A stretch of 64,000 nucleotides of DNA from NCBI GenBank assembly GCA_051892935.1, contig JBJFGS010000025.1, positions 80,813 to 144,812 on the forward strand, in the 5' to 3' direction. Positions 1 to 64,000 of the stretch are shown in pieces. A program made the translations under genes and the position numbers. The stretch is from Candidatus Coprovivens sp. GTDB taxonomy: Bacteria > Bacillota_I > Bacilli_A > RF39 > UBA660. Position 1 is the first letter of the stretch; each line of letters opens with the position of its first letter. The notes beneath the pieces were generated by a model. It had not been told where the DNA came from and made no database searches. It saw nothing but the letters and a program-made list of their open reading frames with translations.

Positions 1-48
1 CAACTTATAAACGAATTAGAACAAAGAATAGAAGAACTTTCAGAATAA
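1..48 (+). CDS. 3' end of an unidentified CDS entering from the left edge
   Basis: Frame open from base 1 (QLINELEQRIEELSE), stop TAA at 46-48, followed by a hairpin terminator. Confidence 0.3.
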   Translation, partial: QLINELEQRIEELSE

Positions 49-58
49 AAAATAAAGA

Positions 59-83
59 ATGTAGCTTAATGCTACATTTTTTT
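59..83 (+). terminator. Rho-independent terminator
   Basis: Stem atgtagc / gctacat (59-65 / 71-77) followed by a T run. Confidence 0.75.
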
Positions 84-108
84 GTATAATAAAAAAGGTG
101 ATTTATAA

Positions 109-2295
109 ATGAAAAAAGCAGAGCTACTAATACCTGTTGGAAATCAAGAATGCTTAATAGCAGCAATTCATAATGGAGCCGATGCAGTATACCTTGGTGG
201 AAAAAAATTTGGAGCAAGAGCATATTCAAACAATTTCAATGAAGAAGAAATGGTAAAAGCAATAAAATTATGTCATCTATACGGAGTAAAAATATATGTA
301 ACAGTAAACACAATGATTTATAATGAAGAAATAAAAGAAGTATTAAACTATCTAAATTTTCTTTACATTAATAATGTTGATGCCGTAATAATGCAAGATA
401 ATGGGTTAATAGAACTAGCAAGAAAATTAATACCTAATTTAGAAATACACGTTTCAACACAGGCTCATAATCATAACTCTCCAGCAATACAGCACTACAA
501 AGAAATAGGATGTACTAGAGTAGTATTTGATCGAGAATCATCACTAGAATCAATAGCTAATATAACTGTAGACATAGAAAAAGAAGTCTTTATATATGGA
601 GCACTATGTATTTGCTACTCAGGAAACTGCTTATTTAGCGCCTTAAACGGCGGTAGAAGTGCTAATAGAGGAATGTGTGTAGGTTCATGTCGTCTACCAT
701 ATACTTTATACAAAAATAACCAAAAACAAAAAGAAGGATACTTACTAAGTACAAAAGACTTAAATACACTTCCTAATCTTAAAGAAATACTAGATAAAAA
801 GATTGATTCTTTAAAAGTAGAAGGTCGTATGAAAAGCAAAGAATACGTAGCAATAGTAACAAAAACATTCCGTAAACTAATTGATGACTACTACAACAAA
901 AAAGAAATAATCTTTACACAAGAAGATAATGAAAAACTATTACAAACATATAATAGAGAATTTACAAAAGGATACCTATTTAATGAAGATAATATAATAA
1001 ATAATAAAACATCAAATCACCAAGGAATAAAAATAGGTACAGTAATTGGCGTAAATAACAAAAAAATAACTATTAAGTTAGATAAAGATTTATATCAAAA
1101 CGATGCAATTAGATTTGATAAACCAAATAAAGGTATGTATGTAAATACCCTATATAATAATAAAGGACTACTAGTATCAAATATAGCCAAAGGAAACATA
1201 TGCCAAGTAGACAATAAAGAAAGAATTATGATTAAAGACCTACTAGGCAGTAACGTTCTAAAAACAATAGATACAAAACTTAATGAAGAACTAAATCAAA
1301 TAACAGAAAAGAAAATACCTATCAATATAACATTTAAAGCCAAAATAGACGCAAATAGCACACTTTCCATAACAGATAATACAAATACCATAGAAATAGA
1401 AGGAACAATAACAGAAGAAGCTAAATCATCCCCTATAACAAAAGAACGTATTATAGAACAAATTACTAAACTAGGATCAACACCATTTACACCAAATCAA
1501 ATATTAGTAGATATAGATAGAAATATATTTATTAATATAAAAGAACTAAACGAACTAAGAAGACAAGCAGTAGAAAAACTAATAAATAAAAAAGAAGGAC
1601 ATTCCAAATCAGAAATACACCTTAGCATTCCATCTCCAATAGAAAAAATAAGTAATAATCCTAAAATAAGTATCTTAGTAAGAAACGAAGAACAATTAAA
1701 TATAGCACTAAGAAATAATATAGACTATATATATGTAACAGAAGAAAAAATATACCAAAAATATAAAACATATAAAAATATTTATTTAAGACTAAACAGA
1801 GTAATAGAAAATCACCCAGACTATGAAAACGAAAGACTTCTATGTACAGAATTTGGTTCTATAATAAAATATAATAAAAATAATAGCATAAGAACAGATT
1901 ATTATCTAAATGTTGCAAACGATTATACCATAAACAAACTTATTAAATTAAACAGTAATTCTATTACTTTGAGTGTAGAATTATCAATAGAACAACTAAA
2001 AAATATAAAAAATAAAGAAAAATCAGAAATATTAATATATGGAACACCAGAATGTATGATTATTAAAAATAATATATTTAATATAAAAGAAGAAAATGCC
2101 TACTTATTAGATAATAAGAACAATAAATATCCTATAATATATGATAATTATACTCATATCTTCAATCATACCAAAATTAATTTAATAGATAAAATTCCTA
2201 TATTAAAAAACTTTGGCACATATAGAATAGAATTATTAAACGAAAATATAATAGAAACACAAACAATTATAAATAAAATAAAAGATATGTTATAA
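109..2295 (+). CDS. Peptidase U32 family protein (long form)
   Basis: 728-aa ORF. RBS aaggtga lies 8 nt upstream. N-terminus reads ELLIPVGN...GADAVYLGG. EVFIYGALCICYSGNCLFS nearly matches the U32 signature E-x-F-x2-G-[SA]-[LIVM]-C-x4-G-x-C. Confidence 0.85.
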   Translation: MKKAELLIPVGNQECLIAAIHNGADAVYLGGKKFGARAYSNNFNEEEMVKAIKLCHLYGVKIYVTVNTMIYNEEIKEVLNYLNFLYINNVDAVIMQDNGLIELARKLIPNLEIHVSTQAHNHNSPAIQHYKEIGCTRVVFDRESSLESIANITVDIEKEVFIYGALCICYSGNCLFSALNGGRSANRGMCVGSCRLPYTLYKNNQKQKEGYLLSTKDLNTLPNLKEILDKKIDSLKVEGRMKSKEYVAIVTKTFRKLIDDYYNKKEIIFTQEDNEKLLQTYNREFTKGYLFNEDNIINNKTSNHQGIKIGTVIGVNNKKITIKLDKDLYQNDAIRFDKPNKGMYVNTLYNNKGLLVSNIAKGNICQVDNKERIMIKDLLGSNVLKTIDTKLNEELNQITEKKIPINITFKAKIDANSTLSITDNTNTIEIEGTITEEAKSSPITKERIIEQITKLGSTPFTPNQILVDIDRNIFINIKELNELRRQAVEKLINKKEGHSKSEIHLSIPSPIEKISNNPKISILVRNEEQLNIALRNNIDYIYVTEEKIYQKYKTYKNIYLRLNRVIENHPDYENERLLCTEFGSIIKYNKNNSIRTDYYLNVANDYTINKLIKLNSNSITLSVELSIEQLKNIKNKEKSEILIYGTPECMIIKNNIFNIKEENAYLLDNKNNKYPIIYDNYTHIFNHTKINLIDKIPILKNFGTYRIELLNENIIETQTIINKIKDML

Positions 2296-2312
2296 TAAAA
2301 ATAGGTGATAGT

Positions 2313-2933
2313 ATGATAGATTTAAAAACTTGTAAAACAAAAGATCTAGACGATATATTCTATGCAACAAAAGAAAGTCAAGGAACTGAAAATGCTATAT
2401 CAGCAATTAAATATGTTTTATTCGATGATGATTCTGTATTAGAAGGAAAAAAACCTGAAGATAATAAATACTTATATATATCATCTACAAATAATGCCCG
2501 AAAAAAAGCTATGTTAATGCAACAAGACGATATAACACATATTTTAATAAAGTATTGCATGTCTACGTTTGGCTTAAGAGGAAAAGATTTTATTGTAAAC
2601 GAAGAAGAATTACTATTAAATCTTCAACGTATAGAAAGACTAGAACTAAGTGCTTATGAAATGATTGAACAAATAGCCTATGCAGCAATAGGAAATATTT
2701 ATAATGCCATAGATCTTCTATATGGCAATCAAAATATTTTTAACGAAATAGTAGATTACATGTTATCAGAAAGATATATCTCAGAGTACAAAGATTCACT
2801 TGACAATTTTTCAGGAATTATTGATAATAATAACATTGATTCAGAAAAACGTTTTGCTTTTTATGATGCATATTGCAATATAGACAAAACATTCGAAGAA
2901 ATAAAAAGAAACAATCCAGATTATATAAAATAG
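2313..2933 (+). CDS. Hypothetical protein
   Basis: 206-aa ORF with RBS aggtga upstream. No motif recognised. Confidence 0.6.
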   Translation: MIDLKTCKTKDLDDIFYATKESQGTENAISAIKYVLFDDDSVLEGKKPEDNKYLYISSTNNARKKAMLMQQDDITHILIKYCMSTFGLRGKDFIVNEEELLLNLQRIERLELSAYEMIEQIAYAAIGNIYNAIDLLYGNQNIFNEIVDYMLSERYISEYKDSLDNFSGIIDNNNIDSEKRFAFYDAYCNIDKTFEEIKRNNPDYIK

Positions 2934-2948
2934 AAAAGAGTAGAGTTT

Positions 2949-3413
2949 ATGAAAAAAAATAAAAAAGAACTTGATATAAAAGAAAATTTAAAAGATTTAG
3001 GCAAAAAAAGTAATGGATTTTTATCAGAATTTAAGAAATTTATTGCTCGTGGAAACGTAATGGATCTTGCCGTTGGTGTAATTGTTGGAACAGCATTTAC
3101 AAGTATAGTAACAAGTCTATCGAATAATATTTTACTCCCTTTAATAGGAATTGTTATTGGTGGATTTAATTTTAAAGAACTTTCACTTGAATTTACAGCT
3201 TGGGGAAATCCAGTCACATTAAATTATGGTTTATTTATTCAAAGTACTGTAGACTTCCTAATAACAGCATTTTGTGTTTTCGTAATAGTAAAAGTATTAA
3301 ACAACTTATTTAGTAAAAAAGAAAAAAAAGAAGAACCCAAAGCTCCTGTTAAATCAGATGAAGTTAAGTTATTAGAAGAAATTAGAGATTTATTAAAAGA
3401 ATCAAATAAATAA
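2949..3413 (+). CDS. mscL: Large-conductance mechanosensitive channel MscL
   Basis: FIARGNVMDLAVGVIVGTAF matches the conserved MscL TM1 region. Size (154 aa) and the charged C-terminal helix also fit. Confidence 0.9.
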   Translation: MKKNKKELDIKENLKDLGKKSNGFLSEFKKFIARGNVMDLAVGVIVGTAFTSIVTSLSNNILLPLIGIVIGGFNFKELSLEFTAWGNPVTLNYGLFIQSTVDFLITAFCVFVIVKVLNNLFSKKEKKEEPKAPVKSDEVKLLEEIRDLLKESNK

Positions 3414-3471
3414 AAAGTAGATAGAGTAATATGAACTGAACCCCAAAAGTTGGACAGTTTATAAATAGTTT

Positions 3472-4340
3472 CTAATTAGAGGATTGTAACCTGTAATTCA
3501 CGGGAGACAGTCCTTTTAATTTTACTTTAATTCTATCGTAATTATAATAATAAATATAGTCATCAATCGCTTTTATCAAATCATCTAATGTTTTATAATT
3601 ATCCTCTTGGTCATAAAACATTTCTGTTTTAAGTATACCAAAGAAATTTTCCATCATTCCATTATCCATACTATTTCCTTTTCTAGACATACTTTGTTTT
3701 ATACCATTATTTTTTAATCTTTGCTGATAAGATTGATGTTGATATTGCCATCCTTGATCTGAATGAAATATTAATCCTTCTAAATTATTATTTTTATTAA
3801 ATGCTTTATTTAGCATATCATTAATTTGTTCTAAGTTTGGTGATTTAGAAGTATTATAAGAAATTACTTCGCCATTATATCCATCTAATATTGGTGATAA
3901 ATAACATTTTTCACCACGAAGATTAAATTCAGTAACATCTGTATACCATTTTTCATTTGGTTTGTCTGCATAAAAATTTCTATCGATTAAATTATCGGTA
4001 ATTTTACCTATAGTTCCTTTATATGATGAATATTTTCTTTTATTTCTTTTTAACGGTTTTAAACCTAATTTAACCATTATTCTATAGACTTTTTTATGGT
4101 TAACATTATAACCTTAATTTCTTAATTCTAATGTGATTCTACGATAACCATATCTTTCTTTATTATTAATAAATATTTCCTTTATTTTATCATTATTTCC
4201 TTATTTTTATCATCTTTATCTATTTTAGATAAAGTATAATAATATACTGATTTAGCTAAACCAGATATTTTCAGAAGAATCACTAATGGATATATTAGCC
4301 GAAGTTCACTTACAACATTTACTTTTTCTTCTGTTGTTGA
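3472..4340 (-). pseudogene. IS3 transposase orfB (DDE integrase domain), disrupted
   Basis: The C-terminal 201 aa are intact (WYTDVTEF, HSDQGWQYQ, MENFFGILKTE DDE motifs). The upstream part (VNVVSELRLIYPLV...KERYGYRRITLELRN*GYNVNHKK) needs one extra frameshift and reads through an in-frame TAA. Confidence 0.75.
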
Positions 4341-4825
4341 TTCTTCCTTGCTTGAACAACGGCTCTCAATTTTTTTGAGTATTCTAGCTCCGCTTTTAAA
4401 TATAAATTTTCTTCTTCCAATCTTTTTATTTTTTCTTTATCTGTTTCATTTTCTTTTTTCTTTGTTACTTTAGGCATAGTTGACCGTCCTCGCTTTCGTT
4501 CAACTATATTATAACCATTTTCTATATAATTTTTAATCCAATTTTGTAACATTCCATAACTTAGTAAACTCATATCCAAAGCAACAGACCATACGGCCTC
4601 ACCATTAATTAAAACTCTATCAATAGCTTCTTGTTTTTCGAATCTTGTATGATTTTTATTTTTACCAGCTCTTAAAATATCTATTCCGTGTTTATCAATT
4701 AGTGCAATTAGATAATTTATTAGACATTTTCTAACTTTATACTTATTTGATAAACTGCATATGGACATTCCATTCTTTTTATCATTATACAAATTTATTT
4801 TATCTTCATAAGTTAATTTTGACAT
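4319..4825 (-). CDS. IS3 transposase orfA (HTH)
   Basis: 168-aa ORF with an HTH-like N-terminus and a leucine-zipper-like LEEENLYLKAELE. It ends in an A-rich gaaaaag stretch where IS3 elements normally frameshift into orfB. Confidence 0.8.
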   Translation of the reverse strand: MSKLTYEDKINLYNDKKNGMSICSLSNKYKVRKCLINYLIALIDKHGIDILRAGKNKNHTRFEKQEAIDRVLINGEAVWSVALDMSLLSYGMLQNWIKNYIENGYNIVERKRGRSTMPKVTKKKENETDKEKIKRLEEENLYLKAELEYSKKLRAVVQARKNQQQKKK

Positions 4826-4900
4826 ATAAAAACCTCGTTTCTATTTTGTCCAAGAAACGGGGTTCATATCAATACTCAAATCTACTTTTTTATTTAATAA

Positions 4901-5812
4901 TTAAACTTTTTCTACTAATTTAATAGATTTATCTACTAAGTAATTAATATTTTCATCTCTACATACTGTATCTTTTTTAGTATGAATTTTATCTATATAT
5001 TCAAAATGCTTTCCTCTAATTACTGAACAAACACCTACACCATTAGTAAAATTAGCTTGATCAGATGGATAAATAGCTCCTTTAGTAATCATATCAGTAA
5101 TAACATTATTATCACTAGTATAAACATCTTTTAACAAATCTACATTTTTAATAGCTTTTTTATTAAAAATAAACATAATTTTATCTCCATCAGAAACACA
5201 ATCAAAATTAATTAGTAGCTTTTCTTTCATAACATCCTTATGCTTAGAAGCAAAAGATGCAGAACCTATAAGTCCAGATTCTTCTAAATCAAACAAGATA
5301 AAAGCAACTTTATCTTTTAAATTATCAGGTATTTTATTAATCATTTCTAGAATAGTTAATACACCAGATGTGTTATCATTAACAGTAGATTTATTTGCTG
5401 GACCAAACATTATTAAACAAACAAATAATATTATAATAAAATCATATATAAGTTCTAATAATAACTCATTAATTGGAAACAAAAATGAAATTCCAATAGT
5501 AATAAAAGCAGAAACAAATACAATTAAGAATAATAATAAAATTTGATATAAAACATAAATAAAAATATTTGTAGGTGTAATAAAATTAGGAACAGGTAAT
5601 ACAGCACAAGTATCATAATGAGCCGTAAATAAAACCTTAGCTTTACTAACATCACCAATAACTATATTTCTACTACCAAAATATCCTTTTTCAATTGATA
5701 TGTCATATTTAGAATCTTTTAATTCCTCTTTAACATAACTAATAAACTCATTTTTTTGTTTTTTATTTTTTCTAACCATATACTTATTTAAAATAGTATC
5801 TTTATACTTCAT
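4901..5812 (-). CDS. M28-family metallopeptidase with internal TM segments
   Basis: FTAHYDT and FILFDLEESGLIGS metal-ligand motifs. Start moved to the ATG at 5812 (MKYKDTIL), preceded by ggagg. The longer track ORF starts inside the upstream terminator. Confidence 0.7.
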   Translation of the reverse strand: MKYKDTILNKYMVRKNKKQKNEFISYVKEELKDSKYDISIEKGYFGSRNIVIGDVSKAKVLFTAHYDTCAVLPVPNFITPTNIFIYVLYQILLLFLIVFVSAFITIGISFLFPINELLLELIYDFIIILFVCLIMFGPANKSTVNDNTSGVLTILEMINKIPDNLKDKVAFILFDLEESGLIGSASFASKHKDVMKEKLLINFDCVSDGDKIMFIFNKKAIKNVDLLKDVYTSDNNVITDMITKGAIYPSDQANFTNGVGVCSVIRGKHFEYIDKIHTKKDTVCRDENINYLVDKSIKLVEKV

Positions 5813-5825
5813 ATAAACTTCCTCC

Positions 5826-5849
5826 AAAAAAAGAGCAATCATTGCTCTT
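5826..5849 (-). terminator. Rho-independent terminator
   Basis: On the minus strand: aagagca-atgat-tgctctt followed by ttttt. It overlaps the stop of the 56-aa ORF. Confidence 0.6.
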
Positions 5850-6018
5850 AATAATATATTAACATTCCAAAAATAGATATCAAAGAACCTAAAATCATAA
5901 CAAGAGCCATAATCCAACCAACAATTTTCATTACTAATTTTCTTTTTTGATTGGCAGTCATTTTTTTCTTTTTAGGTTTAATTTTTTCTTCGACTTCATC
6001 TTTAATTTTTTTTGCCAT
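5848..6018 (-). CDS. Small tail-anchored membrane protein (56 aa), absent from the ORF track
   Basis: MAKKIKDEVEEKIKPKKKKMTANQKRKLVMKIVGWIMALVMILGSLISIFGMLIYY. Strong RBS agaggtga 6 nt upstream; lysine-rich N-terminus plus one C-terminal TM helix. Confidence 0.55.
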   Translation of the reverse strand: MAKKIKDEVEEKIKPKKKKMTANQKRKLVMKIVGWIMALVMILGSLISIFGMLIYY

Positions 6019-6102
6019 TTAAAATCACCTCTAACTATATAAACTAAATATAATTTATCATATTTTTCACCTTAAGTAAATAAATTTAATCAGGTGAAAA
6101 AT

Positions 6103-6669
6103 ATGATAAGAATAATATCGAAGTATAAAAATATCTATATATTTCTAATAACACTAGCTATAATCGGTGCAATAAGTGGTTATCTATATTATCAGATTCA
6201 ACCAACTAAAACTAAAGAAGAAATAAAAACAAACGTCAACATCAAAGAAAGCATAAATTCAAGAGTAAATAACTTATCTAAAAACTTAAAAAATAATATA
6301 AAAATATTCTTTTATTCACTATTAATAATACCTATAATAATAAATATCTTTAATATATTTTATAAGCCTTTCGAAATAGGTTTTATTTTTAATTTATTAT
6401 CAAAATATAATATTAAACTATCATTAATATATACAAACATATACTTAAATATTCCTTTTATAATAAGTATCATCCTAACTAGAATAAGTATAACTTTCAT
6501 ATATAATATAATAAAATACATTATAATAAGAGATAATAAATCAAAAGTATTAATAAAAAATACATTTAAAAAATACATTATAATAATAATTATTTCAATA
6601 CTATACGATATATTAATTATCATCACTAGTCCTTATATAAACAGATATTTAATGACATTTATTAAATAA
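6103..6669 (+). CDS. Polytopic membrane protein, SpoIIM-like architecture
   Basis: ATG at 6103 preceded by aggtga. About 188 aa with an N-terminal TM helix and several C-terminal ones. The SpoIIM resemblance is by size and topology only. Confidence 0.5.
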   Translation: MIRIISKYKNIYIFLITLAIIGAISGYLYYQIQPTKTKEEIKTNVNIKESINSRVNNLSKNLKNNIKIFFYSLLIIPIIINIFNIFYKPFEIGFIFNLLSKYNIKLSLIYTNIYLNIPFIISIILTRISITFIYNIIKYIIIRDNKSKVLIKNTFKKYIIIIIISILYDILIIITSPYINRYLMTFIK

Positions 6670-6700
6670 TAATGTTATAATTAATAATAGAGGTGATGAT

Positions 6701-8368
6701 ATGGAAGCACTAGCTATCAGCGCAGCAAATTTAAATACCATAGAAGAAAACTTAGGAGCAGTTGCCAAAGAATTATCTGGAGTCATAAATAATGTTTCAA
6801 CAGTAAATGATCAAGTAAATAAAGTAGAATCAAAAGTAGAAACACTTAATGACGAAGTAAAAAGCCTAGTTAAAGAAATAAGAGAAACTACTATAATAAC
6901 AAACGCTCGTCAATCTATTATGTATAACAACTCAGAAATAGAAAAAAAATATGGATACTACGATAAAGTAAGAAGAACAACTGAATCCCTATTAGATGCT
7001 ATTGAAAACTCATCAATAAGAAAAAATTCTCTTCAAGAACTAAATCAAGAAATTATTTTAAATAATCCAAATTACTGGTTATCTTCTGCTTTAGCTGCAT
7101 TATCATCATGGTTATTAAACGATCGTACAAATACCGAAAAAGAATTAAATAACGCATTAAAAAAAGATAATAAAAAAACAAGTCTTTTCTTCTGTTTGAT
7201 AAATTTAAAATTACAAAGAACTCAAACATCTTTAAATTGGTTAAATAAATATCTATCTCTTCAAAATCCAACTAAATTAGATAAAGATTTTATAACTATC
7301 CTTGATTTAATTGCAACAGGTACTTTTGGTGATGAAGCCAAAAATACAGTATTAAAAAAAATAAATTTCTGGTTTAATAGTCTTAACTCTGAAAAAGAAA
7401 TACAAAACGAACAAAAAAGCATATGGAGCAATTTTTTAAAAACAAAACAAGATACCGATATAAGAATGCCAAATTTAGAAAACTATTCCCCAGATGTATT
7501 CAAACTAAAAAACAACTTAGCAATAACATCAACTTATATAAATGTCCTTAATCATTTAGAAAACATTATAAAAAGCGACACATCAAATAAAGGAATAAAC
7601 GAAATAATAAATAATTTAATATACGAATACGAATCAAATGAACAAATATATCAAAAAGACAATTTAAAAAATAATCTTATTATAGAATGTAATGGTAATA
7701 GAGAAGAAGCCGAAAAACTATTTAAAAAACAAGAAAGTATTTATAACAATGAAACCAATCTTCTAACCCTTTTAAGCAACATTATAATATATAAAAATTC
7801 ATACAGTATTAGTAATGAAACACAAAAAATAGCTTTATCACTAATGAAAGAATACATCCAAAACGCTATTGAAGAAATGAATGAAGAAATAAGTAAAGAT
7901 AACATCAATATATCAATAGACAAATTTAAAACAACAACCAAAGATGGAAGTAATTTAAAAGAAGCAAAACAAGACTTAGAAGCTTATCTAAGTACGATAT
8001 TTAATGAAGAAGATAAAGATTTAATAATTACTCTTTTAATAATAAATATTCTAGGAATAATAGGAATATTCATAACTTTAAACAGCAAAATTCTTTGTAC
8101 ATTATTAATAATAATAATTCTATTAGGAAATTTCATTTTACTATTTAAATTAAATCAAAGAAATAGGCTAAGAACAAGAGAAAAAAATAAATTGAGAATC
8201 AATATAGGAAATATCCTTGAAAGAGTCTTAGCAGAAACAACAGATTACAACAACTTAATGTTAGAAGACAACGAACATTATATAGAATTAAAAACATATC
8301 TAAACAATCTAGAAGCTGAAAACTACACAAAAAGTAACGACGAAAGAAATATTAATATAGGAGAATAA
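6701..8368 (+). CDS. Coiled-coil protein with two C-terminal TM helices (unknown function)
   Basis: 555 aa; RBS agaggtga. N-terminal heptad-like NLNTIEENLGAVAKELSGVINNVSTVNDQVNKVESKVETLNDEVKSLVKEIRE. TM pair LIITLLIINILGIIGIFITL and LCTLLIIIILLGNFILLFKL. Confidence 0.75.
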   Translation: MEALAISAANLNTIEENLGAVAKELSGVINNVSTVNDQVNKVESKVETLNDEVKSLVKEIRETTIITNARQSIMYNNSEIEKKYGYYDKVRRTTESLLDAIENSSIRKNSLQELNQEIILNNPNYWLSSALAALSSWLLNDRTNTEKELNNALKKDNKKTSLFFCLINLKLQRTQTSLNWLNKYLSLQNPTKLDKDFITILDLIATGTFGDEAKNTVLKKINFWFNSLNSEKEIQNEQKSIWSNFLKTKQDTDIRMPNLENYSPDVFKLKNNLAITSTYINVLNHLENIIKSDTSNKGINEIINNLIYEYESNEQIYQKDNLKNNLIIECNGNREEAEKLFKKQESIYNNETNLLTLLSNIIIYKNSYSISNETQKIALSLMKEYIQNAIEEMNEEISKDNINISIDKFKTTTKDGSNLKEAKQDLEAYLSTIFNEEDKDLIITLLIINILGIIGIFITLNSKILCTLLIIIILLGNFILLFKLNQRNRLRTREKNKLRINIGNILERVLAETTDYNNLMLEDNEHYIELKTYLNNLEAENYTKSNDERNINIGE

Positions 8369-8370
8369 CT

Positions 8371-8547
8371 ATGAACGAAGAACAATTTAAAAAACTAGAT
8401 ATAGGCAATGAAATAAAAATAAAACCAGCTATTATTAATCTTCCAGAAAAAAAAGATAAAGATAATAAAAATGATGAAAAAATAATAGTCGAACTTCCAA
8501 CATGGAACATAGAACCACCTATAGAAATAAAAAGAGGCGAACAATGA
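8371..8547 (+). CDS. Small protein (58 aa), absent from the ORF track
   Basis: MNEEQFKKLDIGNEIKIKPAIINLPEKKDKDNKNDEKIIVELPTWNIEPPIEIKRGEQ. RBS aggag lies 8 nt upstream, inside the end of the previous gene. Its TGA overlaps the next ATG (caATGAca). Confidence 0.6.
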   Translation: MNEEQFKKLDIGNEIKIKPAIINLPEKKDKDNKNDEKIIVELPTWNIEPPIEIKRGEQ

Positions 8548-8978
8548 CATACGAAGAATGGTTAAATACAATTGAAGAATTAAAACACCCAAACCTAAGC
8601 ATAGATAATCTAAATAAAATAAAAAACACCTCCTTAAATGAAAATATTAATCCTTTATTAATTCCTAAAATAGAAAATTTAGTTAAAGAAAGATTAAACA
8701 ACAGCATAAATAAAATAATTTTAAATCTTAGTGAAATATTTAGCGATATAAACTACTTAGATCTAACACTACTAAATTTTAAAAAAGAAATAAACTATAT
8801 ATTAGAGATAATCTCTATAAAACAATTACCAGAAGAAAAACAAAAAGAATTAAAAGACATGATAAAAGCCGAAAGTAATAATGTAATAGAAATTCTAAAT
8901 AAAGAAGCACAAAAGCTTGATTACACAGGTTCCTTATCATCAATAATAAATAACTATAGAATAAAATGGAGTGAATAA
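8544..8978 (+). CDS. Hypothetical protein (144 aa)
   Basis: Start placed at the ATG at 8544 (MTYEEWLNTIEEL), which forms an ATGA overlap with the upstream small ORF. The track start at 8502 lacks an RBS. Confidence 0.65.
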   Translation: MTYEEWLNTIEELKHPNLSIDNLNKIKNTSLNENINPLLIPKIENLVKERLNNSINKIILNLSEIFSDINYLDLTLLNFKKEINYILEIISIKQLPEEKQKELKDMIKAESNNVIEILNKEAQKLDYTGSLSSIINNYRIKWSE

Positions 8979-8979
8979 A

Positions 8980-10476
8980 ATGAATTACAATGAAGCAAAA
9001 GAATACTTAAAAAGATATTTAAAAGCAAGAATACCAGTTATTATAATTAATACAGCAGAAAAAAATCGTTCATTAAGATTAATTAAAGAAATTGCCAATG
9101 AAGCAAATATGAATTTTAATTTATATCAAATGTCTCAAGGAATATCTGATTTAAAAACAAATACAATAAAAAGCGAAGATAAAACAATAATGAGTGCCAT
9201 TGATTACATTGTAAACGAAATAAGACACCAAGAAAATAGTAATTTTATCATAAGTGATATATCAGATATATACGAATCAACCACCATTTCAAGGTACCTT
9301 GTAGATGTAATAGAAAAAGCAGAAACCATGTCTGGAGTAATAGTTTTAGTTACAAACGAACCAATTTGGTCAAATATTCAAAGATTAGGAATAACAATCA
9401 AACTAAACTACCCTACAGAATCAGAATTAAAAGAAACAATAATGAACACTATTTCTCCTTATAAAAACCAAATTGAAATAGAATGGGATGAAATAGACTA
9501 TGTAAATGCTGCAACATATCTTCAAGGATTAAGTGAAATGGAAGTAAAAAATATTATCTCATCATTAATTGTAAAAGGTTCAATAAAAAAAGAAGATTTA
9601 AAAGAACTAAAATATGCAAAACAAACTTTATTTAATGAAATAGCAGGGTTAGAAGCTATTGAAGTAGATGATGACTTTCAAATAGCTGGACTAGATAATT
9701 TAAAAGAATGGTTATATGAAAAGAAAACTTTAATGGATCCAGCAAAAAAAGAAGAGCTATCAAAAAGAGGAATTGCTGCTCCTCGAGGAATTCTACTAAC
9801 TGGAGTACCAGGTTGCGGAAAAAGTCTTTGTTCAAAAGCAACAGCAAGTATCTTTAATATTCCCTTATATAGACTTGATTTAGCAACTGTTCAAGGTCAA
9901 TACGTTGGTCAATCAGAAAAACAACTCAAAGAAGCTCTAGATACAGCAGAATACGTTTCCCCTTGTGTTCTTTGGATTGATGAAATAGAAAAAGGATTAA
10001 ACGATTCAAATTCTAGTGTTACATCAAAAATGATTGGCCAATTCCTATTTTGGTTACAAGAATGTGAAAAGCCCGTATTCGTAATAGCATCAGCTAATAG
10101 CGTTGAATCACTACCACCAGAACTAATAAGAAAAGGACGTTTTGATGAAATATTCTTCGTTGATTTACCAAACGCATCCGAAAGAAAACAACTACTAAAA
10201 TTATATTCAAATAAATATTTAAAAGTAGAAATAAGTGAAGAACTAAAAAACAAACTAGTCTCAATAACCGAAGGATTCGCAAGCGCTGATATTGAGGCAA
10301 CAATTCGTAATATAGCATATAAATTAATTGCCAATAAAGATATCGAATTAACAGAAAGACTTATAATAGAAGAATTATCAAAAGTAGTATCACTATCCAA
10401 AACAAATCCAGAAAAAATAGAAAAAATACGAAAATGGGGACAAGAAAGAGCAACCAAAGCATCAAAAGATATATAG
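8980..10476 (+). CDS. AAA+ ATPase (classical clade) with a degenerate N-terminal AAA-like half
   Basis: Walker A GVPGCGKS, Walker B VLWIDEIEK, second-region/Arg-finger PPELIRKGRFDEIFFVDLP. The N-terminal ~260 aa (PVIIINTAEKNRS...VIVLVTNEP) lack a P-loop. ATG at 8980 is preceded by ggag. Confidence 0.85.
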   Translation: MNYNEAKEYLKRYLKARIPVIIINTAEKNRSLRLIKEIANEANMNFNLYQMSQGISDLKTNTIKSEDKTIMSAIDYIVNEIRHQENSNFIISDISDIYESTTISRYLVDVIEKAETMSGVIVLVTNEPIWSNIQRLGITIKLNYPTESELKETIMNTISPYKNQIEIEWDEIDYVNAATYLQGLSEMEVKNIISSLIVKGSIKKEDLKELKYAKQTLFNEIAGLEAIEVDDDFQIAGLDNLKEWLYEKKTLMDPAKKEELSKRGIAAPRGILLTGVPGCGKSLCSKATASIFNIPLYRLDLATVQGQYVGQSEKQLKEALDTAEYVSPCVLWIDEIEKGLNDSNSSVTSKMIGQFLFWLQECEKPVFVIASANSVESLPPELIRKGRFDEIFFVDLPNASERKQLLKLYSNKYLKVEISEELKNKLVSITEGFASADIEATIRNIAYKLIANKDIELTERLIIEELSKVVSLSKTNPEKIEKIRKWGQERATKASKDI

Positions 10477-10484
10477 GTGATAAA

Positions 10485-11312
10485 ATGAAAGAAAAAAAAG
10501 ACATCAAATATCTTGTCAAAAGTAACAATTACATAGGACTATTATTCTTCGCGCTAGTACTAGCATCACTATTATATATATTAAAAAAAGAAGAAACAAC
10601 ATTTCAAAACATCGAACCAACTATGAATGAAATAACAAACTTACAAGAACAACCTAAAGAAATAACAGAGCCAACAAAAGAAATATCAGATCTCCAAAAC
10701 TATCTAAATACCGGAGATCCAAACACATTTAATATATATCAATCACATTATATATTAAATGAAAAAATAACAAAAGATAACCTTAATAACGAAACTCTTC
10801 TATATATGGCATATAAATATATAGAAAAAACAACCGACTTCACAAACTATATAAACTACCTGGGTTGTGATGAAGCTCAAATCATAGGACTAGATAATCA
10901 AATAACACAATGTGGTGGAACCAAAATAAATGCTACTACTTATACGATGAACAGATATATTACAAAAGAATTATTAAATAAAACAATCAAAAAAATATTT
11001 AACATAAATCTAACTCAATATACAAACTTTTATACAAGTGAAGATAATCTATGTTACTATTTAAAAGACGAATTTTTATGTGTTTCCCATCAAACAAATA
11101 AAATAACAAATTATGGCGAAAAAGAATTTCAAAAAGCATACAAATATAATAATAAAATAGAAATTATAGAAAAATATCATTTCATAAATAATGGAATATA
11201 TTACAAAGGTTTTAATAGCCAAGAAATAGGTGAAGGATATTATAAAAGTACCTTCAATAAAATAAATGGTTCATATTACTGGGAAAGCACAGAGTATTAC
11301 GAAATAAACTAG
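10485..11312 (+). CDS. Membrane-anchored protein (N-terminal TM), unknown function
   Basis: ATG at 10485 follows aggtga. TM helix IGLLFFALVLASLLYIL, then a ~240-aa Asn/Tyr-rich domain. Confidence 0.7.
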   Translation: MKEKKDIKYLVKSNNYIGLLFFALVLASLLYILKKEETTFQNIEPTMNEITNLQEQPKEITEPTKEISDLQNYLNTGDPNTFNIYQSHYILNEKITKDNLNNETLLYMAYKYIEKTTDFTNYINYLGCDEAQIIGLDNQITQCGGTKINATTYTMNRYITKELLNKTIKKIFNINLTQYTNFYTSEDNLCYYLKDEFLCVSHQTNKITNYGEKEFQKAYKYNNKIEIIEKYHFINNGIYYKGFNSQEIGEGYYKSTFNKINGSYYWESTEYYEIN

Positions 11313-11331
11313 TTATTTTAACTAGTTTTTT
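11306..11331 (+). terminator. Rho-independent terminator of the 6701-11312 cassette
   Basis: 9-bp stem aaactagtt / aactagttt with loop atttt, followed by a T run. It overlaps the stop codon. Confidence 0.8.
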
Positions 11332-11372
11332 CTTGATATTTCCTTGACATATCAAGTGTCTAGCAATATAAT
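11332..11372 (+). promoter_or_regulatory. Consensus SigA-type promoter overlapped by a palindromic operator
   Basis: TTGACA (11344-11349), 17-nt spacer, TATAAT (11367-11372). Perfect 8-bp inverted repeat cttgatat...atatcaag (11332-11356) brackets the -35 box. Confidence 0.7.
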
Positions 11373-11408
11373 TAAGATGTAAAATATAAAAGAAAGGAAT
11401 TGGTAAAA

Positions 11409-12176
11409 ATGCGTAAATTAAATGAATTATTTCAAGAATTAGGAATATCTAAAGTAAGATTAGCAAAATATTTAGGAGTTTCAAGACAAATGGTCTATAA
11501 CTATCTAGAACTAAATGATATAAATAAATGGCCAAAAGAAAAAAAATTATTACTATTTAAATTATTAGATATAAATGATAGTAACGCAATAGAAGATATT
11601 CAAGTAACAACAGACTACTTAATGAATGTTGAAAGTAGATTAAATCAAGGAGTAAAAAGTACGGCTGAAATGGATAATGGTTTAAACTTCAAAGGTTTAA
11701 ATAAAGAATCACAAGTACTCCTAAGCGATATAACTTATCTTCTAAAAGAAAAATTAAGTGATGAGACAAAAGAAGAAAACTACTATGCTATTTTATATCT
11801 ATATCATCTACTACAATCTTTAGATAATGTTCCAGAAATTAAATATATATTTGGTTATATGAGTAAAACAACAGGATTTACCAATCCAGAAGAATATAAA
11901 TTTCAAGAAGATAAACAATTTATTTTTGAAGGTATCCTATACTCAGCTTTAACATTATACAACAACGGAGGAGCATCTCGTTCTAAGTTAGCCGAATCAC
12001 ATAAACGTTTTGTACAAGAAATAGAACAAAAAAATGAAGAAAAACTTTCTCGTACACAACAACTAAATACAATAAAAATTCAAGCACTTAAAGAACTAGG
12101 ATTCACAGAAATAAACGAAAGCAATGCTGCCGAAGTATTTGAAAAAATAGCAGAAATTCAATCAAGAAAGGTTTAG
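11409..12176 (+). CDS. HTH-domain transcriptional regulator
   Basis: N-terminus MRKLNELFQELGISKVRLAKYLGVSRQMVYNYLE is a typical helix-turn-helix. The remaining ~200 aa were not recognised. Confidence 0.7.
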   Translation: MRKLNELFQELGISKVRLAKYLGVSRQMVYNYLELNDINKWPKEKKLLLFKLLDINDSNAIEDIQVTTDYLMNVESRLNQGVKSTAEMDNGLNFKGLNKESQVLLSDITYLLKEKLSDETKEENYYAILYLYHLLQSLDNVPEIKYIFGYMSKTTGFTNPEEYKFQEDKQFIFEGILYSALTLYNNGGASRSKLAESHKRFVQEIEQKNEEKLSRTQQLNTIKIQALKELGFTEINESNAAEVFEKIAEIQSRKV

Positions 12177-12191
12177 CAATAAACCTTTTTT
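12167..12191 (+). terminator. Rho-independent terminator
   Basis: Stem aaaggttt / aaaccttt with loop agcaat, followed by a T run. Confidence 0.7.
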
Positions 12192-12209
12192 ATAATAAAA
12201 GGAGTATAT

Positions 12210-12791
12210 ATGAAAAAGAAAATAATAATATTATCTAGCTTACTATTATTAATTAGTGGATGTAAAGAAAAAGAAATAGAATGTGAAGAGCAAAAAGAAG
12301 AAACACTAATAAAATATAATAATACAAAAATAACCGAAAAAGATGCTCTAGAAGAAACAAAAGAATATATCTTTCCAGTTATATTTGAAAAAGTAATAGG
12401 AGATATTTTAACAGAAGAAATGAAGGATAAACTCGAAGATGGAAATAACTACGCAGAAGAAACAATAGAAGAACTAAAAACTTACTATGAAGATGAACTT
12501 GAAAAAGCAATAATATCCTATACATCATATAAAACAATAGAAGAATATAAAAGATCAATTTTAATAAGTTATTTACAAGAAGAATATTTTAAAGAATATA
12601 TTAGCAATAAAGAAAAAATAGATTACAACGAAATTACCGATGATAATTTAACTAATTATTATAAAAAATATTATGTTGAGAGTATAAACGACTTATTAAA
12701 AAAATATAATGTAACATTCGAAAATAAAGATTATAAAAAGATGTATGAAAAATATATAGAAGAAAAAGAAACTTACTATAATAATAACTAA
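12210..12791 (+). CDS. Lipoprotein, unknown function
   Basis: Signal peptide with lipobox LLLLISGC; acidic Glu/Lys/Tyr-rich mature part; RBS aaaggag. Confidence 0.75.
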   Translation: MKKKIIILSSLLLLISGCKEKEIECEEQKEETLIKYNNTKITEKDALEETKEYIFPVIFEKVIGDILTEEMKDKLEDGNNYAEETIEELKTYYEDELEKAIISYTSYKTIEEYKRSILISYLQEEYFKEYISNKEKIDYNEITDDNLTNYYKKYYVESINDLLKKYNVTFENKDYKKMYEKYIEEKETYYNNN

Positions 12792-12812
12792 AGCACATTT
12801 TGTGCTTTTTTA
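12791..12812 (+). terminator. Rho-independent terminator
   Basis: aagcac-atttt-gtgctt followed by tttttt. Confidence 0.8.
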
Positions 12813-13004
12813 ATAATTTAAAGTGTCCTATTAGCATAATAAGAATAGAGAAGGGGAAGATAAAGAAATTAAAGAAAACATTCTTAAAAATAGCTAAAAA
12901 CGCCCAAAAATATATAACATAAATAAAATTAATAAGTATGAAAAAATAATAATTAAAAAATAAAAAGATCAAACTCATAAACATAACATTTGTTCGCTAG
13001 CAAA

Positions 13005-13049
13005 AATTAAAAAACTCCCCCTATTCAAAAATGCAAAAATTAATAGGGG
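13005..13049 (-). terminator. Candidate minus-strand terminator
   Basis: On the minus strand: cccctatt - 16-nt loop - aatagggg, then gag + tttttt. The only G/C-containing hairpin with a T run in this gap; the loop is large. Confidence 0.45.
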
Positions 13050-13102
13050 ACTCGAATTAAAAAAATACAAATAAAACATTCAAAAAAAAGATACAATTAT
13101 TC

Positions 13103-13410
13103 AATGAGATAATGAAACTAATCATATAATTAAATCTCGAATCCTAATTTGAAATAACCACAGTCCATAGATTGATAATTTATCAATTATTTAAATGTCG
13201 ATTCCAATTTCATAATACAGATTACGAAATATTAATTCCACGAGATGATAAATTGTTCATCTTTTAAAATCTCGATGCCGATTTAAAACAATAAATAAGA
13301 AACGAGACGATGAAGTATTCATCAAAAGAAATCTCGATTCCTAATTTAAAAGTTTAAATAGAAATCAAGCTAAAGAACTAATAAGCTAACAGAAATTCGT
13401 TTCCAATAAA
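13103..13410. repeat. Array of five degenerate ~61-74-bp hairpin units
   Basis: Cores aAATCTCGAwtCCnAATTT at 13132-13150, 13193-13210, 13267-13284, 13329-13347, plus a degenerate one at 13393-13408. Each is preceded by a nested inverted repeat, e.g. cgagat-gatga...tcatc-...-atctcg (13241-13274) and cgaga-gatgaa-gta-ttcatc-...-tctcg (13303-13336). Confidence 0.7.
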
Positions 13411-13607
13411 TGCCAAACCAAAAACGAACAAATGTATAACATATAAGAAAATAATAATTTTAAATTTTTTCTTAAATTAAAGATTAATTAAATAATAATT
13501 ATATAATATATATTAATAAAATAAAACTAAAGAAAAATAACATAATAAAGAAATAAATTAACAAAATAATTTTCTATATATAAATGAATTTTTAAATTAA
13601 ATATTTA

Positions 13608-13635
13608 ACTTCGTATAATATATATTATGTTAACC
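13608..13635. other. dif: dif-like XerC/XerD chromosome-dimer resolution site
   Basis: ACTTCGTATAA-TATATA-TTATGTTAACC. This matches 24 of 28 positions of B. subtilis dif as I recall it (ACTTCCTAGAATATATATTATGTAAACT). The right arm matches the E. coli XerD arm TTATGTTAAAT at 9 of 11. It sits at the gene-orientation switch, 1.7 kb from a Xer gene. Confidence 0.75.
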
Positions 13636-13718
13636 AATTAAATATTTTATAAAAAATAAATACTATTATTCATAATAATTATATTTATAAAGTTTAAAAA
13701 AGCTCATATTAAAAACTT

Positions 13719-14447
13719 CTATAAAGATATGATAATTATTATAATTCCAAATATAATCCCCATAATAAGCCATTTATAACATTTATAAGAGATTCCTTCT
13801 TTTAAAATTTTTAAAACACTAAGACTAATCATAATACCACCAGTAATTATTAGAATAATACTCATAATAAAATCATTAATAAAATTATTTAAAAAAATAA
13901 TACTAAATAAAGCACCAAAAACTTCCCCCATAGAACTAATAATAGTCATAAAAAAAGCTTTCCCCCTACTTCCAGTACTATAATAAATAGGTAAACTAAT
14001 ACATATTCCTTCCGGAATATTATGAATCATAATAATAAAACTCATCTTCAAACCTAAAGAAAGATTATTACTACTAGTTAAAGCACAAATAACTCCTTCA
14101 GGAACATTATGAACAAATAAACTAAGCATACTAAGAATACCTATCTTATATAAGCTACTCTCCCCTACAATATTTCTATCAATAACAAAAACAATTATAT
14201 AACCAATCAATAATAAAATTAAACCATACACAAAAATACCAAATATACTAAAATCATTATTAACCAATAATAAACCATCAGGAATTAATTCTATAATAGA
14301 GATTAAAAACATAACTATAAAAGATAACCCCATTGAAAAAGAGATTAACTTATTTTTATATTTTACATCAATAAATAATAGTATATTTCCTAATATAGTA
14401 GCAAATCCAGCTATAAAAGTTATAATTAAAGGATAAATATTTTTCAT
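13719..14447 (-). CDS. zupT: ZIP-family divalent metal transporter (ZupT-like)
   Basis: 242-aa polytopic protein with the paired HNVPEG and HNIPEG motifs of ZIP transporters. Confidence 0.8.
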   Translation of the reverse strand: MKNIYPLIITFIAGFATILGNILLFIDVKYKNKLISFSMGLSFIVMFLISIIELIPDGLLLVNNDFSIFGIFVYGLILLLIGYIIVFVIDRNIVGESSLYKIGILSMLSLFVHNVPEGVICALTSSNNLSLGLKMSFIIMIHNIPEGICISLPIYYSTGSRGKAFFMTIISSMGEVFGALFSIIFLNNFINDFIMSIILIITGGIMISLSVLKILKEGISYKCYKWLIMGIIFGIIIIIISL

Positions 14448-14530
14448 AGTAAATTATATTCAATAAATTACCAACTATTACCATAATATATTATTAAATA
14501 TAGCTAATAATAGTATTAGGAGGTTAGATT

Positions 14531-14656
14531 ATGAGCAGAAAAGAAAATAATCAAAAATCTTCTAGTAGATGTAATAATAATGCTAGAAGCAAAGAAAGAT
14601 CTAATGCTAGATCAAATGAACAAAAACAATCTGGATCAAAAAGCCAAAATAAGTAA
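14531..14656 (+). CDS. Small basic protein (41 aa), absent from the ORF track
   Basis: MSRKENNQKSSSRCNNNARSKERSNARSNEQKQSGSKSQNK. Strong RBS aggagg 7 nt upstream; terminator immediately downstream. Confidence 0.5.
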   Translation: MSRKENNQKSSSRCNNNARSKERSNARSNEQKQSGSKSQNK

Positions 14657-14666
14657 TCAAAATAAA

Positions 14667-14697
14667 AAGAACTATTTTTTAGTTCTTTTATTTTTTT
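14667..14697. terminator. Bidirectional hairpin terminator
   Basis: aagaact-atttttt-agttctt flanked by T runs on both strands. It overlaps the stop of the 14688-15311 gene. Confidence 0.65.
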
Positions 14698-15311
14698 ACC
14701 AAACAAGTAACTGCTTCTCTATCTTTTGTCTCACTATTAACATAATAGCAAGTACATAAATTTTCCCTGCAGCTACCACAATCAACAGCAGTAGCACATT
14801 TCGTTAATCTAATTTTCTCGCTATTTTGAGGGCTAACTGAACCAGGGTTATTAACAACTTTTTCTAAACCTGCAACTTTAGTTGCTCCTTGCTTATTTAA
14901 ATTAGTATATGAACTAGGAATAATTATAGTAAAGCCATCATCGCACTTAGTTTCATACAAATTAGTAAGTTTTTCGTTAAGTACTTTAAATTCAGCCAAT
15001 TGAGCGATACATGAATTTAAATTTATATTATCACAATAATATTTATTATCTAAGTAAGTAAACCAACTACCAACTATATCCAAACTATAATTCTGTATTT
15101 CTTTTCTTTTAGCATCTTCTTTTTTATATTCCTCAAGTAATTCTATTACAGGTTCTAGTTCACTTACACTTCCACTAACATAATACTTAGTCAAACTATT
15201 CGTAACAATCTCCGTATAATCTGAAGTTTTAAAATCAATAATTTTTTTACCTCCAAAAATAATTCCTACAATCAATAATATTATTAGTATAATAGGTAAA
15301 GCCTTTTTCAT
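14688..15311 (-). CDS. Membrane-anchored protein with Cys-rich C-terminus
   Basis: N-terminal TM ALPIILIILLIVGIIFGG. C-terminus reads CATAVDCGSCRENLCTCYY. Its ATG overlaps the Xer stop (ATGA). Confidence 0.7.
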   Translation of the reverse strand: MKKALPIILIILLIVGIIFGGKKIIDFKTSDYTEIVTNSLTKYYVSGSVSELEPVIELLEEYKKEDAKRKEIQNYSLDIVGSWFTYLDNKYYCDNINLNSCIAQLAEFKVLNEKLTNLYETKCDDGFTIIIPSSYTNLNKQGATKVAGLEKVVNNPGSVSPQNSEKIRLTKCATAVDCGSCRENLCTCYYVNSETKDREAVTCLVKK

Positions 15312-16210
15312 AAATCCTCCTTATAAATTTTATTTCTTGGATGACATTGATAATCACTCTTTATTTTCTCATTTACTAAATGAGCATATATTTGTGTAGT
15401 AGATATATCTTCGTGTCCAAGTAATTCTTGTATAATTCTCAAATCTGCCCCATTTTTTAATAAATGAGTAGCAAAAGAATGTCTAAGTACATGAGGAGAT
15501 ACATTTTTCTCTATTCCAGCTCTTTTACATTCTTTCTTTAATATTTTAAAAAATCCTTGCCTACTTATATTAGTCAAACTATTAGAAATAAACAAATAAT
15601 CGGATACTTTATCTTTTAAAATAATATTTCTATATTCCGTAACATAAATAGTCAAATATTTTAAAGCTAAATCAGTAACAGGAACTATTCTTTCCTTTTT
15701 GCCTTTCCCCATAACTCTTATAAAACAATTTTGAACATCAACATCAATTAATTTTAAATTACACAATTCAGTTATTCTAAGCCCTGTTGCATAAAGTAAT
15801 TCTAACATTGCTTTATTTCGATAGTCATAAGGGGTTAATAAGTTTATATTAAGTAACTTATTTACTTCATCTTCAGTTAAATAAGTTGGTAATTTCCTAG
15901 CATTCTTAGGACTAGAAATATTACTACAAGGATTTTCCTTTATAATATTATCATTAACTAAAAAAGTATAAAAAGAATTAATAACTGTTGTATAATGAGA
16001 AATAGTTCTAGAATTCTTATCTTGTATTGTAGCAATATATTTTTTTAAATCATCATAAGTATTATTAACGACATTTCCTTTAAAGAAAATATCAAAGTCT
16101 TTAAGATCATTTAAATAACTCTTTAAAGTATTATTAGATAACTTTCTTTCGAATTCTAAATACTTTAAATACTTATTAATATATTCACTAGGAACATATT
16201 CATCTTTCAT
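15308..16210 (-). CDS. Tyrosine site-specific recombinase, XerC/XerD family
   Basis: N-terminal core-binding YLKYLEFERKLSNNTLKSYLNDL. Catalytic ATGLRITEL, HVLRHSFATHLL, LLGHEDISTTQIYAHL (R-H-R-Y set). Confidence 0.9.
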   Translation of the reverse strand: MKDEYVPSEYINKYLKYLEFERKLSNNTLKSYLNDLKDFDIFFKGNVVNNTYDDLKKYIATIQDKNSRTISHYTTVINSFYTFLVNDNIIKENPCSNISSPKNARKLPTYLTEDEVNKLLNINLLTPYDYRNKAMLELLYATGLRITELCNLKLIDVDVQNCFIRVMGKGKKERIVPVTDLALKYLTIYVTEYRNIILKDKVSDYLFISNSLTNISRQGFFKILKKECKRAGIEKNVSPHVLRHSFATHLLKNGADLRIIQELLGHEDISTTQIYAHLVNEKIKSDYQCHPRNKIYKEDL

Positions 16211-16289
16211 ATTACCACCCTACTATTAAAATTATATAAAATTTCTCATAAAAAGTAAATTACTAAAAAAGATAATCTTTCGATTACCT

Positions 16290-17336
16290 TTAACAACCCC
16301 CAGCACCTACCCACATATCTTCAGAATAAGTATTTATTATCTCTTCTTTTAATTTACCATTATTAATAGAAAGTTTAAATTCAGTAAAAATATCACAACT
16401 TCCAACAACATAATAAATATAATTATCTCCAATATCAAGATAAGAATCAGTATAAATCATATATGAAGTTTTAGTTTCACCAGTAACATCATCATCAATT
16501 GTAGTTTCAACCGCTTTAGTATAATTCATTTTTAAAGTATATTCTTTATCTACATATATACCTTGTAAACTAAAGTAAGAAAGTTGATTTATAATCTCCT
16601 TTAAAACAACTCCATCACTATTCAAAATATATGCAATATTTTCATAAGTGTTTCTATGATTAAAAATATTATTATCCGATATAATATCATTGTTATTTCC
16701 TAAAAATAACACTAAGTACTCATCTTTTTCATCTTCCGACTTAAATGTTTTAGAAACATATAAATTATCGTTAAAATAATTATCTATAACACTAGAATCA
16801 GTAAAAACAGAAACAATAGATATATCAATAGATTTATTTCCAGCTAAAAATACTTCTCGTCTTAAAACATAATAATCTTTTGAATCATTATCATCAAAAT
16901 CAGCTTCTACATATGATTCTTTATCCAAATAATAATAAAATATTAATGGAACTTTATGTCCATTTAAAACAGCCTCTTTATTAACTTCTTTATAGAATGT
17001 ATATTTATCATTTTTTACTGGAGGCAATAATTCTTTGTTTTCATCCAAATTATCTTTTAAATCAAGATTTTCTTTACTTTGATTATCTTTTTCTAAAGTG
17101 TTATCATTTTTTGCATGCATTAAATACAAATTCCATCCACCAAAACCAATAATACCTATCAATATCAGGAATAACAATACAATCAAAAAAACATTACTTT
17201 TCCTTTTTTTAGGCATGACATCTTTAGGGATAGTTACACCATTGTTTCCATTTTCTTCTAAAACTTCATTAGATCTACTAGGTCTAATAACATTATTATT
17301 CACTTCCAACACCTCACTACTATTAAATAATAACAC
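16290..17336 (-). CDS. Single-pass membrane protein, unknown function
   Basis: TM VFLIVLLFLILIGIIGFGGW after a ~45-aa N-terminus. The start is uncertain: GTG at 17336, or GTG at 17303 preceded by gaggtg. Confidence 0.65.
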   Translation of the reverse strand: MLLFNSSEVLEVNNNVIRPSRSNEVLEENGNNGVTIPKDVMPKKRKSNVFLIVLLFLILIGIIGFGGWNLYLMHAKNDNTLEKDNQSKENLDLKDNLDENKELLPPVKNDKYTFYKEVNKEAVLNGHKVPLIFYYYLDKESYVEADFDDNDSKDYYVLRREVFLAGNKSIDISIVSVFTDSSVIDNYFNDNLYVSKTFKSEDEKDEYLVLFLGNNNDIISDNNIFNHRNTYENIAYILNSDGVVLKEIINQLSYFSLQGIYVDKEYTLKMNYTKAVETTIDDDVTGETKTSYMIYTDSYLDIGDNYIYYVVGSCDIFTEFKLSINNGKLKEEIINTYSEDMWVGAGGC

Positions 17337-17408
17337 AAAATACCTAAAAAAAATAAAAAAATATCAAATTTTCTTATATTTTGTTATAATTAATTATAGG
17401 TGATCAAT

Positions 17409-18608
17409 ATGGAAGTACTTGCAGACAAACTAAGACCACAATGTATCAACGACATAATTGGTCAAAAACATCTTGTTGGTGAAAATAAAATAATCAGAAA
17501 TTTAGTAGAAAATAATCACATTGTAAGTATGATATTATATGGAAAACCAGGTATAGGAAAAACTTCAATAGCTTGTGCCATTGCTCAAGAAATAAAAAAA
17601 CCATACCGTATGTTAAATGCAACCATAAATAACAAGCAAGACTTTGATATAGTAATTGAAGAAGCTAAAATGAACGGTGAAATGATTGTTATAATGGATG
17701 AAATACATCGTCTAAATAAAGACAAACAAGACTTATTACTTCCATATATTGAAAATGGTTTAATAATTCTTATAGGAATGACAACATCGAATCCATATCA
17801 TAAAATAAATCCAGCAATTAGAAGTCGTTGTCAAATATTCGAATTAAAAGAACTTACAATAGAAGATATAAAAGAAGGACTAGACAGAGCATCAAAGCAT
17901 TTAAAAGGTCTTATAATAGACGAAGATGCCAAAAATACAATTGCTCGTTTATCATCAGGTGATTTAAGGAACGCCATAAATTTACTGGAAGTATCATATT
18001 ATGCTACTAAAGATAAACATATAACATTAGAAGTCGTTGAAAAAATAAATGCCAAAGCTGTCTTTTTTTCAGATGCTAATGAAGATGCCCACTACGATGT
18101 ATTATCAGGACTTCAAAAATCAATAAGAGGATCAGATGTTGATGCATCACTACACTACTTAGCTAGATTAATTACCGAAGGAGATTTAGATAGTATATAT
18201 AGAAGATTAAGCGTTATCGCTTATGAAGATATAGGGCTTGCAAATCCAGGAATAGGACCTAAAGTAATTGCAGCTATCGAAGCGGCAGAACTTGTTGGAC
18301 TACCAGAAGCTAGAATACCATTAGGAACTATTGTTACAGAAATGGCCTTAAGCCCTAAAAGTAATAGCGCCCACATTGCCCTAGATGCTGCACTATCAGA
18401 TATAGAATCAGGAACAACGGGAAACTTACCAGAACACATAAAAACAAATTCGCCACTATATAAGTACCCTCACGACTATCCAAATGCTTGGGTAAATCAA
18501 CAATATCTTCCAGATAACATAAAAAATAAAAAATACTATAAACCTAAAAACAATAAATACGAATTAAATTTAAATAAAATACATTCAGAAATGAAAGGTG
18601 GAAAATAA
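17409..18608 (+). CDS. rarA: Replication-associated recombination protein A (RarA/MgsA)
   Basis: Walker A GKPGIGKTS, DEIHRLNK, and the C-terminal HYDVLSGLQKSIRGSDVDASLHYLARL typical of RarA. Confidence 0.9.
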   Translation: MEVLADKLRPQCINDIIGQKHLVGENKIIRNLVENNHIVSMILYGKPGIGKTSIACAIAQEIKKPYRMLNATINNKQDFDIVIEEAKMNGEMIVIMDEIHRLNKDKQDLLLPYIENGLIILIGMTTSNPYHKINPAIRSRCQIFELKELTIEDIKEGLDRASKHLKGLIIDEDAKNTIARLSSGDLRNAINLLEVSYYATKDKHITLEVVEKINAKAVFFSDANEDAHYDVLSGLQKSIRGSDVDASLHYLARLITEGDLDSIYRRLSVIAYEDIGLANPGIGPKVIAAIEAAELVGLPEARIPLGTIVTEMALSPKSNSAHIALDAALSDIESGTTGNLPEHIKTNSPLYKYPHDYPNAWVNQQYLPDNIKNKKYYKPKNNKYELNLNKIHSEMKGGK

Positions 18609-18609
18609 A

Positions 18610-19590
18610 ATGAAAATAGCCCTAATAGGAACTGGAGTTTATGGACTTGCAATTGCCATGGCCATAAGTAAAAACCATAAAGATATAACAATGTGGACAG
18701 AATCAGATGAAAGATACGAAAAATACATAAAAGATGGTAAAGTACTAAAAGACATAATACCTAACATAGAAGCACCCAAAAACATAAAACTTACCATATC
18801 ATACGAAAAAGCCGTAAAAGATGCTGATATAGTATTTATAACATCAACTGCAGCATTCGTAGGAAGCATATGCAAAAATATCAATCCATTTATTACTAAA
18901 AAAACTGTTGTATGTATCGCTTCAAAAGGAATAGAAAACACATCGTGTGCCTTCTTAAGTGATATCGCCTACGAAAACTTAAAAACAAAACATATAGCGA
19001 TAATTTCAGGCCCCTCATTTGCAATTGATATGGCCTCAAACAACCCAGTTGGATTATCACTAGCATCTCATAGTAGAAAAGCAACAAAACTAATAAAAAA
19101 TGCTTTAGAAAACGATACATTAAAACTAAGACCAACTAATGATCTTATAGGTGTCCAAATATGTGGCTCAGTAAAAAATATTATAGCAGTAGCAGCTGGA
19201 ATGTTAGATGGAATGAATTATCCAGAATCTACTCAAAGTTTTTTAATAACTGAAGCTTTAAATGATATAAAAAATCTAATAGGAGCCTTAGGAGGAAATC
19301 CCAGAACCATTACATCATTTGCTGGTGTTGGAGACTTACTACTAACATGTACATCAACCAAAAGTAGAAACTTCTCCTTCGGAAGAATAATTGGTCAAGG
19401 TGCAACCAAAGAAGAAAAAGAAGAACATCTAAAAAATAACACAGTCGAAGGATACTACACATTAAAAAGCATTTACAAACTAATTAAAAATAAAAAAATA
19501 AAAATGCCTATAATAGATTTAATTTACAAAATAGTAATGAATGATGAAGATCCACAATTACTTATTTCATTCTTAGTAAACAAAAAATAA
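18610..19590 (+). CDS. gpsA: NAD(P)H-dependent glycerol-3-phosphate dehydrogenase
   Basis: KIALIGTGVYGLAIA Rossmann start; GSVKNIIAVAAGMLDG and TCTSTKSRNFSFG motifs. Confidence 0.9.
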   Translation: MKIALIGTGVYGLAIAMAISKNHKDITMWTESDERYEKYIKDGKVLKDIIPNIEAPKNIKLTISYEKAVKDADIVFITSTAAFVGSICKNINPFITKKTVVCIASKGIENTSCAFLSDIAYENLKTKHIAIISGPSFAIDMASNNPVGLSLASHSRKATKLIKNALENDTLKLRPTNDLIGVQICGSVKNIIAVAAGMLDGMNYPESTQSFLITEALNDIKNLIGALGGNPRTITSFAGVGDLLLTCTSTKSRNFSFGRIIGQGATKEEKEEHLKNNTVEGYYTLKSIYKLIKNKKIKMPIIDLIYKIVMNDEDPQLLISFLVNKK

Positions 19591-19616
19591 AGTATAAATT
19601 CATACTTTATTTTTTT
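19590..19616 (+). terminator. Rho-independent terminator after gpsA
   Basis: aagtat-aaattc-atactt followed by a T run. Confidence 0.7.
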
Positions 19617-19629
19617 ATAAAAAAGACTA

Positions 19630-19860
19630 CTATTCAGTAGTCTTATCCTCATCATGTTCATCTTCATATAAATCTAAATAATCATTTATAGTTTCTTTAA
19701 TCTTATTAGCTTCCTCTTCATCCTTAGCATTAGATAGTAAAAAATCTAAATAAGTCGTTTTTTCACAAAAAGTTAAATCAGGATTAGTAAGAGTACTATC
19801 TTTCATAACTTCAGAAACATTTTCTAATTCTTCATTTTCATTCATGATAACCACTTCCAT
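19630..19860 (-). CDS. Small acidic protein (76 aa)
   Basis: Overlaps the 3' end of the ThiF-family gene by 23 nt. Glu/Asp-rich; no motif recognised. Confidence 0.5.
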   Translation of the reverse strand: MEVVIMNENEELENVSEVMKDSTLTNPDLTFCEKTTYLDFLLSNAKDEEEANKIKETINDYLDLYEDEHDEDKTTE

Positions 19861-20533
19861 TATTAATTATATCATTAAAAACATAACTTGCGATACAAAA
19901 ACCAGCAGCATTAGGCACAAAACTTACAGAACCAGGAGTTCTAGACTGAATCTTCCTAGGTAATTCTTGAGAACACAAAACAGGTAATTTATACTTAATG
20001 CCATTATCTCTCATCATCTTACGAATAACTTTAGCAACAGGATCATTCTGCGTTTTCCATATATTAGTAATCTCTAATTTAGTAGGATCAACTCTATTAC
20101 CAGTACCCATACTACTAATAATTCTTATATTATATTGTAAAGCTTTCTTTATTAATAATAACTTTGTTGACATAGTATCACAACAATCAATAATATAATC
20201 AAACTTAGAATAATCTAAAACGTCAATATTAGCTTCATTTAAAAACATTTCATAAGAATCAACACTTATATCATGATTAATCAATTTAGCTCTTAAAGAA
20301 GCTTCATTTACTTTAGAACAACCTATATTATTAATATTACACAATAATTGTCTATTTAAATTAGATTTACTAAATACATCACCATCTACTATAGTTAATC
20401 TCTTAATCCCCATTCTAACTAAAGCTTCAAAACAAGCCCCACCTACTCCACCAACACCAACAATTAAAATATTACTATTACAAAAAGCATTCAGCTCATC
20501 ATCACTAAAAAGTAATTTACAACGTTCCAACAT
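19838..20533 (-). CDS. tcdA: ThiF/MoeB-fold protein, TcdA/YrvM-like (tRNA t6A dehydratase family)
   Basis: ILIVGVGGVGGACFEALVRMGIKRLTIVDGDVFSKSNLNRQ nucleotide-binding fold. About 230 aa, the YrvM size. Start set at the ATG at 20533 after gggtga. Confidence 0.75.
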   Translation of the reverse strand: MLERCKLLFSDDELNAFCNSNILIVGVGGVGGACFEALVRMGIKRLTIVDGDVFSKSNLNRQLLCNINNIGCSKVNEASLRAKLINHDISVDSYEMFLNEANIDVLDYSKFDYIIDCCDTMSTKLLLIKKALQYNIRIISSMGTGNRVDPTKLEITNIWKTQNDPVAKVIRKMMRDNGIKYKLPVLCSQELPRKIQSRTPGSVSFVPNAAGFCIASYVFNDIINNGSGYHE

Positions 20534-20577
20534 AAAATCACCCAATAAAGTATATCATATTTTAAAACACAAAAAAA

Positions 20578-20746
20578 CTCAAGGGATACCTACCTGTGAT
20601 AAAAAACCTGCACTAAACAGGTGGGCATCACATGAACTGCTTTAGGATCCCTACACTTAAAAAGCAAGGTCTTCAACACCACAGTCAATTAGATTCCCAA
20701 TAAATCACTTACTCGGTTTTTATGAAAAGTAAGCACTTACCTTGAG
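20578..20746 (-). ncRNA. Unassigned structured-RNA candidate (cis-leader of tcdA or independent sRNA)
   Basis: About 40% G+C by hand count, inside an otherwise very AT-rich gap. Closed by the 7-bp helix ctcaagg (20578-20584) / ccttgag (20740-20746). Internal hairpins include gtgat..acctg-tttagtg-caggt..atcac. On the minus strand it is followed by ttttttt. Confidence 0.4.
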
Positions 20747-20806
20747 TAATTAAAGTATAACATAAAAAAAGGAATAATACTAGTACTATTCACTTCCTTT
20801 ACACAT

Positions 20807-22813
20807 TTACCCAACAGGTGGAATAAAATTAGGTTTAATTGTTCCATTATTACTAACTTGACCATTTGAAGAAACATTCGGCATCATCATATCTGGTTTA
20901 GAATTATCATAAAAATTAGTAATAACTTGAGATTGAACTTCGTTAGTAGGCTGAGAAACAACATTACCTGTATCATTAGCAGATTTTGCATTTACCTGAG
21001 AAACAGCTACACCTCCACCACTCTGTTGATTACCAGAATTATTAGAATTAGCAGCCGTTCCATGAACTTTCCAACAATTATTAACATCACATGAATTAGA
21101 ATTAGGTGCAGGGTTAGGCATTTCCATTTTTATAACCATTGGTAGCTTAAATGCTCCACCAAATCCAACACAATTACCTGGCTGTAAAATTTTCTGCTTT
21201 TCAATAACATCAGCAGAAATATTAGGTAACATCGTTCTAATATATTCAATATCCTTAGGATGTGTCATTTTAAATATTAAGAAATTACTACATTGAGCAA
21301 TAACTGTTTCTGATATTTCTACAGGTCTTTGCGAAATTATATTAAGTAAAACTCCATACTTACGACCTTCTTTAGCAATTCTATCAAATATATTATATCC
21401 AATTAAGAAAACATCTGCATCCTTTTGAACATATCTATGAGCTTCTTCCAAAAACAAATGAAACGGAATTTGTGCTCTTTGTTTTCTAGTCTTACAAAAA
21501 TCAAAGAATATTCTAGCAATAATTTTAACAATAATCTTCGCTTGAGTATCATCAATATCTTCCAAATTAATATTAATAACTTGTGCTTTCTTATTACCAA
21601 CAGCAACTAACGAAGCAATATATGTTTCATAAGAAATATAAGTATCACATTTATATATATTAGCAATTTTACTATTTATCAAAGAATTTAATCTAACTTT
21701 TAATAACATAGAATCATCATATAATTGTTCATTACTTTGGAAACCTTCACTTATTAAAGTAAACTCTAAAGCCGCAGCAAAATCTCTCATTGAATAAAAA
21801 GCATTAACTGGTTCTTCAGTCATTTCCAAATCTTCATCAATATGTTTTAAAATATAATCAGTAATTAAAACAGATTCTCCAAAATTACCATTACTATCTA
21901 TTTCAAAACACTCAGATAACGTTCTAGTATAACCCAATCCTTGAATAACACTATCAAAATTAAAATCGTTAGTATGGCATACTTCTAATACCTTAAATAT
22001 TTCATTTTTCTTATTAGCAGTAATTTGATTACTATATAAAATAGCAATTAATGCTTTCGCTATTAAATGATCTTTATATCTATTAGCTACTTCATCATCT
22101 TTACTAAATATTCTAGTTAACTTTAAAGACCTTTCTATGATAGGAATTTGACTATGTTTATCTGCTTGTAACATAATAGTTAAATCATCCATGTTTAATA
22201 AATGAAAAGGAATCTTTAATTCGTAATCAGATTCTTCTTGAATATTAGTTGTAATAAATTTATAACTATAATTAGGATTAATCTTACCTAAATCTCTAAA
22301 AGCAGTCTTATATTCACCATAAGCATCAAAAATGAAAATATTAGCATTATAAGAAACTAAATTAGGATTAGAAAAGATATTTTGAACTAATCTTGCAACC
22401 CCACATGACTTACCTGAACCAGTATTTCCAAATACTGCCATATGATTAGCAAATAGATTATTAATATCAGCAAAAACATCATAATCAGTATAAATAGAGC
22501 TTCTTCCTAATTTAAATGTTGTCTCATCATAAACCCCAACAATAGCACTAAGTTCTTGATCATTAATAGTTCTTATTTTACTAGATAAAACAGGCTTTCT
22601 AATAACACCTGATACATATCTCCCATTCATAAATTCCCCAAGAAATCTTATTTTAATTATTTCATCAGTAACTTCTTCTACTTCACCCAAAATAGCTTGA
22701 TTTGGAGCTTCAAAAACTACATGGACATTCATTAAATCTCCCATTTCTTCAGCTTTAGCTATAGTAGTAACGTGAGCTACGTTTCCAGAAATAAATTTAA
22801 TATTACCAAACAT
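20807..22813 (-). CDS. HerA/DUF87-type P-loop ATPase with low-complexity C-terminal tail
   Basis: N-terminal barrel-like GNVAHVTTIAKAEEMGDLMNVHVVFEAPNQAILGEVEEV. Walker A FGNTGSGKS, Walker B HLFLEEAHRY, then RKYGVLLNIISQRP. The last ~95 aa are Asn/Ser/Gln/Gly-rich. Start at the ATG at 22813 after agaggtg. Confidence 0.8.
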   Translation of the reverse strand: MFGNIKFISGNVAHVTTIAKAEEMGDLMNVHVVFEAPNQAILGEVEEVTDEIIKIRFLGEFMNGRYVSGVIRKPVLSSKIRTINDQELSAIVGVYDETTFKLGRSSIYTDYDVFADINNLFANHMAVFGNTGSGKSCGVARLVQNIFSNPNLVSYNANIFIFDAYGEYKTAFRDLGKINPNYSYKFITTNIQEESDYELKIPFHLLNMDDLTIMLQADKHSQIPIIERSLKLTRIFSKDDEVANRYKDHLIAKALIAILYSNQITANKKNEIFKVLEVCHTNDFNFDSVIQGLGYTRTLSECFEIDSNGNFGESVLITDYILKHIDEDLEMTEEPVNAFYSMRDFAAALEFTLISEGFQSNEQLYDDSMLLKVRLNSLINSKIANIYKCDTYISYETYIASLVAVGNKKAQVININLEDIDDTQAKIIVKIIARIFFDFCKTRKQRAQIPFHLFLEEAHRYVQKDADVFLIGYNIFDRIAKEGRKYGVLLNIISQRPVEISETVIAQCSNFLIFKMTHPKDIEYIRTMLPNISADVIEKQKILQPGNCVGFGGAFKLPMVIKMEMPNPAPNSNSCDVNNCWKVHGTAANSNNSGNQQSGGGVAVSQVNAKSANDTGNVVSQPTNEVQSQVITNFYDNSKPDMMMPNVSSNGQVSNNGTIKPNFIPPVG

Positions 22814-22870
22814 AACCAACACCTCTTTTATTATATACAACTATATCTTAACACAAAACAAAAATAAATT

Positions 22871-22901
22871 AAATAAAAAAGAACTATTTTTCCTAGTTCT
22901 T
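22871..22901 (-). terminator. Rho-independent terminator
   Basis: On the minus strand: aagaacta-ggaaaaa-tagttctt followed by tttt. It overlaps the stop of the 609-aa gene. Confidence 0.65.
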
Positions 22902-24722
22902 TAATTTAACTTTATCATTCTGTATAATAGAATTTCTAAATATAGAATTCCTTATTTTATTAATATATTGACCATATAAATCAGGATTGAATTCCTTAAT
23001 AACATTTACAGCTCTATCAAACCTCAAACTATTAATGCCACTAACATTTAAATAATGAGTTTTACTTATGTAATCACCATTTATAAACTCTCTTATTATA
23101 AAAGAATGATGTTTTAACATTAATTCATCAACATACTGACGTCTAATTAATATACTACACGCTAACTCATCATATAATTTCTTTTGAACTAATAACACAT
23201 CACTTTTCAAAGAAGGATACAAAATATTTAAAGAAGCACACATATATTTAAAATCATCTAAACTAAAATTCTCTTCCTGATACATTAGTAAAGAACCATT
23301 ATCAGAAATAACATTAATCATTTCCTTTATATGTATTAACCCATAAGAAGCAAAATATTGATTAAATACACCATCTAAATAGTTTTTCCATTCTTTTATA
23401 GAAATGTATTTATAACCAACCATTTTTCTAATAAATTCCAAATATGCTTTATGAATAATATCTCTATTATGAATATCTGCATATATATCTTTTTTCCATT
23501 CAAGTAAAATTAAATCAAAAGTATTCTTCTTTACTTCATCACTATCAAAGAATATATTTCTACCAAAATACTTTTTATCCCTAGAATAAAACCACTTAAC
23601 AACATCATAAAAAGTATCTTGATATTCTTCACTAACATTTAAATAAATAAAATAATTTATAGTTACAGAAATAGGTCTTTTCAACTCTTCAAGTAAATAA
23701 TCATAATTACTTAATACATACTCTTTCTTTCGATTATAATTATCAAAAGAAAGAGCAAATTCATTTACTTCTCCTTTCCATTCTTCTCCCTTTATACTTA
23801 AACTTTTAGATTTACCTAAATATTCACGAAAACAATCAAAATTACAAAAAGAATCTCTATCATTATTTAAAATAATATATAATAATTCCCTGTTCAATAA
23901 AGAATATTTAGAATAATAAAAAGAACTAAAATTACTGCCAACAGTACTATTATAAAACTCTATAAACTCATCTAAAGTAAAATATAAATGACTACTAGTA
24001 TATTCTTTATAAGTAAGTAAAACACTCTTTCTTAAAACATCTCTATCAAAACTATTATCAATAATTAACATTATATTTTTAAATAATAAAGATAAATTTG
24101 ATACATCAAATAATCTAATATTTTCATAATCCTTAATAAAGAAAGAAATATCATCGAAAGTAATACCAAGTAATCTAAAATTATTAAGTAAAAACTTAAT
24201 ATCATAACAGCACATAAAAGAAACAGCTTTTTTCTTTCTTAAAACATTCTCCTTCTCATTATAAATATCTAAAAAACAATTATATAAATCATATATAGTT
24301 AAACATTTATTTAAAGCACTATAAGAAATAATATCATCATTAATAACATTTTCTATTAAAGAAGAAGAAAAAAGCTTTAAAACGCCTTTAAATACATCAA
24401 TATTACTAGATTGTAATAAATAATAAATAATAATATTTCTAACATCAAAATCTAAACAAACTTCATCCATTTCATAAAGTATCAATTCTCTACTACAAGT
24501 AAAATCAAGTAATTCAAAATCATCCATAAAATGATCAGAATAACAAAGTAATAAATCATTAATATCATCACTAGAAAAACTATCTTTACTCAATATATTC
24601 CTAAGTAATACTACTTCATCACTCTCTCCATATAAAAAATAAAGATTACTAAAAGCTCTTTTCTTCAACAATATAATCTTTTTAAAAACATATTCACTTA
24701 AAAAAGACTTTATATCATTCAT
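22893..24722 (-). CDS. Large protein of unknown function, paralog A (609 aa)
   Basis: RBS aggagg. Shares blocks with the 767-aa neighbour: DDINDLLLCYSDH, LGITFDDI, YLLEELKRPI...YFIYLNV, KKYFGRNIF. Confidence 0.8.
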   Translation of the reverse strand: MNDIKSFLSEYVFKKIILLKKRAFSNLYFLYGESDEVVLLRNILSKDSFSSDDINDLLLCYSDHFMDDFELLDFTCSRELILYEMDEVCLDFDVRNIIIYYLLQSSNIDVFKGVLKLFSSSLIENVINDDIISYSALNKCLTIYDLYNCFLDIYNEKENVLRKKKAVSFMCCYDIKFLLNNFRLLGITFDDISFFIKDYENIRLFDVSNLSLLFKNIMLIIDNSFDRDVLRKSVLLTYKEYTSSHLYFTLDEFIEFYNSTVGSNFSSFYYSKYSLLNRELLYIILNNDRDSFCNFDCFREYLGKSKSLSIKGEEWKGEVNEFALSFDNYNRKKEYVLSNYDYLLEELKRPISVTINYFIYLNVSEEYQDTFYDVVKWFYSRDKKYFGRNIFFDSDEVKKNTFDLILLEWKKDIYADIHNRDIIHKAYLEFIRKMVGYKYISIKEWKNYLDGVFNQYFASYGLIHIKEMINVISDNGSLLMYQEENFSLDDFKYMCASLNILYPSLKSDVLLVQKKLYDELACSILIRRQYVDELMLKHHSFIIREFINGDYISKTHYLNVSGINSLRFDRAVNVIKEFNPDLYGQYINKIRNSIFRNSIIQNDKVKLKN

Positions 24723-24771
24723 ATATCTCCTCCTAAAGTCAAATTAATATAACAAAAAAGTATATTAAAGT

Positions 24772-24802
24772 AAATAAAAAGAATTAGAAAAATCTAATTC
24801 TT
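24772..24802 (-). terminator. Rho-independent terminator
   Basis: On the minus strand: aagaattag-attttt-ctaattctt followed by a T-rich run, directly after the stop of the 767-aa gene. Confidence 0.6.
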
Positions 24803-27052
24803 TTACTTTTTACCAACATGTTTAACACCATCTAATTCATCTAAATATTCTTTAGTAATCTCTCCCTTTAAAACTTTATTCAAAGCTCCTTTATACAAAG
24901 AATAATAATTAGATAATCCTTTAATCCTTAAAAACCTTAAAGCAAGCTCTTTTTCTTCAAGACTAACTTCATGCATAATATCATCAATTTTAATAATAAG
25001 TCTTTCATTAAATATCTCTTGATTAGTAACTAGTCTACTAGATTTAACCATTTTTTCAAAACTTCTAAATTGTCTAATATTAATACTATTCAACTTTTTA
25101 GAATTAACTACTAAAACAGTAAATTTATCAAAAGGCAAATTAGTTAACAAACAATAATCTAAAAAAGTAAAAGGTCTAACTATACCATTATCATTTACAC
25201 CTTCAACTAAAGCTTTTAAAACATAATCAACCATTTTCATAAGTACAGCATATCTTTGAGATTTTAACATATCAAACTTATTAATAAACTGAATGTATAA
25301 ATTATAATCATTCTCCATAACATTATTCAAAATCTTATCAAATTGAGTTTCACTAAGTCCTTCTTCTTCCAAAAAAGCTTCTTTACTTTTGTAATCCTTA
25401 TTTAAAAATCTTTCTAAAAGGATAGAACACTTTCTTGCTTCTTCCATTTTTTTATCAAGGTTTCTCAAATCTAAAACTCTATTCTTATCATTTGTATATA
25501 CATCATATAAAATAACTAATTTATTTTCCAATTCAGGATGTTTACTCTTAAACGCATCAAAACAAAGATCGAAATCATCAACTAAACCAATTTCTTCAGC
25601 TTTTAAATATATATTATCCACTTGATTGACTAATGACAAAAGTATCATCATTCTATCATAACCAATTCTATAATAGTAATCCTTTTCCAATAGTTTCATT
25701 TGATTATTCCAAGAACTTTTAGAAATATATCTTTTACCTAAAAATTTACATACAATATCATAGTATTCTTTATATATAGCATTACGATTAACAAAATCTA
25801 AAGTAATCTTTTCTCTACAATTATCCAAAATATCTTTATAAGTATTTTGTTGTTCTTCGACACTAGATTTTAAAACATTTCTTCCGAAGTATTCATAATC
25901 ATTCTCACAAATCCAAGAAACTATTTCTTTAAAAAAAACAATATCTTCAACATTAACATTTAATAAAACAAAATAATCAAAAGTAAATCTAATAGGTTTC
26001 TTTAATTCTTCTAATAAATATGAATATTCTTTTAGAACTCTTTCTTTATTATGATAGTTTTTAACATCTAATTTACACCAATAATCGATAAATGATTTAT
26101 ACCTATTAGTATCGCTTAAAAAAGAACTATGTTTACTAAAAATATCGTATATACCAGAAGAGCCTTGAACCATAAATCTAAAACTAATGCTTTTCATTAT
26201 TGTATAAAACAAATCTACTGACAATAAAACAGGACCATCACTATTTATATAAAAAGAACTAAAATCATCTTTAAAAGTATCATTATAATAAGAAATAAAA
26301 TCTTCATCTAAGAAATTAATATGTAATTTAGAATACTTATCGTATTCACTAATTACTTTATTATATAATTTTTCATCACCCAAAGTTCTATGTTTAATAC
26401 TAAATTGATTATTAAGTATTCTCCGACATTCTTTTTCATTTAATGATATATTCTTTTGATCAGCCAAAGAAAAAAAGTCATCAATATCATCAAAAGTAAT
26501 ACCTATTTTTTTAAATTTATCTGAAAAGAAAGAGTAATCAATTAATCCCATTAAAGCAATAACTTTCATCTTTTTTTCTTCTATATTAGAAATATTACAT
26601 ATATCATTAACTAAAATATATAAGTCATATAAAGACTCACCAATATGCAAATCAACAACACTCTCAATAGAATCACTTCTTTTAAAGAAACAATCATAAG
26701 GAATACATTGTAAAACCCTTAAATTAAAGTCAAAATCCTTTATACTTAATAAATAATATAAAATTAAATTAGTAATATTAAAAGTAGTCCCAAATTGTTC
26801 AAAATCATAGTATAATTCCTTATTATTTAATACTAATTCCAATATTTCTTCATTACTTAATAAATGATCAGAATAACAAAGTAATAAATCATTAATATCA
26901 TCTAATGAATAAACACTCTTACCTATTATATCTTTATAAGTATTATAATCCTCATTACTATCAAAATAATAATATTTTTTCAAATCTTTCTGAGTAGCAA
27001 TTTTAGCACAAAAAGAAATACGCAAACGTTGTATGATTTCTTCAAAATCCAT
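24803..27052 (-). CDS. Large protein of unknown function, paralog B (~749 aa)
   Basis: Start set at the ATG at 27052 (MDFEEIIQRL) after taggtga. Paralogous to 22893-24722, with a ~150-aa C-terminal extension. Confidence 0.8.
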   Translation of the reverse strand: MDFEEIIQRLRISFCAKIATQKDLKKYYYFDSNEDYNTYKDIIGKSVYSLDDINDLLLCYSDHLLSNEEILELVLNNKELYYDFEQFGTTFNITNLILYYLLSIKDFDFNLRVLQCIPYDCFFKRSDSIESVVDLHIGESLYDLYILVNDICNISNIEEKKMKVIALMGLIDYSFFSDKFKKIGITFDDIDDFFSLADQKNISLNEKECRRILNNQFSIKHRTLGDEKLYNKVISEYDKYSKLHINFLDEDFISYYNDTFKDDFSSFYINSDGPVLLSVDLFYTIMKSISFRFMVQGSSGIYDIFSKHSSFLSDTNRYKSFIDYWCKLDVKNYHNKERVLKEYSYLLEELKKPIRFTFDYFVLLNVNVEDIVFFKEIVSWICENDYEYFGRNVLKSSVEEQQNTYKDILDNCREKITLDFVNRNAIYKEYYDIVCKFLGKRYISKSSWNNQMKLLEKDYYYRIGYDRMMILLSLVNQVDNIYLKAEEIGLVDDFDLCFDAFKSKHPELENKLVILYDVYTNDKNRVLDLRNLDKKMEEARKCSILLERFLNKDYKSKEAFLEEEGLSETQFDKILNNVMENDYNLYIQFINKFDMLKSQRYAVLMKMVDYVLKALVEGVNDNGIVRPFTFLDYCLLTNLPFDKFTVLVVNSKKLNSINIRQFRSFEKMVKSSRLVTNQEIFNERLIIKIDDIMHEVSLEEKELALRFLRIKGLSNYYSLYKGALNKVLKGEITKEYLDELDGVKHVGKK

Positions 27053-27125
27053 AAAATCATCACCTATCATTGTATAAATGATAACATAACAAAACATTCC
27101 GTGCAAATTAAAAAAGATTTATATT

Positions 27126-27929
27126 TTAAATCTTTTTTAAATTTTTACTATTAATAAAATTTAAATGTTTCAAATAATGAAATTTACTTCTATAGATAAT
27201 GCCAGTATCAGAATCCTTAATAGCACCAAAATCATCAATATATTCATCATCACTCTTAGTTACTAAAGTAGGATCAAAAACTTTTATTTTTTCTTCTTGA
27301 ATATCTAATCCCCAATTTTCAAAAGTTATATTAGCAAGTTGTTGTTCCAAAGGAACATAATTAGGATTATCAACTATTTTATAGCACCCATTACTCATAT
27401 AAATAGATTCCATATCAACAATAGCATATTTACTTGGAACATCTTGCATAACAAATCTATCTGCTATACTAATAAGTTCACTTTGTGCAGAGAGCCCCTT
27501 ACCTTTTACAGATATATTAATACATCCTTCATGATAATGATAACAAGAATACTCTCTTTTAATTTGTTCAAGTATTTCTTTATTTTCATCAGATAAGCAA
27601 TCAATCTCTAATTCAATCCAAGCATCCTTATCTATACTATCACTACACATAAAAGTATAAATATTCTTACTCCATAATATTTGGCAAGCTGGAACACATT
27701 CTTCAATTATCCATCTACGAGGTTCTACCTCTACCATTTCTTGTGAAACTCGTGGAGCACCTTCATATTGTTTATTATTAGCAAGCTTTTTCCCACTAAT
27801 AACAGCTGCTGTATCATTTAATTTAGAAGATAACCTTCTATACAATATAGAAACCTTTAACTTAGCTTTATCAAGTATAGTTGCTTTTCTCCCTAATCTT
27901 TCATCTAATAACATTTCATCTAAATTCAT
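27126..27929 (-). CDS. Hypothetical protein (267 aa), Cys-containing
   Basis: RBS aagggga. Contains EECVPACQILW and CYHYHEGC. No family recognised. Confidence 0.7.
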   Translation of the reverse strand: MNLDEMLLDERLGRKATILDKAKLKVSILYRRLSSKLNDTAAVISGKKLANNKQYEGAPRVSQEMVEVEPRRWIIEECVPACQILWSKNIYTFMCSDSIDKDAWIELEIDCLSDENKEILEQIKREYSCYHYHEGCINISVKGKGLSAQSELISIADRFVMQDVPSKYAIVDMESIYMSNGCYKIVDNPNYVPLEQQLANITFENWGLDIQEEKIKVFDPTLVTKSDDEYIDDFGAIKDSDTGIIYRSKFHYLKHLNFINSKNLKKI

Positions 27930-27963
27930 TTCAAAATCCCCTTACATCTATAATTATAACCCC

Positions 27964-27997
27964 AAAATAAAAAAACAGGCAAATTTACATCCTGTTT
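27964..27997 (-). terminator. Rho-independent terminator after gatB
   Basis: On the minus strand: aaacagg-loop-cctgttt followed by ttttatttt. Confidence 0.65.
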
Positions 27998-29449
27998 TCA
28001 TCTTTTATTTAATTCATCAGTTATTATTTCTTTCGTCATAACTGGATTAGCTTTACCTCTCGTATTTTTCATAACTTGACCAACAAAGTAATCAAATAAA
28101 TTTGTCTTACCAGCTTTATACTGTTCGATTTGCGTACTACTATTATCCATTATTTCACAAATAATACGAGTAAGTTCATCTTTATCACTAATTTGCGCAT
28201 TCTCTTTACTAATAAAGTTTTTAGGTTCTTTATTATTTTCAATAGCTTTAAAGAAAACTTCTTTAGCTTGCTTACTAGATAAAATACCAGTTGCTAAAGC
28301 ATCTGTAATTTGTTTTAACATTGAAGGAGTAATATAAAACTCCGAAATACTTTTATCTTCTTTATTTAATTCACCAACTATATTAACAGTAACCCAGTTA
28401 GAAGCGACTTTAGCATCAATTCCTAATTCAACACATTCTTCATAATAATCAGAAATTGCTTTTTCTTTAACCAATACACCTGCATCATAAGAAGATAATC
28501 CAAATTTATCAATATATTTTTTCTTTCTATCCATAGCAAGTTCAGGTATAGAATTTCTAATTTCTTCTAACCATTCTTTACTAATCTTGTATTTAGGAAT
28601 ATTAGGTTCAACAAAATATTTATAATCAATTGCATCTGCTTTACTTCTCATATGAATAGTAGACTGACTCTCCTCATCCCAACGTCTAGTTTCTTGTTCA
28701 ATAACACCGCCATTTTCTAGTAATTCAGTTTGTCTTTCTATTTCATAATTAATTGAATCTCTAACACCACCAAAAGAGTTTACGTTCTTAATTTCAACTT
28801 TAGTTCCCCAATTATTAGGATCAGACTCATCTAAAGATGCATCCATTAACGAAACGTTAACATCACACCTAATTTGACCTTTCTTAGTATCAGCCTCAGA
28901 TACACCAGCATATTGATAAACACTTCTCATATGCTCTAAAAACGCAACAGCTTCACTTGCACTATGAAAATCAGGTTCAGTAACTAATTCCATCAAAGGA
29001 ACACCTGCTCTATTATAATCAATATTACTAGTTGAATAAAAATGATCTAAAGAAGCAGCATCTTCTTCTAAATGGAAATTATTAACTCTTACCTTTTTTA
29101 TTTCATCACCACATTCAAATTCAACCTCACCATAAATACCAGCAGGAATTGGTTTAGTTTCTTGAGTAATTTGAAAACCCTTTGGTAAATCAGGATAATA
29201 ATAATTTTTTCTTTCAAAATAGAAAAACTCAGGTTGACTACATTTCAAAATCATACTAATCATTAAAGCTTTTTTTACAGCTTCTTTATTTACAACAGGT
29301 AATATACCAGGAAAAGCCATATCTACAGCAGATATATTACAGTTAGGAGTAGACTCATACGAGTTACGAGAACTACTAAATACTTTAGAATTAGTTTCAC
29401 TCATCTCACAATGCATTTCTAATCCTATTTTAGCTAAATACTTAGTCAT
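27998..29449 (-). CDS. gatB: Asp/Glu-tRNA amidotransferase subunit B
   Basis: 483 aa. N-terminus IGLEMHCEM...SKVFSS; C-terminal YqeY-like tail; position after gatA. Confidence 0.9.
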   Translation of the reverse strand: MTKYLAKIGLEMHCEMSETNSKVFSSSRNSYESTPNCNISAVDMAFPGILPVVNKEAVKKALMISMILKCSQPEFFYFERKNYYYPDLPKGFQITQETKPIPAGIYGEVEFECGDEIKKVRVNNFHLEEDAASLDHFYSTSNIDYNRAGVPLMELVTEPDFHSASEAVAFLEHMRSVYQYAGVSEADTKKGQIRCDVNVSLMDASLDESDPNNWGTKVEIKNVNSFGGVRDSINYEIERQTELLENGGVIEQETRRWDEESQSTIHMRSKADAIDYKYFVEPNIPKYKISKEWLEEIRNSIPELAMDRKKKYIDKFGLSSYDAGVLVKEKAISDYYEECVELGIDAKVASNWVTVNIVGELNKEDKSISEFYITPSMLKQITDALATGILSSKQAKEVFFKAIENNKEPKNFISKENAQISDKDELTRIICEIMDNSSTQIEQYKAGKTNLFDYFVGQVMKNTRGKANPVMTKEIITDELNKR

Positions 29450-30909
29450 TATTTTACCTCCTTAACTACTTGGCCTTTATAATCCATTGCACTTTCAAGT
29501 GCATAAGCAATATTCAAAACTTTTTCATCTTCATAACAATTACCAGTTATATTAATACCTACAGGTAAGTTAGAAACAAAACCATTAGGTATAGTTATAG
29601 AAGGAAAACCGCCAAAATTACCTACCTGTAAATGTTCATCTAAAGACATTGTATTTATATCTTGTTTTAAATCTAATTCAGTAAACTTCTTAGCAGGTCC
29701 TACACCAACAGGACATAAAACTGCATCATATTTCTTATATAAATTTTTCCAAGTATCAACAATCATTCTTCGAGCTCTTTGAGCATTTTTAAAGTATCTT
29801 TCTTGGTTTTCTTTTTGTAATACATAAGAACCAATTACAAATCTTCTTTTTATTAATGGCGAAAAACCTTTAGTTCTATGATCTTTAATCATATCAATGT
29901 AATTATCTCCTTCACCTCTAGGTCCAAAGATAATACCTGTTAAGTTACTCATATTACTAGTAGCTTCAGCACTATGAATAACTCTATATACACTAAAAAC
30001 TGCGTTAAGTAGTTTTCTATCTACCGAAACTTCATCTACTTCCATACCAATATTTCTCGCAAGTTCAATAGTTTTCTTAAAATTTTCTAAATGTTCTTTA
30101 AGTTCATGTGAAGCATTAGGATAGTTTTCTATATCACATATTTCTTTTACATAACATAACTTCATACCTTTAACATCACCAGTACAAGATCCAAGTAAAT
30201 CCATCTTACTAGAATCCCAAGAAGTCATATCATTAGGATCAATTCCTTTCATAGTATTAACTACTATTGCAGCATCTCTAACAGAACGAGTTAAAACACC
30301 ACAATGATCTAAACTAGAAGCAAAAGGAAATAACCCATATCTTGAAATCATTCCGTATGTAGGTTTATATCCAACAATACCACAATAAGCAGCTGGTTTA
30401 CGAATAGAATCTCCAGTATCAGAACCTAATGCATAAGGATATACTCCAGCTGCAACAGCAGCAGCTGATCCAGAAGAAGATCCAGCACAAATACGAGTTC
30501 TATCCCAAGGATTTAATTGAACACCAGTATGACCAGTAGTACCAGTTCCACCCATACCAAATTCATCCATTGCTGTTTTATTTACTTTAATAGCTCCCGC
30601 TTTATTTAAATTAACAATAGCAGTAGCATCAAAAAAAGGTACATAATCTTTTAAAGTATTAGAACTTCCTGTTGAAAGAATACCCTTAGTAGAATAATTA
30701 TCTTTAACACCATAAGGAATTCCAGATAGTAAATTATCAGTTACTTCACATCCTTTAGCATCATCCAAAATAGTAACGAAAGCATTACATTTATCTTGAA
30801 TTTCATGACTACGTTCTAAAGATTCTTTAACTAACTCATCACTAGTTACATCACCTTTAACTAACATTTCATGTAATTCTTCAATTGATTTATCCATATA
30901 TTTCATCAT
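29449..30909 (-). CDS. gatA: Asp/Glu-tRNA amidotransferase subunit A
   Basis: Amidase signature GSSSGSAAAVAAG...GSDTGDSIRKPA. Start probably the ATG at 30909. Confidence 0.9.
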   Translation of the reverse strand: MMKYMDKSIEELHEMLVKGDVTSDELVKESLERSHEIQDKCNAFVTILDDAKGCEVTDNLLSGIPYGVKDNYSTKGILSTGSSNTLKDYVPFFDATAIVNLNKAGAIKVNKTAMDEFGMGGTGTTGHTGVQLNPWDRTRICAGSSSGSAAAVAAGVYPYALGSDTGDSIRKPAAYCGIVGYKPTYGMISRYGLFPFASSLDHCGVLTRSVRDAAIVVNTMKGIDPNDMTSWDSSKMDLLGSCTGDVKGMKLCYVKEICDIENYPNASHELKEHLENFKKTIELARNIGMEVDEVSVDRKLLNAVFSVYRVIHSAEATSNMSNLTGIIFGPRGEGDNYIDMIKDHRTKGFSPLIKRRFVIGSYVLQKENQERYFKNAQRARRMIVDTWKNLYKKYDAVLCPVGVGPAKKFTELDLKQDINTMSLDEHLQVGNFGGFPSITIPNGFVSNLPVGINITGNCYEDEKVLNIAYALESAMDYKGQVVKEVK

Positions 30910-30917
30910 CTTCACCT

Positions 30918-31217
30918 CTATCCTACTACCTTAGGTACAACTATTTCTCTATCTTCAGTATCATCACTATTAGCAAGCAAATCTTCAATTGGTACAGAAT
31001 CAACTGCAACATCTTCTCTTAATTCATAAACGAAATCATCTAAACAATGTGTCATAGGTTCGGCATCCTTAATACCATCTATTTCATTAATTAAATCAAT
31101 ATTAGCATCAATAGCTTCAAATTCATCTAATACCATAGCATTTTCTTCTGAACTAAGACCAATCAAAAGTTTATCTGCTAAGTCATCAACTAATTCTTTT
31201 GTAAATACTTTACTCAT
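30918..31217 (-). CDS. gatC: Asp/Glu-tRNA amidotransferase subunit C
   Basis: 99 aa, acidic, immediately upstream of gatA. Overlaps the aspS end by 8 nt. Confidence 0.8.
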   Translation of the reverse strand: MSKVFTKELVDDLADKLLIGLSSEENAMVLDEFEAIDANIDLINEIDGIKDAEPMTHCLDDFVYELREDVAVDSVPIEDLLANSDDTEDREIVVPKVVG

Positions 31218-32973
31218 CTTTTTTCACCTCTATTTTAATTCCTAACTCTTTAAGTTGTTCCCTAGTTAATTCGCTTGGACTTCCCATCATTTGATCAGCT
31301 CCAGAAGCACTAGGTGGAAACGCTTGAACTTCTCTTAAATTAGGTTCATCTTTAATTAACATAAGTATTCTATCAATTCCAGGAGCCATTCCTCCATGTG
31401 GAGGGCATCCATACTTAAACGCTGTAAATATAGATTTAAATCTTGTTTCAATTTCATCCCTAGTATAGCCAACTACTTCAAAACCTTTAGCTAAACTTTC
31501 TAAATCATGATTTCTAATAGCTCCAGAAGCCATCTCATTACCATTACAAACAAAATCATATTGATAAGCTAAAATGTCACCAACATCTTCATATTTATCA
31601 TAATCAGATATTCCACCATGAGGTAAACTAAATGGATTATGACAGAATTCATATTTTTTCTTTTCATCATCCCATTCAAACATTGGGAAATCATTTACAA
31701 TACATAATTCTAATTTATTAGTATCAATTAATTCTAATTTTCTACCTAATTCAGTTCTAATTAAACCAGCAAATTTTTGTGCTTGTTTAACTCTCTTATT
31801 AGCAATAAAAAACATTACAGAATTAGTTTTCATATTAAACTTTTTAATTAAATTATCTCTTTCTTCATTACTTAAGAATTTATCAATAGGTCCTTTAAAT
31901 GTTCCATCTTCCATTAAAGTAAGATATCCAATACCAGGCATACCAATAGATGATGCAAAATCAACAACTTCATTAAACCAAGAATTTGGTTTATCTCCAA
32001 TATCATCTACTACAATAACTTTTATAGTACTTTTCTTAAAAGGGCCAAAAGTAATATCTTTAAGTACTTCAGTAGCATCTTTTATAATAAGTGGATTTCT
32101 TAAATCAGGTTTATCTGTTCCATACATATCCATCGCATCTTTATAAGCAATCCTCCTAAAAGGTTTAGGACTTACCTTTTTATTAGTAAAAGTAGTAAAT
32201 ACATCATAAAAAATATCTTCTCCAACTTCTAAAACTTCATCTTCAGTAACAAAAGACATTTCTAAATCTAATTGATAAAATTCTAAAGTTCTATCAGCTC
32301 TTGCATCTTCATCTCTAAAACAAGGAGCAATTTGAAAATACTTTTCAACACCACCAACCATTAATAACTCTTTATATATTTGAGGAGCTTGTGGCAAAGC
32401 ATAAAACTTTCCTTTAAAGTTTCTTGAAGGAACAACAAAATCTCTTGCTCCTTCAGGACTAGAAGCTGTAAGAATAGGTGTTTGAACTTCCATAAAACCA
32501 TTATCATACATTTTATTTCTTAAAAAATGTAAAACATCACTTCTTAGCTTAAAATTATCTTTAACTTTATTATTTCTCATATCAAGATATCTATATTTTA
32601 ACCTTATATCTTCGCTAGCTTCTTTAGAAGAAACAATTTGAAAAGGAAGTTCATGTAATGAAGATCCCAACACTTCCAAAGTATCTACTAACAACTCAAC
32701 TTCACCAGTTTTTAGATTATTATTTATAGTATCCTCGCTTCTCTTTCTAATAATCCCAGACAATTTAACTACTGATTCTTTAGCAAGACCAACAAATAAT
32801 GAATCATCATTTGATACCGCTTGTAGTTTTTCAGTATTATCTCTTAAATCTAAAAACAATACTCCACCATGATCTCTTATATTTTCAATCCATCCACTAA
32901 CTACTACAGTTTTTCCTACTAATGTAGAATCTATATCACAACAATGATGTGTTCTAAAAATATTTTGCTTCAT
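31210..32973 (-). CDS. aspS: Aspartate--tRNA ligase
   Basis: OB-fold N-terminus VSGWIENIRDHGGVLFLDLRD. Class II motifs CFRDEDARADR and GGMAPGIDR. Confidence 0.95.
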   Translation of the reverse strand: MKQNIFRTHHCCDIDSTLVGKTVVVSGWIENIRDHGGVLFLDLRDNTEKLQAVSNDDSLFVGLAKESVVKLSGIIRKRSEDTINNNLKTGEVELLVDTLEVLGSSLHELPFQIVSSKEASEDIRLKYRYLDMRNNKVKDNFKLRSDVLHFLRNKMYDNGFMEVQTPILTASSPEGARDFVVPSRNFKGKFYALPQAPQIYKELLMVGGVEKYFQIAPCFRDEDARADRTLEFYQLDLEMSFVTEDEVLEVGEDIFYDVFTTFTNKKVSPKPFRRIAYKDAMDMYGTDKPDLRNPLIIKDATEVLKDITFGPFKKSTIKVIVVDDIGDKPNSWFNEVVDFASSIGMPGIGYLTLMEDGTFKGPIDKFLSNEERDNLIKKFNMKTNSVMFFIANKRVKQAQKFAGLIRTELGRKLELIDTNKLELCIVNDFPMFEWDDEKKKYEFCHNPFSLPHGGISDYDKYEDVGDILAYQYDFVCNGNEMASGAIRNHDLESLAKGFEVVGYTRDEIETRFKSIFTAFKYGCPPHGGMAPGIDRILMLIKDEPNLREVQAFPPSASGADQMMGSPSELTREQLKELGIKIEVKKDE

Positions 32974-33010
32974 ATCAATCTACTTCCTTTCTTTCTTATT
33001 TTTATTTATA

Positions 33011-34378
33011 TTAATATTCGCAATTTCCTGGAGTTCTTGGATAAGGAATAACATCTCTTATATTTTCAACACCAGTTAGATATATAAGTAATCTTTCAAA
33101 TCCCATTCCAAACCCAGAATGAATACATCCTCCAAATTTTCTTAAATTTAGGTACCAATCCATACCATCAGTTGCCATACCTAATTCATTCATTCTATTA
33201 ACTAATTTATCATAATTTTCTTCTCTTTGTGAACCGCCCATTAATTCACCAGCACCAGGTACTTCTAAATCAACAGCAGCTACTGTTTTACCATCATCAT
33301 TTTGTTTCATATAGAATGCCTTAATATCTTTAGGCCAATTTTTTATAAATACCGGTCCATTAAAATACTCAGTAATATATTTTTCGTGTTCCTTAGCAAT
33401 ATCTTCCCCATATTCAGGTTCAAATTCCCATTTAACATCAGCTTCTTTAAGAATCTTAATTACTTCATCATGATCAATTCTTACAAATGAACTATTTACT
33501 AAATTAGTTAATTTTTCTTTCAATCCCTTTTCAACAAATTGATCAAAGAAATCTATTTCCAAGGAAGCATTATCAAGTACATATTGAACAACATACTTAA
33601 GCATATCCTCCATAACATCCATATCACCATTTAAATCAGTAAATGCCATTTCAGGCTCAATCATCCAAAATTCATTTGCATGCGTTTTAGTATTAGAATT
33701 TTCAGCTCTAAAAGTCGGACCAAATGTATAAGTCTTTTTATAAGCTAAAGCAAATGTTTCAGCTTCAAGTTGACCACTAACAGTTAAATTAGCCATCTTA
33801 CCAAAGAAATCCTTTGAATAATCAGGTTTACCATTAACTCTTTCTAAATCCAAAGTAGTAACTTGAAACATTTCTCCTGCTCCTTCACAATCACTAGCAG
33901 TAATAAGAGGTGCATGAAAATACACATAATTTCTTTCTTGAAAATATTTATGTATAGCATAAGCAGCAATACTTCTAACTCTAAATACTGCTTGAAAAAG
34001 ATTAGTTCTAGGTCTTAAATAAGCTTGTTCTCTTAAAAATTCTCTAGTATGTCTCTTAGGTTGAATAGGATAATCAGCAGGACAATCTCCTAACAAAGTT
34101 ACAACACTAGCTTTTAATTCAACATCTTGATTACCAGAACTTTCAACTAATATCCCTTTAACTTCAATAGCACAACCTACTAACATTTTTTGTATATCTA
34201 AAAAATTATCAAGTCCATTATCATAAACAACTTGTAAATGTTGTTGTGTAGTACCATCACTAAAATCAATAAAACCAAATTCCTTTTGCTTACGATGATT
34301 TCTTATCCATCCCTGAATAATAACTTCATCTCCAATATGAGCATTATTAAATAAATCTTTTAAATCCATAATATTCAT
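33011..34378 (-). CDS. asnS: Asparagine--tRNA ligase
   Basis: FRAENSNTKTHANEFWMIEPEMAF and GFGMGFERL class IIb motifs; 455 aa. Confidence 0.9.
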   Translation of the reverse strand: MNIMDLKDLFNNAHIGDEVIIQGWIRNHRKQKEFGFIDFSDGTTQQHLQVVYDNGLDNFLDIQKMLVGCAIEVKGILVESSGNQDVELKASVVTLLGDCPADYPIQPKRHTREFLREQAYLRPRTNLFQAVFRVRSIAAYAIHKYFQERNYVYFHAPLITASDCEGAGEMFQVTTLDLERVNGKPDYSKDFFGKMANLTVSGQLEAETFALAYKKTYTFGPTFRAENSNTKTHANEFWMIEPEMAFTDLNGDMDVMEDMLKYVVQYVLDNASLEIDFFDQFVEKGLKEKLTNLVNSSFVRIDHDEVIKILKEADVKWEFEPEYGEDIAKEHEKYITEYFNGPVFIKNWPKDIKAFYMKQNDDGKTVAAVDLEVPGAGELMGGSQREENYDKLVNRMNELGMATDGMDWYLNLRKFGGCIHSGFGMGFERLLIYLTGVENIRDVIPYPRTPGNCEY

Positions 34379-34380
34379 CC

Positions 34381-35649
34381 CTATCTACAATTTATATCTA
34401 AATAATCATCAATCTCTGCTTCTTTAACCATTGTTACTTCCTTAGTATGATTATCTTTAACTTGAATTTCTCCACCTACTAAATCTTCACTATTAAGTAT
34501 TACTAAAAATTTTGCATTTAATCTATCTGCCTGTTTAAATTGACCTTTTAAAGCTCTTCCCATATATTCAGTTTCAACACGTAATCCTTGTAATCTTAAA
34601 TCTTGCGTTAAAGCCATCGCATACTCTTTTTCAGTATCATTTACATATAAAATAAATGCATCTAACTCATTATTAATAGGTACTTCAATATTTTCTTTAT
34701 CCAAAGCCATAACAAGCCTACCCAGTCCACAAGCAAATCCAATACCAGGTGTAGATGGACCTCCTAAATTACTAACCAAAGTATCATATCTACCACCACC
34801 AGCTAAGACATTATTAGAACCAAAATCCTTAACTGTAGCTTCAATTTCAAATACAGTATGACAATAATAATCTAATCCTCTAACTATTTTAGGATCAACT
34901 TCATAATCAATATCTAAAACATCTAAATAATTTTGAACATCCATAAATCTATTTTTAGATTCTTCATTTAAGTAATCTAACATTACTGGAGCATTCTTAA
35001 TTATGTCATTTTCAGCATCAAATTTACAATCTAAGATACGTAATGGATTCTTTTTTAATCTCTCATTACAATCAGGACACAATTCACTTATATGAGGCTC
35101 AAAATAATCAATTAAAGCGTTTCTATAATTATCTCTAGATAGAGTATCACCTAAACTATTAATTTTAACTTTTATACCTTTTAACCCCAATAATTTAAAA
35201 ATATTAACAGCAACAGAAATAACTTCTGCATCAATAGCGGGATCATCACTACCAAGAACCTCAACCCCAAACTGCGTAAGTTCTCTATCTCTTCCAGATT
35301 GTGGTCTCTCATATCGATACATTGTTCCATTATAGTATAGTTTTACAGGTTGTATAGTATCTCCATACATTTTATTTTCAATAAAACTTCTAACAACACC
35401 AGCTGTTCCTTCTGGTCTTAAAGTCATATTTCTATCCCCACGATCAACAAAATCATAAGTTTCTTTAGACACTATATCTGTTGTATCTCCAACACCTCTA
35501 TGAAACAATTCCGTACTTTCAAAAATAGGTGTTCTAATCATTCCATAATTATATCTTTCCATTACTTCATCAACAACACGACTAACATATTGCCATTTTT
35601 TCATTTGTTCACCATACAAATCATAAGTTCCCTTAGGTTTAGTTATCAT
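34381..35649 (-). CDS. hisS: Histidine--tRNA ligase
   Basis: MITKPKGTYD start after ggagg. Motifs RPEGTAGVVR and MYRYERPQSGRDRELTQFGVE. The longer track ORF (to 35715) runs into the T-box terminator. Confidence 0.9.
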   Translation of the reverse strand: MITKPKGTYDLYGEQMKKWQYVSRVVDEVMERYNYGMIRTPIFESTELFHRGVGDTTDIVSKETYDFVDRGDRNMTLRPEGTAGVVRSFIENKMYGDTIQPVKLYYNGTMYRYERPQSGRDRELTQFGVEVLGSDDPAIDAEVISVAVNIFKLLGLKGIKVKINSLGDTLSRDNYRNALIDYFEPHISELCPDCNERLKKNPLRILDCKFDAENDIIKNAPVMLDYLNEESKNRFMDVQNYLDVLDIDYEVDPKIVRGLDYYCHTVFEIEATVKDFGSNNVLAGGGRYDTLVSNLGGPSTPGIGFACGLGRLVMALDKENIEVPINNELDAFILYVNDTEKEYAMALTQDLRLQGLRVETEYMGRALKGQFKQADRLNAKFLVILNSEDLVGGEIQVKDNHTKEVTMVKEAEIDDYLDINCR

Positions 35650-35664
35650 TATATCTCCTCCATA

Positions 35665-35880
35665 AATAAAAAAGGTACCTAAATAACGTAAGGACGAAAA
35701 ATTCCGCGGTGCCACCTTACTTTACTTAGGTACTCTCATATTTTTATTTTATCGCTCTTAATGCGTTCTTAATATCAGAAAGTTGTTTTTCATATATAAT
35801 CCAATAAGGCATTTCCACCATATAGCCCTCTCTTTTATTTTCAATATATACTACTCGTCTTTCAATAAGAAAAGTCTAAA
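35665..35880 (-). promoter_or_regulatory. T-box riboswitch leader of hisS-asnS-aspS-gatCAB
   Basis: Minus strand: Stem I with AGTA S-turn, AGAGAG bulge and distal tggtggaaa. T-box sequence aaggtggcaccgcgg. Terminator gtacctaagtaa...ttatttaggtac plus tttttt. Promoter TTGACT-17-TAAAAT (35912-35884). Confidence 0.85.
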
Positions 35881-35971
35881 AGTATTTTACTATCAAAATA
35901 ATAATTAGTCAATAAATAGATTTAATTTATTCATATGACTAGCTATAATATTAACACTTTTTAGTAATATT

Positions 35972-35998
35972 AACAAAAAAAGCAAGAAAACTTGCTTT
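35972..35998 (-). terminator. Rho-independent terminator
   Basis: On the minus strand: aaagcaag-tttt-cttgcttt followed by tttt. Confidence 0.65.
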
Positions 35999-37314
35999 TA
36001 ATCATTAGCATCCCATATATTAGTATTTACAGCTTTAGTATCATAATCATACTTCAATTCTCTTCCCTTATATATTCTTAATAATAAAACTCCTTTATTC
36101 TCAGCATATAATTGAAAAGCAGGATGAGAAAAATCATCATAATGCATTTCTGAAAAATATAGTTTAATTTTATATCTCTCTGTTTTACCATAATCCATAA
36201 AGTGTAAAACACTATCTTCACTAGTTAAATACATCACAAAAGTATCTCTAGCCAAAACTTCTGTTACTTTTTCAATATTTAAAAACTCATTACCATCAAT
36301 TCTAAATATTCTATAATCTACAAAAGTATCATCACCAATTGTCCTATCTCGTCCAGTCTTAAAATAATAAGTATGATTATTGTTTTTCCATACATCGTAA
36401 ATAGGATCTACACTTTCAGCCGAAACAGTAGACTTTTTATATAAATCATATATAAACCATATACCATCTTTACACAAAATATAGTAATCAGTATCTTCAT
36501 CATAACTAATAGAATCATAAACATAATCTAATTCTTTAATTATTTCACCATCTTTATCTATCTTAATTAATCCCCACTTACCAGTATCCATACTTTTTAC
36601 TATATATCGATTATTTTCACCATAACCAATATCATAATCTTCATCCAAAGTACTCATTTTAACATCAGCAAATTTAGCAATAATTTCTGGCTTATGTTCA
36701 TCATCTTCTAAAAATCTATACAAATAAATAATTCTAGAATAATTTAAATCACCATATTCAGATTCTTGTTTTAATGAATCATCCACAAAGGCAAAAGTCT
36801 CATAAATCATCCCCAAAGTATAAGGATCATGTTTCGTCAAAGCATCTTTATTAGTTGTATTATACTGATCATATCCACCAAAAGCTTTATTACATCCTAA
36901 AACAGTATTTATACATTTATAAGTTCCTAATAGTTCACCTTTTCTACTATAATAATAAAGTAATCCTTTATATTTATCATATCTCTTTATATTTTCAGGA
37001 ACTTCATAATCAGTATCTACAACAGGCAAATCAGGTAAAGCCTCAGGATTTTTAAGTCCAATCCAAAAAGGAACCATTTCTTTCTTTGTTATAGAAACTC
37101 TGTTATAAGCCCTATAAACATATCCAAAAGAAATATATTCATTAACAACACCATCATCATACTTTCTTTCAATATGTAAAGCCAATATAGGTGTCTTACC
37201 TTCAGTATATCTAACATAATTTATAATAAACAATATTCCCCATAAAATCAAAACGATTAACACAATTAATTCTATTTTTTTCTCTTTAGACATCTTCTTT
37301 GGCGTTTGATACAT
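35998..37314 (-). CDS. Membrane-anchored WG-repeat-like protein
   Basis: N-terminal TM IELIVLIVLILWGILFII. GKWGLIKIDKDGEIIKELDYVYDSI resembles WG/KWG beta-repeat units. Confidence 0.65.
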   Translation of the reverse strand: MYQTPKKMSKEKKIELIVLIVLILWGILFIINYVRYTEGKTPILALHIERKYDDGVVNEYISFGYVYRAYNRVSITKKEMVPFWIGLKNPEALPDLPVVDTDYEVPENIKRYDKYKGLLYYYSRKGELLGTYKCINTVLGCNKAFGGYDQYNTTNKDALTKHDPYTLGMIYETFAFVDDSLKQESEYGDLNYSRIIYLYRFLEDDEHKPEIIAKFADVKMSTLDEDYDIGYGENNRYIVKSMDTGKWGLIKIDKDGEIIKELDYVYDSISYDEDTDYYILCKDGIWFIYDLYKKSTVSAESVDPIYDVWKNNNHTYYFKTGRDRTIGDDTFVDYRIFRIDGNEFLNIEKVTEVLARDTFVMYLTSEDSVLHFMDYGKTERYKIKLYFSEMHYDDFSHPAFQLYAENKGVLLLRIYKGRELKYDYDTKAVNTNIWDAND

Positions 37315-37393
37315 TTTATACCACCTCTATTATATATAATATCACATTTTATAATATTAAAAAATAACAAATAATTAAAAAGGATAAACGCAT

Positions 37394-38161
37394 CTATCCT
37401 TCATTAACTATTGAACTACTAATTAAATAAAAAGATTCATCTTCTTTTAAGAAAATATGTTCATATAAAACACCATCCTGTTTAATAGTTTTATCAGATA
37501 AAGAAGGTTTTTCTTTTCCTTTATAATTACTACAAAATTCTTCTCCAAAATAATTAATACATCTATTAATATCACGCAAATCAATTTGTAAATAATACTC
37601 TCGAATAGCTATTTGATTATTAGATTTATAAGCACTATCATAACTAGAATATCCAAATACAGTATTAGTATAATCATCAATTAAACAGTAGTATCTTTTA
37701 CCATCATTTTTACAATCATATCCATGATAATTAAAATCATCAAAATTTATTTCATTGTCAGAAATAAAATATTTCTTTTGATAATTACTAAAAACACTAT
37801 TATCAATAATTCTAATTTTACAATCAGTACTACTAGTGAATTTAATTGTTTTAGTAACTTGACAAACTATCTTTTCATGTTCATAAATTTTTTCATTATA
37901 ATCATTTTTAGTAAGATTATCTATAACAAAATGAACAATCTCCTCACTAGTCAAATCTTCACTAAGAAATTCTGCTTTTCTTAAATCAGTTTTATCTTTT
38001 ATTCTGTCATAAAGAACTACTGCCGTAGGATCTTTTTCATCTAACTTAGTGGTAGTTAACAATTCATATCCATATTTAGCATTTCCAACAACCAAAAAAG
38101 TAATTGTTAATACAACAAGAACTACTAAAACAACGACAAAAGTTTTAACTACATCTTTCAT
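37394..38161 (-). CDS. Membrane-anchored protein, unknown function
   Basis: ATG at 38161 after aaggtgg. TM FVVVLVVLVVLTITFLVV. No motif recognised. Confidence 0.65.
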   Translation of the reverse strand: MKDVVKTFVVVLVVLVVLTITFLVVGNAKYGYELLTTTKLDEKDPTAVVLYDRIKDKTDLRKAEFLSEDLTSEEIVHFVIDNLTKNDYNEKIYEHEKIVCQVTKTIKFTSSTDCKIRIIDNSVFSNYQKKYFISDNEINFDDFNYHGYDCKNDGKRYYCLIDDYTNTVFGYSSYDSAYKSNNQIAIREYYLQIDLRDINRCINYFGEEFCSNYKGKEKPSLSDKTIKQDGVLYEHIFLKEDESFYLISSSIVNEG

Positions 38162-38171
38162 AAGTACCACC

Positions 38172-38615
38172 TTATTTAATATCAGTATCTATAATTATTG
38201 TTGTAGGGCCATCATTAATAATTTCTACCTTCATATCAGCTCCAAAAATACCGCCCTTAGTAGGAACAATCTCATTAAGCAATTCATTAAACTTTTCATA
38301 CATAGGTTTAGCCTTTTCTCCTCCTAAAGCTCTAATATAAGAAGGACGATTACCCTTTCTCGTATCACCATATAAAGTAAATTGTGAAATAGATAAAATT
38401 TCTCCTTTTTCATCGATAACACTTCTATTCATAACATCATTCTCATCTTCAAAGACTCTTAGATTTGTTATCTTCCTAACACAATACTTTATATCTTCCA
38501 AAGTATCAGTATCAGTAAACCCAACTAAAACATTTAATCCTCTTCCAATCTCATTTACTAAAGCTCCATTAACCACTACTTTTGATCTATTTACTTTTTG
38601 AACAACACATCTCAT
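38172..38615 (-). CDS. dtd: D-aminoacyl-tRNA deacylase
   Basis: MRCVVQKVNRSKVVVNG...SQFTLYGDTRKGNRPSY; 147 aa. Overlaps the relA end (ATGA-type). Confidence 0.9.
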   Translation of the reverse strand: MRCVVQKVNRSKVVVNGALVNEIGRGLNVLVGFTDTDTLEDIKYCVRKITNLRVFEDENDVMNRSVIDEKGEILSISQFTLYGDTRKGNRPSYIRALGGEKAKPMYEKFNELLNEIVPTKGGIFGADMKVEIINDGPTTIIIDTDIK

Positions 38616-40789
38616 AATTTACTTTTCCTTTCAACTTCAATTAAGAAAGGCAATGACTTCAAATCACTAATAAAGTTTTCCAATTGTGTAGAACTAGTCG
38701 TTTTAATTGTAAGTGCAAAAGTAGTACTATCTAATTCTTCTATAGTTTTAACAGATTCAATATAAACATCTTTTTGAGAAGCTTTTGTAATAATATCAAG
38801 TAACTGATTTTTACCTCTAACAACCTTAATAGTTATATCTGTAAGATAAGAAGAATCACTATTCATATTCCATTCAACATCAATTAATCTCGTACTATTC
38901 TTTATATTTGGACAATCCTTTTTGTGGACAGCTATACCTTCTCCTTTAGTAATATAACCAATAATAGGATCACCCTTAACAGGTTTACAACAAGTTGCTA
39001 TTGTAACTAAAATATCATCAGTACCAGCAACAATTATATCACCTTTTGAAGCCTTATTACTTATACTACCTCTATTATTAACTTTACTTAGATAGATATC
39101 CATAACATCTTTTTTATCTTCAAATAATAAATCAATAATATAACCAGCTGTATATCTTAAAGATCCAATAGATAAATATAAATCATCTAAATCATTTGTA
39201 TGAGTGTCCCTAAACACTTTATTTAGATTATCATCAGTCAATACATCAGAAAAAGATAATTTTCTTCTTCTAATTTCTTTTTCCAACATTTCCTTACCAC
39301 TATTAATATAATTAGTTCTATCTTGTTTACTAAAATATGATTTGATTTTACTTTTAGCCTGGCTCGTTTTAACAAAATTCAACCAATCTTTATTTGGATT
39401 AGCTTCTTTTCCAGTGTTAATTTTTACAATATCTCCATCTTGCAATTCATAATCTAAAGGAACAATTTGATCATTGACAATAGCTCCTATAGTTCTATCG
39501 CCAACACCACTATGAATACGATATGCAAAATCTATAGGAGTTGCACCTTTAGGTAATTCTAAAACATCTCCTTTTGGAGTATAACAATAAATTAAATCAG
39601 TAAGTAATTCATTATTTAAATTATTAGCAAACTCAACATCACTTTCTACACCATTATTAGCTTCAATAATATTTCTAAACATTTCAAGTTTATGTTCCAT
39701 CATACTCTGTACTTTAACAGAACCTTTTTCTTTATAAGACCAATGCGAAGCAATACCTTTTTCTGCAATTTCATCCATTTCATAGGTTCTTACTTGTACT
39801 TCAAAAAGTTGCCCTTCTACACCAAAAACAGTCGTATGCAAACTCTGATACATGTTTTCTTTGGGATTAGCAACATAATCCTTAAATCTTCTAGGCATAG
39901 GTCTAAATTTACTATGTATCAACCCTATAGTTAAATAACACTCTTGTACAGTGTCAACAAATACTCTTAAAGCTAAAATATCATAAATATCACTAAACCT
40001 CTTACCATTATCCATTTTATTATAAAGACTGTGAACAGATTTAACTCTGCCCTTTATTTTAAAAGGAATACCATTTTCTGTAAGAATATCAGAAATACTT
40101 TGTTTCATCTCTAGTAAATACTCATTTAATTGTTCTCTAGAAGCATCAAGTTTTTCCAAAATATCGTTATATACATCCGGTTTAGTATATCGTAGGCATA
40201 AATCCTCTAATTCACTCTTAATACTATTAATACCTAATCTATGAGCAATCGGAATTAAAACAGCAGTCGTTTCATTAGCTTTTTGCTTCTGCTCATCAAC
40301 AGTTAAAGCATCAAGAGTTCTCATATTATGTAATCTATCAGCTAATTTTATAAATAAAACTCTAACATCTTCAGAAAGTCCAATTAATACTTTTCTTAAA
40401 TAAGCAGCAGAAGAATCTTTATCATCAGATAATTCTAGTCTATTAATTTTACTCAAACTATTTACAATAGTAGCAATTTCTTCACCAAAATCCTCTCTTA
40501 TTTCATCTAAAGTCGCATCTGTATGATTTATCGTTTCATGTAAAAGAGCCGAAGCAAGAGTAATATAATCAACATTTAAATCACATAAAATATTAGCAAC
40601 TTCTAAAGGATGTGTTATATAATCATCACCATTACGTCTTTTTTTACCCGCATGTTTAGCTAAAGCAAAACTATAAGCATTATTAATTACATCCAACTCA
40701 TCTTGTTTTTTTACTATTTTTTTAATTTTTTCATATAATTCATCATAAGTAACAGGTTTTTCATTATTTTGTGTCATCACCAAAGTCAT
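38612..40789 (-). CDS. relA: Bifunctional (p)ppGpp synthetase/hydrolase Rel
   Basis: HD hydrolase RRNGDDYITHPLEVA; synthetase YQSLHTTV; TGS and ACT-like C-terminus. The exact start is uncertain (M1, V4 or M5). Confidence 0.9.
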   Translation of the reverse strand: MTLVMTQNNEKPVTYDELYEKIKKIVKKQDELDVINNAYSFALAKHAGKKRRNGDDYITHPLEVANILCDLNVDYITLASALLHETINHTDATLDEIREDFGEEIATIVNSLSKINRLELSDDKDSSAAYLRKVLIGLSEDVRVLFIKLADRLHNMRTLDALTVDEQKQKANETTAVLIPIAHRLGINSIKSELEDLCLRYTKPDVYNDILEKLDASREQLNEYLLEMKQSISDILTENGIPFKIKGRVKSVHSLYNKMDNGKRFSDIYDILALRVFVDTVQECYLTIGLIHSKFRPMPRRFKDYVANPKENMYQSLHTTVFGVEGQLFEVQVRTYEMDEIAEKGIASHWSYKEKGSVKVQSMMEHKLEMFRNIIEANNGVESDVEFANNLNNELLTDLIYCYTPKGDVLELPKGATPIDFAYRIHSGVGDRTIGAIVNDQIVPLDYELQDGDIVKINTGKEANPNKDWLNFVKTSQAKSKIKSYFSKQDRTNYINSGKEMLEKEIRRRKLSFSDVLTDDNLNKVFRDTHTNDLDDLYLSIGSLRYTAGYIIDLLFEDKKDVMDIYLSKVNNRGSISNKASKGDIIVAGTDDILVTIATCCKPVKGDPIIGYITKGEGIAVHKKDCPNIKNSTRLIDVEWNMNSDSSYLTDITIKVVRGKNQLLDIITKASQKDVYIESVKTIEELDSTTFALTIKTTSSTQLENFISDLKSLPFLIEVERKSKL

Positions 40790-40803
40790 CTCCTATCATC
40801 ACA

Positions 40804-41115
40804 TTATGATTTCAACTTAGGTAAGATAATATCACCATCACCAAGTTGTCCATCATTTTTTGCATCTATATTCATATATTTATTATGATAATAACTAACT
40901 ATTAAATTATTATCAGTATGTAAAATATCATCAACCATATCACATAATTCTAAACCAATAGATAAAGACCACTTATTAAATCGTAAATAATCCCAAATAT
41001 CTTTTTCTGAAATATTTTTAAACCCAGCTTGTCTTAACAATCTTTTCTTACTTCTTAAAGCCGGTTTAATTCTATCGTAAAGTTCTTCTTGTGAATTCAT
41101 AATAATTTCTTCCAT
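40804..41115 (-). CDS. Small ComN/YrzD-like post-transcriptional regulator candidate
   Basis: About 103 aa starting at the ATG at 41115 after aaggtga. Assignment rests on size and position between spoVB-like and relA, as in Bacillus, plus the ISEKDIWDYL segment. Confidence 0.45.
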   Translation of the reverse strand: MEEIIMNSQEELYDRIKPALRSKKRLLRQAGFKNISEKDIWDYLRFNKWSLSIGLELCDMVDDILHTDNNLIVSYYHNKYMNIDAKNDGQLGDGDIILPKLKS

Positions 41116-41190
41116 ATTAATCACCTTAACATAATACTTCAACACTTACATTATATAACAAAAAGAAAAACTTATAAAGGAGAAAAGCCT

Positions 41191-42474
41191 ACGAAAAATA
41201 AATTTATAAAATCAACTATTATTCTCCTTATAGGAGGATGTCTTACTAAAATACTTGGTTTAATAATAAAAATAATATATACAAGAAATATCGGATTAGA
41301 AGGCGTTACAATCAATTCATTAATAGCACCAACATACTCTCTTCTAATAACATTAGCAAACTTTAATATGATAGTATCAATAAGTAAAAGAATAAGTTCA
41401 AATATATCTTCTAAAAAAGTACTAATAAATTCATGTTATATAATGTTTATTTTAGACTTAATACTTATAATAATAATGTTTCTATCTTCAAAATATATTA
41501 GTATTAATCTTCTAAAAAACCCTAGTACTTATTATCCACTTCTAGCTTGTTCTCTAACACTACCCTTTATATCTATAGGATACATTATTAAAGGATATTT
41601 CTATGGTAAACAAAATATGACACCACATATGATAAGTAACGTTTTAGAACAATTATTTCGTCTTATAATAATATCTACCTTTATTCCAAAAATAACTAAA
41701 TATGGAAGTATATTAACAATTACTATATATATATTATTTAATATAATAAGTGAATCAGTATCTATCATAATATTTTTATTCTTTCTTCCTAAAAACATAA
41801 AAATTAAAAAAGAAGATTTGCAATTCAATTATAATGAAATAAAAGAAATATTAGGAATATCTATTCCCTCAATAGCAGGTCGTCTACTAGGTAATTTAGG
41901 CTTCTTTCTAGAACCAATAGTACTAACAAATATATTATCATATAAAGGTTTATCTATTAACTACATAACAACAGAATATGCAATATATAATACATATACC
42001 ATATCAACACTTTTATTCCCATCATTTTTTATAACAGCAATATCAAATTCTCTTCTACCAGAAGTATCAAATTATTATAGCAAAAACAAAATAAGCATAG
42101 TAAAAAAAAGAATTAAACAATCATTAATAATATCACTTATAATAGGTTTACTTTGTACTATAACAATAACCATTTTAAAAGAACCTCTACTAAAAATATT
42201 ATATAATACCAAAGAAGGAATAGAATACATAAATATCCTAGCCCCATTCTTCATTCTCTTTTACCTAGAATCACCATTAGTTAGCGCTTTAACAGGTATA
42301 AACAAAATAAAACATTGCACTATAATAAGTACAACTGGTATCATAATAAAACTCTTAGCAATAATAATTCTAGGATTACTAAACTTTAAAATATATTCAC
42401 TTATAATAGCAGAAATAATAAATATAATATATGTTACTACATTAAACTATATAACCTTAAAAAAAGCACTATAA
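41191..42474 (+). CDS. MOP-superfamily flippase, SpoVB/MurJ-like; start codon unresolved
   Basis: Polytopic protein. The in-frame upstream segment KNKFIKSTIILLIGGCLTKILGLIIKIIYTRNIGLEG looks like the conserved SpoVB N-terminus. There is no ATG/GTG/TTG before 41368. RBS aaaggag lies 8 nt upstream of ACG 41191. Confidence 0.6.
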   Translation, partial: TKNKFIKSTIILLIGGCLTKILGLIIKIIYTRNIGLEGVTINSLIAPTYSLLITLANFNMIVSISKRISSNISSKKVLINSCYIMFILDLILIIIMFLSSKYISINLLKNPSTYYPLLACSLTLPFISIGYIIKGYFYGKQNMTPHMISNVLEQLFRLIIISTFIPKITKYGSILTITIYILFNIISESVSIIIFLFFLPKNIKIKKEDLQFNYNEIKEILGISIPSIAGRLLGNLGFFLEPIVLTNILSYKGLSINYITTEYAIYNTYTISTLLFPSFFITAISNSLLPEVSNYYSKNKISIVKKRIKQSLIISLIIGLLCTITITILKEPLLKILYNTKEGIEYINILAPFFILFYLESPLVSALTGINKIKHCTIISTTGIIIKLLAIIILGLLNFKIYSLIIAEIINIIYVTTLNYITLKKAL

Positions 42475-42481
42475 GTGCTTT

Positions 42482-43114
42482 TTAAGACTTCCTAATAATA
42501 TAAATATGATTATTTTTAAAAAGAGCATAAAATATATTATCCAAAGAAATATTATTCCTTATAAGCACATCCTCTAACCACTTATAAGATTTATTAATAT
42601 ATTTTAATGTATCTTTTTGTACTACACCTTCAACAATAATAGGTAAAGGTAAATTACTTTTAAGTTTAAATGGTTTATATTTAAAAATAGATAATTCCCC
42701 ATTAGTTTCTAGTAAAGCATATTCAACTTCTTCAATAGAAGAAATACCCTTTTTTCTTAATTCCAATAACAAATCATCAATAGAATATCTTTGACTCACT
42801 AAATTCTTATATACAATCTTACCATCATTAATTATAACAGTCGGCTTCCCACCAAAAACTTTATTAACTATTCTTAATTTAACGCTTAAATATCCTAAAA
42901 CAATCTCTAATACAACTAAAACTGCAATCGGTGCAATAGCAAGCCAAATACTTTGATTAGTTTTTTCAATACTTAAAGCAACCAATTCAGCTATCAAAAT
43001 AGACACAATAAGATCTATTATTCCCAATTGGCCAACTTCTCTCTTACCCATAATTCTATAAGCAAATACAATAAAAAAATAAAAAAACACAGTTCTAAAA
43101 ATAGTATCAAACAT
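42482..43114 (-). CDS. DUF421 (YetF-like) membrane protein
   Basis: N-terminus TIFRTVFFYFFIVFAYRIMGKREVGQLGIIDLIVSILIAE matches the DUF421 family pattern; 210 aa. Confidence 0.75.
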   Translation of the reverse strand: MFDTIFRTVFFYFFIVFAYRIMGKREVGQLGIIDLIVSILIAELVALSIEKTNQSIWLAIAPIAVLVVLEIVLGYLSVKLRIVNKVFGGKPTVIINDGKIVYKNLVSQRYSIDDLLLELRKKGISSIEEVEYALLETNGELSIFKYKPFKLKSNLPLPIIVEGVVQKDTLKYINKSYKWLEDVLIRNNISLDNIFYALFKNNHIYIIRKS

Positions 43115-43181
43115 AAAATCACCTAATAATATTATGGTACTAAATAATTATTTTTAAACATAATATTAATTAGGTGATTAA

Positions 43182-43547
43182 ATGAATATAATAAAACAAT
43201 ATTCTTATATACTAAAATTTATTATTTTTATACTATTAGCAACAACAACTCTAACTATAATAAATTTAATTTATCCTTTAAATAAAACTACTAATCAAAT
43301 AGTAAGTCTAATTATAATAACAATCTACTCATTAATAATAGGAATAAAAAAAGGAATAAAATGTGAAGAAAAAGCATATATAGAAGGTCTTAAACTAGGA
43401 ACAATTAATATAATAGTATTATATATATTAAGTATAATTACCTTAGACTTTAGAATTACTATAAAAAGAACAATATATTACTTAATAATTATCGGAATAA
43501 CAACATTAGGAAGTATTATTGGAATAAATAAAAAAAATACTAGATAA
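43182..43547 (+). CDS. Small polytopic membrane protein
   Basis: 121 aa with four hydrophobic segments; RBS taggtga. Confidence 0.6.
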   Translation: MNIIKQYSYILKFIIFILLATTTLTIINLIYPLNKTTNQIVSLIIITIYSLIIGIKKGIKCEEKAYIEGLKLGTINIIVLYILSIITLDFRITIKRTIYYLIIIGITTLGSIIGINKKNTR

Positions 43548-43572
43548 AAAGACACAAAAGTGTCTTTTTAAA

Positions 43573-44685
43573 TCAAACTTTATTCCCATTTTCATCAAAA
43601 GCATAAATATAATTAACGTTATTATAAATAAACATATTATTGCCTGTAATTTCTAATACCTGGTCGTTATTAAAAACGATCTTATCATATCCTACATCGA
43701 ATTTATACAAAACATCATTATAAATGATAGTACCATCTCTTTTAATAATCAACTCATTAACTAAGATATCATCATTCTCACCTTTATACGAACCAGTATA
43801 AGTACCAAAAGATATCCTGCGCCCTTTTACAGCAATAGCATCAACATTTTGATATTTATCTTCATCCCCAGATGAAACATACTCTTTAGAAGAATTTTCG
43901 CTCTTTAGTTTATCAATCGCAGTATTAATATCTTTTTCATAAGTGGTATATCTTCCTATAATAGTCTTCATATCAACTTCAAAATTACTAGTATTAACTT
44001 GATAGAAAACTAATTTATATTTACCATCTACATAAGCTTTATTATATTCCTCTAATAATCTATCAGTAGTAACTTTAATATCAGAATCAAAAGCTTTACC
44101 ATTAATAACCTTATCTAAACTAGTATAAGCTCCATAATCACCATTAGAAGAAATAAAAATATACCAACCAACACTTTTATCAACTACAGAATATAACATA
44201 TGTAAAGAATATAAATGATAATACTTAGTACTAAAGACTTCTTTATCAGAAATATAAAAAATTTTCAAAGTATCATTATTACTCTTATCTTGGTATTTAA
44301 CCAACATTTCAGGTGTTCCATTAAAATCTAAATCAACTAAAGAAATATCATATTGTATATAATCAGACATCTCTTTTTGAATAAAAAGAGCATAAGAATC
44401 TCCCCAAGTAGTACCAGTTTCAAAAGATAAAGTACCATCTTCATTAATTAAAGAACCCCCATTATTATATTTCTTTTGCATAGAAACAAATAAAACAATA
44501 ATTATACATAGAACTAATACTCCAAAAAACATAATAATAGTCTTTTTACTCTTATTAGGATTTTTTAAATTATTAACAAATACTTTTGCTTTATTAGCAA
44601 TACTTTTATCATTTAGAATAGGTTCCAAAAGTTCTACACTATTACTACTTTGAGTATCTTTTTGATTATTAACATCACCATTCAT
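43573..44685 (-). CDS. Single-pass membrane protein, unknown function
   Basis: TM IIMFFGVLVLCIIIVLFV after a ~45-aa N-terminus; ~300-aa extracytoplasmic part. Confidence 0.65.
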   Translation of the reverse strand: MNGDVNNQKDTQSSNSVELLEPILNDKSIANKAKVFVNNLKNPNKSKKTIIMFFGVLVLCIIIVLFVSMQKKYNNGGSLINEDGTLSFETGTTWGDSYALFIQKEMSDYIQYDISLVDLDFNGTPEMLVKYQDKSNNDTLKIFYISDKEVFSTKYYHLYSLHMLYSVVDKSVGWYIFISSNGDYGAYTSLDKVINGKAFDSDIKVTTDRLLEEYNKAYVDGKYKLVFYQVNTSNFEVDMKTIIGRYTTYEKDINTAIDKLKSENSSKEYVSSGDEDKYQNVDAIAVKGRRISFGTYTGSYKGENDDILVNELIIKRDGTIIYNDVLYKFDVGYDKIVFNNDQVLEITGNNMFIYNNVNYIYAFDENGNKV

Positions 44686-44746
44686 ACTATCACTATCCTC
44701 CTATTATATAATATCACATAATAATAAAATTTAAACAAAAAAGATA

Positions 44747-45934
<1,188 letters not shown>

Positions 45935-46017
45935 TTATAACATAAATAATATTATATTAAAACTTGCTTTTTTATAAAAAAGAATTATAATAATCCTCGC
46001 AAAAAGGGGAAATTAAA

Positions 46018-46944
46018 ATGATATCAAATGAAATAAGTGCCGACGGAATAAAACAAAAACTATATCAAAAAGCAAGAAGTTTCAAAAATTTCGAAAATTT
46101 AAATGAAGATGATTTAGTTAGAATATCTAAAAAAGTATATTATAAACAAGAAAGCAATCAAGAACCAACACTATTAAATCTCGTTTCAAATAAATTATCA
46201 AAATATTTAAATACATTAAGATATTTAACAAATCCACAAATTCACATAGAATTACCAAATTACGATGAAAGAATAATATATTTAATAATGAGTTCTGACC
46301 CAGACTTAGTAATATATAAAGAATTTTTAAAAAGAAATATAACAACTATTAAAGAAATAAATAGCGAGCAAGATATCCGTAAAAAAGAAGAATTAATTGA
46401 AAAACGCAGTATTGAAATAATGGAATATCAAGCAAAAGTAAGAAGTTTAATAGGTTTTTATGATAGTCAACTATTAAAATTTGAAGAAATATATTTTAAG
46501 AAATTTACAAGTAAATATGAATTAATTACTGATGTAAGACAAGACTACACAACAAAACTACTAGCTATCGTACCTTTATTCAAAAATCTATCTCCATTAA
46601 GTCAAAAAAGATATAAAGAATTACAAGAAAAAGCAACAATATGGCTTAATGAAACACACGCAATAAATAATTTACACACAGTTGCATATAGTTGCAATAT
46701 CCAAAAAGAAACTATAGGTTTAAATAGTATATTAGAACAATTAGTATTTTTCATACTAGTTGCCGATCCTAATTTAAAATGTCTTCAAATATACGAAGAA
46801 GAATCAAAAATGAGCGAAGTACAAAGAAGAATAGAAGAAGAATTTGGTTATTATAACATTAACTTAATATTATTAGAAAAAATATACCATCAAGCTTTTT
46901 GTCCTGATAAAGAATTAAGTCCATGGACATTAAAAAAACAATAG
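46018..46944 (+). CDS. Hypothetical protein (308 aa)
   Basis: RBS aagggga. No motif recognised. Confidence 0.6.
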   Translation: MISNEISADGIKQKLYQKARSFKNFENLNEDDLVRISKKVYYKQESNQEPTLLNLVSNKLSKYLNTLRYLTNPQIHIELPNYDERIIYLIMSSDPDLVIYKEFLKRNITTIKEINSEQDIRKKEELIEKRSIEIMEYQAKVRSLIGFYDSQLLKFEEIYFKKFTSKYELITDVRQDYTTKLLAIVPLFKNLSPLSQKRYKELQEKATIWLNETHAINNLHTVAYSCNIQKETIGLNSILEQLVFFILVADPNLKCLQIYEEESKMSEVQRRIEEEFGYYNINLILLEKIYHQAFCPDKELSPWTLKKQ

Positions 46945-46966
46945 AAACAAATTTCTATTGTTTTTA
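46938..46966. terminator. Bidirectional hairpin terminator
   Basis: acaatagaaa-caaa-tttctattgt flanked by A and T runs, between convergent genes. Confidence 0.65.
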
Positions 46967-48800
46967 TTTAGCTAATTTTTTAACACTATTTTTATTCTTT
47001 AATCCTAAAAACAATTTTTTACCAACAAATTTAACAGCTACAATAATATATGCACATGATAATAATAAATCAACACAGTTTAAGACTTTAGCAACCGGTA
47101 AATCAGGATAATTACTTAAATCAATTTCAATAGTACCAGCAACATACTCAGAATCCACCTTATCAATAAAATCATCACCAAATACAGAATAATCATATAA
47201 AAAACTTACATCGCAATGTTTCATATCATTACTAGCTCCCGTATCAGTACATACATTAGTAACTTGTTTCATTACAGGAGTATATCCATCTTCTAAAGAA
47301 GATTCAACTTCCACAATTTCATCTAAAGTAACATCATCATAACTCAATTTTTCATTAGTAGAATATTGTGGACCACCAGACTTCCATACATACCAATTAG
47401 TATCATTTAAATCAATATGTTCTCCATTCTTATTCAAAGAATCATTAATCAAACTTAAAGTATGACCATTTCCATAAATTCCTATTTTAGAAAAACCATT
47501 TCCCAAACATTTTTGTTCGAATACTTCCATTAATCTATAATAATCATTACCACTAAAATACTCTTCAAAATCTAAAAATACAGAAATATTCTCCCTATTA
47601 AGTTCAATTCCATTATTTTCCATTTCCTTATTTAAAACAGAAAAATATTCATCTAATCTTTCTTCATAGACAGATACTTTCATATCTGAAGAAACACAAA
47701 AATATAAACCTAAACTTATATCATTATTCACAACATTAATTATCTGATTAGTACATTCTTCTATATATGAACCACTATTATCAATATAATTACGAGGATC
47801 TCTAGCTACTTCAACTATAACATAATCAGAAGTTTCCTTAACTCTATTCCAATCTATATTAACTTGATAATTACTTATGTCAATTCCTCTTGCAACAGCA
47901 TAGCTATAAGTAACATTATTACTTACTGTATCAACTGTCTTATACAAATTAGGAATTAATATTACATCCCCAACATTTAACTCACTTTTGTCATTATTAT
48001 AAAAAATCAAATCATTTTCACTAAGACCAAATTGTAAAGCTAAAGAATGATAAGTATCTCCAAGTTGAACTCTATAAGAAGAACTATATACTAATTTGTG
48101 AGATGAATTTAAACCCTTTTTTAATATTATATTTGATAAATCTTCCTTAGCTGTAATACTACCTTGTAAATCTTTATGAATAGTATAAGTACCATCAAAT
48201 TTAATTTGACTACTATCTTGAACTAAAAAACAATCATAATTACTTAAGTCATATATGAAACGATTACAATCCACTAAATTTGAATCTTTACCATACATTC
48301 CTAAATACATATCACTTCTCTCAGCTTTACTAACAAAAGCTTCTATAATTTCTTTCCTTTGAGCATTATTAAGATTTTTATTTTCCATAACACCATCAAT
48401 ATTACAATAAACAGGTAAATCAATCTTATAATCTTTAACAATTGCTTGTAAATAATCAACATCTTTATATATTTGAGCTAAATCGTAAGCTTTAGTATCT
48501 AATATTAAACCGACACTAATATCTAATTCATCACACTTTTCTAGTTTAGCTTTTACAGCACTAATATTCATTAAAATCACTTGTACTAACATGTAACACA
48601 ACAAAATTATTAGTATGAACTACAGTATTATATTTTATCCCAATATTTTCATATCCAACAGTATTCTCATTCGATTTATCACTAGATTCTTATACTATAT
48701 TAGTTTTTATTAAAGCCCCAGTTTTTAAAAAAGCTGCTGGTGTCCCTAACAAAAATAGTATTTTTTCCAAAATGCTAAAAAACTTTTTACTCTTTTTCAT
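46964..48800 (-). pseudogene. LysM / GH25-like cell-wall hydrolase, 5' end disrupted
   Basis: Main ORF 46964-48604 has LysM (YRVQLGDTYHSLALQFGL...GDVILIP) and a GH25-like RGIDISNYQVNIDWNRV. The RBS-bearing ATG at 48800 encodes a signal anchor (MKKSKKFFSILEKILFLLGTPAAFL), hits TAA at 48690-48692, and lies in a different frame from the main ORF. Confidence 0.6.
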
Positions 48801-48863
48801 AAATACTCCCCTTTTTATATCTTTTATAATAAAAAATGAAAAAATTATGCAACAAAAAATGCC

Positions 48864-48900
48864 ATATAAAAAACGACACTTTACATTTTTTTGTCGTTTT
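48864..48900 (-). terminator. Hairpin terminator after queA
   Basis: aaaacgaca...tgtcgtttt stem around the queA stop, followed by a T run on the minus strand. Confidence 0.5.
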
Positions 48901-49936
48901 TTAAATCATTAGTAATAAACATTGCATCTCCAAAACTAAAAAATCTATATTTTTCTAAAACAGCAATTCTATAAGCGTTTAATATATTTTCTCTACTAGA
49001 TAATGCAGAAACTAACATAACCAAAGTACTTTTAGGTAAATGAAAATTAGTTATTAAACAATCGATAGCTTTAAATTCATAACCAGGATATATAAATATA
49101 TCAGTATTACCAGAACAAGCTTTAAAAACACCATTATTATTAGTAGCAATTGTTTCTAAAGTTCTAGTACTTGTAGTACCAACAGCAATTATACGCCTTC
49201 CATCTTTTTTTGCATCATTTAAAATACTAGCAGTTGTATCATTCATAACATAATACTCACTATGCATATGATGATCTAATATATTAGAAACTTCAACAGG
49301 CCTAAAAGTCCCCAATCCAACATGCAAAGTTACATATGTAATAATAACACCTTTATCTTCTATTTTCTTTAATAATTGAGGAGTAAAATGTAGACCAGCA
49401 GTTGGAGCAGCAGCACTACCAATATTTTTTGCATATACAGTTTGATATCTACTATTCTCTTCAAGTTTTTCATGTATATAAGGTGGCAAAGGCATACTTC
49501 CAAGTCTATCCAATATTTCCATTAAAATCCCCTCATATAATAACTGAACATGAACCAAACCTTCTGTAAACTTTTCTACTACTTTAGCTTTTAATTCCCC
49601 ATTACCAAAAGAAATAATAGTCCCTATCTTCAATCTTTTAGCAGGCTTAGATAAACATTCCCATTTATTAGAACCCAAATCCTTAAGTAACAAAAGTTCT
49701 ATAACAGCACCAGTTTCTTCCTTAATGCCAATCAATCTTGCAGGAATAACCTTAGTATCATTAAGAACTAAAACATCACCTTTATGTAAATAATCAATAA
49801 TGTTAGTAAAATGCTCGTGTTTTAATTCTCCAGTAACTTTGTCCATAACCAATAATCTTGAAGAATCTCTCACTTTTAAAGGAGTTTGTGCAATTAATTC
49901 ATTAGGCAATTCATAATCAAAATCATTTACATTCAT
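48881..49936 (-). CDS. queA: S-adenosylmethionine:tRNA ribosyltransferase-isomerase
   Basis: [19 protein letters not shown] start after ggggtg; GTTSTRTLE; 351 aa. Confidence 0.9.
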
Positions 49937-50016
49937 CTTAATACACCCCAATCAATACCATTAAATTATAAATACTTTTTTAAAAAAAGTCTACACAAAA
50001 AAAGAATGACTAAAAA

Positions 50017-50928
50017 TCATTCTATTGATAGTTTAAATTTATTAAGTAAAGGTGTTAAAAAACTAATAACAAGTATTCCAAAATAAACACCAATATTAAA
50101 TCTAACTAAATTAATCATTACTGCAGCAACGATTCCTACTAAAATAGCATAAATAATCCTACCACTTCTAACAACCGGAGTTGCAGTCGATAAAGAAGCA
50201 ACAAAAACTGCAATAAACACAAATCCGCTATTAAAAGTATTAACTAGTAATTCATTAAATGTTACAACCTTACCAAAATATAAAAGTACACTCACTAAAG
50301 CATAGCTTACTAAACAAATAATAGGAATATCCTTCTTATAATAAGAATTAAATAATAATATGATATAACCAACTATGGCAAGCAAAGTTGATGTAACCCC
50401 TATCTCACCAACACCCATACCTAAGAATAATTTAGCTGGGTCACTTTCAACAACTTTCAAAGTAACTTCATGATAATTCATATTACTATATAAACTCATT
50501 AAACTTAAAACTAAAAACAATATACATTTATATAAAGCAACCCTATTAACACATACTTTTTGATCAAGAAACTTCATAACAACATCTAAAACTACTATTA
50601 AAGGAATAGTAATATATAGTTTATTAGCAGGTCCTGTAACCAAATAACACAATGTATTAATATAAGGAATAATTGAATTAATAATATTATTATTATCTTC
50701 ATCTTTTTTTATACATAAATAATAATATGTCTCAAATACATAACTAAGTATTACAATTATAATAGGAATAATTAAATATTGTAGTGATAAAAACAAACTT
50801 AACTCCCCAGACTTATAAACCATTAGCCCATTTTTATAAAAAGAAAATATTATAATAGGAAGTATACTAACTAAGTATAACATATTAATACCAAATATCT
50901 TATTTTTCTTTACAAACCCTTTTTTCAT
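50017..50928 (-). CDS. RnfD/NqrB-family membrane protein (divergent)
   Basis: Polytopic, 303 aa. GMGVGEIGVTSTLLAIVGYIILLF resembles the conserved RnfD G-x-x-GE-T-S-x-L-A-x-L-x-G segment. Confidence 0.6.
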   Translation of the reverse strand: MKKGFVKKNKIFGINMLYLVSILPIIIFSFYKNGLMVYKSGELSLFLSLQYLIIPIIIVILSYVFETYYYLCIKKDEDNNNIINSIIPYINTLCYLVTGPANKLYITIPLIVVLDVVMKFLDQKVCVNRVALYKCILFLVLSLMSLYSNMNYHEVTLKVVESDPAKLFLGMGVGEIGVTSTLLAIVGYIILLFNSYYKKDIPIICLVSYALVSVLLYFGKVVTFNELLVNTFNSGFVFIAVFVASLSTATPVVRSGRIIYAILVGIVAAVMINLVRFNIGVYFGILVISFLTPLLNKFKLSIE

Positions 50929-52070
50929 ACTTCTTCTTTCTCCCTACTAATTAAATTTCTATTTGCCGGACAAACAAAATTACATAATCCACACCTAATA
51001 CAAGTAGAATCTAATTTCTTATTTAGAGGATTAAGTCCCATAGGACAAACATCAACACACTTACCACATTTAATACACTTAGATGGAACAGAATCATCTT
51101 TTTCAAATATAAATACTGTTTTAACATTATCAGTAACAGTAAGAGCCTCTATATTAGAACACTTAACTTTTCTCATAAAATTATTTAAATAAATATCTTT
51201 ATTATCAATAATCGGATTGATTGTATCTAATATAACTTCTTTTAAATTAGCACCATACTTTGTATTAATAACATAAGCTTTTGTAGGATCATCTAACATA
51301 ACAGTAATATATCTTTGACTAACAGGTAACCTATCCTTTAAAGCGACAAATATTTTATATAAAGACAAAGTATCCAAAAATAATATTTCTTCTAATTTAT
51401 ATTCATTAAAATACTTTTTAGCAATAACACCATTAGTATTATAAGGAAAAACTTCATTAATTACTATAAAATTAATATTAGGGTAACTACTAATCAAAGT
51501 TTTAACAGCATAAACATTATTATCATCATATTTATTTAATAAAAGATAAGCATCTAAGTTAAATCTTCTAGATAATAAATTAATTGTTTCTAATAAGTTT
51601 TTAACATTATCTTGAAATAAGTAATTATTATTAAATTGATAAGGCTCAATATCCATTCCATTAACAACTAAAACCTTACTATTAGCTTTTAACTTATTTA
51701 CTATTAATCTATTTTCAAAAGAAATTCCTAATTCCTGACATACACTAATTATTTCATCTTTCTTAATATCTTCAATTATCGATACTGAAGCTTCGCTATT
51801 TAATGTTGAATCATTTTTATCATTAGTAATAACTAATGAATCTTGTTTTCTTTCAATAGTACCAGAAACAGTTGCATAAGTTTTAATACCAGTAGGAGAT
51901 TCAACTAACAATTGATTAATATAAACATAATCATTAGTATCAACATATATAGAATCTCCTTCTCTAAAAAAGACTTCAACAGTATTTGGAATAAAATATT
52001 CTTTCTTTTCAATATCTATTTTCTTTTCATCATTATTAAACTTATAAGTCAGTTTCAAATAAAACACCAC
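50925..52070 (-). CDS. RnfC-like protein with two 4Fe-4S ferredoxin motifs (divergent)
   Basis: VVNGMDIEPYQF resembles RnfC NGAECEPY. C-terminus reads CIKCGKCVDVCP ... CIRCGLCNFVCP. GTG start directly after the uvrC stop. Confidence 0.6.
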   Translation of the reverse strand: MVFYLKLTYKFNNDEKKIDIEKKEYFIPNTVEVFFREGDSIYVDTNDYVYINQLLVESPTGIKTYATVSGTIERKQDSLVITNDKNDSTLNSEASVSIIEDIKKDEIISVCQELGISFENRLIVNKLKANSKVLVVNGMDIEPYQFNNNYLFQDNVKNLLETINLLSRRFNLDAYLLLNKYDDNNVYAVKTLISSYPNINFIVINEVFPYNTNGVIAKKYFNEYKLEEILFLDTLSLYKIFVALKDRLPVSQRYITVMLDDPTKAYVINTKYGANLKEVILDTINPIIDNKDIYLNNFMRKVKCSNIEALTVTDNVKTVFIFEKDDSVPSKCIKCGKCVDVCPMGLNPLNKKLDSTCIRCGLCNFVCPANRNLISREKEEV

Positions 52071-52074
52071 ATTT

Positions 52075-53850
52075 CTATTCTTTATTATATTTACTATCCA
52101 AGTATTCTTTTAATTCGATAGCTACATTAGTTGGTAATATTTCCTCTACTTCTTGAAGTGTTGCTTCTCTCATTTTCGCTATACTACCAAATTTTTTTAT
52201 TAATTGTTTCTTTCTAACAGGCCCAATCCCTTCAATATCATCTAAAACACTACTTATACTGCCTTTACTTCTAAGTGTTCTATGATAATTTATAGTGAAT
52301 CTATGTACTTCATCTTGCATTCTTGTCAAATAATGAAATACGTTACTCATTCTATCTATATTAATAACACTTAAATCAGAAGAAATCAAGTCATTAGTTC
52401 TATGTTTATCATTCTTTTTTAAACCAACAACCATTATATTAAGATGTAAAAGTTCTAATATTTCTTTTGCAGCTCTAATTTGATTCTCTCCTCCATCTAC
52501 AATAATCAACTCTGGAAGACTTGTTTTATCAACTAAAGCTCTCTGATACCTTCTATATAATATTTCCTTCATCGTATTATAATCATCATTTACATCAACT
52601 GAAACTTTATATTTACGATATTCATTTTTAGCAGGCTTACCATCAATAAATACTACCATACCAGAAACAGCAAAACTACCAAAAAGATTTGAATTATCAA
52701 AAACATCAATTCTATAAATAGAATCCAAACCTAATATCTTAGCTAATTCATCATTAGCTTTACTAGTCATAACTTCATCTTTTTTTATTTCTTCAAATCT
52801 ATTATTCAAATTAAGCTTAGCATTATCAAAAGCCATCTCTAATAAATCTTTTTTAACACCTTTCTGCGGAATAATAAAGTTAGTATTAACTACAGATTTT
52901 AAATTTTCTATATTTAATGAATCAGGAATTAAAATTTCTTTTGGGATCTCATTTCTACTATAAAATTTAGCAATATAATACTCAATATCATCATTAATAT
53001 CTAAATTAATTGGAAATATTTCATTCTTATGATTTAATAACTTACCATTTCTAATAAATAATATTTCAATAGATAAATAACCATTATCAACAAAATAAGA
53101 AATAACATCTCTATTAACAAAATCATGCAATTCGACTTTTTGTTTATCTAAAACAATATCAATATACTCTAATTCTTTCTTTAAATCCAAAGCCATTTCA
53201 AAGTTTAAATTTTCACTATACTTAGTAATTTTATCCATAATCTTATTTCTAAGTATTTCATCATTACCTCTTAAAAAAGATAGTATTTCATTTTCCATAT
53301 CAACTATTTTATCTTTATCTATTTTATTACTACAATAACCTAAACATTCACCAATATGATAATATAAACATACTTCTTTAGGATTACCTTCGCACTTTTT
53401 TAGAGGATATAATCTATTAAGCAAGTTTACTATTCTTCTAGCAGCATAAGCATTAGGATATGGACCAAATAGTTTTTTTCCATCTTTCTTCCTAATATTT
53501 AGATATCTTGATACTTTAAGTTTAGGATATGGATCACTAATATACTCAATATAAGGATAACTCTTATCATCAGTAAGCATAATATTATACTTAGGATTAA
53601 ATTCCTTAATTAAATTAATTTCTATTATAAATGCTTCAAGTTCAGAAGAAGCTACAATATATTGAAAGTCCTCAATTAAACTAACCATTTTCGCCGTTTT
53701 ACCAGTATGAACCCTATTAAAATAAGAAGAAAGTCTTTTATTCAAATCTTTAGCTTTTCCAACATAAATAATATTCCCATTCTTATCTTTCATTTGATAA
53801 GAACCAGGTTTATGAGGTACTAAAGCTAATTTATCTTTAAATTTCATCAT
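52075..53850 (-). CDS. uvrC: Excinuclease ABC subunit C
   Basis: GIY-YIG PGSYQMKDKNGNIIYVGKAKDLNKRLSSYF; UvrBC-interacting region; C-terminal HhH IEGIGPVRKKQLIKKFGS. Confidence 0.95.
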   Translation of the reverse strand: MMKFKDKLALVPHKPGSYQMKDKNGNIIYVGKAKDLNKRLSSYFNRVHTGKTAKMVSLIEDFQYIVASSELEAFIIEINLIKEFNPKYNIMLTDDKSYPYIEYISDPYPKLKVSRYLNIRKKDGKKLFGPYPNAYAARRIVNLLNRLYPLKKCEGNPKEVCLYYHIGECLGYCSNKIDKDKIVDMENEILSFLRGNDEILRNKIMDKITKYSENLNFEMALDLKKELEYIDIVLDKQKVELHDFVNRDVISYFVDNGYLSIEILFIRNGKLLNHKNEIFPINLDINDDIEYYIAKFYSRNEIPKEILIPDSLNIENLKSVVNTNFIIPQKGVKKDLLEMAFDNAKLNLNNRFEEIKKDEVMTSKANDELAKILGLDSIYRIDVFDNSNLFGSFAVSGMVVFIDGKPAKNEYRKYKVSVDVNDDYNTMKEILYRRYQRALVDKTSLPELIIVDGGENQIRAAKEILELLHLNIMVVGLKKNDKHRTNDLISSDLSVINIDRMSNVFHYLTRMQDEVHRFTINYHRTLRSKGSISSVLDDIEGIGPVRKKQLIKKFGSIAKMREATLQEVEEILPTNVAIELKEYLDSKYNKE

Positions 53851-54310
53851 CTACCTCCTTATTTAACAAATAATTATAAAGAGCTAAACACCCTTCATTA
53901 ATTTCATTATAAGCAGTATCAAAATCTCCACTATACCACGGATCATCTATATCTTTATTACTACCAGTAAATTCCAATAATAAATGAATTTTATTATCAA
54001 CATCAGGTCCAACTATTTGTATAACATCTCTTTTATTTCTCTGTTCCATTACAATAATATAATTATATAAATTATAATCTTCTCTTTTTATTTGAGTAGC
54101 CTTATGACTTTCACAAGTAACTCCCTCACTAACAAGTTTTTGTCTTGCTTGAGGATACATTTCATGACCAAGTTCTTCTATACTAGTAGCTCTTGATGCA
54201 CAAGTAAACATATAACGTTTACTATTCTTATATATAAGATCTTTAAAAATCATTTCAGCCATAGGACTTCTACAAATATTTCCATAGCATACAAACAGAA
54301 TGTTATACAT
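53837..54310 (-). CDS. Low-molecular-weight protein-tyrosine phosphatase
   Basis: ILFVCYGNICRSPMAE (C-X5-R-S P-loop) and the DPWY Asp loop; 157 aa. Confidence 0.9.
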   Translation of the reverse strand: MYNILFVCYGNICRSPMAEMIFKDLIYKNSKRYMFTCASRATSIEELGHEMYPQARQKLVSEGVTCESHKATQIKREDYNLYNYIIVMEQRNKRDVIQIVGPDVDNKIHLLLEFTGSNKDIDDPWYSGDFDTAYNEINEGCLALYNYLLNKEVDDEI

Positions 54311-54361
54311 ACTATCACCTTACAATATTATAACATAAAGAATAATTATTATTTCATATAT

Positions 54362-54577
54362 CTATCTTTTTTTGGCTTTTTTCTTTTCATCAGAAGTGGT
54401 ATAAGAAGTTACGTTACTATGAACCATTTCTGCAAAAAGAGAGTTTGATATTACTTCATTCATATCTTCACCATCCAAAAGCGAATCAACAAATTGTAAT
54501 TCATCATTTTCATCATACCTTTTAACAATTTTCAATCCTTCTTTTAAAGAAATCAACTTTTCTTTTTCATTACTCAT
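54362..54577 (-). CDS. Small protein (71 aa) coupled to the giant ORF
   Basis: Its ATG overlaps the giant ORF's TGA (ATGA). Acidic body with a KKKAKKR tail. Confidence 0.6.
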   Translation of the reverse strand: MSNEKEKLISLKEGLKIVKRYDENDELQFVDSLLDGEDMNEVISNSLFAEMVHSNVTSYTTSDEKKKAKKR

Positions 54578-57500
54578 AATGTAACTCCTCCACTCTTTTT
54601 AAGATTCTCTAATTCTAAAACATACTCTTCCATCTTAATAATAGCATCATTTCTTCTTTTCAAAATCAACTCTAATACTTGATCAGCTTTATCTTTACCT
54701 AAAGAAACGGCATATTTTCTAAATAAATCCTTATAATCATCATCACTTAAAAGTTTAACTTTATTTATTGTATCAGTAATAACAGATAAATCAAGATCTA
54801 TTTCTCCGTTCCTATACCTAGTAAATAATATTTGATAAATAGGAATACGATGATTACCATTAGGAGTAAAAGAATAATCTGCATTCAATGTTCTATCATC
54901 ACTTATAAACCTAAACGATTGTTCTTTGTCAATTCCTCTCAAATTATTTGAACTATCTATAATAAAATTTCCAACATAACAATCAAAATTACATAGTAAA
55001 AAGTCAATAACATATTCTCTTAGCAAAGCAGAAGAATAACAATAATCTAACTCTCCACCTTTATTAACCCAATCCTTAAGTACATCAGAATTATCCTCAC
55101 TTATCTCCACTAATTCTTGTTTAGAAAATCTCAATTTACCCCCAATACTCTCAACTCTTACTGAAGTACCAGGAGATAAAAATTCTTGTAATTTAGAAGC
55201 CGCTTCTTGAATATCAGCTCTAAAAGGTTGTAAAGCATAGTTATTTTTATCTACTGCTGGTTTTAGTAAGAAACTATCATCATCAATATCATATCTATAC
55301 ATAATTCCAGACTCTCCCAAATTAGCAGTTTCAAGAGCTACAATTTCTTCTTTAGACATTCCTCTTAAAACAGTTAAAGTTTTTCTAAAAAGACCAATAC
55401 GAGTCAATTCTTTTTTACAGTCAGGTAAATCAACTATTATTTGACAAACAATGCTTTCCATCTCGTATAAAGATTTACACAAATAATCAAAAGATATTTC
55501 ACTATTACGATACTTATCATTCAAAATAGTTAAACAATAATCTACTTTTTCTTTTATACTAACATTTGGATTATTCTCTTGTATCCCATCAAAGAATATA
55601 GAATACATCAACGAATAATTAGGACTAATTTTAAAATCAGCTTTAGCTTTCTTTAAATCTTCCACTTTCTTAGTATCATAAGCATAAACATCAAATTTAA
55701 TAATTGGAACATCAACTCCAAGAAAATCACTAAAATACTTAGCAGCCCTAATTGTAGCCTCATTTGGTACATCACCAACACAAGCCAAAGCACAAGGAAG
55801 CATACCTTCTCTAAAACCAGCTACTTCATTATAAGAACAATGCTTATAACAACTACACTGATTAAGAGCATTCAAATTTGTAAAAGCATTAATATTAGCA
55901 GTTGGTTCAATCTTATAACCACCATGCTCAACAAATAAATCTCTACCATTCATAAAAAGCATAAAACTCTTAGGTAAACTATTAAACAAATAAACAACAC
56001 CATTATTATCTCTATTATTTATAAACCAAAATCCTTTATCGGAAATACTAGATGTAGATAATGTCGAAGCTCCTTCTAACTTAGTCCATAAAGAAGGATC
56101 ATTAATTAACATCTCCTTAAAACCAGACATATTAGTATCATAAGAATAAATCCTATGGACTAAAAAATTAAACTTTTCAGAATTCATTTCAATAATAGTA
56201 ACACCATAAGGATTATTAGGATCACCCTTATCAATACGTTTACTTTTCAAATCCTCAATATTAGTAAGTCTTCCATTAAATTGATAATTATGTAACAATC
56301 TAATCTTAGCAATAATATTTCTCACTTCATCACAATAATCTAAAACTCCTGCATTGTCATTTATAAGTTTAGTCATTAAATCTTTTAATTCATTGATATT
56401 TTGAGATTCTATAATTCTACTCATTAATGTAATAATAGCTACATCTTTCTTATTGTAAAAACATTCTTTAAATATTTGATTAGCTCTTTCCAAACCATAA
56501 CATTCTATAATATCTTCTCGTAAAGTTTTTAGATTTAAATAATTATTTAATTGGAAATTATTAAAATCTTTTGCTAAAGAAGCGATATCAGCATATCCAA
56601 ATAAAGTAGCTAAAACATTCTTAATTTCAGCAATATTATTCGAATTTAATTTAATCATCCAAAAATCTTGTGTTTTCTTTTCATATTGTTTAAGTTCATC
56701 ATATGTTTTAATATCATACAAATTATTGCCTATAATAACTTTTCTAAGATTAGAAATATCAATTTCACTTAATTCATAATTTGAATTACAAATATCAATT
56801 ATTAACTCTTTATACTTATCAAAATTCCTAAAAGCATAATGAACTCTTTTATCATCATTATCAAACAAATTATAACGACAAACAATATCATAATAACTAC
56901 TAAGTAAATTAGCATTATTAGCTTTTATTTCTTTAGATATCACTGAAACAGCAGGTGTATTATATTTAATAACATCAAGTACAAATTCAAGACCAAATAA
57001 CGGATAAATATATTTAACAACATCATAATTAAAAACAGGATTCTTTTCTAAAGTATTTAATTTACCATTAGATTTTAAAATAAATAAAGCATTCTTAAAA
57101 ACAATTTGTAAATCACTATCAAATATTTCAAGATCAATAAATGGTAAAACTGTTACAATCTTTCTGAAAGTAAAACCATTTTCATTAGTCAAATCACTAT
57201 CGTAAGAATTAATAGCATTTGCAAAAACACTTCTAATAACATTATCATTTTTATCTATTAATCTAAAATCCTTCAAATTACTAAGTAAAAAATCAGCAAC
57301 GAAAAAACAATTATTCTTATTATTAATATCAAAATTTGAAAAATGAATAATCTTCAAAACTTTAGAAACCGATAATAAATGTCTATCAATAGTCGAAAAA
57401 TCATCTATATAAGCAAAAGTACGTTCATTCAAAAATTCCAGAGGAAGTTGAAATAAAATTGAAGGAGCAGTTTTTAAAGCAGCCACAACCATTTCCTCAT

Positions 57501-60500
57501 CTATTTCAATTAAAGAAGAAATTCTAGTTAAATAATAACCATTAATAGACAAAGCCTTTAAAACTAATTCCCTATATCTTTCCATAGTATTAGGAAATAG
57601 AAATATTAAATCAGAATTATAATCAAGAACAGTAAAACATAAATCAAAATCTTTCTTTAAAAAATCAGGTAAATAATTATAAACACAACCATTTTTATAT
57701 TCAACCAGCTTTAAAGCAGTCTCTTTATCATTTATCAAATTAGGTATAAAAGTAAATACAATAGGATATTCTAACAAATGATCTTTTGCATACCTAACAA
57801 TAATATCTAAAGAATGATTCGCATATGCAAAAGTACTTTCATCAAGTTTCATAGCATAATCAAGAATATCAATATCATCTTTAAAAGTATCACTTAAGTA
57901 AAAATAAACGCTTGAAGCGGAATCCTTTTTCATTAGTTTAAATATAATTTCTTTATTATTTAAAATAGAAGGAACATACTTATATAAAGAAGGATAATCA
58001 TCTATAATATTTGTAACACTATTAATAATATCTTGATCATTACAATCAACATATTTAATATAAAACAAAGGATCATCTAAAAAATACTTCTTAGCCATAT
58101 CATATTTTTTTTGAATAAATATTTCCAAATCAGTAAAATTATTAGCAAACCACTCTACTACATATTTTTTATCAGAACAAGAATTAAGTATATCATCTAT
58201 AATCGTTAAAGATTCTTTTTCTTTAGGTAATTCATTCAACCTCAATAAAACAGTAAAGTTTTCTTTACTTGAATAGTCAAAATTATAATACAACGAAGCA
58301 TCAATTCCAAAAGAATTAAGAAATTCCTTAAAAGGTCCATCAATATACCAATTATTTCTAAAAAAAATTGTAAAATCATAAATAAAATCATATTTATTCT
58401 CACTATAAATTTCAGAAAGTATATCCTTAAGTAATAAATATAAAGAATCATCAACTTCATTAATTAAATCTTTTCCTATCTGTAATAAAGATTGTATTCC
58501 TAGATTTTTAAGTATTTCCCTATCAACCTCAACGCCATTTTTTAAAGCAACTGAAACAGTATGTGAAGAAGATTTAAAAGAAAAATTATACCCACTCTTA
58601 AAAGCTAATAAAACATAATCATCATCTACATAGCCATGATAATAATCTAAAACACTAGGATAAAAAGAAACAATTTCCTTTACCACTTCAGAATTTAAAT
58701 ATCGAGCATCAATATAACTAAGTATTAAAGGATTTTCCTTTATAAGTTCAACAACTGAATTAGAACTCATATCATAATAAAATAACTTACTACATAATTC
58801 AGGTTGTTCTCTAGCAATAATCTTTAATAAATTAATATCTCTTCTCTGTTCAACATTTAACAATTTTATAATATCAGGATTTTTTCTAACAAACGAAGCC
58901 AAAGAATGATAATTATTTACAATATCAGAAAAAAAGATAATATATCTAGAGTCAGAATCAATTCTACTTCGTAAATACATTAACTCATCATCTGAAAAAC
59001 TGATTTTCTTAATAAAAGAATTAAAATATTTATTAGTAAGAATCTGTTCTTCAGGAAAATAGCCACCTAATAAAGCTTTTTTCAAAACATCTTCTTCAAT
59101 TCTGTCATAATAATATGATATAAAATCATAAAATCCCATTATAACCATTTTTCTTATAAGAAAAATTTTAGTATCAGTATTTATAGAATAAGAATTAATA
59201 ATTTCACGTATCTTATCAACACTTAAATATTTTAACAATTTAGTAAGTAAAACTTTATTATTTATAGTACTAGAAGACAAATCAACATAATTAAAAAGAA
59301 CATATTCATTTTCATCAATTTCATCAAGAAGTACTTTATCACTAACACCAATAATCTTTTGCATTTTTACAATACTATTCTTATTAAAACCAGTTCTATA
59401 CATTTTTAAAATAATACTAGAACTATCATAAATATAAAGACTAGAATTACTCTCAGATAATTTTACAAATAGATTAACAAGTTCTTGTTCATATTCAATT
59501 TTAATAAATCTACTAATAACTAAAGCATTCATAACAGGATGCTTTTTAAACATTTCAAAATTATATCCTGATTCAAATAAAAAATCGATATCTTCATCAG
59601 AAAAATTATTAATTACATCAAGTATTTCAAATCTATTATTTAAAATGTATTTTCTCATCAATAATGAATTAAAAATCGCCGAAGAACATAAATCCTTTGA
59701 ATCAGGTAAATAACCATTCAATAAACTATAATATAAATCAACTGCTTCCTTACAATCATTCCCATAAAAATGCAAATACTTAATTCCTCTATCATCACCT
59801 TTTTTTAAAAGAAATACAACTGAATCAAGAGATAAATCTGTAAAATCATTAATATATGGAAGAATATCATCAAAAGAAATACCGCTTAAAATAGCTTTTT
59901 CAATAACAGAACGAGTAGGATTATTCTTTAATAAATCCATCAAATAACTAGAATCATACTCAATAAATTTTTCTTTTAATATTGGAATATTCTGAACAAC
60001 TAATGGCAAAGAAATATATTTTTCATATGAAATATCTTTTAAACCTATTTTTTCTAAATCAAAATCACTTAAATACAAATTTTCAGTAGCTAATACATCG
60101 TAATGGCCTTCATTAACAAACTTATATATAATATCTTTAGACAAATCACATTTACCATATTTAGAAATAGCTTCTTCATACATACTATATGTAATATAAT
60201 CCAAATAACTATTAACTAAATTTTTATCGTTTGAATAAAGTAAAGGCAAATACATTCCCTTTTGTACAAACGCCTCAATGAAAACATTTTTATTAGTATT
60301 ACGAGAAAGATTAATAGCAAAATCATCCACTGTAAGACCATTATCAATAAGTTCTAAAGCAACAGGTAAAGAAATAGAAAAGCTACTATAAGAACGATAT
60401 TTATCCCAATCACGAGAAACAACACAATATAAAAAATTAATTTCCTCAGAATTCCTATAATCATCTTTTAACTGATATATACCACTTTTAACAAGTTCTA

Positions 60501-61569
60501 AAACATAATTAAAACAATTAATATCAGTCAATACCGAAGTCAAACCACCTATTAATGAATAATCATTATTTACTACAAAATATCTAGCAAGAGGAAAAGA
60601 ATCTAAAATATTAGTAAAAGAGTTAATTCTTTCTAAAGAAATATTATTATTTTGAATAAAGTTTATAACATCCTCATTAACAGCTTCTTTAGAAGCATAC
60701 ATTAAAGCATCAATTTTACCATCCTGTAAAAGATTTAATAATAAAGGAGAACTTTTTTTATAAGACCCATCATATAAAGAATAATCATAAAAAGAAAAGT
60801 CAGAATAATTAACTAAATCAGCAGAAGGATTAGAAGCTAAAACTAAAGCTTTACTACCTCCTATATCAATAAATCTTTTTACAATATTTTCATCATTCAA
60901 AATTGAAATATCATGATCATTCATATACATAGTAATTATATATTCAAAAAAAGCCTTAAAATCAAAATCACATTTAGATAATTCAATTAATAAATTAGAA
61001 AAATCAGCTTTAAAATTATTAGAATATCTAAAATATTTTCCCAAATATTTATAATTGTTATTGGAAATCATTAAAGCTGCAAGCTTAGGACTAATACTAT
61101 AAGAATGTTCAACTAACAAATCGACTTTATCAGGATAAAGAATATATATATCATATTGAAAACTACCTAAAATCTCAAATTTTTTCAAAATATCATCTAT
61201 AGAAACACCATTATTCAAATAATAATTTAAGTCATTTAAATCAAAAATAGCTCCATGAACATCAGTATATTCCTTATCACGATAAAAGTAATCTAATAAA
61301 GAATAATAAAACTCATCCGAAATGAAAAGTTTAGAATAAAATAAGTTATCAAGCCCATTATCAAAATCTAATTCACTAATAAATTCTTCATCACCAATAT
61401 ATTTATCAACAAATAAGAAATAATCATTATGAATTTTATCTCTAAGAGTATTCAATATATAATCAATATCTCTTTCTAAATAATCAGTATCAATATTATA
61501 TTTTTTAAATATTTCAAGCAAGGAATCTTCCTCTAACAATTTCAAAAATTTAATAACATCTTCGTGCAT
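54574..61569 (-). CDS. Giant repeat protein (2331 aa) with C-terminal kinase-like domain
   Basis: Uninterrupted 6996-nt ORF. TGcTATAAT extended -10 and RBS aggtg upstream. No signal peptide or TM seen. Helical repeats, including DUF4116-like ~26-aa units. C-terminal K/E/D-x4-N/D landmarks. Confidence 0.85.
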   Translation of the reverse strand: MHEDVIKFLKLLEEDSLLEIFKKYNIDTDYLERDIDYILNTLRDKIHNDYFLFVDKYIGDEEFISELDFDNGLDNLFYSKLFISDEFYYSLLDYFYRDKEYTDVHGAIFDLNDLNYYLNNGVSIDDILKKFEILGSFQYDIYILYPDKVDLLVEHSYSISPKLAALMISNNNYKYLGKYFRYSNNFKADFSNLLIELSKCDFDFKAFFEYIITMYMNDHDISILNDENIVKRFIDIGGSKALVLASNPSADLVNYSDFSFYDYSLYDGSYKKSSPLLLNLLQDGKIDALMYASKEAVNEDVINFIQNNNISLERINSFTNILDSFPLARYFVVNNDYSLIGGLTSVLTDINCFNYVLELVKSGIYQLKDDYRNSEEINFLYCVVSRDWDKYRSYSSFSISLPVALELIDNGLTVDDFAINLSRNTNKNVFIEAFVQKGMYLPLLYSNDKNLVNSYLDYITYSMYEEAISKYGKCDLSKDIIYKFVNEGHYDVLATENLYLSDFDLEKIGLKDISYEKYISLPLVVQNIPILKEKFIEYDSSYLMDLLKNNPTRSVIEKAILSGISFDDILPYINDFTDLSLDSVVFLLKKGDDRGIKYLHFYGNDCKEAVDLYYSLLNGYLPDSKDLCSSAIFNSLLMRKYILNNRFEILDVINNFSDEDIDFLFESGYNFEMFKKHPVMNALVISRFIKIEYEQELVNLFVKLSESNSSLYIYDSSSIILKMYRTGFNKNSIVKMQKIIGVSDKVLLDEIDENEYVLFNYVDLSSSTINNKVLLTKLLKYLSVDKIREIINSYSINTDTKIFLIRKMVIMGFYDFISYYYDRIEEDVLKKALLGGYFPEEQILTNKYFNSFIKKISFSDDELMYLRSRIDSDSRYIIFFSDIVNNYHSLASFVRKNPDIIKLLNVEQRRDINLLKIIAREQPELCSKLFYYDMSSNSVVELIKENPLILSYIDARYLNSEVVKEIVSFYPSVLDYYHGYVDDDYVLLAFKSGYNFSFKSSSHTVSVALKNGVEVDREILKNLGIQSLLQIGKDLINEVDDSLYLLLKDILSEIYSENKYDFIYDFTIFFRNNWYIDGPFKEFLNSFGIDASLYYNFDYSSKENFTVLLRLNELPKEKESLTIIDDILNSCSDKKYVVEWFANNFTDLEIFIQKKYDMAKKYFLDDPLFYIKYVDCNDQDIINSVTNIIDDYPSLYKYVPSILNNKEIIFKLMKKDSASSVYFYLSDTFKDDIDILDYAMKLDESTFAYANHSLDIIVRYAKDHLLEYPIVFTFIPNLINDKETALKLVEYKNGCVYNYLPDFLKKDFDLCFTVLDYNSDLIFLFPNTMERYRELVLKALSINGYYLTRISSLIEIDEEMVVAALKTAPSILFQLPLEFLNERTFAYIDDFSTIDRHLLSVSKVLKIIHFSNFDINNKNNCFFVADFLLSNLKDFRLIDKNDNVIRSVFANAINSYDSDLTNENGFTFRKIVTVLPFIDLEIFDSDLQIVFKNALFILKSNGKLNTLEKNPVFNYDVVKYIYPLFGLEFVLDVIKYNTPAVSVISKEIKANNANLLSSYYDIVCRYNLFDNDDKRVHYAFRNFDKYKELIIDICNSNYELSEIDISNLRKVIIGNNLYDIKTYDELKQYEKKTQDFWMIKLNSNNIAEIKNVLATLFGYADIASLAKDFNNFQLNNYLNLKTLREDIIECYGLERANQIFKECFYNKKDVAIITLMSRIIESQNINELKDLMTKLINDNAGVLDYCDEVRNIIAKIRLLHNYQFNGRLTNIEDLKSKRIDKGDPNNPYGVTIIEMNSEKFNFLVHRIYSYDTNMSGFKEMLINDPSLWTKLEGASTLSTSSISDKGFWFINNRDNNGVVYLFNSLPKSFMLFMNGRDLFVEHGGYKIEPTANINAFTNLNALNQCSCYKHCSYNEVAGFREGMLPCALACVGDVPNEATIRAAKYFSDFLGVDVPIIKFDVYAYDTKKVEDLKKAKADFKISPNYSLMYSIFFDGIQENNPNVSIKEKVDYCLTILNDKYRNSEISFDYLCKSLYEMESIVCQIIVDLPDCKKELTRIGLFRKTLTVLRGMSKEEIVALETANLGESGIMYRYDIDDDSFLLKPAVDKNNYALQPFRADIQEAASKLQEFLSPGTSVRVESIGGKLRFSKQELVEISEDNSDVLKDWVNKGGELDYCYSSALLREYVIDFLLCNFDCYVGNFIIDSSNNLRGIDKEQSFRFISDDRTLNADYSFTPNGNHRIPIYQILFTRYRNGEIDLDLSVITDTINKVKLLSDDDYKDLFRKYAVSLGKDKADQVLELILKRRNDAIIKMEEYVLELENLKKSGGVTL

Positions 61570-61657
61570 AATTAAACACCTATTTTCTTATATAATTATA
61601 GCACAAGTAAAATGATAAAAAAAACAATATATGTTATAATTAAAACGAGGTGACAAC

Positions 61658-62011
61658 ATGAAACTTTTAAAAGAATCAACAATCGAAATAAAAAAATCCA
61701 AATTCATTGGATTATGTTACGAAATAACATCAGTTGAAGAAGCAAAAGAAATAATAGAAAATTTAAAAAGAGAACATAAAAAAGCACGTCATATCCCATA
61801 CGCCTATAAAATCAATAATACTGCTAAAAAGACAGATGATAAAGAACCAACAAATACTGCAGGTTTACCAATATATAATATTTTAGAAAGAAAGAATCTT
61901 AATAATCATTTAATAGCTGTAATAAGATATTTCGGTGGAATAAAACTAGGTGCCGGAGGATTATTAAGAGCATATAGTGAAGCTGCAAACGAAGCAACTA
62001 AAAATTTATAA
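61658..62011 (+). CDS. YigZ/IMPACT-family N-terminal domain protein
   Basis: IKKSKFIG...RHIPYAY...RYFGGIKLGAGGLLRAYSEA. Only the ~115-aa UPF0029 domain is present. Confidence 0.8.
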   Translation: MKLLKESTIEIKKSKFIGLCYEITSVEEAKEIIENLKREHKKARHIPYAYKINNTAKKTDDKEPTNTAGLPIYNILERKNLNNHLIAVIRYFGGIKLGAGGLLRAYSEAANEATKNL

Positions 62012-62026
62012 AATAAAACAAAAGAA

Positions 62027-62059
62027 AAATACTATATCAATAATCGATATAGTATTTTT
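62027..62059. terminator. Bidirectional hairpin terminator
   Basis: 12-bp stem aaatactatatc / gatatagtattt with a T run, between convergent genes. Confidence 0.75.
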
Positions 62060-62583
62060 CATACCATTACGTCCCTTATGTCCTTTCTCGGTCTAGCCTT
62101 TGGGAACTGATCTGGTAGACCCACACCTACGCATGAAACAGTTTCATAAGGGACATTAAGAACCTCTTTAATTTCATTATTGATAAGGTTAGTATTACCT
62201 ATCCAGATAGTACCAAATCCCATATCCGTATACGCAAGAATCATATTTTCAATACAAGCACCAATAGAAATAATATCCATATCACGATTCTCAACCACTT
62301 CGTTATCGATAAAAACCATAATTAAATGGGGAACGTTCCGAATAATACCCGCGGTATGAGGACCGGTATGCCCGGGAATATTTCTAGTCTTGTTTTCTAA
62401 TAAATCGGCAATAGAACTTTTCTCCGATGCACTCAGTATTTTAAACTTCCAAGGTTGTCTATTGTGGGCACTTGGAGCTTTTATACCAGCAAGAATACCT
62501 TTCATCAAGGCTTCTTCATCTAATATGATACTCTTATATTTGCGTATACTCCTGCGAGATTCAATCACATCACTGAGTAACAT
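62059..62583 (-). CDS. Nitroreductase-family protein
   Basis: IESRRSIRKYK...APSAHNRQPW; 174 aa. Confidence 0.85.
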   Translation of the reverse strand: MLLSDVIESRRSIRKYKSIILDEEALMKGILAGIKAPSAHNRQPWKFKILSASEKSSIADLLENKTRNIPGHTGPHTAGIIRNVPHLIMVFIDNEVVENRDMDIISIGACIENMILAYTDMGFGTIWIGNTNLINNEIKEVLNVPYETVSCVGVGLPDQFPKARPRKDIRDVMV

Positions 62584-62748
62584 ATCCTATCACCTACATT
62601 TATTATAACATAACAAAATAATATTGCAATACTTTTTTTGAAAAAATAAAATATTAATAAAAAAACTCATATAAGAGTACTAAAATTTGACATACCTACT
62701 CTATAATATTAAAATATGTAATATTAGAAAAAGGGGGTAATTTTTATT

Positions 62749-63966
62749 ATGGCAAAAACTATAAGAATCGCTGGAAAAAATTTTAACGCAAATTTCTTTT
62801 ATACTTACATGAGAAAAAACTTTGGTGAATCATTTGCACACAGTAGTCTTTCATTTGAAAAAGAATTCGAAGAAAGTAAAAAACTAGCTCAAAGGCTAAG
62901 TGAATTCATGTCTCAAAGTAATTGTGCTTATGCTACTAAATTAGAAAATGGTTCTAAAGAAGATTTAGAATTATTAAAAACAAGATACAGTGAAATAGCT
63001 ACAGTATTAGAAAAAATATATTCTGTACCAAAAGAAAGATATATCCTAGACGAAGATGAAGAAGATTATTCACTATGTATCGATGATTTCATACCATATT
63101 TTAAAGGAGCTGTAAGACCTTATCGTAATAAATACGAAATAGAACAAGCTCGCCTAGCAGGCAAATTAACTGATGCTCCATACGAAAATGAATCTCTAAT
63201 CGATAAAGTAAAAGAATTAGCAGACCTAGTAAGTTTAAAAGTTGCTGCTGATAAAAAAGCATATAATTTAAAAAAAGGAAATAACGAAGCATATGCTTAC
63301 GCTTTAGGTTTAAAATCAATAGGTATTCCGGAAATAATTGAAATAAATGCAAAAGTAAATAAAAATTCAGGAATTCATACTGGATTCAAAACAACAGACA
63401 ACGACATAATAAACGCTCCATTCAAGACATGTCCTAAAGAATTAGTTCCAATAAAAATGCAAGAGCTACTTCATAATTATAATTATGTTTGGGCGCAAGG
63501 CATCCCTCCATTTACTGAAGGTGTCGATGACGAAAAACAAAAAATTGCTCATTTAAGAGCTGTTTGTGATAGAGAAGCAAAATTCCATATTGCATTCGAA
63601 AGAATACATCCATTTGAAGATGGTAATGGTCGTACAGGAAGAATAATTCTAAACGCTCATTTAGTCGCAAACGAACTAGCTCCTGTTTTAATTACTCCAG
63701 AAATGCGTGAATTCTATATAGAATGTATAGATACAGACAACTATCAAGCTTTAAGTCAGCATATAATGTCAATATCAAGTGTATGCTTAACAGAAATGGT
63801 TTCACAATATCGTAGAACAAAAGGTATAGATCCAGATGAATTAAGAATTTCCGATGTTCAACAAAAAGGTCATCATACAGCAGTCAAAGTATACATACCT
63901 GAAACACAACAAGAAAAAACTGCTCAAGGCGACGAGGATGTTAAAATATATCGAATAAAAAGATAA
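62749..63966 (+). CDS. Fic-domain protein
   Basis: Canonical Fic motif HPFEDGNGRTGR (H-x-F-x-[DE]-G-N-G-R-x-x-R) near the C-terminus of a 405-aa ORF. The N-terminal ~280 aa were not recognised. Confidence 0.9.
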   Translation: MAKTIRIAGKNFNANFFYTYMRKNFGESFAHSSLSFEKEFEESKKLAQRLSEFMSQSNCAYATKLENGSKEDLELLKTRYSEIATVLEKIYSVPKERYILDEDEEDYSLCIDDFIPYFKGAVRPYRNKYEIEQARLAGKLTDAPYENESLIDKVKELADLVSLKVAADKKAYNLKKGNNEAYAYALGLKSIGIPEIIEINAKVNKNSGIHTGFKTTDNDIINAPFKTCPKELVPIKMQELLHNYNYVWAQGIPPFTEGVDDEKQKIAHLRAVCDREAKFHIAFERIHPFEDGNGRTGRIILNAHLVANELAPVLITPEMREFYIECIDTDNYQALSQHIMSISSVCLTEMVSQYRRTKGIDPDELRISDVQQKGHHTAVKVYIPETQQEKTAQGDEDVKIYRIKR

Positions 63967-63993
63967 AAGTGTTAGAAAATCTAACACTTTTTT
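63967..63993 (+). terminator. Rho-independent terminator
   Basis: aagtgttag-aaaat-ctaacactt followed by ttttt. Confidence 0.8.
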
Positions 63994-64000
63994 ATTTAAC

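Follow-up and report, generated by a model that had tools for sequence, protein, structure and literature searches.

A conserved repeat array beside the dif-like site of Candidatus Coprovivens and related RF39 bacteria: a candidate modular RNA gene

The dif-adjacent locus

The window, by which we mean the whole stretch of 64,000 nucleotides analysed here, comes from a MAG of Candidatus Coprovivens, order RF39. A dif-like Xer site (ACTTCGTATAA-TATATA-TTATGTTAACC, listed without strand) lies at 13608-13635, the only one in the window. The GC-skew regime shifts at dif, and a gene for an XerD-like recombinase was found at 15308-16210. Of the two arms of dif, the XerC-type one points towards a repeat array and the XerD-type one towards the ZIP/xerD side. 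A gene for an HTH protein (255-258 aa) adjoins the array convergently, here as in all family loci. GAGAAGGG, considered as a frequent KOPS-like word, occurs as a single exact copy in the 64 kb.

Five repeat units were detected on the minus strand at 13094-13410 with R1, a unit covariance model trained on 52 units from 12 loci. The modules are approx. 56 nt long and have a period of approx. 62, with start-to-start spacings of 63, 62, 74 and 61, and they lie 198-514 bp away from dif. When R1 was run with its filters off, the best other score in the rest of the 64 kb was 14.4 bits (E 1.7). The array of five cores described in the first-pass annotation was borne out: AAATCTCGAATCCTAATTT was present at 13132 and AAATCTCGATTCCTAATTT at 13329, and R1 gave five units. 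A pattern search of the window with the shorter core TCTCGATTCC, allowing at most one mismatch, returned positions 13135, 13196, 13270 and 13332, and an additional match at 15508 that is likely due to chance. No ORF of at least 40 aa was present in the array region, according to the ORF list of the window.

The units, all on the minus strand, differed in their fit to the model. Unit 1 (13355-13410; UUGGAAACGAAUUU...) is degenerate, scored 22.9 bits (E 0.042) and folded no better than its shuffles. Unit 2 (13292-13347; 65.3 bits) reads AAAUUAGGAAUCGAGAU-[7 nt]-GAUGAAUACUUCAUC-GUCUCG-UUUCU, and its core GGAA is also able to pair with the 3' UUUC; the MFE was -15.4 kcal/mol (z -3.5 vs shuffles), and the identity to the L002 orthologue was 80%. 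Unit 3 (13230-13285; AAAUCGGCAUCGAGAU-[7 nt]-GAUGAACAAUUUAUC-AUCUCG-UGGAAU) gave the highest score with 70.3 bits and an MFE of -10.7 kcal/mol (z -2.4 vs shuffles); its orthologues are collinear and 73-84% identical. Unit 4 (13157-13211; 55.4 bits; AAAUUGGAAUCGACAU...AUUGAUAAAUUAUCAAU...AUGGAC), which holds the 13193 core, has an eroded outer helix in the window genome, with z of about 0. The CGACAT partner is missing from it in the window, and L002 and L069 retain CGAC/GUCG at this unit. Unit 5 (13094-13150; AAAUUAGGAUUCGAGAU...AUCUCAUUGAAU) scored 52.7 bits, again with z of about 0 against shuffles. The nested helices that had been claimed for the units were clear only in units 2 and 3; units 1, 4 and 5 folded no better than shuffles.

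The module consensus was uGAAAUUGGMAUCGAGAUuu-(A/U-rich bulge)-GAUGRunAnUUnAUCAUCUCGUGGAAU. Its 3' strand AUCAUCUCG pairs with either of two 5' segments, CGAGAU or GAUGA. An anti-core, CUCGAUUCC / UUUCC, could pair with a core at a few conserved positions. Sequences complementary to the core or to the 3' strand, as trans targets, were not found within the window.

A terminator-like hairpin, T1, follows the array on the minus strand at 13009-13049 (CCCCUAUU-[16-nt loop]-AAUAGGGG(G), then AGUUUUUU). The G/C hairpin plus T run noted at first pass is indeed present, with the hairpin at 13017-13049 and the U-run at 13009-13016, and in the window it is unidirectional, for the minus strand. Its folding energy was -10.6 kcal/mol. 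The loop is atypically large (16 nt), and a simple terminator scan missed T1 because the loop exceeds 8 nt. A homologue of T1 was found 3' of the array and in the same sense in 21 of the 22 loci scanned. A U-run of at least 4 followed it in 13 of the 22, with a mean of 6.8 U among the 12 downstream positions, and the U-run is weak in some loci. In L002 and L047 a GGGG stretch upstream could compete with T1 formation. In L128, where an inverted unit lies upstream of T1, a reverse-sense U-run was present as well; L118 likewise has an inverted unit, and its U-run in the reverse sense was weak. Downstream of T1 the only same-strand ORF in the window is at 12652-12984 (minus strand); it overlaps the convergent lipoprotein gene and had no Pfam match, and in the related loci with gene calls an array-strand gene downstream of T1 was never called.

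The genes of the upstream operon have their own terminators before dif in distant loci, and T1 would therefore imply a promoter between dif and the array. We infer from the sequence that the RNA promoter region could be the AT-rich segment at 13436-13480 (minus strand), which contains a -10-like TTATAT at 13446-13441. All close loci have a -10-like hexamer, 3-13 nt upstream of a conserved box. A consensus promoter scan did not single out this candidate region.

The box is one arm of an 11-bp inverted repeat that brackets the block. The repeat itself stood as an exact one (12986-12996 and 13425-13435), and its reading as terminal inverted repeats did not. At least two matches to an 11-bp repeat arose by chance in 11 of 100 shuffles of the window, and the repeat is kept in orthologous loci. 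The 5' box (13425-13438, minus strand, RNA-sense tATACATTTGTTCG) is a quasi-palindrome xxAC-AWWT-GTTCG. Fourteen loci keep ACATTTGTTCG at the array's 5' edge; a variant, ACAAATGTTCG, stands in L111/L117. The 3' box (12983-12996, minus strand, RNA-sense CGAACAAATGTTAT, GAAC-AAAT-GTTA) stands just after T1. It is conserved in the window and in L002, L008, L047, L049 and L051, has 1-2 changes in L001, L003 and L004, and is missing in L107, L111, L125 and the distant group. In L047 and L049 one further unit lies beyond it.

The operator of Gram-positive LexA is GAAC-N4-GTTC (PMC4234289). Both arms share with it CGAAC-AWWT-GT(T), one perfect GAAC/GTTC half and promoter-type positions, but differ by an imperfect second half-site (GTTA or GTAT), and their boxes are absent from distant members of the array family. 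The arms read GAAC-AAAT-GTTA and GAAC-AAAT-GTAT in the window and GAAC-AWWT-GTT(A/G) in related loci; the window shows no enrichment of the GAAC/GTTC box motif. We prefer to read the inverted repeat as a predicted quasi-palindromic, LexA-box-like operator present twice, and the resemblance of the 5' box to a LexA operator may be taken as a lead.

Conservation among related loci

The same array, with 2-7 modules, was found in approx. 20 related metagenomic loci of RF39-type Bacilli. It always has dif on one side and the convergent HTH gene on the other, its sense is constant, and no unit matches were found elsewhere in approx. 220 kb of flanks. Gut and rumen samples contain these bacteria, among them the sources of ERZ13405063, ERZ15610158, SRR32673448 and the JGI rumen sets. 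Of the 19 family loci that were examined, 18 have dif, at a distance of 149-252 bp upstream from the first unit; in all aligned loci it is an invariant block. The 150-250 bp of DNA between dif and the array are unconserved, and the units, T1 and the boxes are conserved. Orthologous units are collinear and 70-84% identical, compared with 60% for paralogues, and their spacings differ by 1-2 nt; lengths of the linkers are conserved and their sequences are not. As orthologous modules are collinear and more alike than paralogues, the array is, judged from these alignments, an old one with individually conserved modules. In distant members the inner part of the unit is a near-perfect 20-bp palindrome, AGATGATTA-NN-TAATCATCT, with a further GAGAT one helical turn upstream. 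One unit is inverted in L118 and one in L128, and L097 holds only a diverged unit that R1 did not score.

A scan of the genome collection with the T1 pattern gave 53 matches, among which only L069 and L089 were true members, the pattern being too narrow. Four further Bacilli matches (L058, L066, L071 and L093) were unrelated terminators. In L071, which is without the array, the HTH gene is still linked to dif. All 38 matches of a two-core pattern to viral contigs were chance or tRNA-like.

The HTH protein is 89-100% identical between loci, compared with 70-89% for XerD and 41-96% for ZIP in the same loci; 6148 homologues of it were counted. Sequence searches of Pfam, NCBIfam, PADLOC and the PDB gave only weak generic HTH matches, and a match to the RTP or Tus family was not found. 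Its AlphaFold model had a pLDDT of 55, too poor for a fold search. No cas-type domains were present among the neighbour genes. In tblastn searches with CsrA (B. subtilis, E. coli), Hfq and RTP no match was obtained in approx. 290 kb of clade DNA, which is a fraction of a genome. In L005 an inovirus-like prophage is located at dif.

RNA structure, covariation and strand

Neither the whole window nor 13 related loci gave a match in Rfam 15 at the gathering threshold. At E ≤10 the region 12700-13800 gave three chance-level matches (snoRNA, RAGATH-25 and Ysr35), with 10-24 bits against cut-offs of 49-428. blastn of the array against plasmids and phages gave no match. The initial statement that the array could be assigned to no known class was upheld by these Rfam 15, plasmid and phage searches.

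The helices had also been described as maintained while the loops differ, as in a structured RNA. This claim had no statistical support, as the covariation was not significant. Paired cells made up 81.4% in the observed alignment and 80.7% in shuffles, and few pairs vary at both partners. The observed covariation score was reached by 17-24 of 500 shuffles, at a divergence too low for this test to be decisive. Significant covariation was found in neither of the alternative unit structures S1 and S2. For 82 aligned units RNAalifold predicted no consensus structure, and for 9 full-length orthologues it gave scattered weak helices with weak covariation (-0.95). In the stems the sequence is conserved as much as the pairing. 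Structural support for an ncRNA was weak.

Folding of the whole region gave -99 kcal/mol in the minus sense and -68 in the plus sense; the plus strand had the better z-score across the whole region. For the two best units the minus sense was more stable. In the five best pairs the variation was almost wholly wobble-compatible, with 44 G.U vs 4 A.C. Position 31 is A or G and pairs with position 45, where 81 of 82 units have T and one has C; position 51 is C or T, and its partner, position 15, is an invariant G. Two proposed flanking pairs contained 50 A.C mismatches, which are wobbles if read on the opposite strand. The wobble-type variation of the core pairs favours the minus strand.

A candidate RNA and its rivals

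The array is most likely a previously undescribed structured RNA gene. Among the three readings offered in the first-pass annotation, a tandem-hairpin ncRNA on the minus strand was the best supported, as approx. 20 loci share a conserved, non-coding array with a terminator-like hairpin after it in the same sense. In the specific form of an ncRNA of approx. 430 nt, with its own transcription and with repeated hairpin/GGA-type sites for a binding partner, we give this reading about an even chance of being right. Transcription on the minus strand would run away from dif, from approx. 13435-13440 to T1 and its U-run at approx. 13009. The predicted RNA of approx. 430 nt would be a string of five clade-specific modules of approx. 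62 nt, each a bulged hairpin flanked by GGA/GGC-AU motifs. With 5-14 near-identical sequence/structure sites it could act as a multivalent platform, and by analogy with repeat-built decoy sRNAs it may bind, and so titrate or scaffold, a sequence-specific partner. Its expression might be controlled via the CGAAC-AWWT-GTT boxes at the 5' edge and just after T1. We infer the transcription, the strand, the fold and this binding mechanism from the letters of the locus and its relatives.

The main rival takes up the earlier suggestion of an iteron-like DNA array. The units would serve, as double-stranded DNA, as the binding sites of a phased nucleoprotein array next to dif; the binder would be the adjacent HTH protein or an Xer/FtsK accessory factor, with a function at the terminus as a fork barrier, in terminus anchoring, in centromere-like organisation, or in architectural control of Xer as at cer/psi. 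We regard it as possible though rather unlikely. Palindromic cores, conserved spacing and an unusually conserved HTH neighbour speak for it, and strand-asymmetric variation opposes it. Precedents exist: F sopC consists of tandem 43-bp units, each with an inverted repeat, tus and rtp adjoin Ter sites, and the accessory DNA of cer/psi comprises approx. 180 conserved bp that abut the XerC-binding arm and are bound by accessory proteins. The array shares with these systems direct repeats that hold inverted repeats, conserved spacing, an adjacent HTH gene and the vicinity of a terminus/Xer site, but here homology to RTP, Tus or ParB was not detected, the asymmetric units lie on one side only and are followed by a same-sense terminator, and the DNA flanking dif is unconserved. 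Distance (149-252 bp) and orientation to the XerC arm are fixed in 18 loci. In comparison with cer/psi, the array stands on the side of the XerC arm and its distance is nearly constant; the 150-250 bp that abut dif are unconserved, unlike cer/psi accessory DNA. Each unit holds nested inverted repeats, drawn together to the near-perfect 20-bp palindrome in distant members, and conservation is chiefly one of sequence and not of covariation. Against this, the unit lacks symmetry, as one arm alone has an insertion of 7-10 nt, which a bulged hairpin fits better than a dimer operator, and the variation in the best pairs is strand-asymmetric, which is not expected under symmetric recognition of double-stranded DNA. 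Linkers conserved in length and not in sequence would suit phased binding, and most spacings (62/63, 73/74, 53, 115-117, 125-127, 158 and 188-190) are near multiples of 10.5 bp, but the phasing is suggestive and not significant, 4 of the 10 non-62 spacing classes being out of phase. L118 and L128 have one inverted unit each; against the rival, nearly all loci have the terminator-like hairpin after the array and in its sense. The HTH gene is always adjacent and extremely conserved; its product, however, has no recognisable family, with a model at pLDDT 55. An RTP-Ter or Tus-Ter terminator found no support, as there was no RTP/Tus family match of the HTH protein and the units lie on one side of dif where a fork trap needs both; an RTP homologue was not found by tblastn in the approx. 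290 kb of clade DNA, a partial genome.

Two further explanations concern decoys and mobile DNA. In the former, which we consider very unlikely, the transcript would be a decoy of the CsrB/RsmZ type that sequesters CsrA through GGA motifs. It shares with CsrB/RsmY/RsmZ a variable number of short hairpin modules in tandem (2-7), G-G-A-type motifs and a following intrinsic terminator; GGA occurs 7 times in the window RNA vs 2.7 expected (p ~0.01), two flanking each hairpin (GGAAU ... UGGAAU), and the multivalency of the array suggests, by analogy, titration of a partner. However, the array modules are of approx. 62 nt, and their conserved element of approx. 45 nt (about as many conserved positions) is far above the size of a CsrA site. 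GGA is variable and stands beside the hairpins, at the helix flanks and outside the loops, where CsrB/Rsm decoys have many strictly conserved GGA, mostly in hairpin loops; the dif-adjacent position has no counterpart. CsrA sites require GGA, but about 35-40% of units carry GGC, GUC or AGA as their 5' motif, and AGA, UGA or UUC are common as the 3' motif; GGC in place of GGA in about a third of the units argues against CsrA specifically. No similarity to a Csr/Rsm Rfam family was seen, and csrA was not found in the approx. 290 kb of clade DNA, which cover a fraction of a genome. RF39 are reduced bacteria, presumably without motility, and CsrA of Bacillota is tied to flagella and FliW. The latter explanation, a repeat of mobile or selfish origin (a MITE bounded by 11-bp TIRs, a degenerate orphan CRISPR, a ToxI-like array or an IMEX relic at dif), we hold to be the least probable of all, highly improbable indeed. 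For it speak the exact 11-bp inverted repeat on both sides of the block, the tandem units of near-constant period with a terminator after them, and the nature of dif as an integration hot spot, as the inovirus-like prophage of L005 illustrates. Yet the array is a single orthologous locus in approx. 20 genomes and not dispersed, has no match among plasmids, phages and viral contigs, and consists of mutually diverged modules that are collinear across species. The arms are absent in distant members, and L047 and L049 have a unit outside them. A MITE with TIRs was accordingly rejected, there being one orthologous locus, no dispersal in the approx. 290 kb of clade DNA, and old collinear modules; a relic of IMEX type is opposed by the IMEX test, in which no second dif-like site was found in the window. 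A CRISPR array was discarded, since the repeats are degenerate, the AU-rich spacers are conserved in length and position, and cas-type domains are absent among the neighbour genes. ToxI, CptI and TenpI have a promoter, tandem direct repeats and a Rho-independent terminator in common with the array, but the repeats of ToxI-type arrays are almost identical, with a length of 34-45 nt (PMC3401426), and those of the array are 62 nt, approx. 60% alike and at one conserved chromosomal position. A type III toxin-antitoxin system (ToxIN/CptIN/TenpIN) was rejected on the approx. 60% likeness of the repeats and on the toxin ORF, which was not found after T1.

Returning to the candidate ncRNA, the closest parallel at a Xer site is Rcd, a short non-repetitive plasmid RNA made from Pcer inside the ColE1 cer site in multimers, which targets a protein and does not act by antisense pairing (PMC4393325). 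Both are small RNA genes, predicted in our case, tied to a Xer site on its accessory (XerC) side, but the candidate RNA here is approx. 430 nt long, modular and chromosomal, and would start approx. 170 bp from dif. A chromosomal counterpart of cer/Rcd can be imagined by analogy: a dif-coupled, possibly LexA-box-regulated RNA or RNA/DNA-protein assembly that would act with the HTH protein to tie cell-cycle control in the reduced-genome RF39 bacteria to the resolution of chromosome dimers or the termination of replication. We regard this as speculative and improbable.

If the array is unexpressed, it would be a conserved cis element of modest interest. If it encodes an RNA, it would represent a new modular sRNA family from RF39, which is a large group of gut bacteria, uncultured and poorly understood. 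The array is fixed beside dif together with a highly conserved protein across genus-level or deeper divergence. We know of no regulatory RNA and no tandem accessory array linked to a chromosomal Xer site; the sole precedent known to us is the plasmid site cer, with Rcd and accessory sequences. With approx. 20 natural variants of 2-7 modules, the locus is a compact, testable system. Whether RNA or nucleoprotein array, either reading, if true, would make it a new dif-linked component of terminus organisation or signalling in small-genome Bacillota.

Position and confinement of the repeat array

The array of five ~62-nt repeat units (13094-13410, minus strand) lies in a 927-bp intergenic gap at 12792-13718, between two convergent gene groups. 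The plus-strand group encodes a 158-aa protein, an AAA ATPase, a 292-aa protein, a 258-aa HTH protein and a lipoprotein, and is closed by a terminator at 12790-12808. The minus-strand group encodes a XerD-like recombinase, a Cys-rich membrane-anchored protein and a ZIP transporter. A 28-bp dif-like site was present as a single copy in the window (13608-13635), and the GC-skew regime shifts there. No ORF of at least 40 aa was found in 12985-13718. The ZIP protein was 100% identical to that of a Candidatus Coprovivens sp. MAG; Candidatus Coprovivens has been assigned to the order RF39, family CAG-1000 (PMC8035907).

The conserved cores with their spacings, the 11-bp inverted repeat and the G/C hairpin were all found where the first-pass annotation had placed them. 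A covariance model of the unit gave five matches, all on the minus strand: the degenerate unit 1 at 13355-13410 (22.9 bits), unit 2 at 13292-13347 (65.3 bits), unit 3 at 13230-13285 (70.3 bits), unit 4 at 13157-13211 (55.4 bits) and unit 5 at 13094-13150 (52.7 bits). With the filters disabled, the rest of the 64 kb gave no score above 14.4 bits. As the matches were confined to these five, we concluded that the array is real and local. The nested hairpins claimed for every unit were convincing for units 2 and 3 only (z -3.5 and -2.4 against shuffles), whereas units 1, 4 and 5 folded like shuffled sequence.

Several reading frames were noted nearby. A 34-43 aa ORF on the opposite strand between the Cys-rich and ZIP genes (14531-14656, plus; 4792-4917, minus, in the related locus L001) was called in every syntenic locus with returned gene calls and has no family match on record. 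A 110-aa ORF at 12652-12984 (minus) lies on the array strand, 3' of the terminator-like hairpin, overlapping the 3' end of the convergent lipoprotein gene. Pfam gave no match for it, no array-strand gene was called downstream of the hairpin in related loci with returned gene calls, and it is probably spurious. The AAA ATPase (8971-10476, plus), part of the conserved neighbouring block, gave sub-threshold matches to models of the anti-phage ATPase IetA/IteA, which were no better than generic CDC48/FtsH-type AAA matches.

Distribution and anatomy of the array family

Syntenic contigs were retrieved via the ZIP neighbour, and genome and metagenome collections were each scanned once with a DNA pattern. 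The array was present in about 20 further loci (L001-L004, L006/7, L008, L047, L049, L051, L069, L089, L107, L109, L111/117, L114, L116, L118, L120, L125 and L128), with 2 to 7 units per locus. In all loci that include dif it lay 149-252 bp from the XerC-type dif arm in one orientation, and it was located upstream of the convergent HTH gene also in lineages without the ZIP gene. The DNA between dif and array could not be aligned between loci; the units, the terminator-like hairpin and both arms of the inverted repeat were conserved. No unit matches were detected outside the array in ~220 kb of flanks, nor any array in plasmids, phages or viral contigs. Rfam 15 gave no match in the window or 13 loci, and none of the libraries searched describes the family.

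Orthologous units were collinear and 70-84% identical, paralogous ones 60% on average. We therefore regard the array as old, with each module kept individually, which rules out a recent satellite or MITE. The MITE reading offered by the first-pass annotation was rejected on the single position, the collinear old modules and the lack of arms in distant members. Type III antitoxin, CRISPR, MITE and IMEX readings each failed a defining feature.

The unit consensus, in RNA sense (window minus strand), is uGAAAUUGGMAUCGAGAUuu-(A/U-rich, 5-10 nt)-GAUGRunAnUUnAUCAUCUCGUGGAAU. Its 3' strand AUCAUCUCG is complementary to two 5' segments, CGAGAU and (A)GAUGA, giving a bulged hairpin in either of two registers; both were tested, and neither showed significant covariation. 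At the end of some units UGGAAU is replaced by an anti-core (CUCGAUUCCA, UUUCC or UUGCCAAU) complementary to a core. L128 has a 10-bp junction hairpin formed from CUCAAUUCCA-AAU-UGGAGUUGAG, and L114 has the same hairpin, in which two positions are G.U and A.A.

Rearrangements were also observed. A ~30-nt segment, CTCGCGGACGATTTGAAATTGGAATCGAG, is reverse-complemented between lineages (L002 ~6420-6450 and L069 versus L047 ~6365-6400 and L049), and this inversion within the array makes an anti-core out of a unit core. An inverted extra unit lies beyond the terminator-like hairpin in L118 (3150-3205, minus) and L128 (1498-1553, plus), the hairpin of L128 having U-runs in both senses. The extra unit of L047, L049, L107, L111 and L125 is in direct orientation and has a second hairpin, CCCCUACU...AGUAGGGGG, behind it, which suggests a separate one-unit transcription unit. 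Confined to L116 is a GC-richer, structured-looking ~180-nt insert (~7010-7190; …GGGTAGGCAATTGGAGCC…GGCACCGTCACGAC…) between second hairpin and HTH gene, with no Rfam match at gathering score.

Arms and other features around dif

Both arms (12986-12996 and 13425-13435) are quasi-palindromic, the 3' arm being CGAAC-AAAT-GTTA and the 5' arm, as its complement, CGAAC-AAAT-GTAT; related loci carry GAAC-AWWT-GTT(A/G). One copy lies at the 5' edge of the array and the other directly after the terminator-like hairpin; in L003 and L004 the 3' arm copy is in 'direct' register. Since the arms are absent in distant family members, and one more unit lies outside them in L047 and L049, neither element ends nor a closing RNA helix explains them as well as two copies of a putative operator to which a dimeric regulator would bind. 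Their motif is similar to GAAC-N4-GTTC, the LexA operator of Gram-positive bacteria, and to the clostridial variants of that operator (PMC4234289). It was not enriched in the window, and we take a LexA-type operator as a lead only.

The HTH protein (11400-12176, plus; 255-258 aa) varies little between loci (89-100% identity), less than XerD (70-89%) and RarA/MgsA (83-93%). It has 6148 homologues, but no solved relative and no family assignment. In L071, a locus without the array, the HTH gene still adjoins dif.

GAGAAGGGG at 12848-12856 (plus) includes GAGAAGGG, the B. subtilis SpoIIIE recognition sequence (PMC5869595, PMC3936747). The single copy in the window, ~750 bp from dif and directed toward it, is conserved throughout the aligned loci. 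Extra copies in L002 and L003, on the other side between ZIP stop and dif, are also directed toward dif, as are variants with one mismatch at 13971, 33532 and 44800 (minus strand) of the window. GAGAAGGGG may be an FtsK/SpoIIIE-orienting motif; copy numbers are small. In L005 (GCA_011262095.1, 5766-10765) an inovirus-like prophage with genes for Zot, an HTH repressor and a RepSA/G2P-type replication protein directly follows the ZIP gene, at the dif position, apparently an integrated element that exploits Xer in this clade. The 5 kb examined there showed no array.

RNA gene or DNA-binding array

Of the three readings in the first-pass annotation we favour the tandem-hairpin ncRNA, and the block is, on balance, probably an RNA gene on the minus strand. 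In 21 of 22 scanned loci the array is followed by a same-sense terminator-like hairpin, and 13 loci have a U-run of at least 4 there; the hairpin of the window (13009-13049) is unidirectional. The upstream operon of distant loci is closed by its own terminator before dif, and the inverted unit of L128 is placed upstream of the reverse-sense U-run. Minus-sense RNA was predicted to be much more stable than plus-sense (-99 versus -68 kcal/mol). In the five best pairs variation was nearly all wobble-compatible (G.U 44, A.C 4): position 15 is an invariant G, positions 45, 29 and 30 are each a single base in 81 of 82 units, and their partners vary by transitions. All these observations were counted for minus-strand RNA. 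Counted against it were 50 A.C mismatches in two flanking 'pairs' and a whole-block z-score that was better for the plus strand. Covariation in the unit pairs was not significant, and RNAalifold found no consensus structure in the units and only scattered helices at full length.

The terminus-linked alternative, a double-stranded protein-binding array, seems rather unlikely to us, and the two readings are not mutually exclusive. In its favour the stem sequence is conserved rather than the pairing, linker lengths are conserved too, many unit spacings fall near multiples of 10.5 bp, the inner part of the unit is a 20-bp palindrome in distant members, and the neighbouring HTH protein shows 89-100% identity across loci in which XerD shows 70-89%. 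The same-sense terminator-like hairpin and the wobble-type variation speak against it.

If the block is an RNA gene, a modular sRNA would display many copies of one sequence/structure motif; most economically, it would act as a decoy or scaffold by multivalent binding of a sequence-specific partner. CsrA is an unlikely partner, because GGA is enriched yet not invariant, and lies outside the loops. As an RNA linked to a Xer site, Rcd in cer of ColE1 is the closest precedent in concept (PMC4393325); that the array RNA is its chromosomal analogue we consider very improbable. The interest of the array lies in a conserved locus at an odd position, beside a hyper-conserved uncharacterised protein; its origin in uncultured organisms counts against that interest.

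Follow-up and report, generated by a model that had tools for sequence, protein, structure and literature searches.

The window analysed here, i.e., the whole stretch of 64 kb of DNA, is chromosomal, has a G+C content of 26% (74% A+T), and carries the housekeeping genes mscL, rarA, gpsA, gatAB, aspS, hisS, relA, tgt, queA, and uvrC. At positions 13608..13635 (+) it contains a 28-bp sequence, ACTTCGTATAATATATATTATGTTAACC, with the 11-6-11 organization of a dif site, the putative target of the recombinases XerC and XerD, which was recognized by its matches to reference sites, its uniqueness within the window, and its syntenic position in ~60 relatives. Blocks of genes on both sides point to this site. 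The left block (6094..12791, +) is a conserved syntenic flank except for positions 12210-12791, and its gene order h6094 ... AAA ... h11400 is kept beside dif in relatives. The right block (13719..17336, -), as assigned by family matches and synteny, comprises zupT, a gene for a hypothetical protein, xerD, and a second gene for a hypothetical protein. The xerD gene (15308..16210, -), identified by NCBIfam and structure matches, encodes a tyrosine recombinase of 300 aa and lies 1.7 kb from dif.

The 28-mer reads ACTTCGTATAA-TATATA-TTATGTTAACC. Its left arm ACTTCGTATAA (13608..13618, +) resembles a half-site of the XerC (CodV) type, is identical to the left arm of Bacillus subtilis dif, ACTTCCTAGAA, at 9/11 positions, and is assigned to XerC by analogy. 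The central region TATATA (13619..13624, +), which is the putative region of strand exchange, is identical to that of B. subtilis dif at 6/6 positions, and the right arm TTATGTTAACC (13625..13635, +) is a half-site of the XerD type and the most conserved part of the 28-mer. When compared with the reference sequences of B. subtilis and Escherichia coli dif, which were taken from Kono et al. (2011; PMC3025954), the 28-mer matched the former at 24/28 positions (9/11 in each arm and 6/6 in the center) and the latter at 21/28 positions (9/11 in the XerD arm and 7/11 in the XerC arm). The two arms form an inverted repeat at 6/11 positions, with the inner ATAA/TTAT being perfectly symmetric. A preliminary description of this DNA had given the 11-6-11 architecture at 13608-13635 exactly as found here; the reference dif sequences that it used agree with those printed by Kono et al. 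(2011; PMC3025954), and its two counts, 24 of 28 positions for B. subtilis dif and 9 of 11 for the XerD arm of E. coli, were reproduced on recomputation. Its placement of the site in a gap of more than 90% A+T holds approximately for the vicinity of the 28-mer (89-93% in the surrounding 250-320 bp) but not for the full 927-bp gap, which has 81% A+T. No second copy of the 28-mer with three or fewer mismatches was found in the 64-kb window, where shuffled sequences lead one to expect 0, and the next-best match to dif in the window reached 20/28. A matrix built from the relatives' sites gave the 28-mer as the sole hit of at least 12 bits in the window, at the maximum possible score of 42.5 bits. 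The window thus has one dif copy, and the relatives have one per locus, with the exception of L018, which harbors a phage-like insert.

Several features of the surroundings are specific to the window or of uncertain function. The gene at 11400-12176 (+), which is located directly left of dif in relatives, encodes a 258-aa protein without an NCBIfam match, the identity of which is 54-94% and at least 70% in 17 of the 18 loci checked. The adjacent lipoprotein gene (12210-12791) and the ~0.8 kb of non-coding DNA up to position 13607 have no counterpart in relatives; a dif-like match of 20/28 at 12654 (+) lies within the range of shuffled sequences, and it is possible but unsupported that the segment 12210-13607 is the relic of an old insertion. 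Further to the left, two ORFs of 201 and 168 aa (3472-4825, -) together represent a split transposase of the IS3 family, which, like the neighboring 338-aa ORF (4901-5917, -), is absent from this place in relatives. The Logan contigs of the window's species stop just before this IS3 element, which is consistent with a repeat. On the right side, the region 20807-27929 (-) encodes an ATPase of the HerA/FtsK superfamily (677 aa, DUF87), followed by proteins of 609, 767, and 267 aa without family matches. The ATPase was kept in position in 17/18 loci checked, and the region could represent a conserved machine. As a candidate for the translocase that guides recombination the ATPase (20807-22840) was rejected, because it matched HerA models only, far below their cut-offs, and had no FtsK/SpoIIIE signature; no gene for a translocase of the FtsK/SpoIIIE type was found in the 64-kb window. 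A LysM-domain protein encoded at 46964-48604 (-) has 546 aa from the first listed start, its homologs have 603-628 aa, and its true start is probably located further upstream. The giant 2331-aa protein encoded at 54574-61569 (-) has DUF4116 repeats as its sole family match. Searches with Rfam at gathering thresholds and with ARAGORN returned no RNA genes or repeats near dif or at the contig ends.

To follow the site among relatives, species-representative genomes were scanned using the XerD protein of the window as query. Each of the 80 loci thus obtained came from a different assembly; the source organisms are uncultured gut Bacilli or 'Tenericutes', among them Candidatus Coprovivens, and the XerD identities were 49-91%. 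The best match to the 28-mer was located downstream of xerD in ~60 of the 80 loci, at a distance of 1-3 kb in most of them and at a larger distance where a phage-like element was inserted, and in these ~60 loci the orientation of dif relative to xerD was constant except in L040 and L069. In all 18 loci checked for synteny, dif was positioned between the conserved gene for the 258-aa protein and zupT or, where zupT was undetected, the gene just downstream of xerD. The conserved order around dif is herA-tcdA-gpsA-rarA-xerD-hyp-zupT-[dif]-h11400-AAA-...-mscL-h2313-U32. In five distant relatives (L046, L050, L052, L038, and L045) the two arms of dif repeat each other in inverted orientation with perfect or near-perfect symmetry.

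The information content calculated from 60 distinct loci was 1.0-1.6 bits per position inside the 28-mer as opposed to 0.14-0.19 bits in the 30-bp flanks. In the right arm TTATGT-AAC was nearly invariant (1.59 bits per position), the central region had a mean of 1.12 bits per position, and in the left arm the inner ATAA was invariant bar one locus at position 8, with the outer seven bases being variable. Variability of the outer bases is usual for XerC arms. Since the relatives' sites had been picked by best match, a shuffle control was performed, in which 305 composition-matched shuffles of the relatives' loci reached 22/28 three times and 23/28 never; the real loci reached at least 22/28 in 50/61 cases and at least 23/28 in 42/61 cases. 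The confinement of conservation to the 28-mer, considered together with this control, therefore argues for purifying selection on the 28-mer within non-coding DNA.

Gene orientation in the window converges on the 28-mer, as had been described, with 10 genes on the + strand and 3 on the - strand left of dif and 7 and 30, respectively, right of it (Fisher p = 3e-4), and convergence on dif recurs in nearly every relative. Sequence motifs with strand polarity were less informative. The KOPS/SRS octamers GAGAAGGG, GGGNAGGG (canonical KOPS), and GGGCAGGG were essentially absent from the window, with GGGNAGGG being absent. The polarity of GAAGAAG and GAAGAA flips at dif (40:9 on the left and 37:63 on the right for GAAGAA) and is inseparable from the purine richness of coding strands, and the polar 7-mers that were identified de novo mostly belonged to shared orthologous coding sequence.

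The raw GC skew was ~0 left of dif and ~-0.35 right of it. This difference is no switch of polarity, because on the left the purine richness of the coding strand cancels the lagging-strand signature. The skew was measured free of such coding-strand effects at third codon positions (GC3) and at four-fold degenerate sites (GC4), separately for each strand. The coding-strand GC3 skew of + strand genes was -0.50 on the left and -0.55 on the right, and that of - strand genes was +0.44 on the left and +0.60 on the right (+0.31 to +0.70 in the right block, 13719..17336). In all four groups of genes C exceeds G on the + strand at third positions, and this includes the left block (6094..12791) although its genes are all encoded on the + strand. 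Four-fold degenerate sites gave G:C ratios on the + strand of 13:82 for left + genes, 12:59 for right + genes, and 80:231 for right - genes, with A exceeding T on the + strand in all groups. No sign change of GC3 or GC4 was detected at 13.6 kb or elsewhere in the window, and the intergenic DNA left of dif had a weak and non-significant skew (G 176 : C 209). Left and right of dif alike, the - strand hence has the leading-strand signature (silent sites with G>C and T>A), over at least ~40 kb on the left when the contigs described below are included and over at least 50 kb on the right, and the left-hand genes of the window look like lagging-strand genes in composition.

The window was extended using exact protein matches, of which the U32 peptidase added 8 kb, XerD led to a 4.4-kb contig, and the 258-aa neighbor to none. 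The same skew sign persisted over the 8 kb that L093, which is from the same species, adds on the left of the window (identical 3.35-kb overlap; pooled GC3 skew -0.37), and to ~20 kb left of dif in L082. It extended to ~40-43 kb left of dif in L097 and L101, which together represent one 217-kb contig with 95% DNA identity to the window over 2.2 kb. Nearly all genes in these left extensions (L093, L082, and L097/L101) still point to dif. At L098:1-3301, ~25 kb left of dif, the gene for a large serine recombinase of 537 aa and the ORF next to it have a skew opposite to that of their surroundings and are probably a recent mobile insertion.

Relatives with identical synteny fall into three skew states. 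In class C the skew flips at dif with the polarity of a terminus, from positive to negative, and is usually weak (L029-31, L040, L041, L051, L061, L067, and others). In class A it is strong and uniformly negative (the window, L004, L007, L009-11, L013, L016, L021, L035, L052, L055, and L059), and in class B it is strong and uniformly positive (L008, L017/L096, L043, and L070), the positive skew right of dif having been followed to ~+12 kb in L017. Intermediates change from ~0 to negative (L022) or from positive to ~0 (L023 and L026). Even the orthologous xerD genes differ accordingly, with third-position G:C ratios of 29:10, 31:11, and 24:1 in class A and of 15:33, 13:38, and 8:39 in class B. 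In the XerD tree the members of the classes are intermingled; L008 (class B), for instance, branches from among class A species, and L069 (class A) has L067 (class C) as its sister, so the change has occurred repeatedly.

The most serious alternative to a displaced meeting point of the replication forks is that the forks do meet at dif, that the window spans the functional terminus, and that silent-site skew does not report the present fork direction. This would account for a gene orientation that converges exactly at dif and is conserved across the clade, for the several relatives in which the skew flips at dif with terminus polarity, and for the finding that the distance between dif and the skew shift point is usually no more than ~1.4% of the genome length (PMC3025954). 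We nevertheless regard it as improbable. The + genes are equally strongly negative in GC3 and GC4 on both sides of dif, the - genes are likewise uniform, and the uniform skew goes on for ~40 kb to the left. The opposite third-position ratios of xerD between species with syntenic loci (29:10 versus 13:38) fit a change of fork direction and not a skew that fails to report it. Moreover, the strand with G>C and T>A carries 83% of the right-hand genes, and the signal thus behaves as a normal leading-strand signature.

With respect to the enzymes acting on the site, the XerD protein encoded in the window scored 327.8 bits with the NCBIfam model TIGR02225 for XerD, i.e., 1.8 bits short of the cut-off (329.6), versus 291 bits with the XerC model, and exceeded the cut-off of the PRK00283 subfamily (314.9 > 279). 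Its best match among solved structures was E. coli XerD (1A0P; E = 6e-55), to which the catalytic residues R, K, H, R, H, and Y were all aligned. It is an orthologous and vertically inherited XerD, the gene of which is linked to dif in most of the loci recovered through xerD. A xerC gene was not found within the 64-kb window, its expected position being beyond the window's left end, and was instead found by walking left of dif in relatives. It is located on the side of dif opposite xerD and ~26-39 kb away (L101:4000-4917 and L096:3457-4344), and the encoded proteins scored 339.4 bits (L101) and 338.7 bits (L096), above the equivalog cut-off of 335.15. In the sister contig (L097/L101) xerC lies ~35-39 kb left of dif, just past the position that corresponds to the left end of the window. 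Xer genes are hence present on both sides of dif in this clade, xerD on one and xerC on the other. As minor peculiarities, both xer genes are found in the vicinity of dif, and xerD stays tightly linked to it throughout the clade; according to Kono et al. (PMC3025954), xerD genes are mostly located near the origin.

Such linkage (1-3 kb in most relatives) is known from the XerS and XerH systems (PMC5357621) and would suit a system such as XerS/difSL or XerH/difH, where one recombinase, encoded near the site, acts on both arms by itself. So would the arms AGTTAACATAA / TTATGTTAACT, which are perfect inverted repeats in the distant relatives L046, L050, and L052 and raise the question whether one recombinase serves both arms there. 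For the window's lineage this is very unlikely. The site has 28 bp in an 11-6-11 arrangement and not 31 bp, the enzyme has 300 aa and scored 112.8 bits with the XerS model, for which the cut-off is 267, and the left arm matches the CodV arm of B. subtilis at 9/11 positions and is different from the right arm. XerC and XerD are 43% identical and therefore distinct paralogs, and the separate XerC, which passes the equivalog cut-off and is encoded at a distance of ~26-39 kb in two members of the clade, indicates a classical two-recombinase system, not an XerS- or XerH-like one, despite the close linkage of xerD and dif.

Phage-like elements have been integrated at dif in some relatives. The L018 locus has two direct copies of dif (26/28 and 23/28), which are 5.1 kb apart, and the inserted filamentous-phage-like element (L018:12570-17762) has genes for an XRE repressor, a 428-aa protein, a Zot-like protein (E = 2e-15), and a rolling-circle Rep protein (E = 3e-30). 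Judging by its flanking sites, this element is probably an IMEX whose integration was mediated by XerCD. A Rep gene related to that of L018 abuts dif in L082 (L082:20473-21414), and homologs of the Zot-like or the 428-aa protein are encoded near dif in L046 (L046:10555-12690) and L052 (L052:12534-14423), each with one recognizable dif copy, as well as in L048 (L048:13156-13482), where a dif copy was not detected. Integration at the dif site of this clade thus appears to be recurrent, and the inserts flanked by dif lend indirect support to Xer-dependent recombination at it. These ~5-kb Zot-like/Rep elements at dif in L018, L082, L046, and L052 resemble IMEX such as the CTX phage of Vibrio cholerae; in contrast to CTX, their hosts are AT-rich gut Bacilli and not proteobacteria, and their Xer integration is deduced from the flanking sites. 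The window itself is without such an element, and no homologs of the L018 prophage genes were found in it. The left flank of the window was also considered as an element integrated at dif and rejected, because its genes are syntenic across the clade, a second dif copy is missing, and the window has no prophage homologs.

The use of the 28-mer sequence by phage-like elements in relatives, the IS3 element and the lineage-specific DNA on the left, and a recombinase gene less than 2 kb from the site, as is typical of mobile modules and plasmid resolution systems (PMC5357621), could also be taken to mean that the 28-mer serves a mobile element (IMEX, plasmid, or island) with its own XerD-like recombinase as attachment or resolution site. 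The chance of this is slight, given that the flanks are conserved in order and orientation over ~60 species, down to ~50% XerD identity, that the flanking genes are housekeeping genes (rarA, gpsA, gatB, and mscL), that the window has neither a second dif-like copy nor an L018 prophage homolog, and that the recombinase is the orthologous, vertically inherited XerD. Finally, a functionless chance near-palindrome in an AT-rich spacer, as might be suspected in a genome with 74% A+T in which TATATA-type sequences are common and a loose core (ATAA, six unspecified bases, TTATGTTAAMY, one mismatch) is expected 0.56 times per window, can be practically dismissed, because the full 28-mer with three or fewer mismatches is expected 0 times, identical or near-identical copies occupy the syntenic spot in dozens of species with unconserved flanks, and shuffles never reach 23/28.

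We therefore propose, with a probability of roughly 0.85, that the 28-mer is a genuine dif site at a conserved and probably ancestral terminus from which today's fork-meeting point has been displaced. What had been described as a dif-like site is upgraded to a genuine XerC/XerD dif by its conservation, the linked xerD, the xerC of the sister genome, the integrated elements, and the conserved convergence of genes. It is almost certainly the chromosomal dif of an uncultured AT-rich gut bacterium of the Bacillota, similar to Candidatus Coprovivens, and joins the well-known XerC/XerD dif family as a site of the Bacillota type. The preliminary description had further concluded that the window spans the replication terminus. 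The converging gene orientation stands and marks a probable ancestral terminus; a terminus in present use is not borne out, as the GC3 and GC4 skew is uniform from ~-40 to +50 kb. The skew inflection that would be expected at the 28-mer lies elsewhere, the GC3 skew of + strand genes having the same sign on both sides (-0.50/-0.55).

By analogy to XerCD of E. coli and CodV/RipX of B. subtilis, XerD, encoded 1.7 kb away, would bind the highly conserved right arm TTATGTTAACC, and XerC, the gene of which is located ~35-39 kb left of dif in the sister genome, would bind the more variable left arm ACTTCGTATAA. The two dif copies of a chromosome dimer would be synapsed and strands exchanged across the TATATA spacer, giving monomers, and this recombination is probably controlled by a translocase of the FtsK/SpoIIIE type, again as in the model systems.

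The conserved convergence of genes and the skew flip at dif in class C suggest that dif most likely marks the ancestral terminus. In the lineage of the window the skew points to forks that pass leftwards through dif and converge at a point outside the window, more than ~40 kb from dif on its left side; in class B they would cross dif in the opposite direction, and the weak skew of class C fits a zone replicated in either direction. Only four clades have fork traps, and in all others the forks proceed until they meet (PMC6549158). Without a trap, changes of replichore length elsewhere in the chromosome would shift the meeting point and dif would stay put, and a drifting meeting point, a fork trap presumably being absent here, could produce either skew sign under one gene order. 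Nearness to the GC-skew shift point, a usual correlate of dif that is outside its biochemical definition, is absent in the window's lineage and present in some of its relatives. The dif sites surveyed by Kono et al. (2011; PMC3025954) deviated from the skew shift point by 0-1.39% of the genome length (1 sigma), and outliers reached 3%. The displacement of at least ~40 kb is at or beyond this 3% maximum if the genome has ~1.2 Mb, a size guessed from contigs of 1.19 and 1.26 Mb in relatives. It counts against the displacement that ~40 genes would have been oriented head-on to replication for long enough to re-equilibrate their silent-site skew, which is unusual for Bacillota of the PolC type. 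The broader claim that the meeting point has moved by tens of kb or more from the fixed landmark of dif, Xer genes, and gene convergence, in either direction and many times independently in a clade with small genomes, is put forward only tentatively, as somewhat less than an even bet.

Among the characterized systems, the site resembles most clearly the dif/CodV (XerC)/RipX (XerD) system of B. subtilis, with which it shares the 28-bp 11-6-11 structure, 24/28 positions including the whole TATATA spacer, paralogous recombinases of the XerC and XerD types, membership of the Bacillota, and an intergenic location at the point where gene orientation converges. It differs from B. subtilis in that xerD is 1.7 kb from dif and xerC within ~40 kb in the clade of the window and in that the silent-site skew of the window's lineage is not inverted at dif. 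In B. subtilis itself dif reportedly lies several degrees from terC. Like the dif/XerC/XerD/FtsK system of E. coli, to which it is identical at 21/28 positions and at 9/11 positions of the XerD arm, it is associated with a XerD whose closest solved structure is E. coli XerD; unlike in E. coli, the XerC arm is divergent (7/11), the canonical KOPS GGGNAGGG is absent from the window, and a trap of the Tus/ter type is not expected outside a few clades (PMC6549158). The close linkage of the recombinase gene to the site is shared with XerS/difSL of streptococci and lactococci and with XerH/difH of Campylobacter and Helicobacter, which, however, comprise a single recombinase, atypical sites (31 bp in difSL), and longer, distinct enzymes (XerS, ~356 aa). 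Termination without a fork trap, in which the meeting point need not coincide with dif, has been described for V. cholerae (Galli et al., 2019; PMC6549158). There the displacement was engineered using ectopic origins, whereas here it would, as far as the skew indicates, be natural, old, and recurrent.

The dif site as such is a routine annotation, which provides a landmark for ordering the contigs of uncultured genomes and, in a gut lineage that has received little study, also marks where filamentous-phage-like elements integrate. Of wider relevance is that dif, gene convergence, and skew inflection are commonly used as if any one of them could stand for the others in marking the terminus, and that in the lineage studied here the first two agree and the third differs, with the direction of the mismatch varying among close relatives that have the same gene order. 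If the displacement is true, the resolution of chromosome dimers in these bacteria would not require dif to be at the replication terminus, and blocks of ~40 genes would have stayed head-on until their silent sites were fully re-equilibrated; in an extreme version, replication would be strongly asymmetric or effectively one-directional in some lineages. If confirmed, the clade would represent a natural experiment on how closely dif has to follow the point where the forks meet and on the respective pace at which skew and gene orientation adjust after that point has moved.

Follow-up and report, generated by a model that had tools for sequence, protein, structure and literature searches.

Introduction

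6S RNA mimics an open promoter and binds the housekeeping RNA polymerase holoenzyme, from which it is released once a short RNA (pRNA), transcribed from the 5' side of its bubble, unwinds the proximal helix and refolds the molecule (PMC10578484, PMC8876501). The rearranged states differ between species: the 6S-1 RNA of Bacillus subtilis forms a 'central bubble collapse helix', while the free 6S RNA of Escherichia coli has no structure on the 3' side of its bubble and acquires a 9-bp extended hairpin when it is released (PMC8876501). Genomic context is known as well. The 6S-1 gene lies directly upstream of yrvM in B. subtilis, according to 2002 work as cited in PMC10578484 and PMC3923129, and rarA is a near neighbour of 6S throughout Lactobacillales and also of 6S-1 in B. 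subtilis (PMC8414754). In Lactobacillales, 6S RNA is a single-copy gene beside rarA, and AT-rich or divergent genera needed sub-threshold, synteny-guided searches for it to be found (PMC8414754).

Here we analyse a locus in a genome of the gut bacterium Candidatus Coprovivens sp., within a 64-kb window (the whole stretch of DNA under study, 64,000 nucleotides). In an earlier note, made from the letters alone, positions 20578-20746 had been singled out as a GC-enriched structured element that matches no RNA class and may be either a riboswitch or leader for the adjacent ThiF-family gene or an independent sRNA. The element occupies a 261-nt gap between a HerA-like ATPase gene and this ThiF-family, TcdA-like gene, both on the minus strand; we take yrvM to be the gene now called tcdA. 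We conclude that the element is almost certainly a 6S RNA gene of the B. subtilis 6S-1 (bsrA) type in a low-GC gut Bacilli genome.

Composition and family assignment

The G+C content of 20578-20746 is 39.6%, against 25.9% for the whole 64-kb window (standard deviation 4.8% in 169-nt windows), and a value as high is reached by only 0.6% of windows of the same length. As the sequences immediately beside it have G+C contents of 21.6% and 24.1%, the earlier hand count of about 40% in an otherwise AT-rich gap holds (39.6%, with flanks at 22-24%). The folding energy of the minus-strand RNA is -52.7 kcal/mol, whereas dinucleotide shuffles give -39.1 ± 3.95 kcal/mol (z = -3.45), and none of 200 shuffles folds as well. 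Composition, folding and the helices listed below together indicate that the GC-rich structured element is real, well beyond chance.

At the default gathering thresholds, a scan with Rfam matched no family anywhere in the 64-kb window. When the threshold was relaxed from the gathering score to an E-value, the scan that had been proposed as a check of the element returned 6S/SsrS RNA (RF00013), end to end:

20571-20752, minus strand: 6S RNA gene (ssrS / bsrA-like, 6S-1 type), identified by the RF00013 match, 11 of 11 orthologous loci and covariation

The match covers model positions 1-187 of 187 and scores 41.3 bits, with E = 5.2e-7 in a scan of the 551-nt region and E = 6e-5 in a relaxed scan of the 64-kb window with all 4227 families. 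The RF00013 gathering cut-off is 46.4 bits, i.e. 5.1 bits above the score of this copy, which is why the default scan is silent on it. The 6S RNA thus went unrecognised only because its score is just under the Rfam cut-off, and the statement that the element matches no RNA class was wrong. The RF00013 alignment contains sequence signatures of the family, namely ACCGA in the 5' bubble, GGGA, and CCCACCUG...CAGGU. All 6S scans here were confined to the 64-kb window.

A score below the gathering cut-off could also be expected from an independent sRNA of a new class, only superficially 6S-like (for example a base-pairing regulator), as partial covariance-model scores can arise from AT-rich rod-like RNAs. 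The match at this locus, however, is full length and includes the family signatures, orthologues in the same genomic slot exceed the cut-off (up to 55.5 bits), and the gene order is that of the known 6S-1 locus. We consider a new class extremely improbable. The suggestion of an independent sRNA was nevertheless close to the truth, the family being the known 6S/SsrS one.

Three other weak Rfam matches, to snoZ175, Plastid-psbA-3 and Plastid-psbA-4 (E = 2.9-8.4), were dismissed as chance; the psbA matches are explained by the terminator hairpin at 20764-20800, which belongs to the HerA-like gene.

The window carries another AT-rich RNA element missed at the Rfam default cut-off. This is a T-box leader (RF00230) at 35687-35869 on the minus strand (70.7 bits against a gathering score of 93, E = 2.6e-13, full length over model positions 1-219), directly upstream of hisS, which encodes histidine--tRNA ligase (34381-35715; TIGR00442, 1.5e-143). 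A search of the whole 64-kb window for tRNA and tmRNA genes found none.

Conservation and covariation in related loci

Searching contigs from one genome per species with the TcdA-like protein yielded 11 related loci, with protein identities of 59-84%. All belong to uncultured gut Bacilli, i.e. genome bins labelled Candidatus Coprovivens or Erysipelotrichaceae, and the resulting alignment of 12 sequences (the window and the 11 loci) represents one fairly narrow clade. A full-length 6S match is located directly upstream of tcdA in all 11 related loci (39.2-55.5 bits). Six of these orthologues reach the RF00013 gathering score, and the other five are below it, like the window copy. Conservation upstream of tcdA, about which the earlier note had asked, therefore extends to 12 of 12 genomes. 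Mean column identity over the 12 loci is 87% in the RNA, against 61% in the upstream intergenic flank.

The consensus structure of the 12 sequences is a rod in which 95.9% of cells are standard pairs. Both sides change in 16 of its 51 pairs, compared with 5.3 ± 1.6 pairs in 500 column shuffles (0 of 500 reach 16). In a slid control, with 3' partners moved by 1-3 columns, only 1-5 pairs show such double changes. Most of the covariation falls in the closing and apical stems; the 3'-bubble hairpin, the GGG:CCC pairs and the GUGAU/AUCAC pentamers are invariant, and thus uninformative for or against pairing.

These results bear directly on the possibility that the element is a chance GC-rich patch or a functionless relic. 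The difference in conservation between the RNA and its flanking DNA (87% versus 61%) and a covariation far above both controls effectively refute it, and the promoter and U-run described below are conserved, in addition to the folding z-score of -3.45; we regard this possibility as practically nil. A lack of conservation and covariation in relatives had been named beforehand as what would speak against the element, which is in fact conserved and covarying across the 12 loci. Reading it as a conserved structured minus-strand non-coding RNA with a 3' U-run was correct, then, while the part of that reading that placed it in an unrecognised class was not.

Architecture of the RNA

With RNA nucleotide n corresponding to window position 20753 - n, the 12 sequences share a consensus fold of the classical 6S type, a rod with a closing stem, a central bubble and an apical stem. 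Its parts are the following:

20727-20747, minus strand: closing stem, 5' strand (nt 6-26), pairing with nt 158-177
20576-20595, minus strand: closing stem, 3' strand (nt 158-177), from consensus fold and covariation
20717-20722, minus strand: A-rich 5' strand of the bubble-proximal, P2-like helix (nt 31-36), pairing with U148-A153 (20605-20600)
20699-20716, minus strand: 5' side of the central bubble (nt 37-54, CCGAGUAAGUGAUUUAUU), unpaired in the consensus and nearly invariant
20696-20698, minus strand: G55-G57, pairing with C128-C130 (20625-20623), invariant in 12 of 12 sequences
20606-20622, minus strand: 3'-central-bubble hairpin ACCUGU-UUAGU-GCAGGU (nt 131-147), helix 8
20626-20695, minus strand: internal and apical stem-loop (nt 58-127), helices 4-7, including the actg/cagt helix

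The closing stem (helices 1 and 2) comprises 18 pairs, five of which show changes on both sides, with 92-93% of cells paired. The 7-bp closing helix ctcaagg/ccttgag, noticed from the letters alone, is present and forms part of this longer stem, which shows compensatory changes in relatives. Helix 3, the bubble-proximal A6:U6 helix, has six pairs that are 100% paired, two of them with changes on both sides. The stretch from A33 to U50 is an invariant block in the 12-sequence alignment, and nt 37-54 align to the bubble of the Rfam 6S model. On its apical side, the central bubble is closed by the three G:C pairs of G55-57:C128-130, which are the same as the GGG/CCC pairs of the Rfam consensus; the same kind of bubble closure has been described for 6S-2 (PMC3923129). 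Helix 8, the 3'-bubble hairpin, has six pairs, 100% paired and almost invariant. It corresponds to the acctg-tttagtg-caggt hairpin proposed earlier, which is thus real and invariant, and a pre-formed hairpin at this place is characteristic of B. subtilis 6S-1 (PMC8876501). The apical stem is irregular, and it is there that the proposed actg...cagt pairing turns out to be the best-covarying helix of the molecule (helix 5, with both-side changes in six of its seven pairs).

Two other proposed pairings fared less well. The gtaag-tg-cttac hairpin would have a 2-nt loop and shows A:C or A:A mismatches in most relatives; its bases belong instead to the closing stem, on the 5' side. The outer gtgat...atcac pairing is kept in 11 of the 12 sequences (in L011 only three of the four core positions pair), but it is absent from the consensus fold: as it competes with the covarying helix 4, it is not the ground state. 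Folding suggests that atcac more plausibly has the identical GUGAU of the 5' bubble as its partner, in an alternative conformer.

A simple terminator scan also marked the 3'-bubble hairpin (20622-20606) as terminator-like. We rejected this candidate, which lies inside the conserved RNA, because conserved sequence and the closing stem extend 30 nt beyond it.

Transcription signals and gene order

The following signals and genes adjoin the rod:

20754-20762, minus strand: extended -10 promoter TGtTATACT (TG at 20762-20761, hexamer at 20759-20754), a conserved motif
20571-20577, minus strand: U7 tract, directly after the closing stem
20764-20800, minus strand: terminator-like hairpin and T-run (AAAGGAAgTGAATA...TATTaTTCCTTTTTTT) of the HerA-like gene, read from the sequence
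20549-20557, minus strand: extended -10-like motif TGaTATACT before tcdA (ribosome-binding site GGGTGA at 20543-20538, ATG at 20533)
19838-20533, minus strand: ThiF-family, TcdA-like gene, the yrvM counterpart (Pfam ThiF, 1.9e-34; synteny in 11 loci)

The motif TGnTATA(A/C)T is found upstream of 6S in all 12 loci, 6-7 nt ahead of the closing stem and within a poorly conserved flank. Judging from the spacing, the predicted start of the 6S RNA is the A at 20747, which is the seventh nucleotide after the hexamer and the first base of the closing stem. At the other end, the seven T residues reported earlier on the minus strand are present at 20577-20571, and a T-run of at least five is found in 11 of the 12 loci (L011 has TCTTTT instead). 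The U7 tract is the likely site of intrinsic termination and the likely 3' end of the 6S RNA, so that the primary transcript probably extends from about A6 (20747) to the U-run (20577-20571), or ~171-177 nt. Promoter, closing stem and U-run together thus predict an independent RNA of about this size. On its upstream side, the 6S gene is separated from the HerA-like gene by the hairpin and T-run at 20764-20800, which begin (at 20800) 7 nt past the HerA-like stop codon (20807-20809); a chance Rfam match to a hairpin-plus-U 3'UTR model marks the same stem.

The best NCBIfam match of the ThiF-family gene is TcdA, at 107.5 bits, which is below the model cut-off of 304. Its ribosome-binding site GGGTGA is ~27 nt beyond the T-run, rather than the ~35 nt previously estimated. 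A TGnTATAAT-like motif precedes tcdA in 8 of the 12 loci, including the window. It is absent in L005, L006, L008 and L011, whose spacer between 6S and tcdA, only ~20-30 nt, is too short for it. A simple promoter scan of the same region of the window gave the overlapping candidate TTGAGT-17-TATGAT.

This arrangement is what makes a cis-acting function worth considering, i.e. that of a leader or riboswitch governing the ThiF/TcdA gene by ligand-dependent termination at the U-run. Indeed, the element is directly upstream of tcdA and on the same strand in 12 of 12 genomes, a stem and a U-run come ahead of the tcdA ribosome-binding site, and four loci (L005, L006, L008 and L011) show no separate tcdA promoter between U-run and start codon. 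The stem before the U-run, however, closes the entire ~170-nt rod rather than forming a switchable expression platform, and the consensus and covariation analysis of the 12 sequences revealed no conserved anti-terminator pairing that would compete with it; a single conserved rod accounts for all covarying pairs. The 6S alignment spans the element from one end to the other, and scanning the 551-nt region for riboswitch and leader families gave no match at E <= 10. Moreover, the element has its own invariant promoter, and tcdA has an extended -10 motif downstream of the U-run in 8 of the 12 loci. Finally, B. subtilis likewise has 6S and yrvM side by side, and there the RNA regulates polymerase in trans. 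With no family match, a promoter of its own, a rod-closing stem and a tcdA motif in 8 of 12 loci, the riboswitch or leader put forward in the earlier note is very unlikely.

Gene order provides further support for the 6S reading. Over the length of flank available in each locus, one order of genes is conserved: the HerA-like gene, 6S, tcdA, then gpsA and rarA (both on the other strand), then xerD. In the window, rarA is located at 17400-18608, ~2 kb from 6S. When the gene order of the 6S-1 locus was looked for, tcdA immediately downstream and rarA nearby were both found, in the window as well as in the loci with a long enough flank. With tcdA directly downstream and rarA near, the element is a positional as well as a structural orthologue of 6S-1.

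As 4 of the 12 loci show no separate tcdA promoter, some read-through from 6S into tcdA is possible, and the RNA may therefore not be strictly monocistronic. In E. coli, ssrS and ygfA are co-transcribed. By analogy with this pair, read-through into tcdA would be compatible with the identification as 6S RNA.

The upstream neighbourhood deserves a separate description. The HerA-like ATPase gene (20807-22840, minus strand; Pfam DUF87/HerA) is found beside 6S in 11 of 11 related genomes, with 81-92% identity; kept in all of them, it behaves as a core gene, not as a variable defence-island gene. Its product matches the PADLOC HerA model (3e-110) but stays far below the NCBIfam cut-offs for anti-phage HerA (180 bits versus 850), and its C-terminal ~80 residues form a low-complexity tail rich in N, S, G and Q. 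Directly upstream, on the same strand, are two large paralogous ORFs, at 22893-24722 (minus strand, 609 aa) and 24803-27106 (minus strand, 767 aa), which share 30% identity (E = 3e-62). Pfam and PADLOC searches of both ORFs gave no match. A homologue of the 609-aa protein (46% identity) is present at the same position in one related locus (L001).

Predicted pRNA and refolding

For comparison with known 6S RNAs, we take the pRNA start site to be U44 in GAGCCGAU for E. coli. That of B. subtilis 6S-1 is C40 in GACCGAAC. When projected via the Rfam alignment, U44 and C40 point to a start at G41/U42 in the window RNA, which leads to the following predictions:

20711-20724, minus strand: predicted pRNA template (nt 29-42, start at U42 = 20711), placed via the Rfam alignment
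20704-20708, minus strand: G45UGAU49 in the 5' bubble, predicted collapse-helix partner of A153UCAC157 (20600-20596)

The predicted pRNA, 5'-ACUCGGUUUUUAUG-3', would start opposite U42 (20711) and open with ACUCGGUU..., a start placed solely by projection through the Rfam model and the published motif. It has GG at positions 5/6, and the template base that immediately precedes the start is A43; both features belong to a motif reported for Lactobacillales, B. subtilis and others (PMC8414754). Positions 9/10 are UU, not the AA that is conserved in Lactobacillales (PMC8414754).

We infer that the 6S RNA of this genome is expressed, binds polymerase, directs pRNA synthesis from this site and refolds, along the lines described for the family. 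Its transcription on the minus strand would begin at an extended -10 promoter of its own and end at the U-run after the closing stem. The ~175-nt RNA would fold into a rod whose closing and apical stems flank a large central bubble imitating an open promoter. As in other members of the family, it would lodge in the active-site cleft of the housekeeping (sigma-A) holoenzyme of RNA polymerase, keeping the enzyme off DNA promoters, typically when growth slows. Once nucleotides are back, the polymerase would copy the 5' side of the bubble into a short pRNA opposite U42, and this pRNA would unzip the bubble-proximal A/U helix. The freed AUCAC could then pair with GUGAU of the 5' bubble, forming the collapse helix, and the refolded RNA would be let go.

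Folding with nt 29-42 (or 35-42) blocked yields a minimum free energy structure that has the G45-U49/A153-C157 helix, with the 3'-bubble hairpin intact, and so resembles the refolded state of B. subtilis 6S-1 (PMC8876501). The GUGAU and AUCAC pentamers are present in 12 of 12 sequences; being invariant, they provide no covariation by which the collapse helix could be judged.

GUGAU is found twice, once on either side of the bubble, at nt 45-49 (20704-20708) and at nt 122-126 (20626-20631), and each copy can pair with the AUCAC at nt 153-157 (20596-20600). Because of the second GUGAU, an extension of the 3' hairpin similar to that of E. coli is formally possible; this alternative pairing of GUGAU (122-126) with AUCAC can form in 11 of the 12 sequences.

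Discussion

The element described here shares many features with B. subtilis 6S-1 RNA (bsrA/ssrSA). Both are rods of ~180-190 nt with a closing stem, an open 5' bubble, a pre-formed 3'-bubble hairpin and an apical stem. In both, the template runs (as predicted here) from the 5' bubble into the proximal helix, with GG at pRNA positions 5/6, and the distal part of the 5' bubble can potentially pair with the proximal helix's 3' strand to give a collapse helix. Both genes are directly upstream of yrvM/tcdA, with rarA near. There are also differences. The element is much more AT-rich than 6S-1, so that its proximal helix is a plain A6:U6 run. Its upstream neighbour is the HerA-like ATPase gene instead of aspS, and its predicted initiating nucleotide is A (template U42) instead of G (template C40). 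Finally, unlike in 6S-1, the U-run directly follows the closing stem, and the score is below the Rfam cut-off.

The likeness to E. coli ssrS is that of members of the same family sharing open-promoter mimicry, and the ACCGA-type template motif aligns through the Rfam model. The possible co-transcription with the downstream gene recalls ssrS-ygfA. Unlike in E. coli, the small hairpin is pre-formed here, and the predicted rearrangement is the collapse helix. With the 6S RNAs of Lactobacillales, the element has in common the canonical fold, the proximity of rarA, a rho-independent terminator at the 3' end and the pRNA motif with an A upstream of the start, and its recovery below the threshold with the help of synteny parallels that study (PMC8414754). 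The gene orders are different: Lactobacillales have rarA just before 6S and uspA after it, whereas here tcdA is downstream, with gpsA and rarA beyond it on the opposite strand. The predicted pRNA also differs at positions 9/10 (UU versus AA).

The element is thus an ordinary gene of an already known kind, neither an unknown class of RNA nor a riboswitch or leader for tcdA. It is conceivable, although we think it rather unlikely, that in the RFN20/Coprovivens-like lineage 6S and tcdA form a conserved, partly read-through unit, and also that the RNA can use either of two competing release conformers, the collapse helix of B. subtilis or the extended 3'-bubble hairpin of E. coli. Read-through would couple production of the tRNA ct6A-modification enzyme to transcription of 6S; a read-through unit or dual conformers would still be a small variation on known 6S biology.

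The value of this finding is mainly for annotation. Nearly all bacteria are expected to carry a 6S RNA, and a default Rfam scan overlooks this one, as 6S RNAs of very high AT content score slightly less than the family cut-off requires. A relaxed threshold combined with gene order (a position before tcdA/yrvM and near rarA) recovers 6S in uncultured gut Bacilli. Our understanding of 6S RNA itself is unchanged, and one candidate for an 'unknown RNA class' can be struck off.

Follow-up and report, generated by a model that had tools for sequence, protein, structure and literature searches.

A giant gene beside uvrC in Candidatus Coprovivens sp. combines an ART-like and an atypical kinase-like domain and is coupled to a small gene

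Described systems and the locus beside uvrC

Kinases and ARTs are the main protein-modifying modules of polyvalent proteins (Iyer, Burroughs, Anand, de Souza and Aravind 2017, PMC5512222), very large polypeptides that embed unrelated protein-modifying domains and have a virion or T4SS linkage. In a different arrangement, the BY-kinase/LMW-PTP pairs Wzb-Wzc and CapC-CapB, a P-loop kinase is encoded next to an LMW-PTP on the same strand. Furthermore, DarTG and CmdTAC are formed by an ART effector with a small cognate partner, and DSR2 by a large helical sensor with an NAD+-using effector.

The locus analyzed in this work lies in a stretch of 64,000 nucleotides (hereinafter, the window). Like polyvalent proteins, the product of its giant gene joins an ART-like domain, a kinase-like domain and a repeat scaffold in a single polypeptide; however, neither MuF/VG15 nor any other domain associated with virions or T4SS occurs in it, and its gene is surrounded by chromosomal housekeeping genes, that is, the virion/T4SS linkage is lacking. 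Two further features, its DUF4116 solenoid repeats and the coupling to a small gene, set it apart from the phage polyvalent proteins. As in the BY-kinase pairs, an LMW-PTP adjoins a same-strand gene with a kinase domain. With DarTG and CmdTAC the locus shares an NAD+-type enzymatic domain and a tightly coupled small gene, with DSR2 a possible sensor in its large and variable helical region, and with all three an accessory, patchy distribution; unlike DarTG and CmdTAC, it has no macrodomain or chaperone partner, and no homology was found in PADLOC. The reading that we favor, and that we regard as evenly poised between right and wrong, is that the giant protein is a chromosomal polyvalent-type dual protein-modifying enzyme involved in genetic conflict, the small protein being its regulator or antidote. 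The features of the locus are the following (coordinates in the window):

52075..53850, (-), uvrC, with Pfam GIY-YIG and UvrC RNase H domains (context)
53837..54310, (-), LMW-PTP, 157 aa (neighboring context, outside the cassette)
54327..54335, (-), TGTTATAAT, an extended -10-like element of the 51-nt spacer; the RBS AAGGTGA (54315-54321) comes after it
54362..54577, (-), ORF of the small partner, 71 aa, pI 5.1, basic at its C-terminal tail; start codon overlapping the giant stop (ATGA)
54574..61569, (-), giant ORF, 2331 aa, 272 kDa, pI 4.8
61658..62011, (+), Impact_N/UPF0029 gene (Pfam), divergent from the giant gene and bordering the insertion slot on its upstream side

Architecture of the giant protein

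A stop-free run of 2331 codons has a chance of about 4e-97, as calculated from the base composition of the window, and the giant ORF is therefore no chance feature. Its product has an identical counterpart in NCBI, a MAG protein annotated as 'DUF4116 domain-containing protein [Candidatus Coprovivens sp.]', and nine full-length homologues (2317-2342 aa, 46-57% identity), plus a further one of 2251 aa aligned over 48%; the genomes compared were MAGs or metagenome contigs throughout. The ORF is unbroken at all ten full-length loci (2259-2342 aa in the frame-checked copies, at least eight genomes), with an N-terminal identity of 26-57%. The DNA of these loci is 25% GC and rich in stop codons. The initial annotation had argued that an intact giant gene is under selection, and a dN/dS of 0.11 in a close pair supports purifying selection; disruption of the giant gene in a close relative, which it had named as counting against its reading, does occur as a deletion allele (L096/L097), but not at the ten full-length loci. 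The idea that the LysM hydrolase of the region is decaying finds some support in an in-frame stop (48690-48692) relative to the L001 orthologue. The protein can be divided as follows (all on the (-) strand):

58888..61569, (-), N-terminal region, residues 1-894, with no recognizable domain; fastest-evolving part
57430..58887, (-), DUF4116-type repeats, residues ~895-1380, 6-7 units of ~40-50 aa each
56260..57084, (-), conserved helical region, residues 1496-1770, always N-terminal to the ART-like domain across the wider family
55675..56247, (-), ART-fold domain, residues ~1775-1965
55333..55674, (-), helical linker, residues 1966-2079; its helices are long (residues 196-306 of the model)
54577..55332, (-), atypical protein-kinase-like domain, residues 2080-2331

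Conservation is highest in the C-terminal third and lowest at the N-terminus, where only 30-47% identity is found, against 81-92% for the uvrC of the same genomes relative to that of the window; dN/dS is ~0.54 in the N-terminal region versus 0.16-0.20 in the catalytic domains, dS being saturated. DUF4116 is the only Pfam match of the protein (E 7.9e-20, four stretches), and an iterated profile placed its units at residues 895, 939, 1188, 1206, 1282 and 1333. Since DUF4116 has been modeled as an alpha-solenoid (PMC8078820), the same fold is predicted for the repeats of the giant protein. Region 1496-1770 is helical in the first structure model (pLDDT 70-90), and positions 2-275 of the A2 profile were matched jointly with the ART-like core in ~55 family representatives. 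No TM segment was predicted by a hydropathy scan (top 19-residue mean 1.36), nor was any export domain, signal peptide or trafficking domain (LXG, RHS, PT-HINT, etc.) found in the protein.

The ART-like domain, previously unrecognized and missed in the initial annotation, is conserved more strongly than any other part of the giant protein. The architecture is supported by an AF2 model (pLDDT 92.6, pTM 0.88), and the domain has the split beta-sheet fold and the three-motif active site of ARTs (strand-1 R/H, strand-2 S-T-S or Y, strand-5 E/D/Q). Residues H1805, S1838, S1840, S1843, D1877, H1882, E1915 and R1920 are invariant in the family, within the string 'FLxH ... GASTLSTSS ... D..EHGG ... 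YNEVAG.R'; H1805, S1838, S1840 and E1915 remain invariant, and T1836 nearly so, across 19 divergent paralogues, several of which have a degenerated kinase catalytic loop. The spacing of the motifs resembles that of CteC. However, CteC-type and cholera-toxin-like (R-S-E) ARTs have an Arg in motif I, where the giant protein has a His, and E/Q-x-E rather than N-E in motif III, and a Ub-binding insertion is lacking; nor does HMMER detect sequence similarity to them (Pfam, PDB). No Pfam match was obtained for any of 27 members at E<=1, and no PDB sequence matched the domain with HMMER. The motif I His together with the STS of motif II and N-E represents a hybrid of two classical ART classes, which makes the use of NAD+ uncertain.

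The fold of the C-terminus confirms the kinase-like domain already suspected there: it is bilobal, with K2103, Q2151, D2196-x4-N2201 and D2214 ('GIDKEQSF') as key residues. In 26 diverse domains no variation is seen at K2103, D2196 and D2214, and hardly any at N2201; these residues correspond to the ATP-anchoring Lys of strand 3, the catalytic Asp/Asn loop and the metal-binding Asp. By its fold, the domain is an atypical kinase of the PI4K2A/CtkA/HipA type. Nevertheless, the giant protein does not belong at the sequence-family level to the atypical kinases (PI4K type II alpha, H. pylori CtkA, HipA, CotH, Legionella MavQ, Fam20, actin-fragmin kinase): it has no match to the curated families Pfam PI3_PI4_kinase, HipA_C and Pkinase, to which its homologues give sub-threshold scores only (16-18 bits), and it has a C-terminal helical subdomain of its own. 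Moreover, D-x-H is the catalytic-loop pattern of PI3/4K ('DRH') and of most of this family of domains, whereas the giant orthologues read D-C-Y/F (NFDCYVGNF), with Y/F in place of the His; most relatives have D-S/T-H.

Phages and conjugative elements harbor relatives of this domain. The best BFVD match was Onyinye gp16, an 'ADP-ribosyltransferase' (E 3.4e-10), and the A5 kinase profile scored 135 bits with prophiFSQJ01-1 gp54 and 100 bits with gp16; both contain Pfam ADPrib_exo_Tox, and gp54 also VG15. The kinase-like domain is fused to minor-capsid (MuF/VG15) and ART domains in mycobacteriophage proteins; Phage_Mu_F fusions were also found (P0057, P0078), and a further homologue (P0165) adjoins VirB4 and a T4SS pilin gene in a conjugative locus. 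Although gp54 and gp16 share with the giant protein the kinase-like family and the presence of an ART, the domain order is reversed, the giant having the ART-like domain first, and the ART-like families differ: no sequence match to ADPrib_exo_Tox or to the HYD2 clade was obtained, and the phage ADPrib_exo_Tox domain gave a non-significant score. Q2151 resembles the conserved Gln mentioned for the last N-lobe strand of polyvalent kinases (PMC5512222). The kinase clade of that work is described as originating from Verrucomicrobia, Chlamydia and Bacteroidetes and as devoid of a C-terminal subdomain, so that the identity of the giant domain with this clade is not established.

Distribution and organization of the two-gene cassette

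The giant and small genes constitute a two-gene accessory cassette inserted between Impact_N and the older PTP-uvrC unit. The flanks of the locus comprise Impact_N, nitroreductase, thioredoxin, CvpA, uvrC, rnf-like genes and queA, and no MuF, portal, terminase, T4SS, secretion-system or mobile-element gene was found in them. A Fic gene resembling SoFic/PDC-S04 is found two genes away. No match to the giant protein, the small ORF or the paralogues was retrieved from PADLOC-DB 2.0, and no PHROG match was obtained.

This housekeeping context, together with the purifying selection on the catalytic domains and a position beside uvrC that is stable across species, might suggest that the giant protein is a regulatory enzyme or scaffold of the cell itself and plays no part in conflict. 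It would be a large cytoplasmic protein acting on endogenous proteins by ADP-ribosylation and/or phosphorylation, for instance in DNA-damage or stress physiology near uvrC, and the small protein would be one of its subunits. We consider this unlikely, even if it is the best of the alternatives. The giant gene is missing from ~70 related genomes, Impact_N directly adjoining uvrC in ~60 of the 70 sampled genomes without PTP and giant, and its presence is patchy when mapped on a tree built from the uvrC of 83 related genomes. It is also dispensable: within a narrow clade it was lost three times or more, its neighbors being retained; in one deletion allele (L096/L097), recovered from two independent metagenome samples, 6.6 kb of the giant gene are gone, the small ORF is frameshifted and PTP-uvrC is intact. 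In addition, the N-terminal region changes very rapidly, paralogues of the family are arrayed in tandem (e.g., L088), and the kinase domain occurs elsewhere in phage capsid fusions and in a conjugative locus. In relatives, the same slot holds other cargo.

The coupling between the giant gene and the 71-aa ORF that the initial annotation had described holds, including the ATGA overlap of the giant TGA with the ATG of the small ORF and all its coordinates. The small ORF lies directly 3' of the giant gene at all ten full-length loci (at least eight genomes), the two overlapping by 4 nt at every junction whose coordinates were read, and it decays with the giant gene, being frameshifted in the lineage with the giant deletion. 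Its family includes 46 clusters of 49-93 aa, 42 of which fall within 68-76 aa, the 93-aa cluster being a code-4 read-through of a deletion remnant; each match that was looked up sits at this locus. These comparisons of sequences support a conserved pair of translationally coupled genes, and position, co-conservation and co-decay suggest that the small protein may be a regulator or antidote.

A coupled small gene right after an enzymatic C-terminus is also the classical toxin-immunity layout. It might be speculated that the giant protein is exported, or delivered into other cells, as a polymorphic-toxin-like protein, with its C-terminal domains as the toxin and the 71-aa protein as immunity, since ART and kinase domains are frequent toxin modules, the small ORF decays after the giant deletion and paralogue arrays exist. 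However, the lack of a signal peptide, TM segment and trafficking domain, the lack of secretion-system genes nearby and a reversed conservation, with the C-terminus most conserved and the N-terminus most variable, render this idea even less probable than that of an endogenous enzyme.

The PTP-uvrC unit and the possible role of the cassette

The LMW-PTP assignment relies on Pfam LMWPc (99 bits, E 3.7e-28, cut-off 23.2), on the C-X5-R-S P-loop CYGNICRS at residues 8-15 and on the DP at 123-124. The initial annotation had placed the phosphatase ~50 nt downstream of the small ORF and overlapping uvrC, which is correct (51-nt spacer, 14-nt overlap), and had proposed that it forms a paired module with the kinase. 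A dedicated, co-transcribed kinase/phosphatase pair would fit the orientation of the three genes on the same strand, the short spacer of the window, in which no terminator was found, and the fact that giant or paralogue copies at this locus, including the L088 array, always lie directly upstream of the PTP. Nevertheless, the overlap of the PTP is with uvrC, not with the giant or small gene; on the uvrC tree the PTP-uvrC pair is basal and predates the giant gene, and it occurs without it in five genomes (L005, L006, L009, L010, L011) and in the deletion allele L096/L097. Moreover, the TGnTATAAT preceding the PTP is kept in L001, L005 and L096 regardless of the upstream content (L003 has only TATTATAGT), and it is probably, judging from this conservation, the own promoter of PTP-uvrC; a terminator hairpin follows the small ORF in L001 and L096. 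The greater age of PTP-uvrC, its persistence without the giant gene and the extended -10 do not support the module. No PTP lies near the paralogues of L089 and L090, and the L088 paralogue adjoining the PTP has a degenerate kinase loop. Comparative genomics hence largely refutes a dedicated pair, which we deem very improbable; the LMW-PTP is an older, independent partner of uvrC. Of the two-way independence that the initial annotation had named as counting against its reading, one direction holds, with PTP-uvrC lacking the giant gene; in this clade the giant gene never occurs away from the PTP, on which it may have a one-way dependence.

A BY-kinase/LMW-PTP pair in the strict sense was also considered and does not fit: in contrast to the P-loop kinase of such pairs, the giant protein has neither a Walker A motif nor a Tyr cluster, and the PTP, older and tied to uvrC, does not consistently co-occur with the kinase genes.

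Finally, a decaying, now functionless relic of the polyvalent protein of an integrated phage or conjugative element, which the domains in common with phage polyvalent proteins and the existence of deletion alleles might evoke, is very unlikely, given the ORF intact at ten of ten full-length loci despite 25% GC and frequent stops, the dN/dS of 0.11 and the lack of MuF, portal, terminase or T4SS genes nearby.

Returning to the reading favored here, that of a dual enzyme in genetic conflict, the giant protein would be a chromosomal counterpart of the phage and plasmid polyvalent proteins, and it might modify protein targets with NAD+ (ADP-ribosylation) and ATP (phosphorylation). Its long variable helical/solenoid part might act as a scaffold binding the target or the trigger, and the small acidic protein might regulate one of the two C-terminal enzymatic domains stoichiometrically or serve as its antidote, whereas the LMW-PTP would not be a dedicated partner. 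The most likely role of such a cassette would be in genetic conflict, either as a defense against phages and mobile elements or through a toxin-like action.

The locus and selection on the giant gene

The gene coordinates proposed in the initial annotation were compared with the ORF map and the sequence, and every one of them holds:

54574-61569, minus strand: giant ORF, 2331 aa (ORF map and sequence)
54362-54577, minus strand: small ORF, 71 aa, whose ATG overlaps the TGA of the giant ORF
53837-54310, minus strand: low-molecular-weight tyrosine phosphatase (PTP), 157 aa (Pfam LMWPc, 99 bits; CYGNICRS at residues 8-15; DP loop)
52075-53850, minus strand: uvrC, overlapped by the PTP gene over 14 nt

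The spacer between the small ORF and the PTP gene is 51 nt long. The GC content of this DNA is about 25%, and the probability that 2331 stop-free codons arise by chance is about 4e-97; the product is identical to an NCBI protein from a metagenome-assembled genome (MAG) of an uncultured member of Bacilli, named 'DUF4116 domain-containing protein [Candidatus Coprovivens sp.]'.

The idea that selection acts on this gene is borne out by a dN/dS of 0.11 in the close pair of loci L001/L004 (97% amino acid identity, 1346 codons). Deeper comparisons, which are saturated, gave values of 0.16-0.20 for the ART-like and kinase domains (the most constrained) and of about 0.5 for the N-terminal 900 residues (the least), whose identity is 30-47% in genomes with a uvrC 81-92% identical to that of the window. 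Genomes that have the giant gene maintain it; nevertheless, it is dispensable and evolves fast, and tandem arrays occur in its family (the proteins sharing its ART-like module), features that commonly mark conflict genes.

On the 3' side of uvrC (50017-52070, minus strand) lie only an RnfC-like gene (Fer4 plus a weak Complex1_51K) and an RnfD/NqrB-like gene, a pair also kept in the related loci L001 and L003, no other rnf gene being evident among the ORFs examined. Further on, the LysM-domain gene (ORF 46964-48604) has, relative to the intact L001 orthologue, an in-frame stop (48690-48692) in its N-terminal region (48615-48800, minus strand), which reflects either a pseudogene, or a restart with loss of the N-terminus, or a MAG error.

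The phosphatase and the small downstream gene

The initial annotation had proposed that the kinase-like domain and the adjacent phosphatase form a paired module. The uvrC loci of 80 related genomes were fetched and the presence of each gene was scored. Seventy genomes have neither PTP nor giant gene, and in roughly 60 of these 70 uvrC is directly adjacent to the Impact_N gene that flanks the giant gene in the window. The uvrC neighbor-joining tree revealed a nested order, with PTP-uvrC first, followed by family paralogues (locus L088) and finally by the giant gene with its small partner; the basal L011, L010, and L009 carry the PTP only, and L006 and L005 subsequently lost the giant gene. In some genomes the Impact_N-PTP slot is filled by other cargo: a three-paralogue array in L088, a 603-aa membrane protein in L009 (7640-9451) whose N-terminus is signal-like and which has a TM segment and a tail rich in Q, P, and V, and an unrelated minus-strand gene of about 190 aa in L005 (72-745; LOG/TIGR00730-type by eye only). 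A giant-gene remnant in the L005 slot was considered and rejected, a different minus-strand gene being there.

A promoter/terminator scan was uninformative at 25% GC (87 sites found vs. 92.8 expected); therefore, we relied on the cross-species conservation of these signals. An extended -10 element, TGTTATAAT (window 54327-54335), lies in the spacer upstream of the PTP, and TGnTATAAT followed by AAGGTGA is kept directly upstream of this gene in the window, L001, L005, and L096, while in L003 only TATTATAGT of the extended -10 is kept. A hairpin plus T-run terminator is found 3' of the small ORF in L001 and L096. Moreover, the loci of the paralogues in other Bacillota lack any PTP, and a BY-kinase identity for the giant's kinase, as PTP partner, was rejected. 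The order of the tree, the conserved -10 and terminators, the PTP-less paralogue loci, and a kinase that is not a BY-kinase therefore indicate that the phosphatase belongs with uvrC, and the kinase-phosphatase pairing is not supported. Formally, the giant protein may still depend, in one direction, on the phosphatase. Reading the phosphatase as part of the uvrC unit corrects an appealing but mistaken conclusion, namely that any kinase gene beside a phosphatase gene must form a signalling pair with it.

The coupling of the giant gene with the small ORF is supported, so that the interpretation in the initial annotation holds in part: every one of the 10 full-length giant loci read (from at least eight genomes) has the small ORF directly 3' of the giant gene, and the two overlap by 4 nt at each junction for which coordinates were read. 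The small protein is acidic, with a pI of 5.1, and ends in a basic tail; its family comprises 46 clusters, 42 of them at 68-76 aa, all the hits looked up falling in this locus. The 93-aa outlier P0225 is a deletion remnant, read through only under genetic code 4. The same deletion allele occurs in two independent metagenome samples (L096, 1577-2128; L097, 1-620), in which residue ~62 of the giant protein is joined to residue ~2276, so that about 6.6 kb are deleted and the first ~62 and last ~60 codons are left. In both, the small ORF is frameshifted within an A-run, whereas the terminator, the -10 element, and the PTP start are all unchanged, and L096 retains the complete 157-aa PTP ORF. This allele gives the strongest evidence at hand that the small and giant genes work together and that the PTP needs neither. 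The small partner is probably a regulator or an antidote.

Domain architecture of the giant protein

Searches of the giant and small proteins against Pfam, NCBIfam, PADLOC, and PHROGs returned nothing beyond DUF4116, of which an iterated profile detected 6-7 units between residues 895 and 1380 of the giant protein; the published model for DUF4116 is an alpha-solenoid (PMC8078820). Nine full-length homologues share 46-57% identity with the giant protein, and a tenth (2251 aa) aligned over half of the query. The C-terminal third (residues 1500-2331) is by far the most conserved section, and an exhaustive profile search with it retrieved 856 proteins and resolved it into two modules: the first (profile positions 2-580) is present in about 55 representatives, and the second (585-830) is a widespread domain, commonly duplicated in tandem. 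When the C-terminal 808 aa, or the profiles of the kinase and ART-like domains, were searched against PDB sequences, no match rose above chance level. A first AF2 run with the nine close orthologues only (pLDDT 61) left the conserved cores unmodelled and was discarded; a 95-sequence alignment cured this, and the final model of residues 1766-2331 reached a pLDDT of 92.6 and a pTM of 0.88.

The ART-like domain is the most conserved element of the family, with H1805, S1838, S1840, S1843, D1877, H1882, E1915, and R1920 invariant in 19 paralogues (33-65% identity). For this alpha/beta domain, none of 27 members matched Pfam and the PDB sequence search was negative as well; it represents a family new at the sequence level. 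The spacing H1805-33-S1838-39-D1877-38-E1915 parallels the catalytic spacing of CteC, R65-32-S97-37-D134 ... E220 (PMC10810742). On the basis of the invariant residues and this spacing, we read the domain as an ART fold whose site, H / S-T-x-S-x-S / D / N-E, is a hybrid. Several paralogues of about 1000-1700 aa keep the ART-like motifs intact while the kinase catalytic loop is degenerate. The family's core function is therefore probably the putative ART-like activity.

In L088 (1-11169), L090 (3350-16661), and L089 (5229-12592), paralogues of about 900-1700 aa form tandem arrays with 2-5 members each. These members retain the invariant ART-like motifs, the kinase catalytic loop being often degenerate; the L088 array adjoins LMWPc-uvrC on its upstream side, and that of L090 comes after spo0A.

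The C-terminal domain has, in the structural model, an atypical protein-kinase fold, CtkA being its top PDB match (Foldseek). In 26 diverse domains K2103, Q2151, D2196, and D2214 never vary, and N2201 is nearly invariant; D-x-H is usual in this domain family, the giant orthologues having D-C-Y/F instead. The kinase profile, when used in a word-indexed homologue search, retrieved just 25 proteins, all unannotated. The description that best fits the cassette (giant plus small ORF) is that of a dual protein-modifying enzyme, chromosomal and of the polyvalent type, with ART-like and atypical kinase domains on a variable helical/solenoid scaffold.

Phage-related proteins and a likely role in genetic conflict

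The best match in a viral structure library was gp16 of Mycobacterium phage Onyinye, annotated 'ADP-ribosyltransferase' (E 3.4e-10, 435 aligned columns), and tblastn detected the kinase-like domain in eight mycobacteriophage records. With the kinase profile, Onyinye gp16 scores 100 bits (kinase-like 199-453, ADPrib_exo_Tox 1158-1332) and gp54 of prophiFSQJ01-1 scores 135 bits (VG15 minor-capsid domain, kinase-like 459-710, ADPrib_exo_Tox 984-1165), so that this kinase-like domain and an ART are again combined in 'polyvalent' proteins associated with capsids; according to the proposal of Iyer et al. (PMC5512222), such proteins are injected to modify host proteins. In the two phage records (L091, 3320-7342; L092, 2402-5914) the atypical kinase-like domain is unannotated, the proteins being named 'ADP-ribosyltransferase' or 'minor capsid and ADP-ribosyltransferase fusion'. 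Kinase-like-domain homologues P0057 and P0078 are fused to Phage_Mu_F head-morphogenesis domains, and in L085 (1-10472; GCA_965355435.1) a 481-aa, mainly kinase-like-domain homologue immediately follows a VirB4-type ATPase, a T4SS pilin gene also being there. The same conjugative T4SS locus encodes a 2523-aa surface-type protein, and a Fic/Phd-type pair comes just downstream. Unlike the phage polyvalent proteins, the giant protein has no virion or T4SS domain, its ART-like domain comes from a different family, and its domain order is reversed; a prophage or ICE setting was rejected, the giant gene being flanked by housekeeping genes.

Two genes from the giant one, a Fic gene (62749-63966, plus strand, 405 aa) matches the PADLOC models for defence candidates PDC-S04 (E 6.5e-31) and SoFic (4e-13); the giant protein itself matches nothing in PADLOC or PHROGs. 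The Fic gene occupies the interval between the thioredoxin and nitroreductase genes, where L003 (2055-4862) and L087 (1003-3615) have an unrelated 870-935-aa protein instead; the giant gene thus has another variable slot in its vicinity. These proteins were rejected as family members and also lack any PADLOC or Pfam identity.

We infer that genetic conflict is the most likely function. A bolder proposal, which we regard as rather unlikely, is that the H/STS/D/E domain is a new active ART clade that, with the phage-type kinase and a hypervariable solenoid sensor, constitutes a new single-protein (plus small antidote) anti-phage/anti-mobile-element system of gut Bacillota; if this were true, the same kinase-ART pairing would be used by both host and phage, the phage version being packaged in capsids. 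If our reading is correct, it adds an ART-like enzyme family so far without annotation, with about 55 representative clusters in uncultured gut Bacillota, of which some form tandem arrays. It would also add an atypical kinase domain that is widespread (856 representative hits) and that connects giant proteins of cells with proteins packaged in phage capsids and with conjugative elements. Such proteins would be candidates in which new NAD+- and ATP-dependent modification of proteins in the conflict between phages and hosts can be tested, and the natural deletion alleles would lend themselves to tracking in gut metagenomes.
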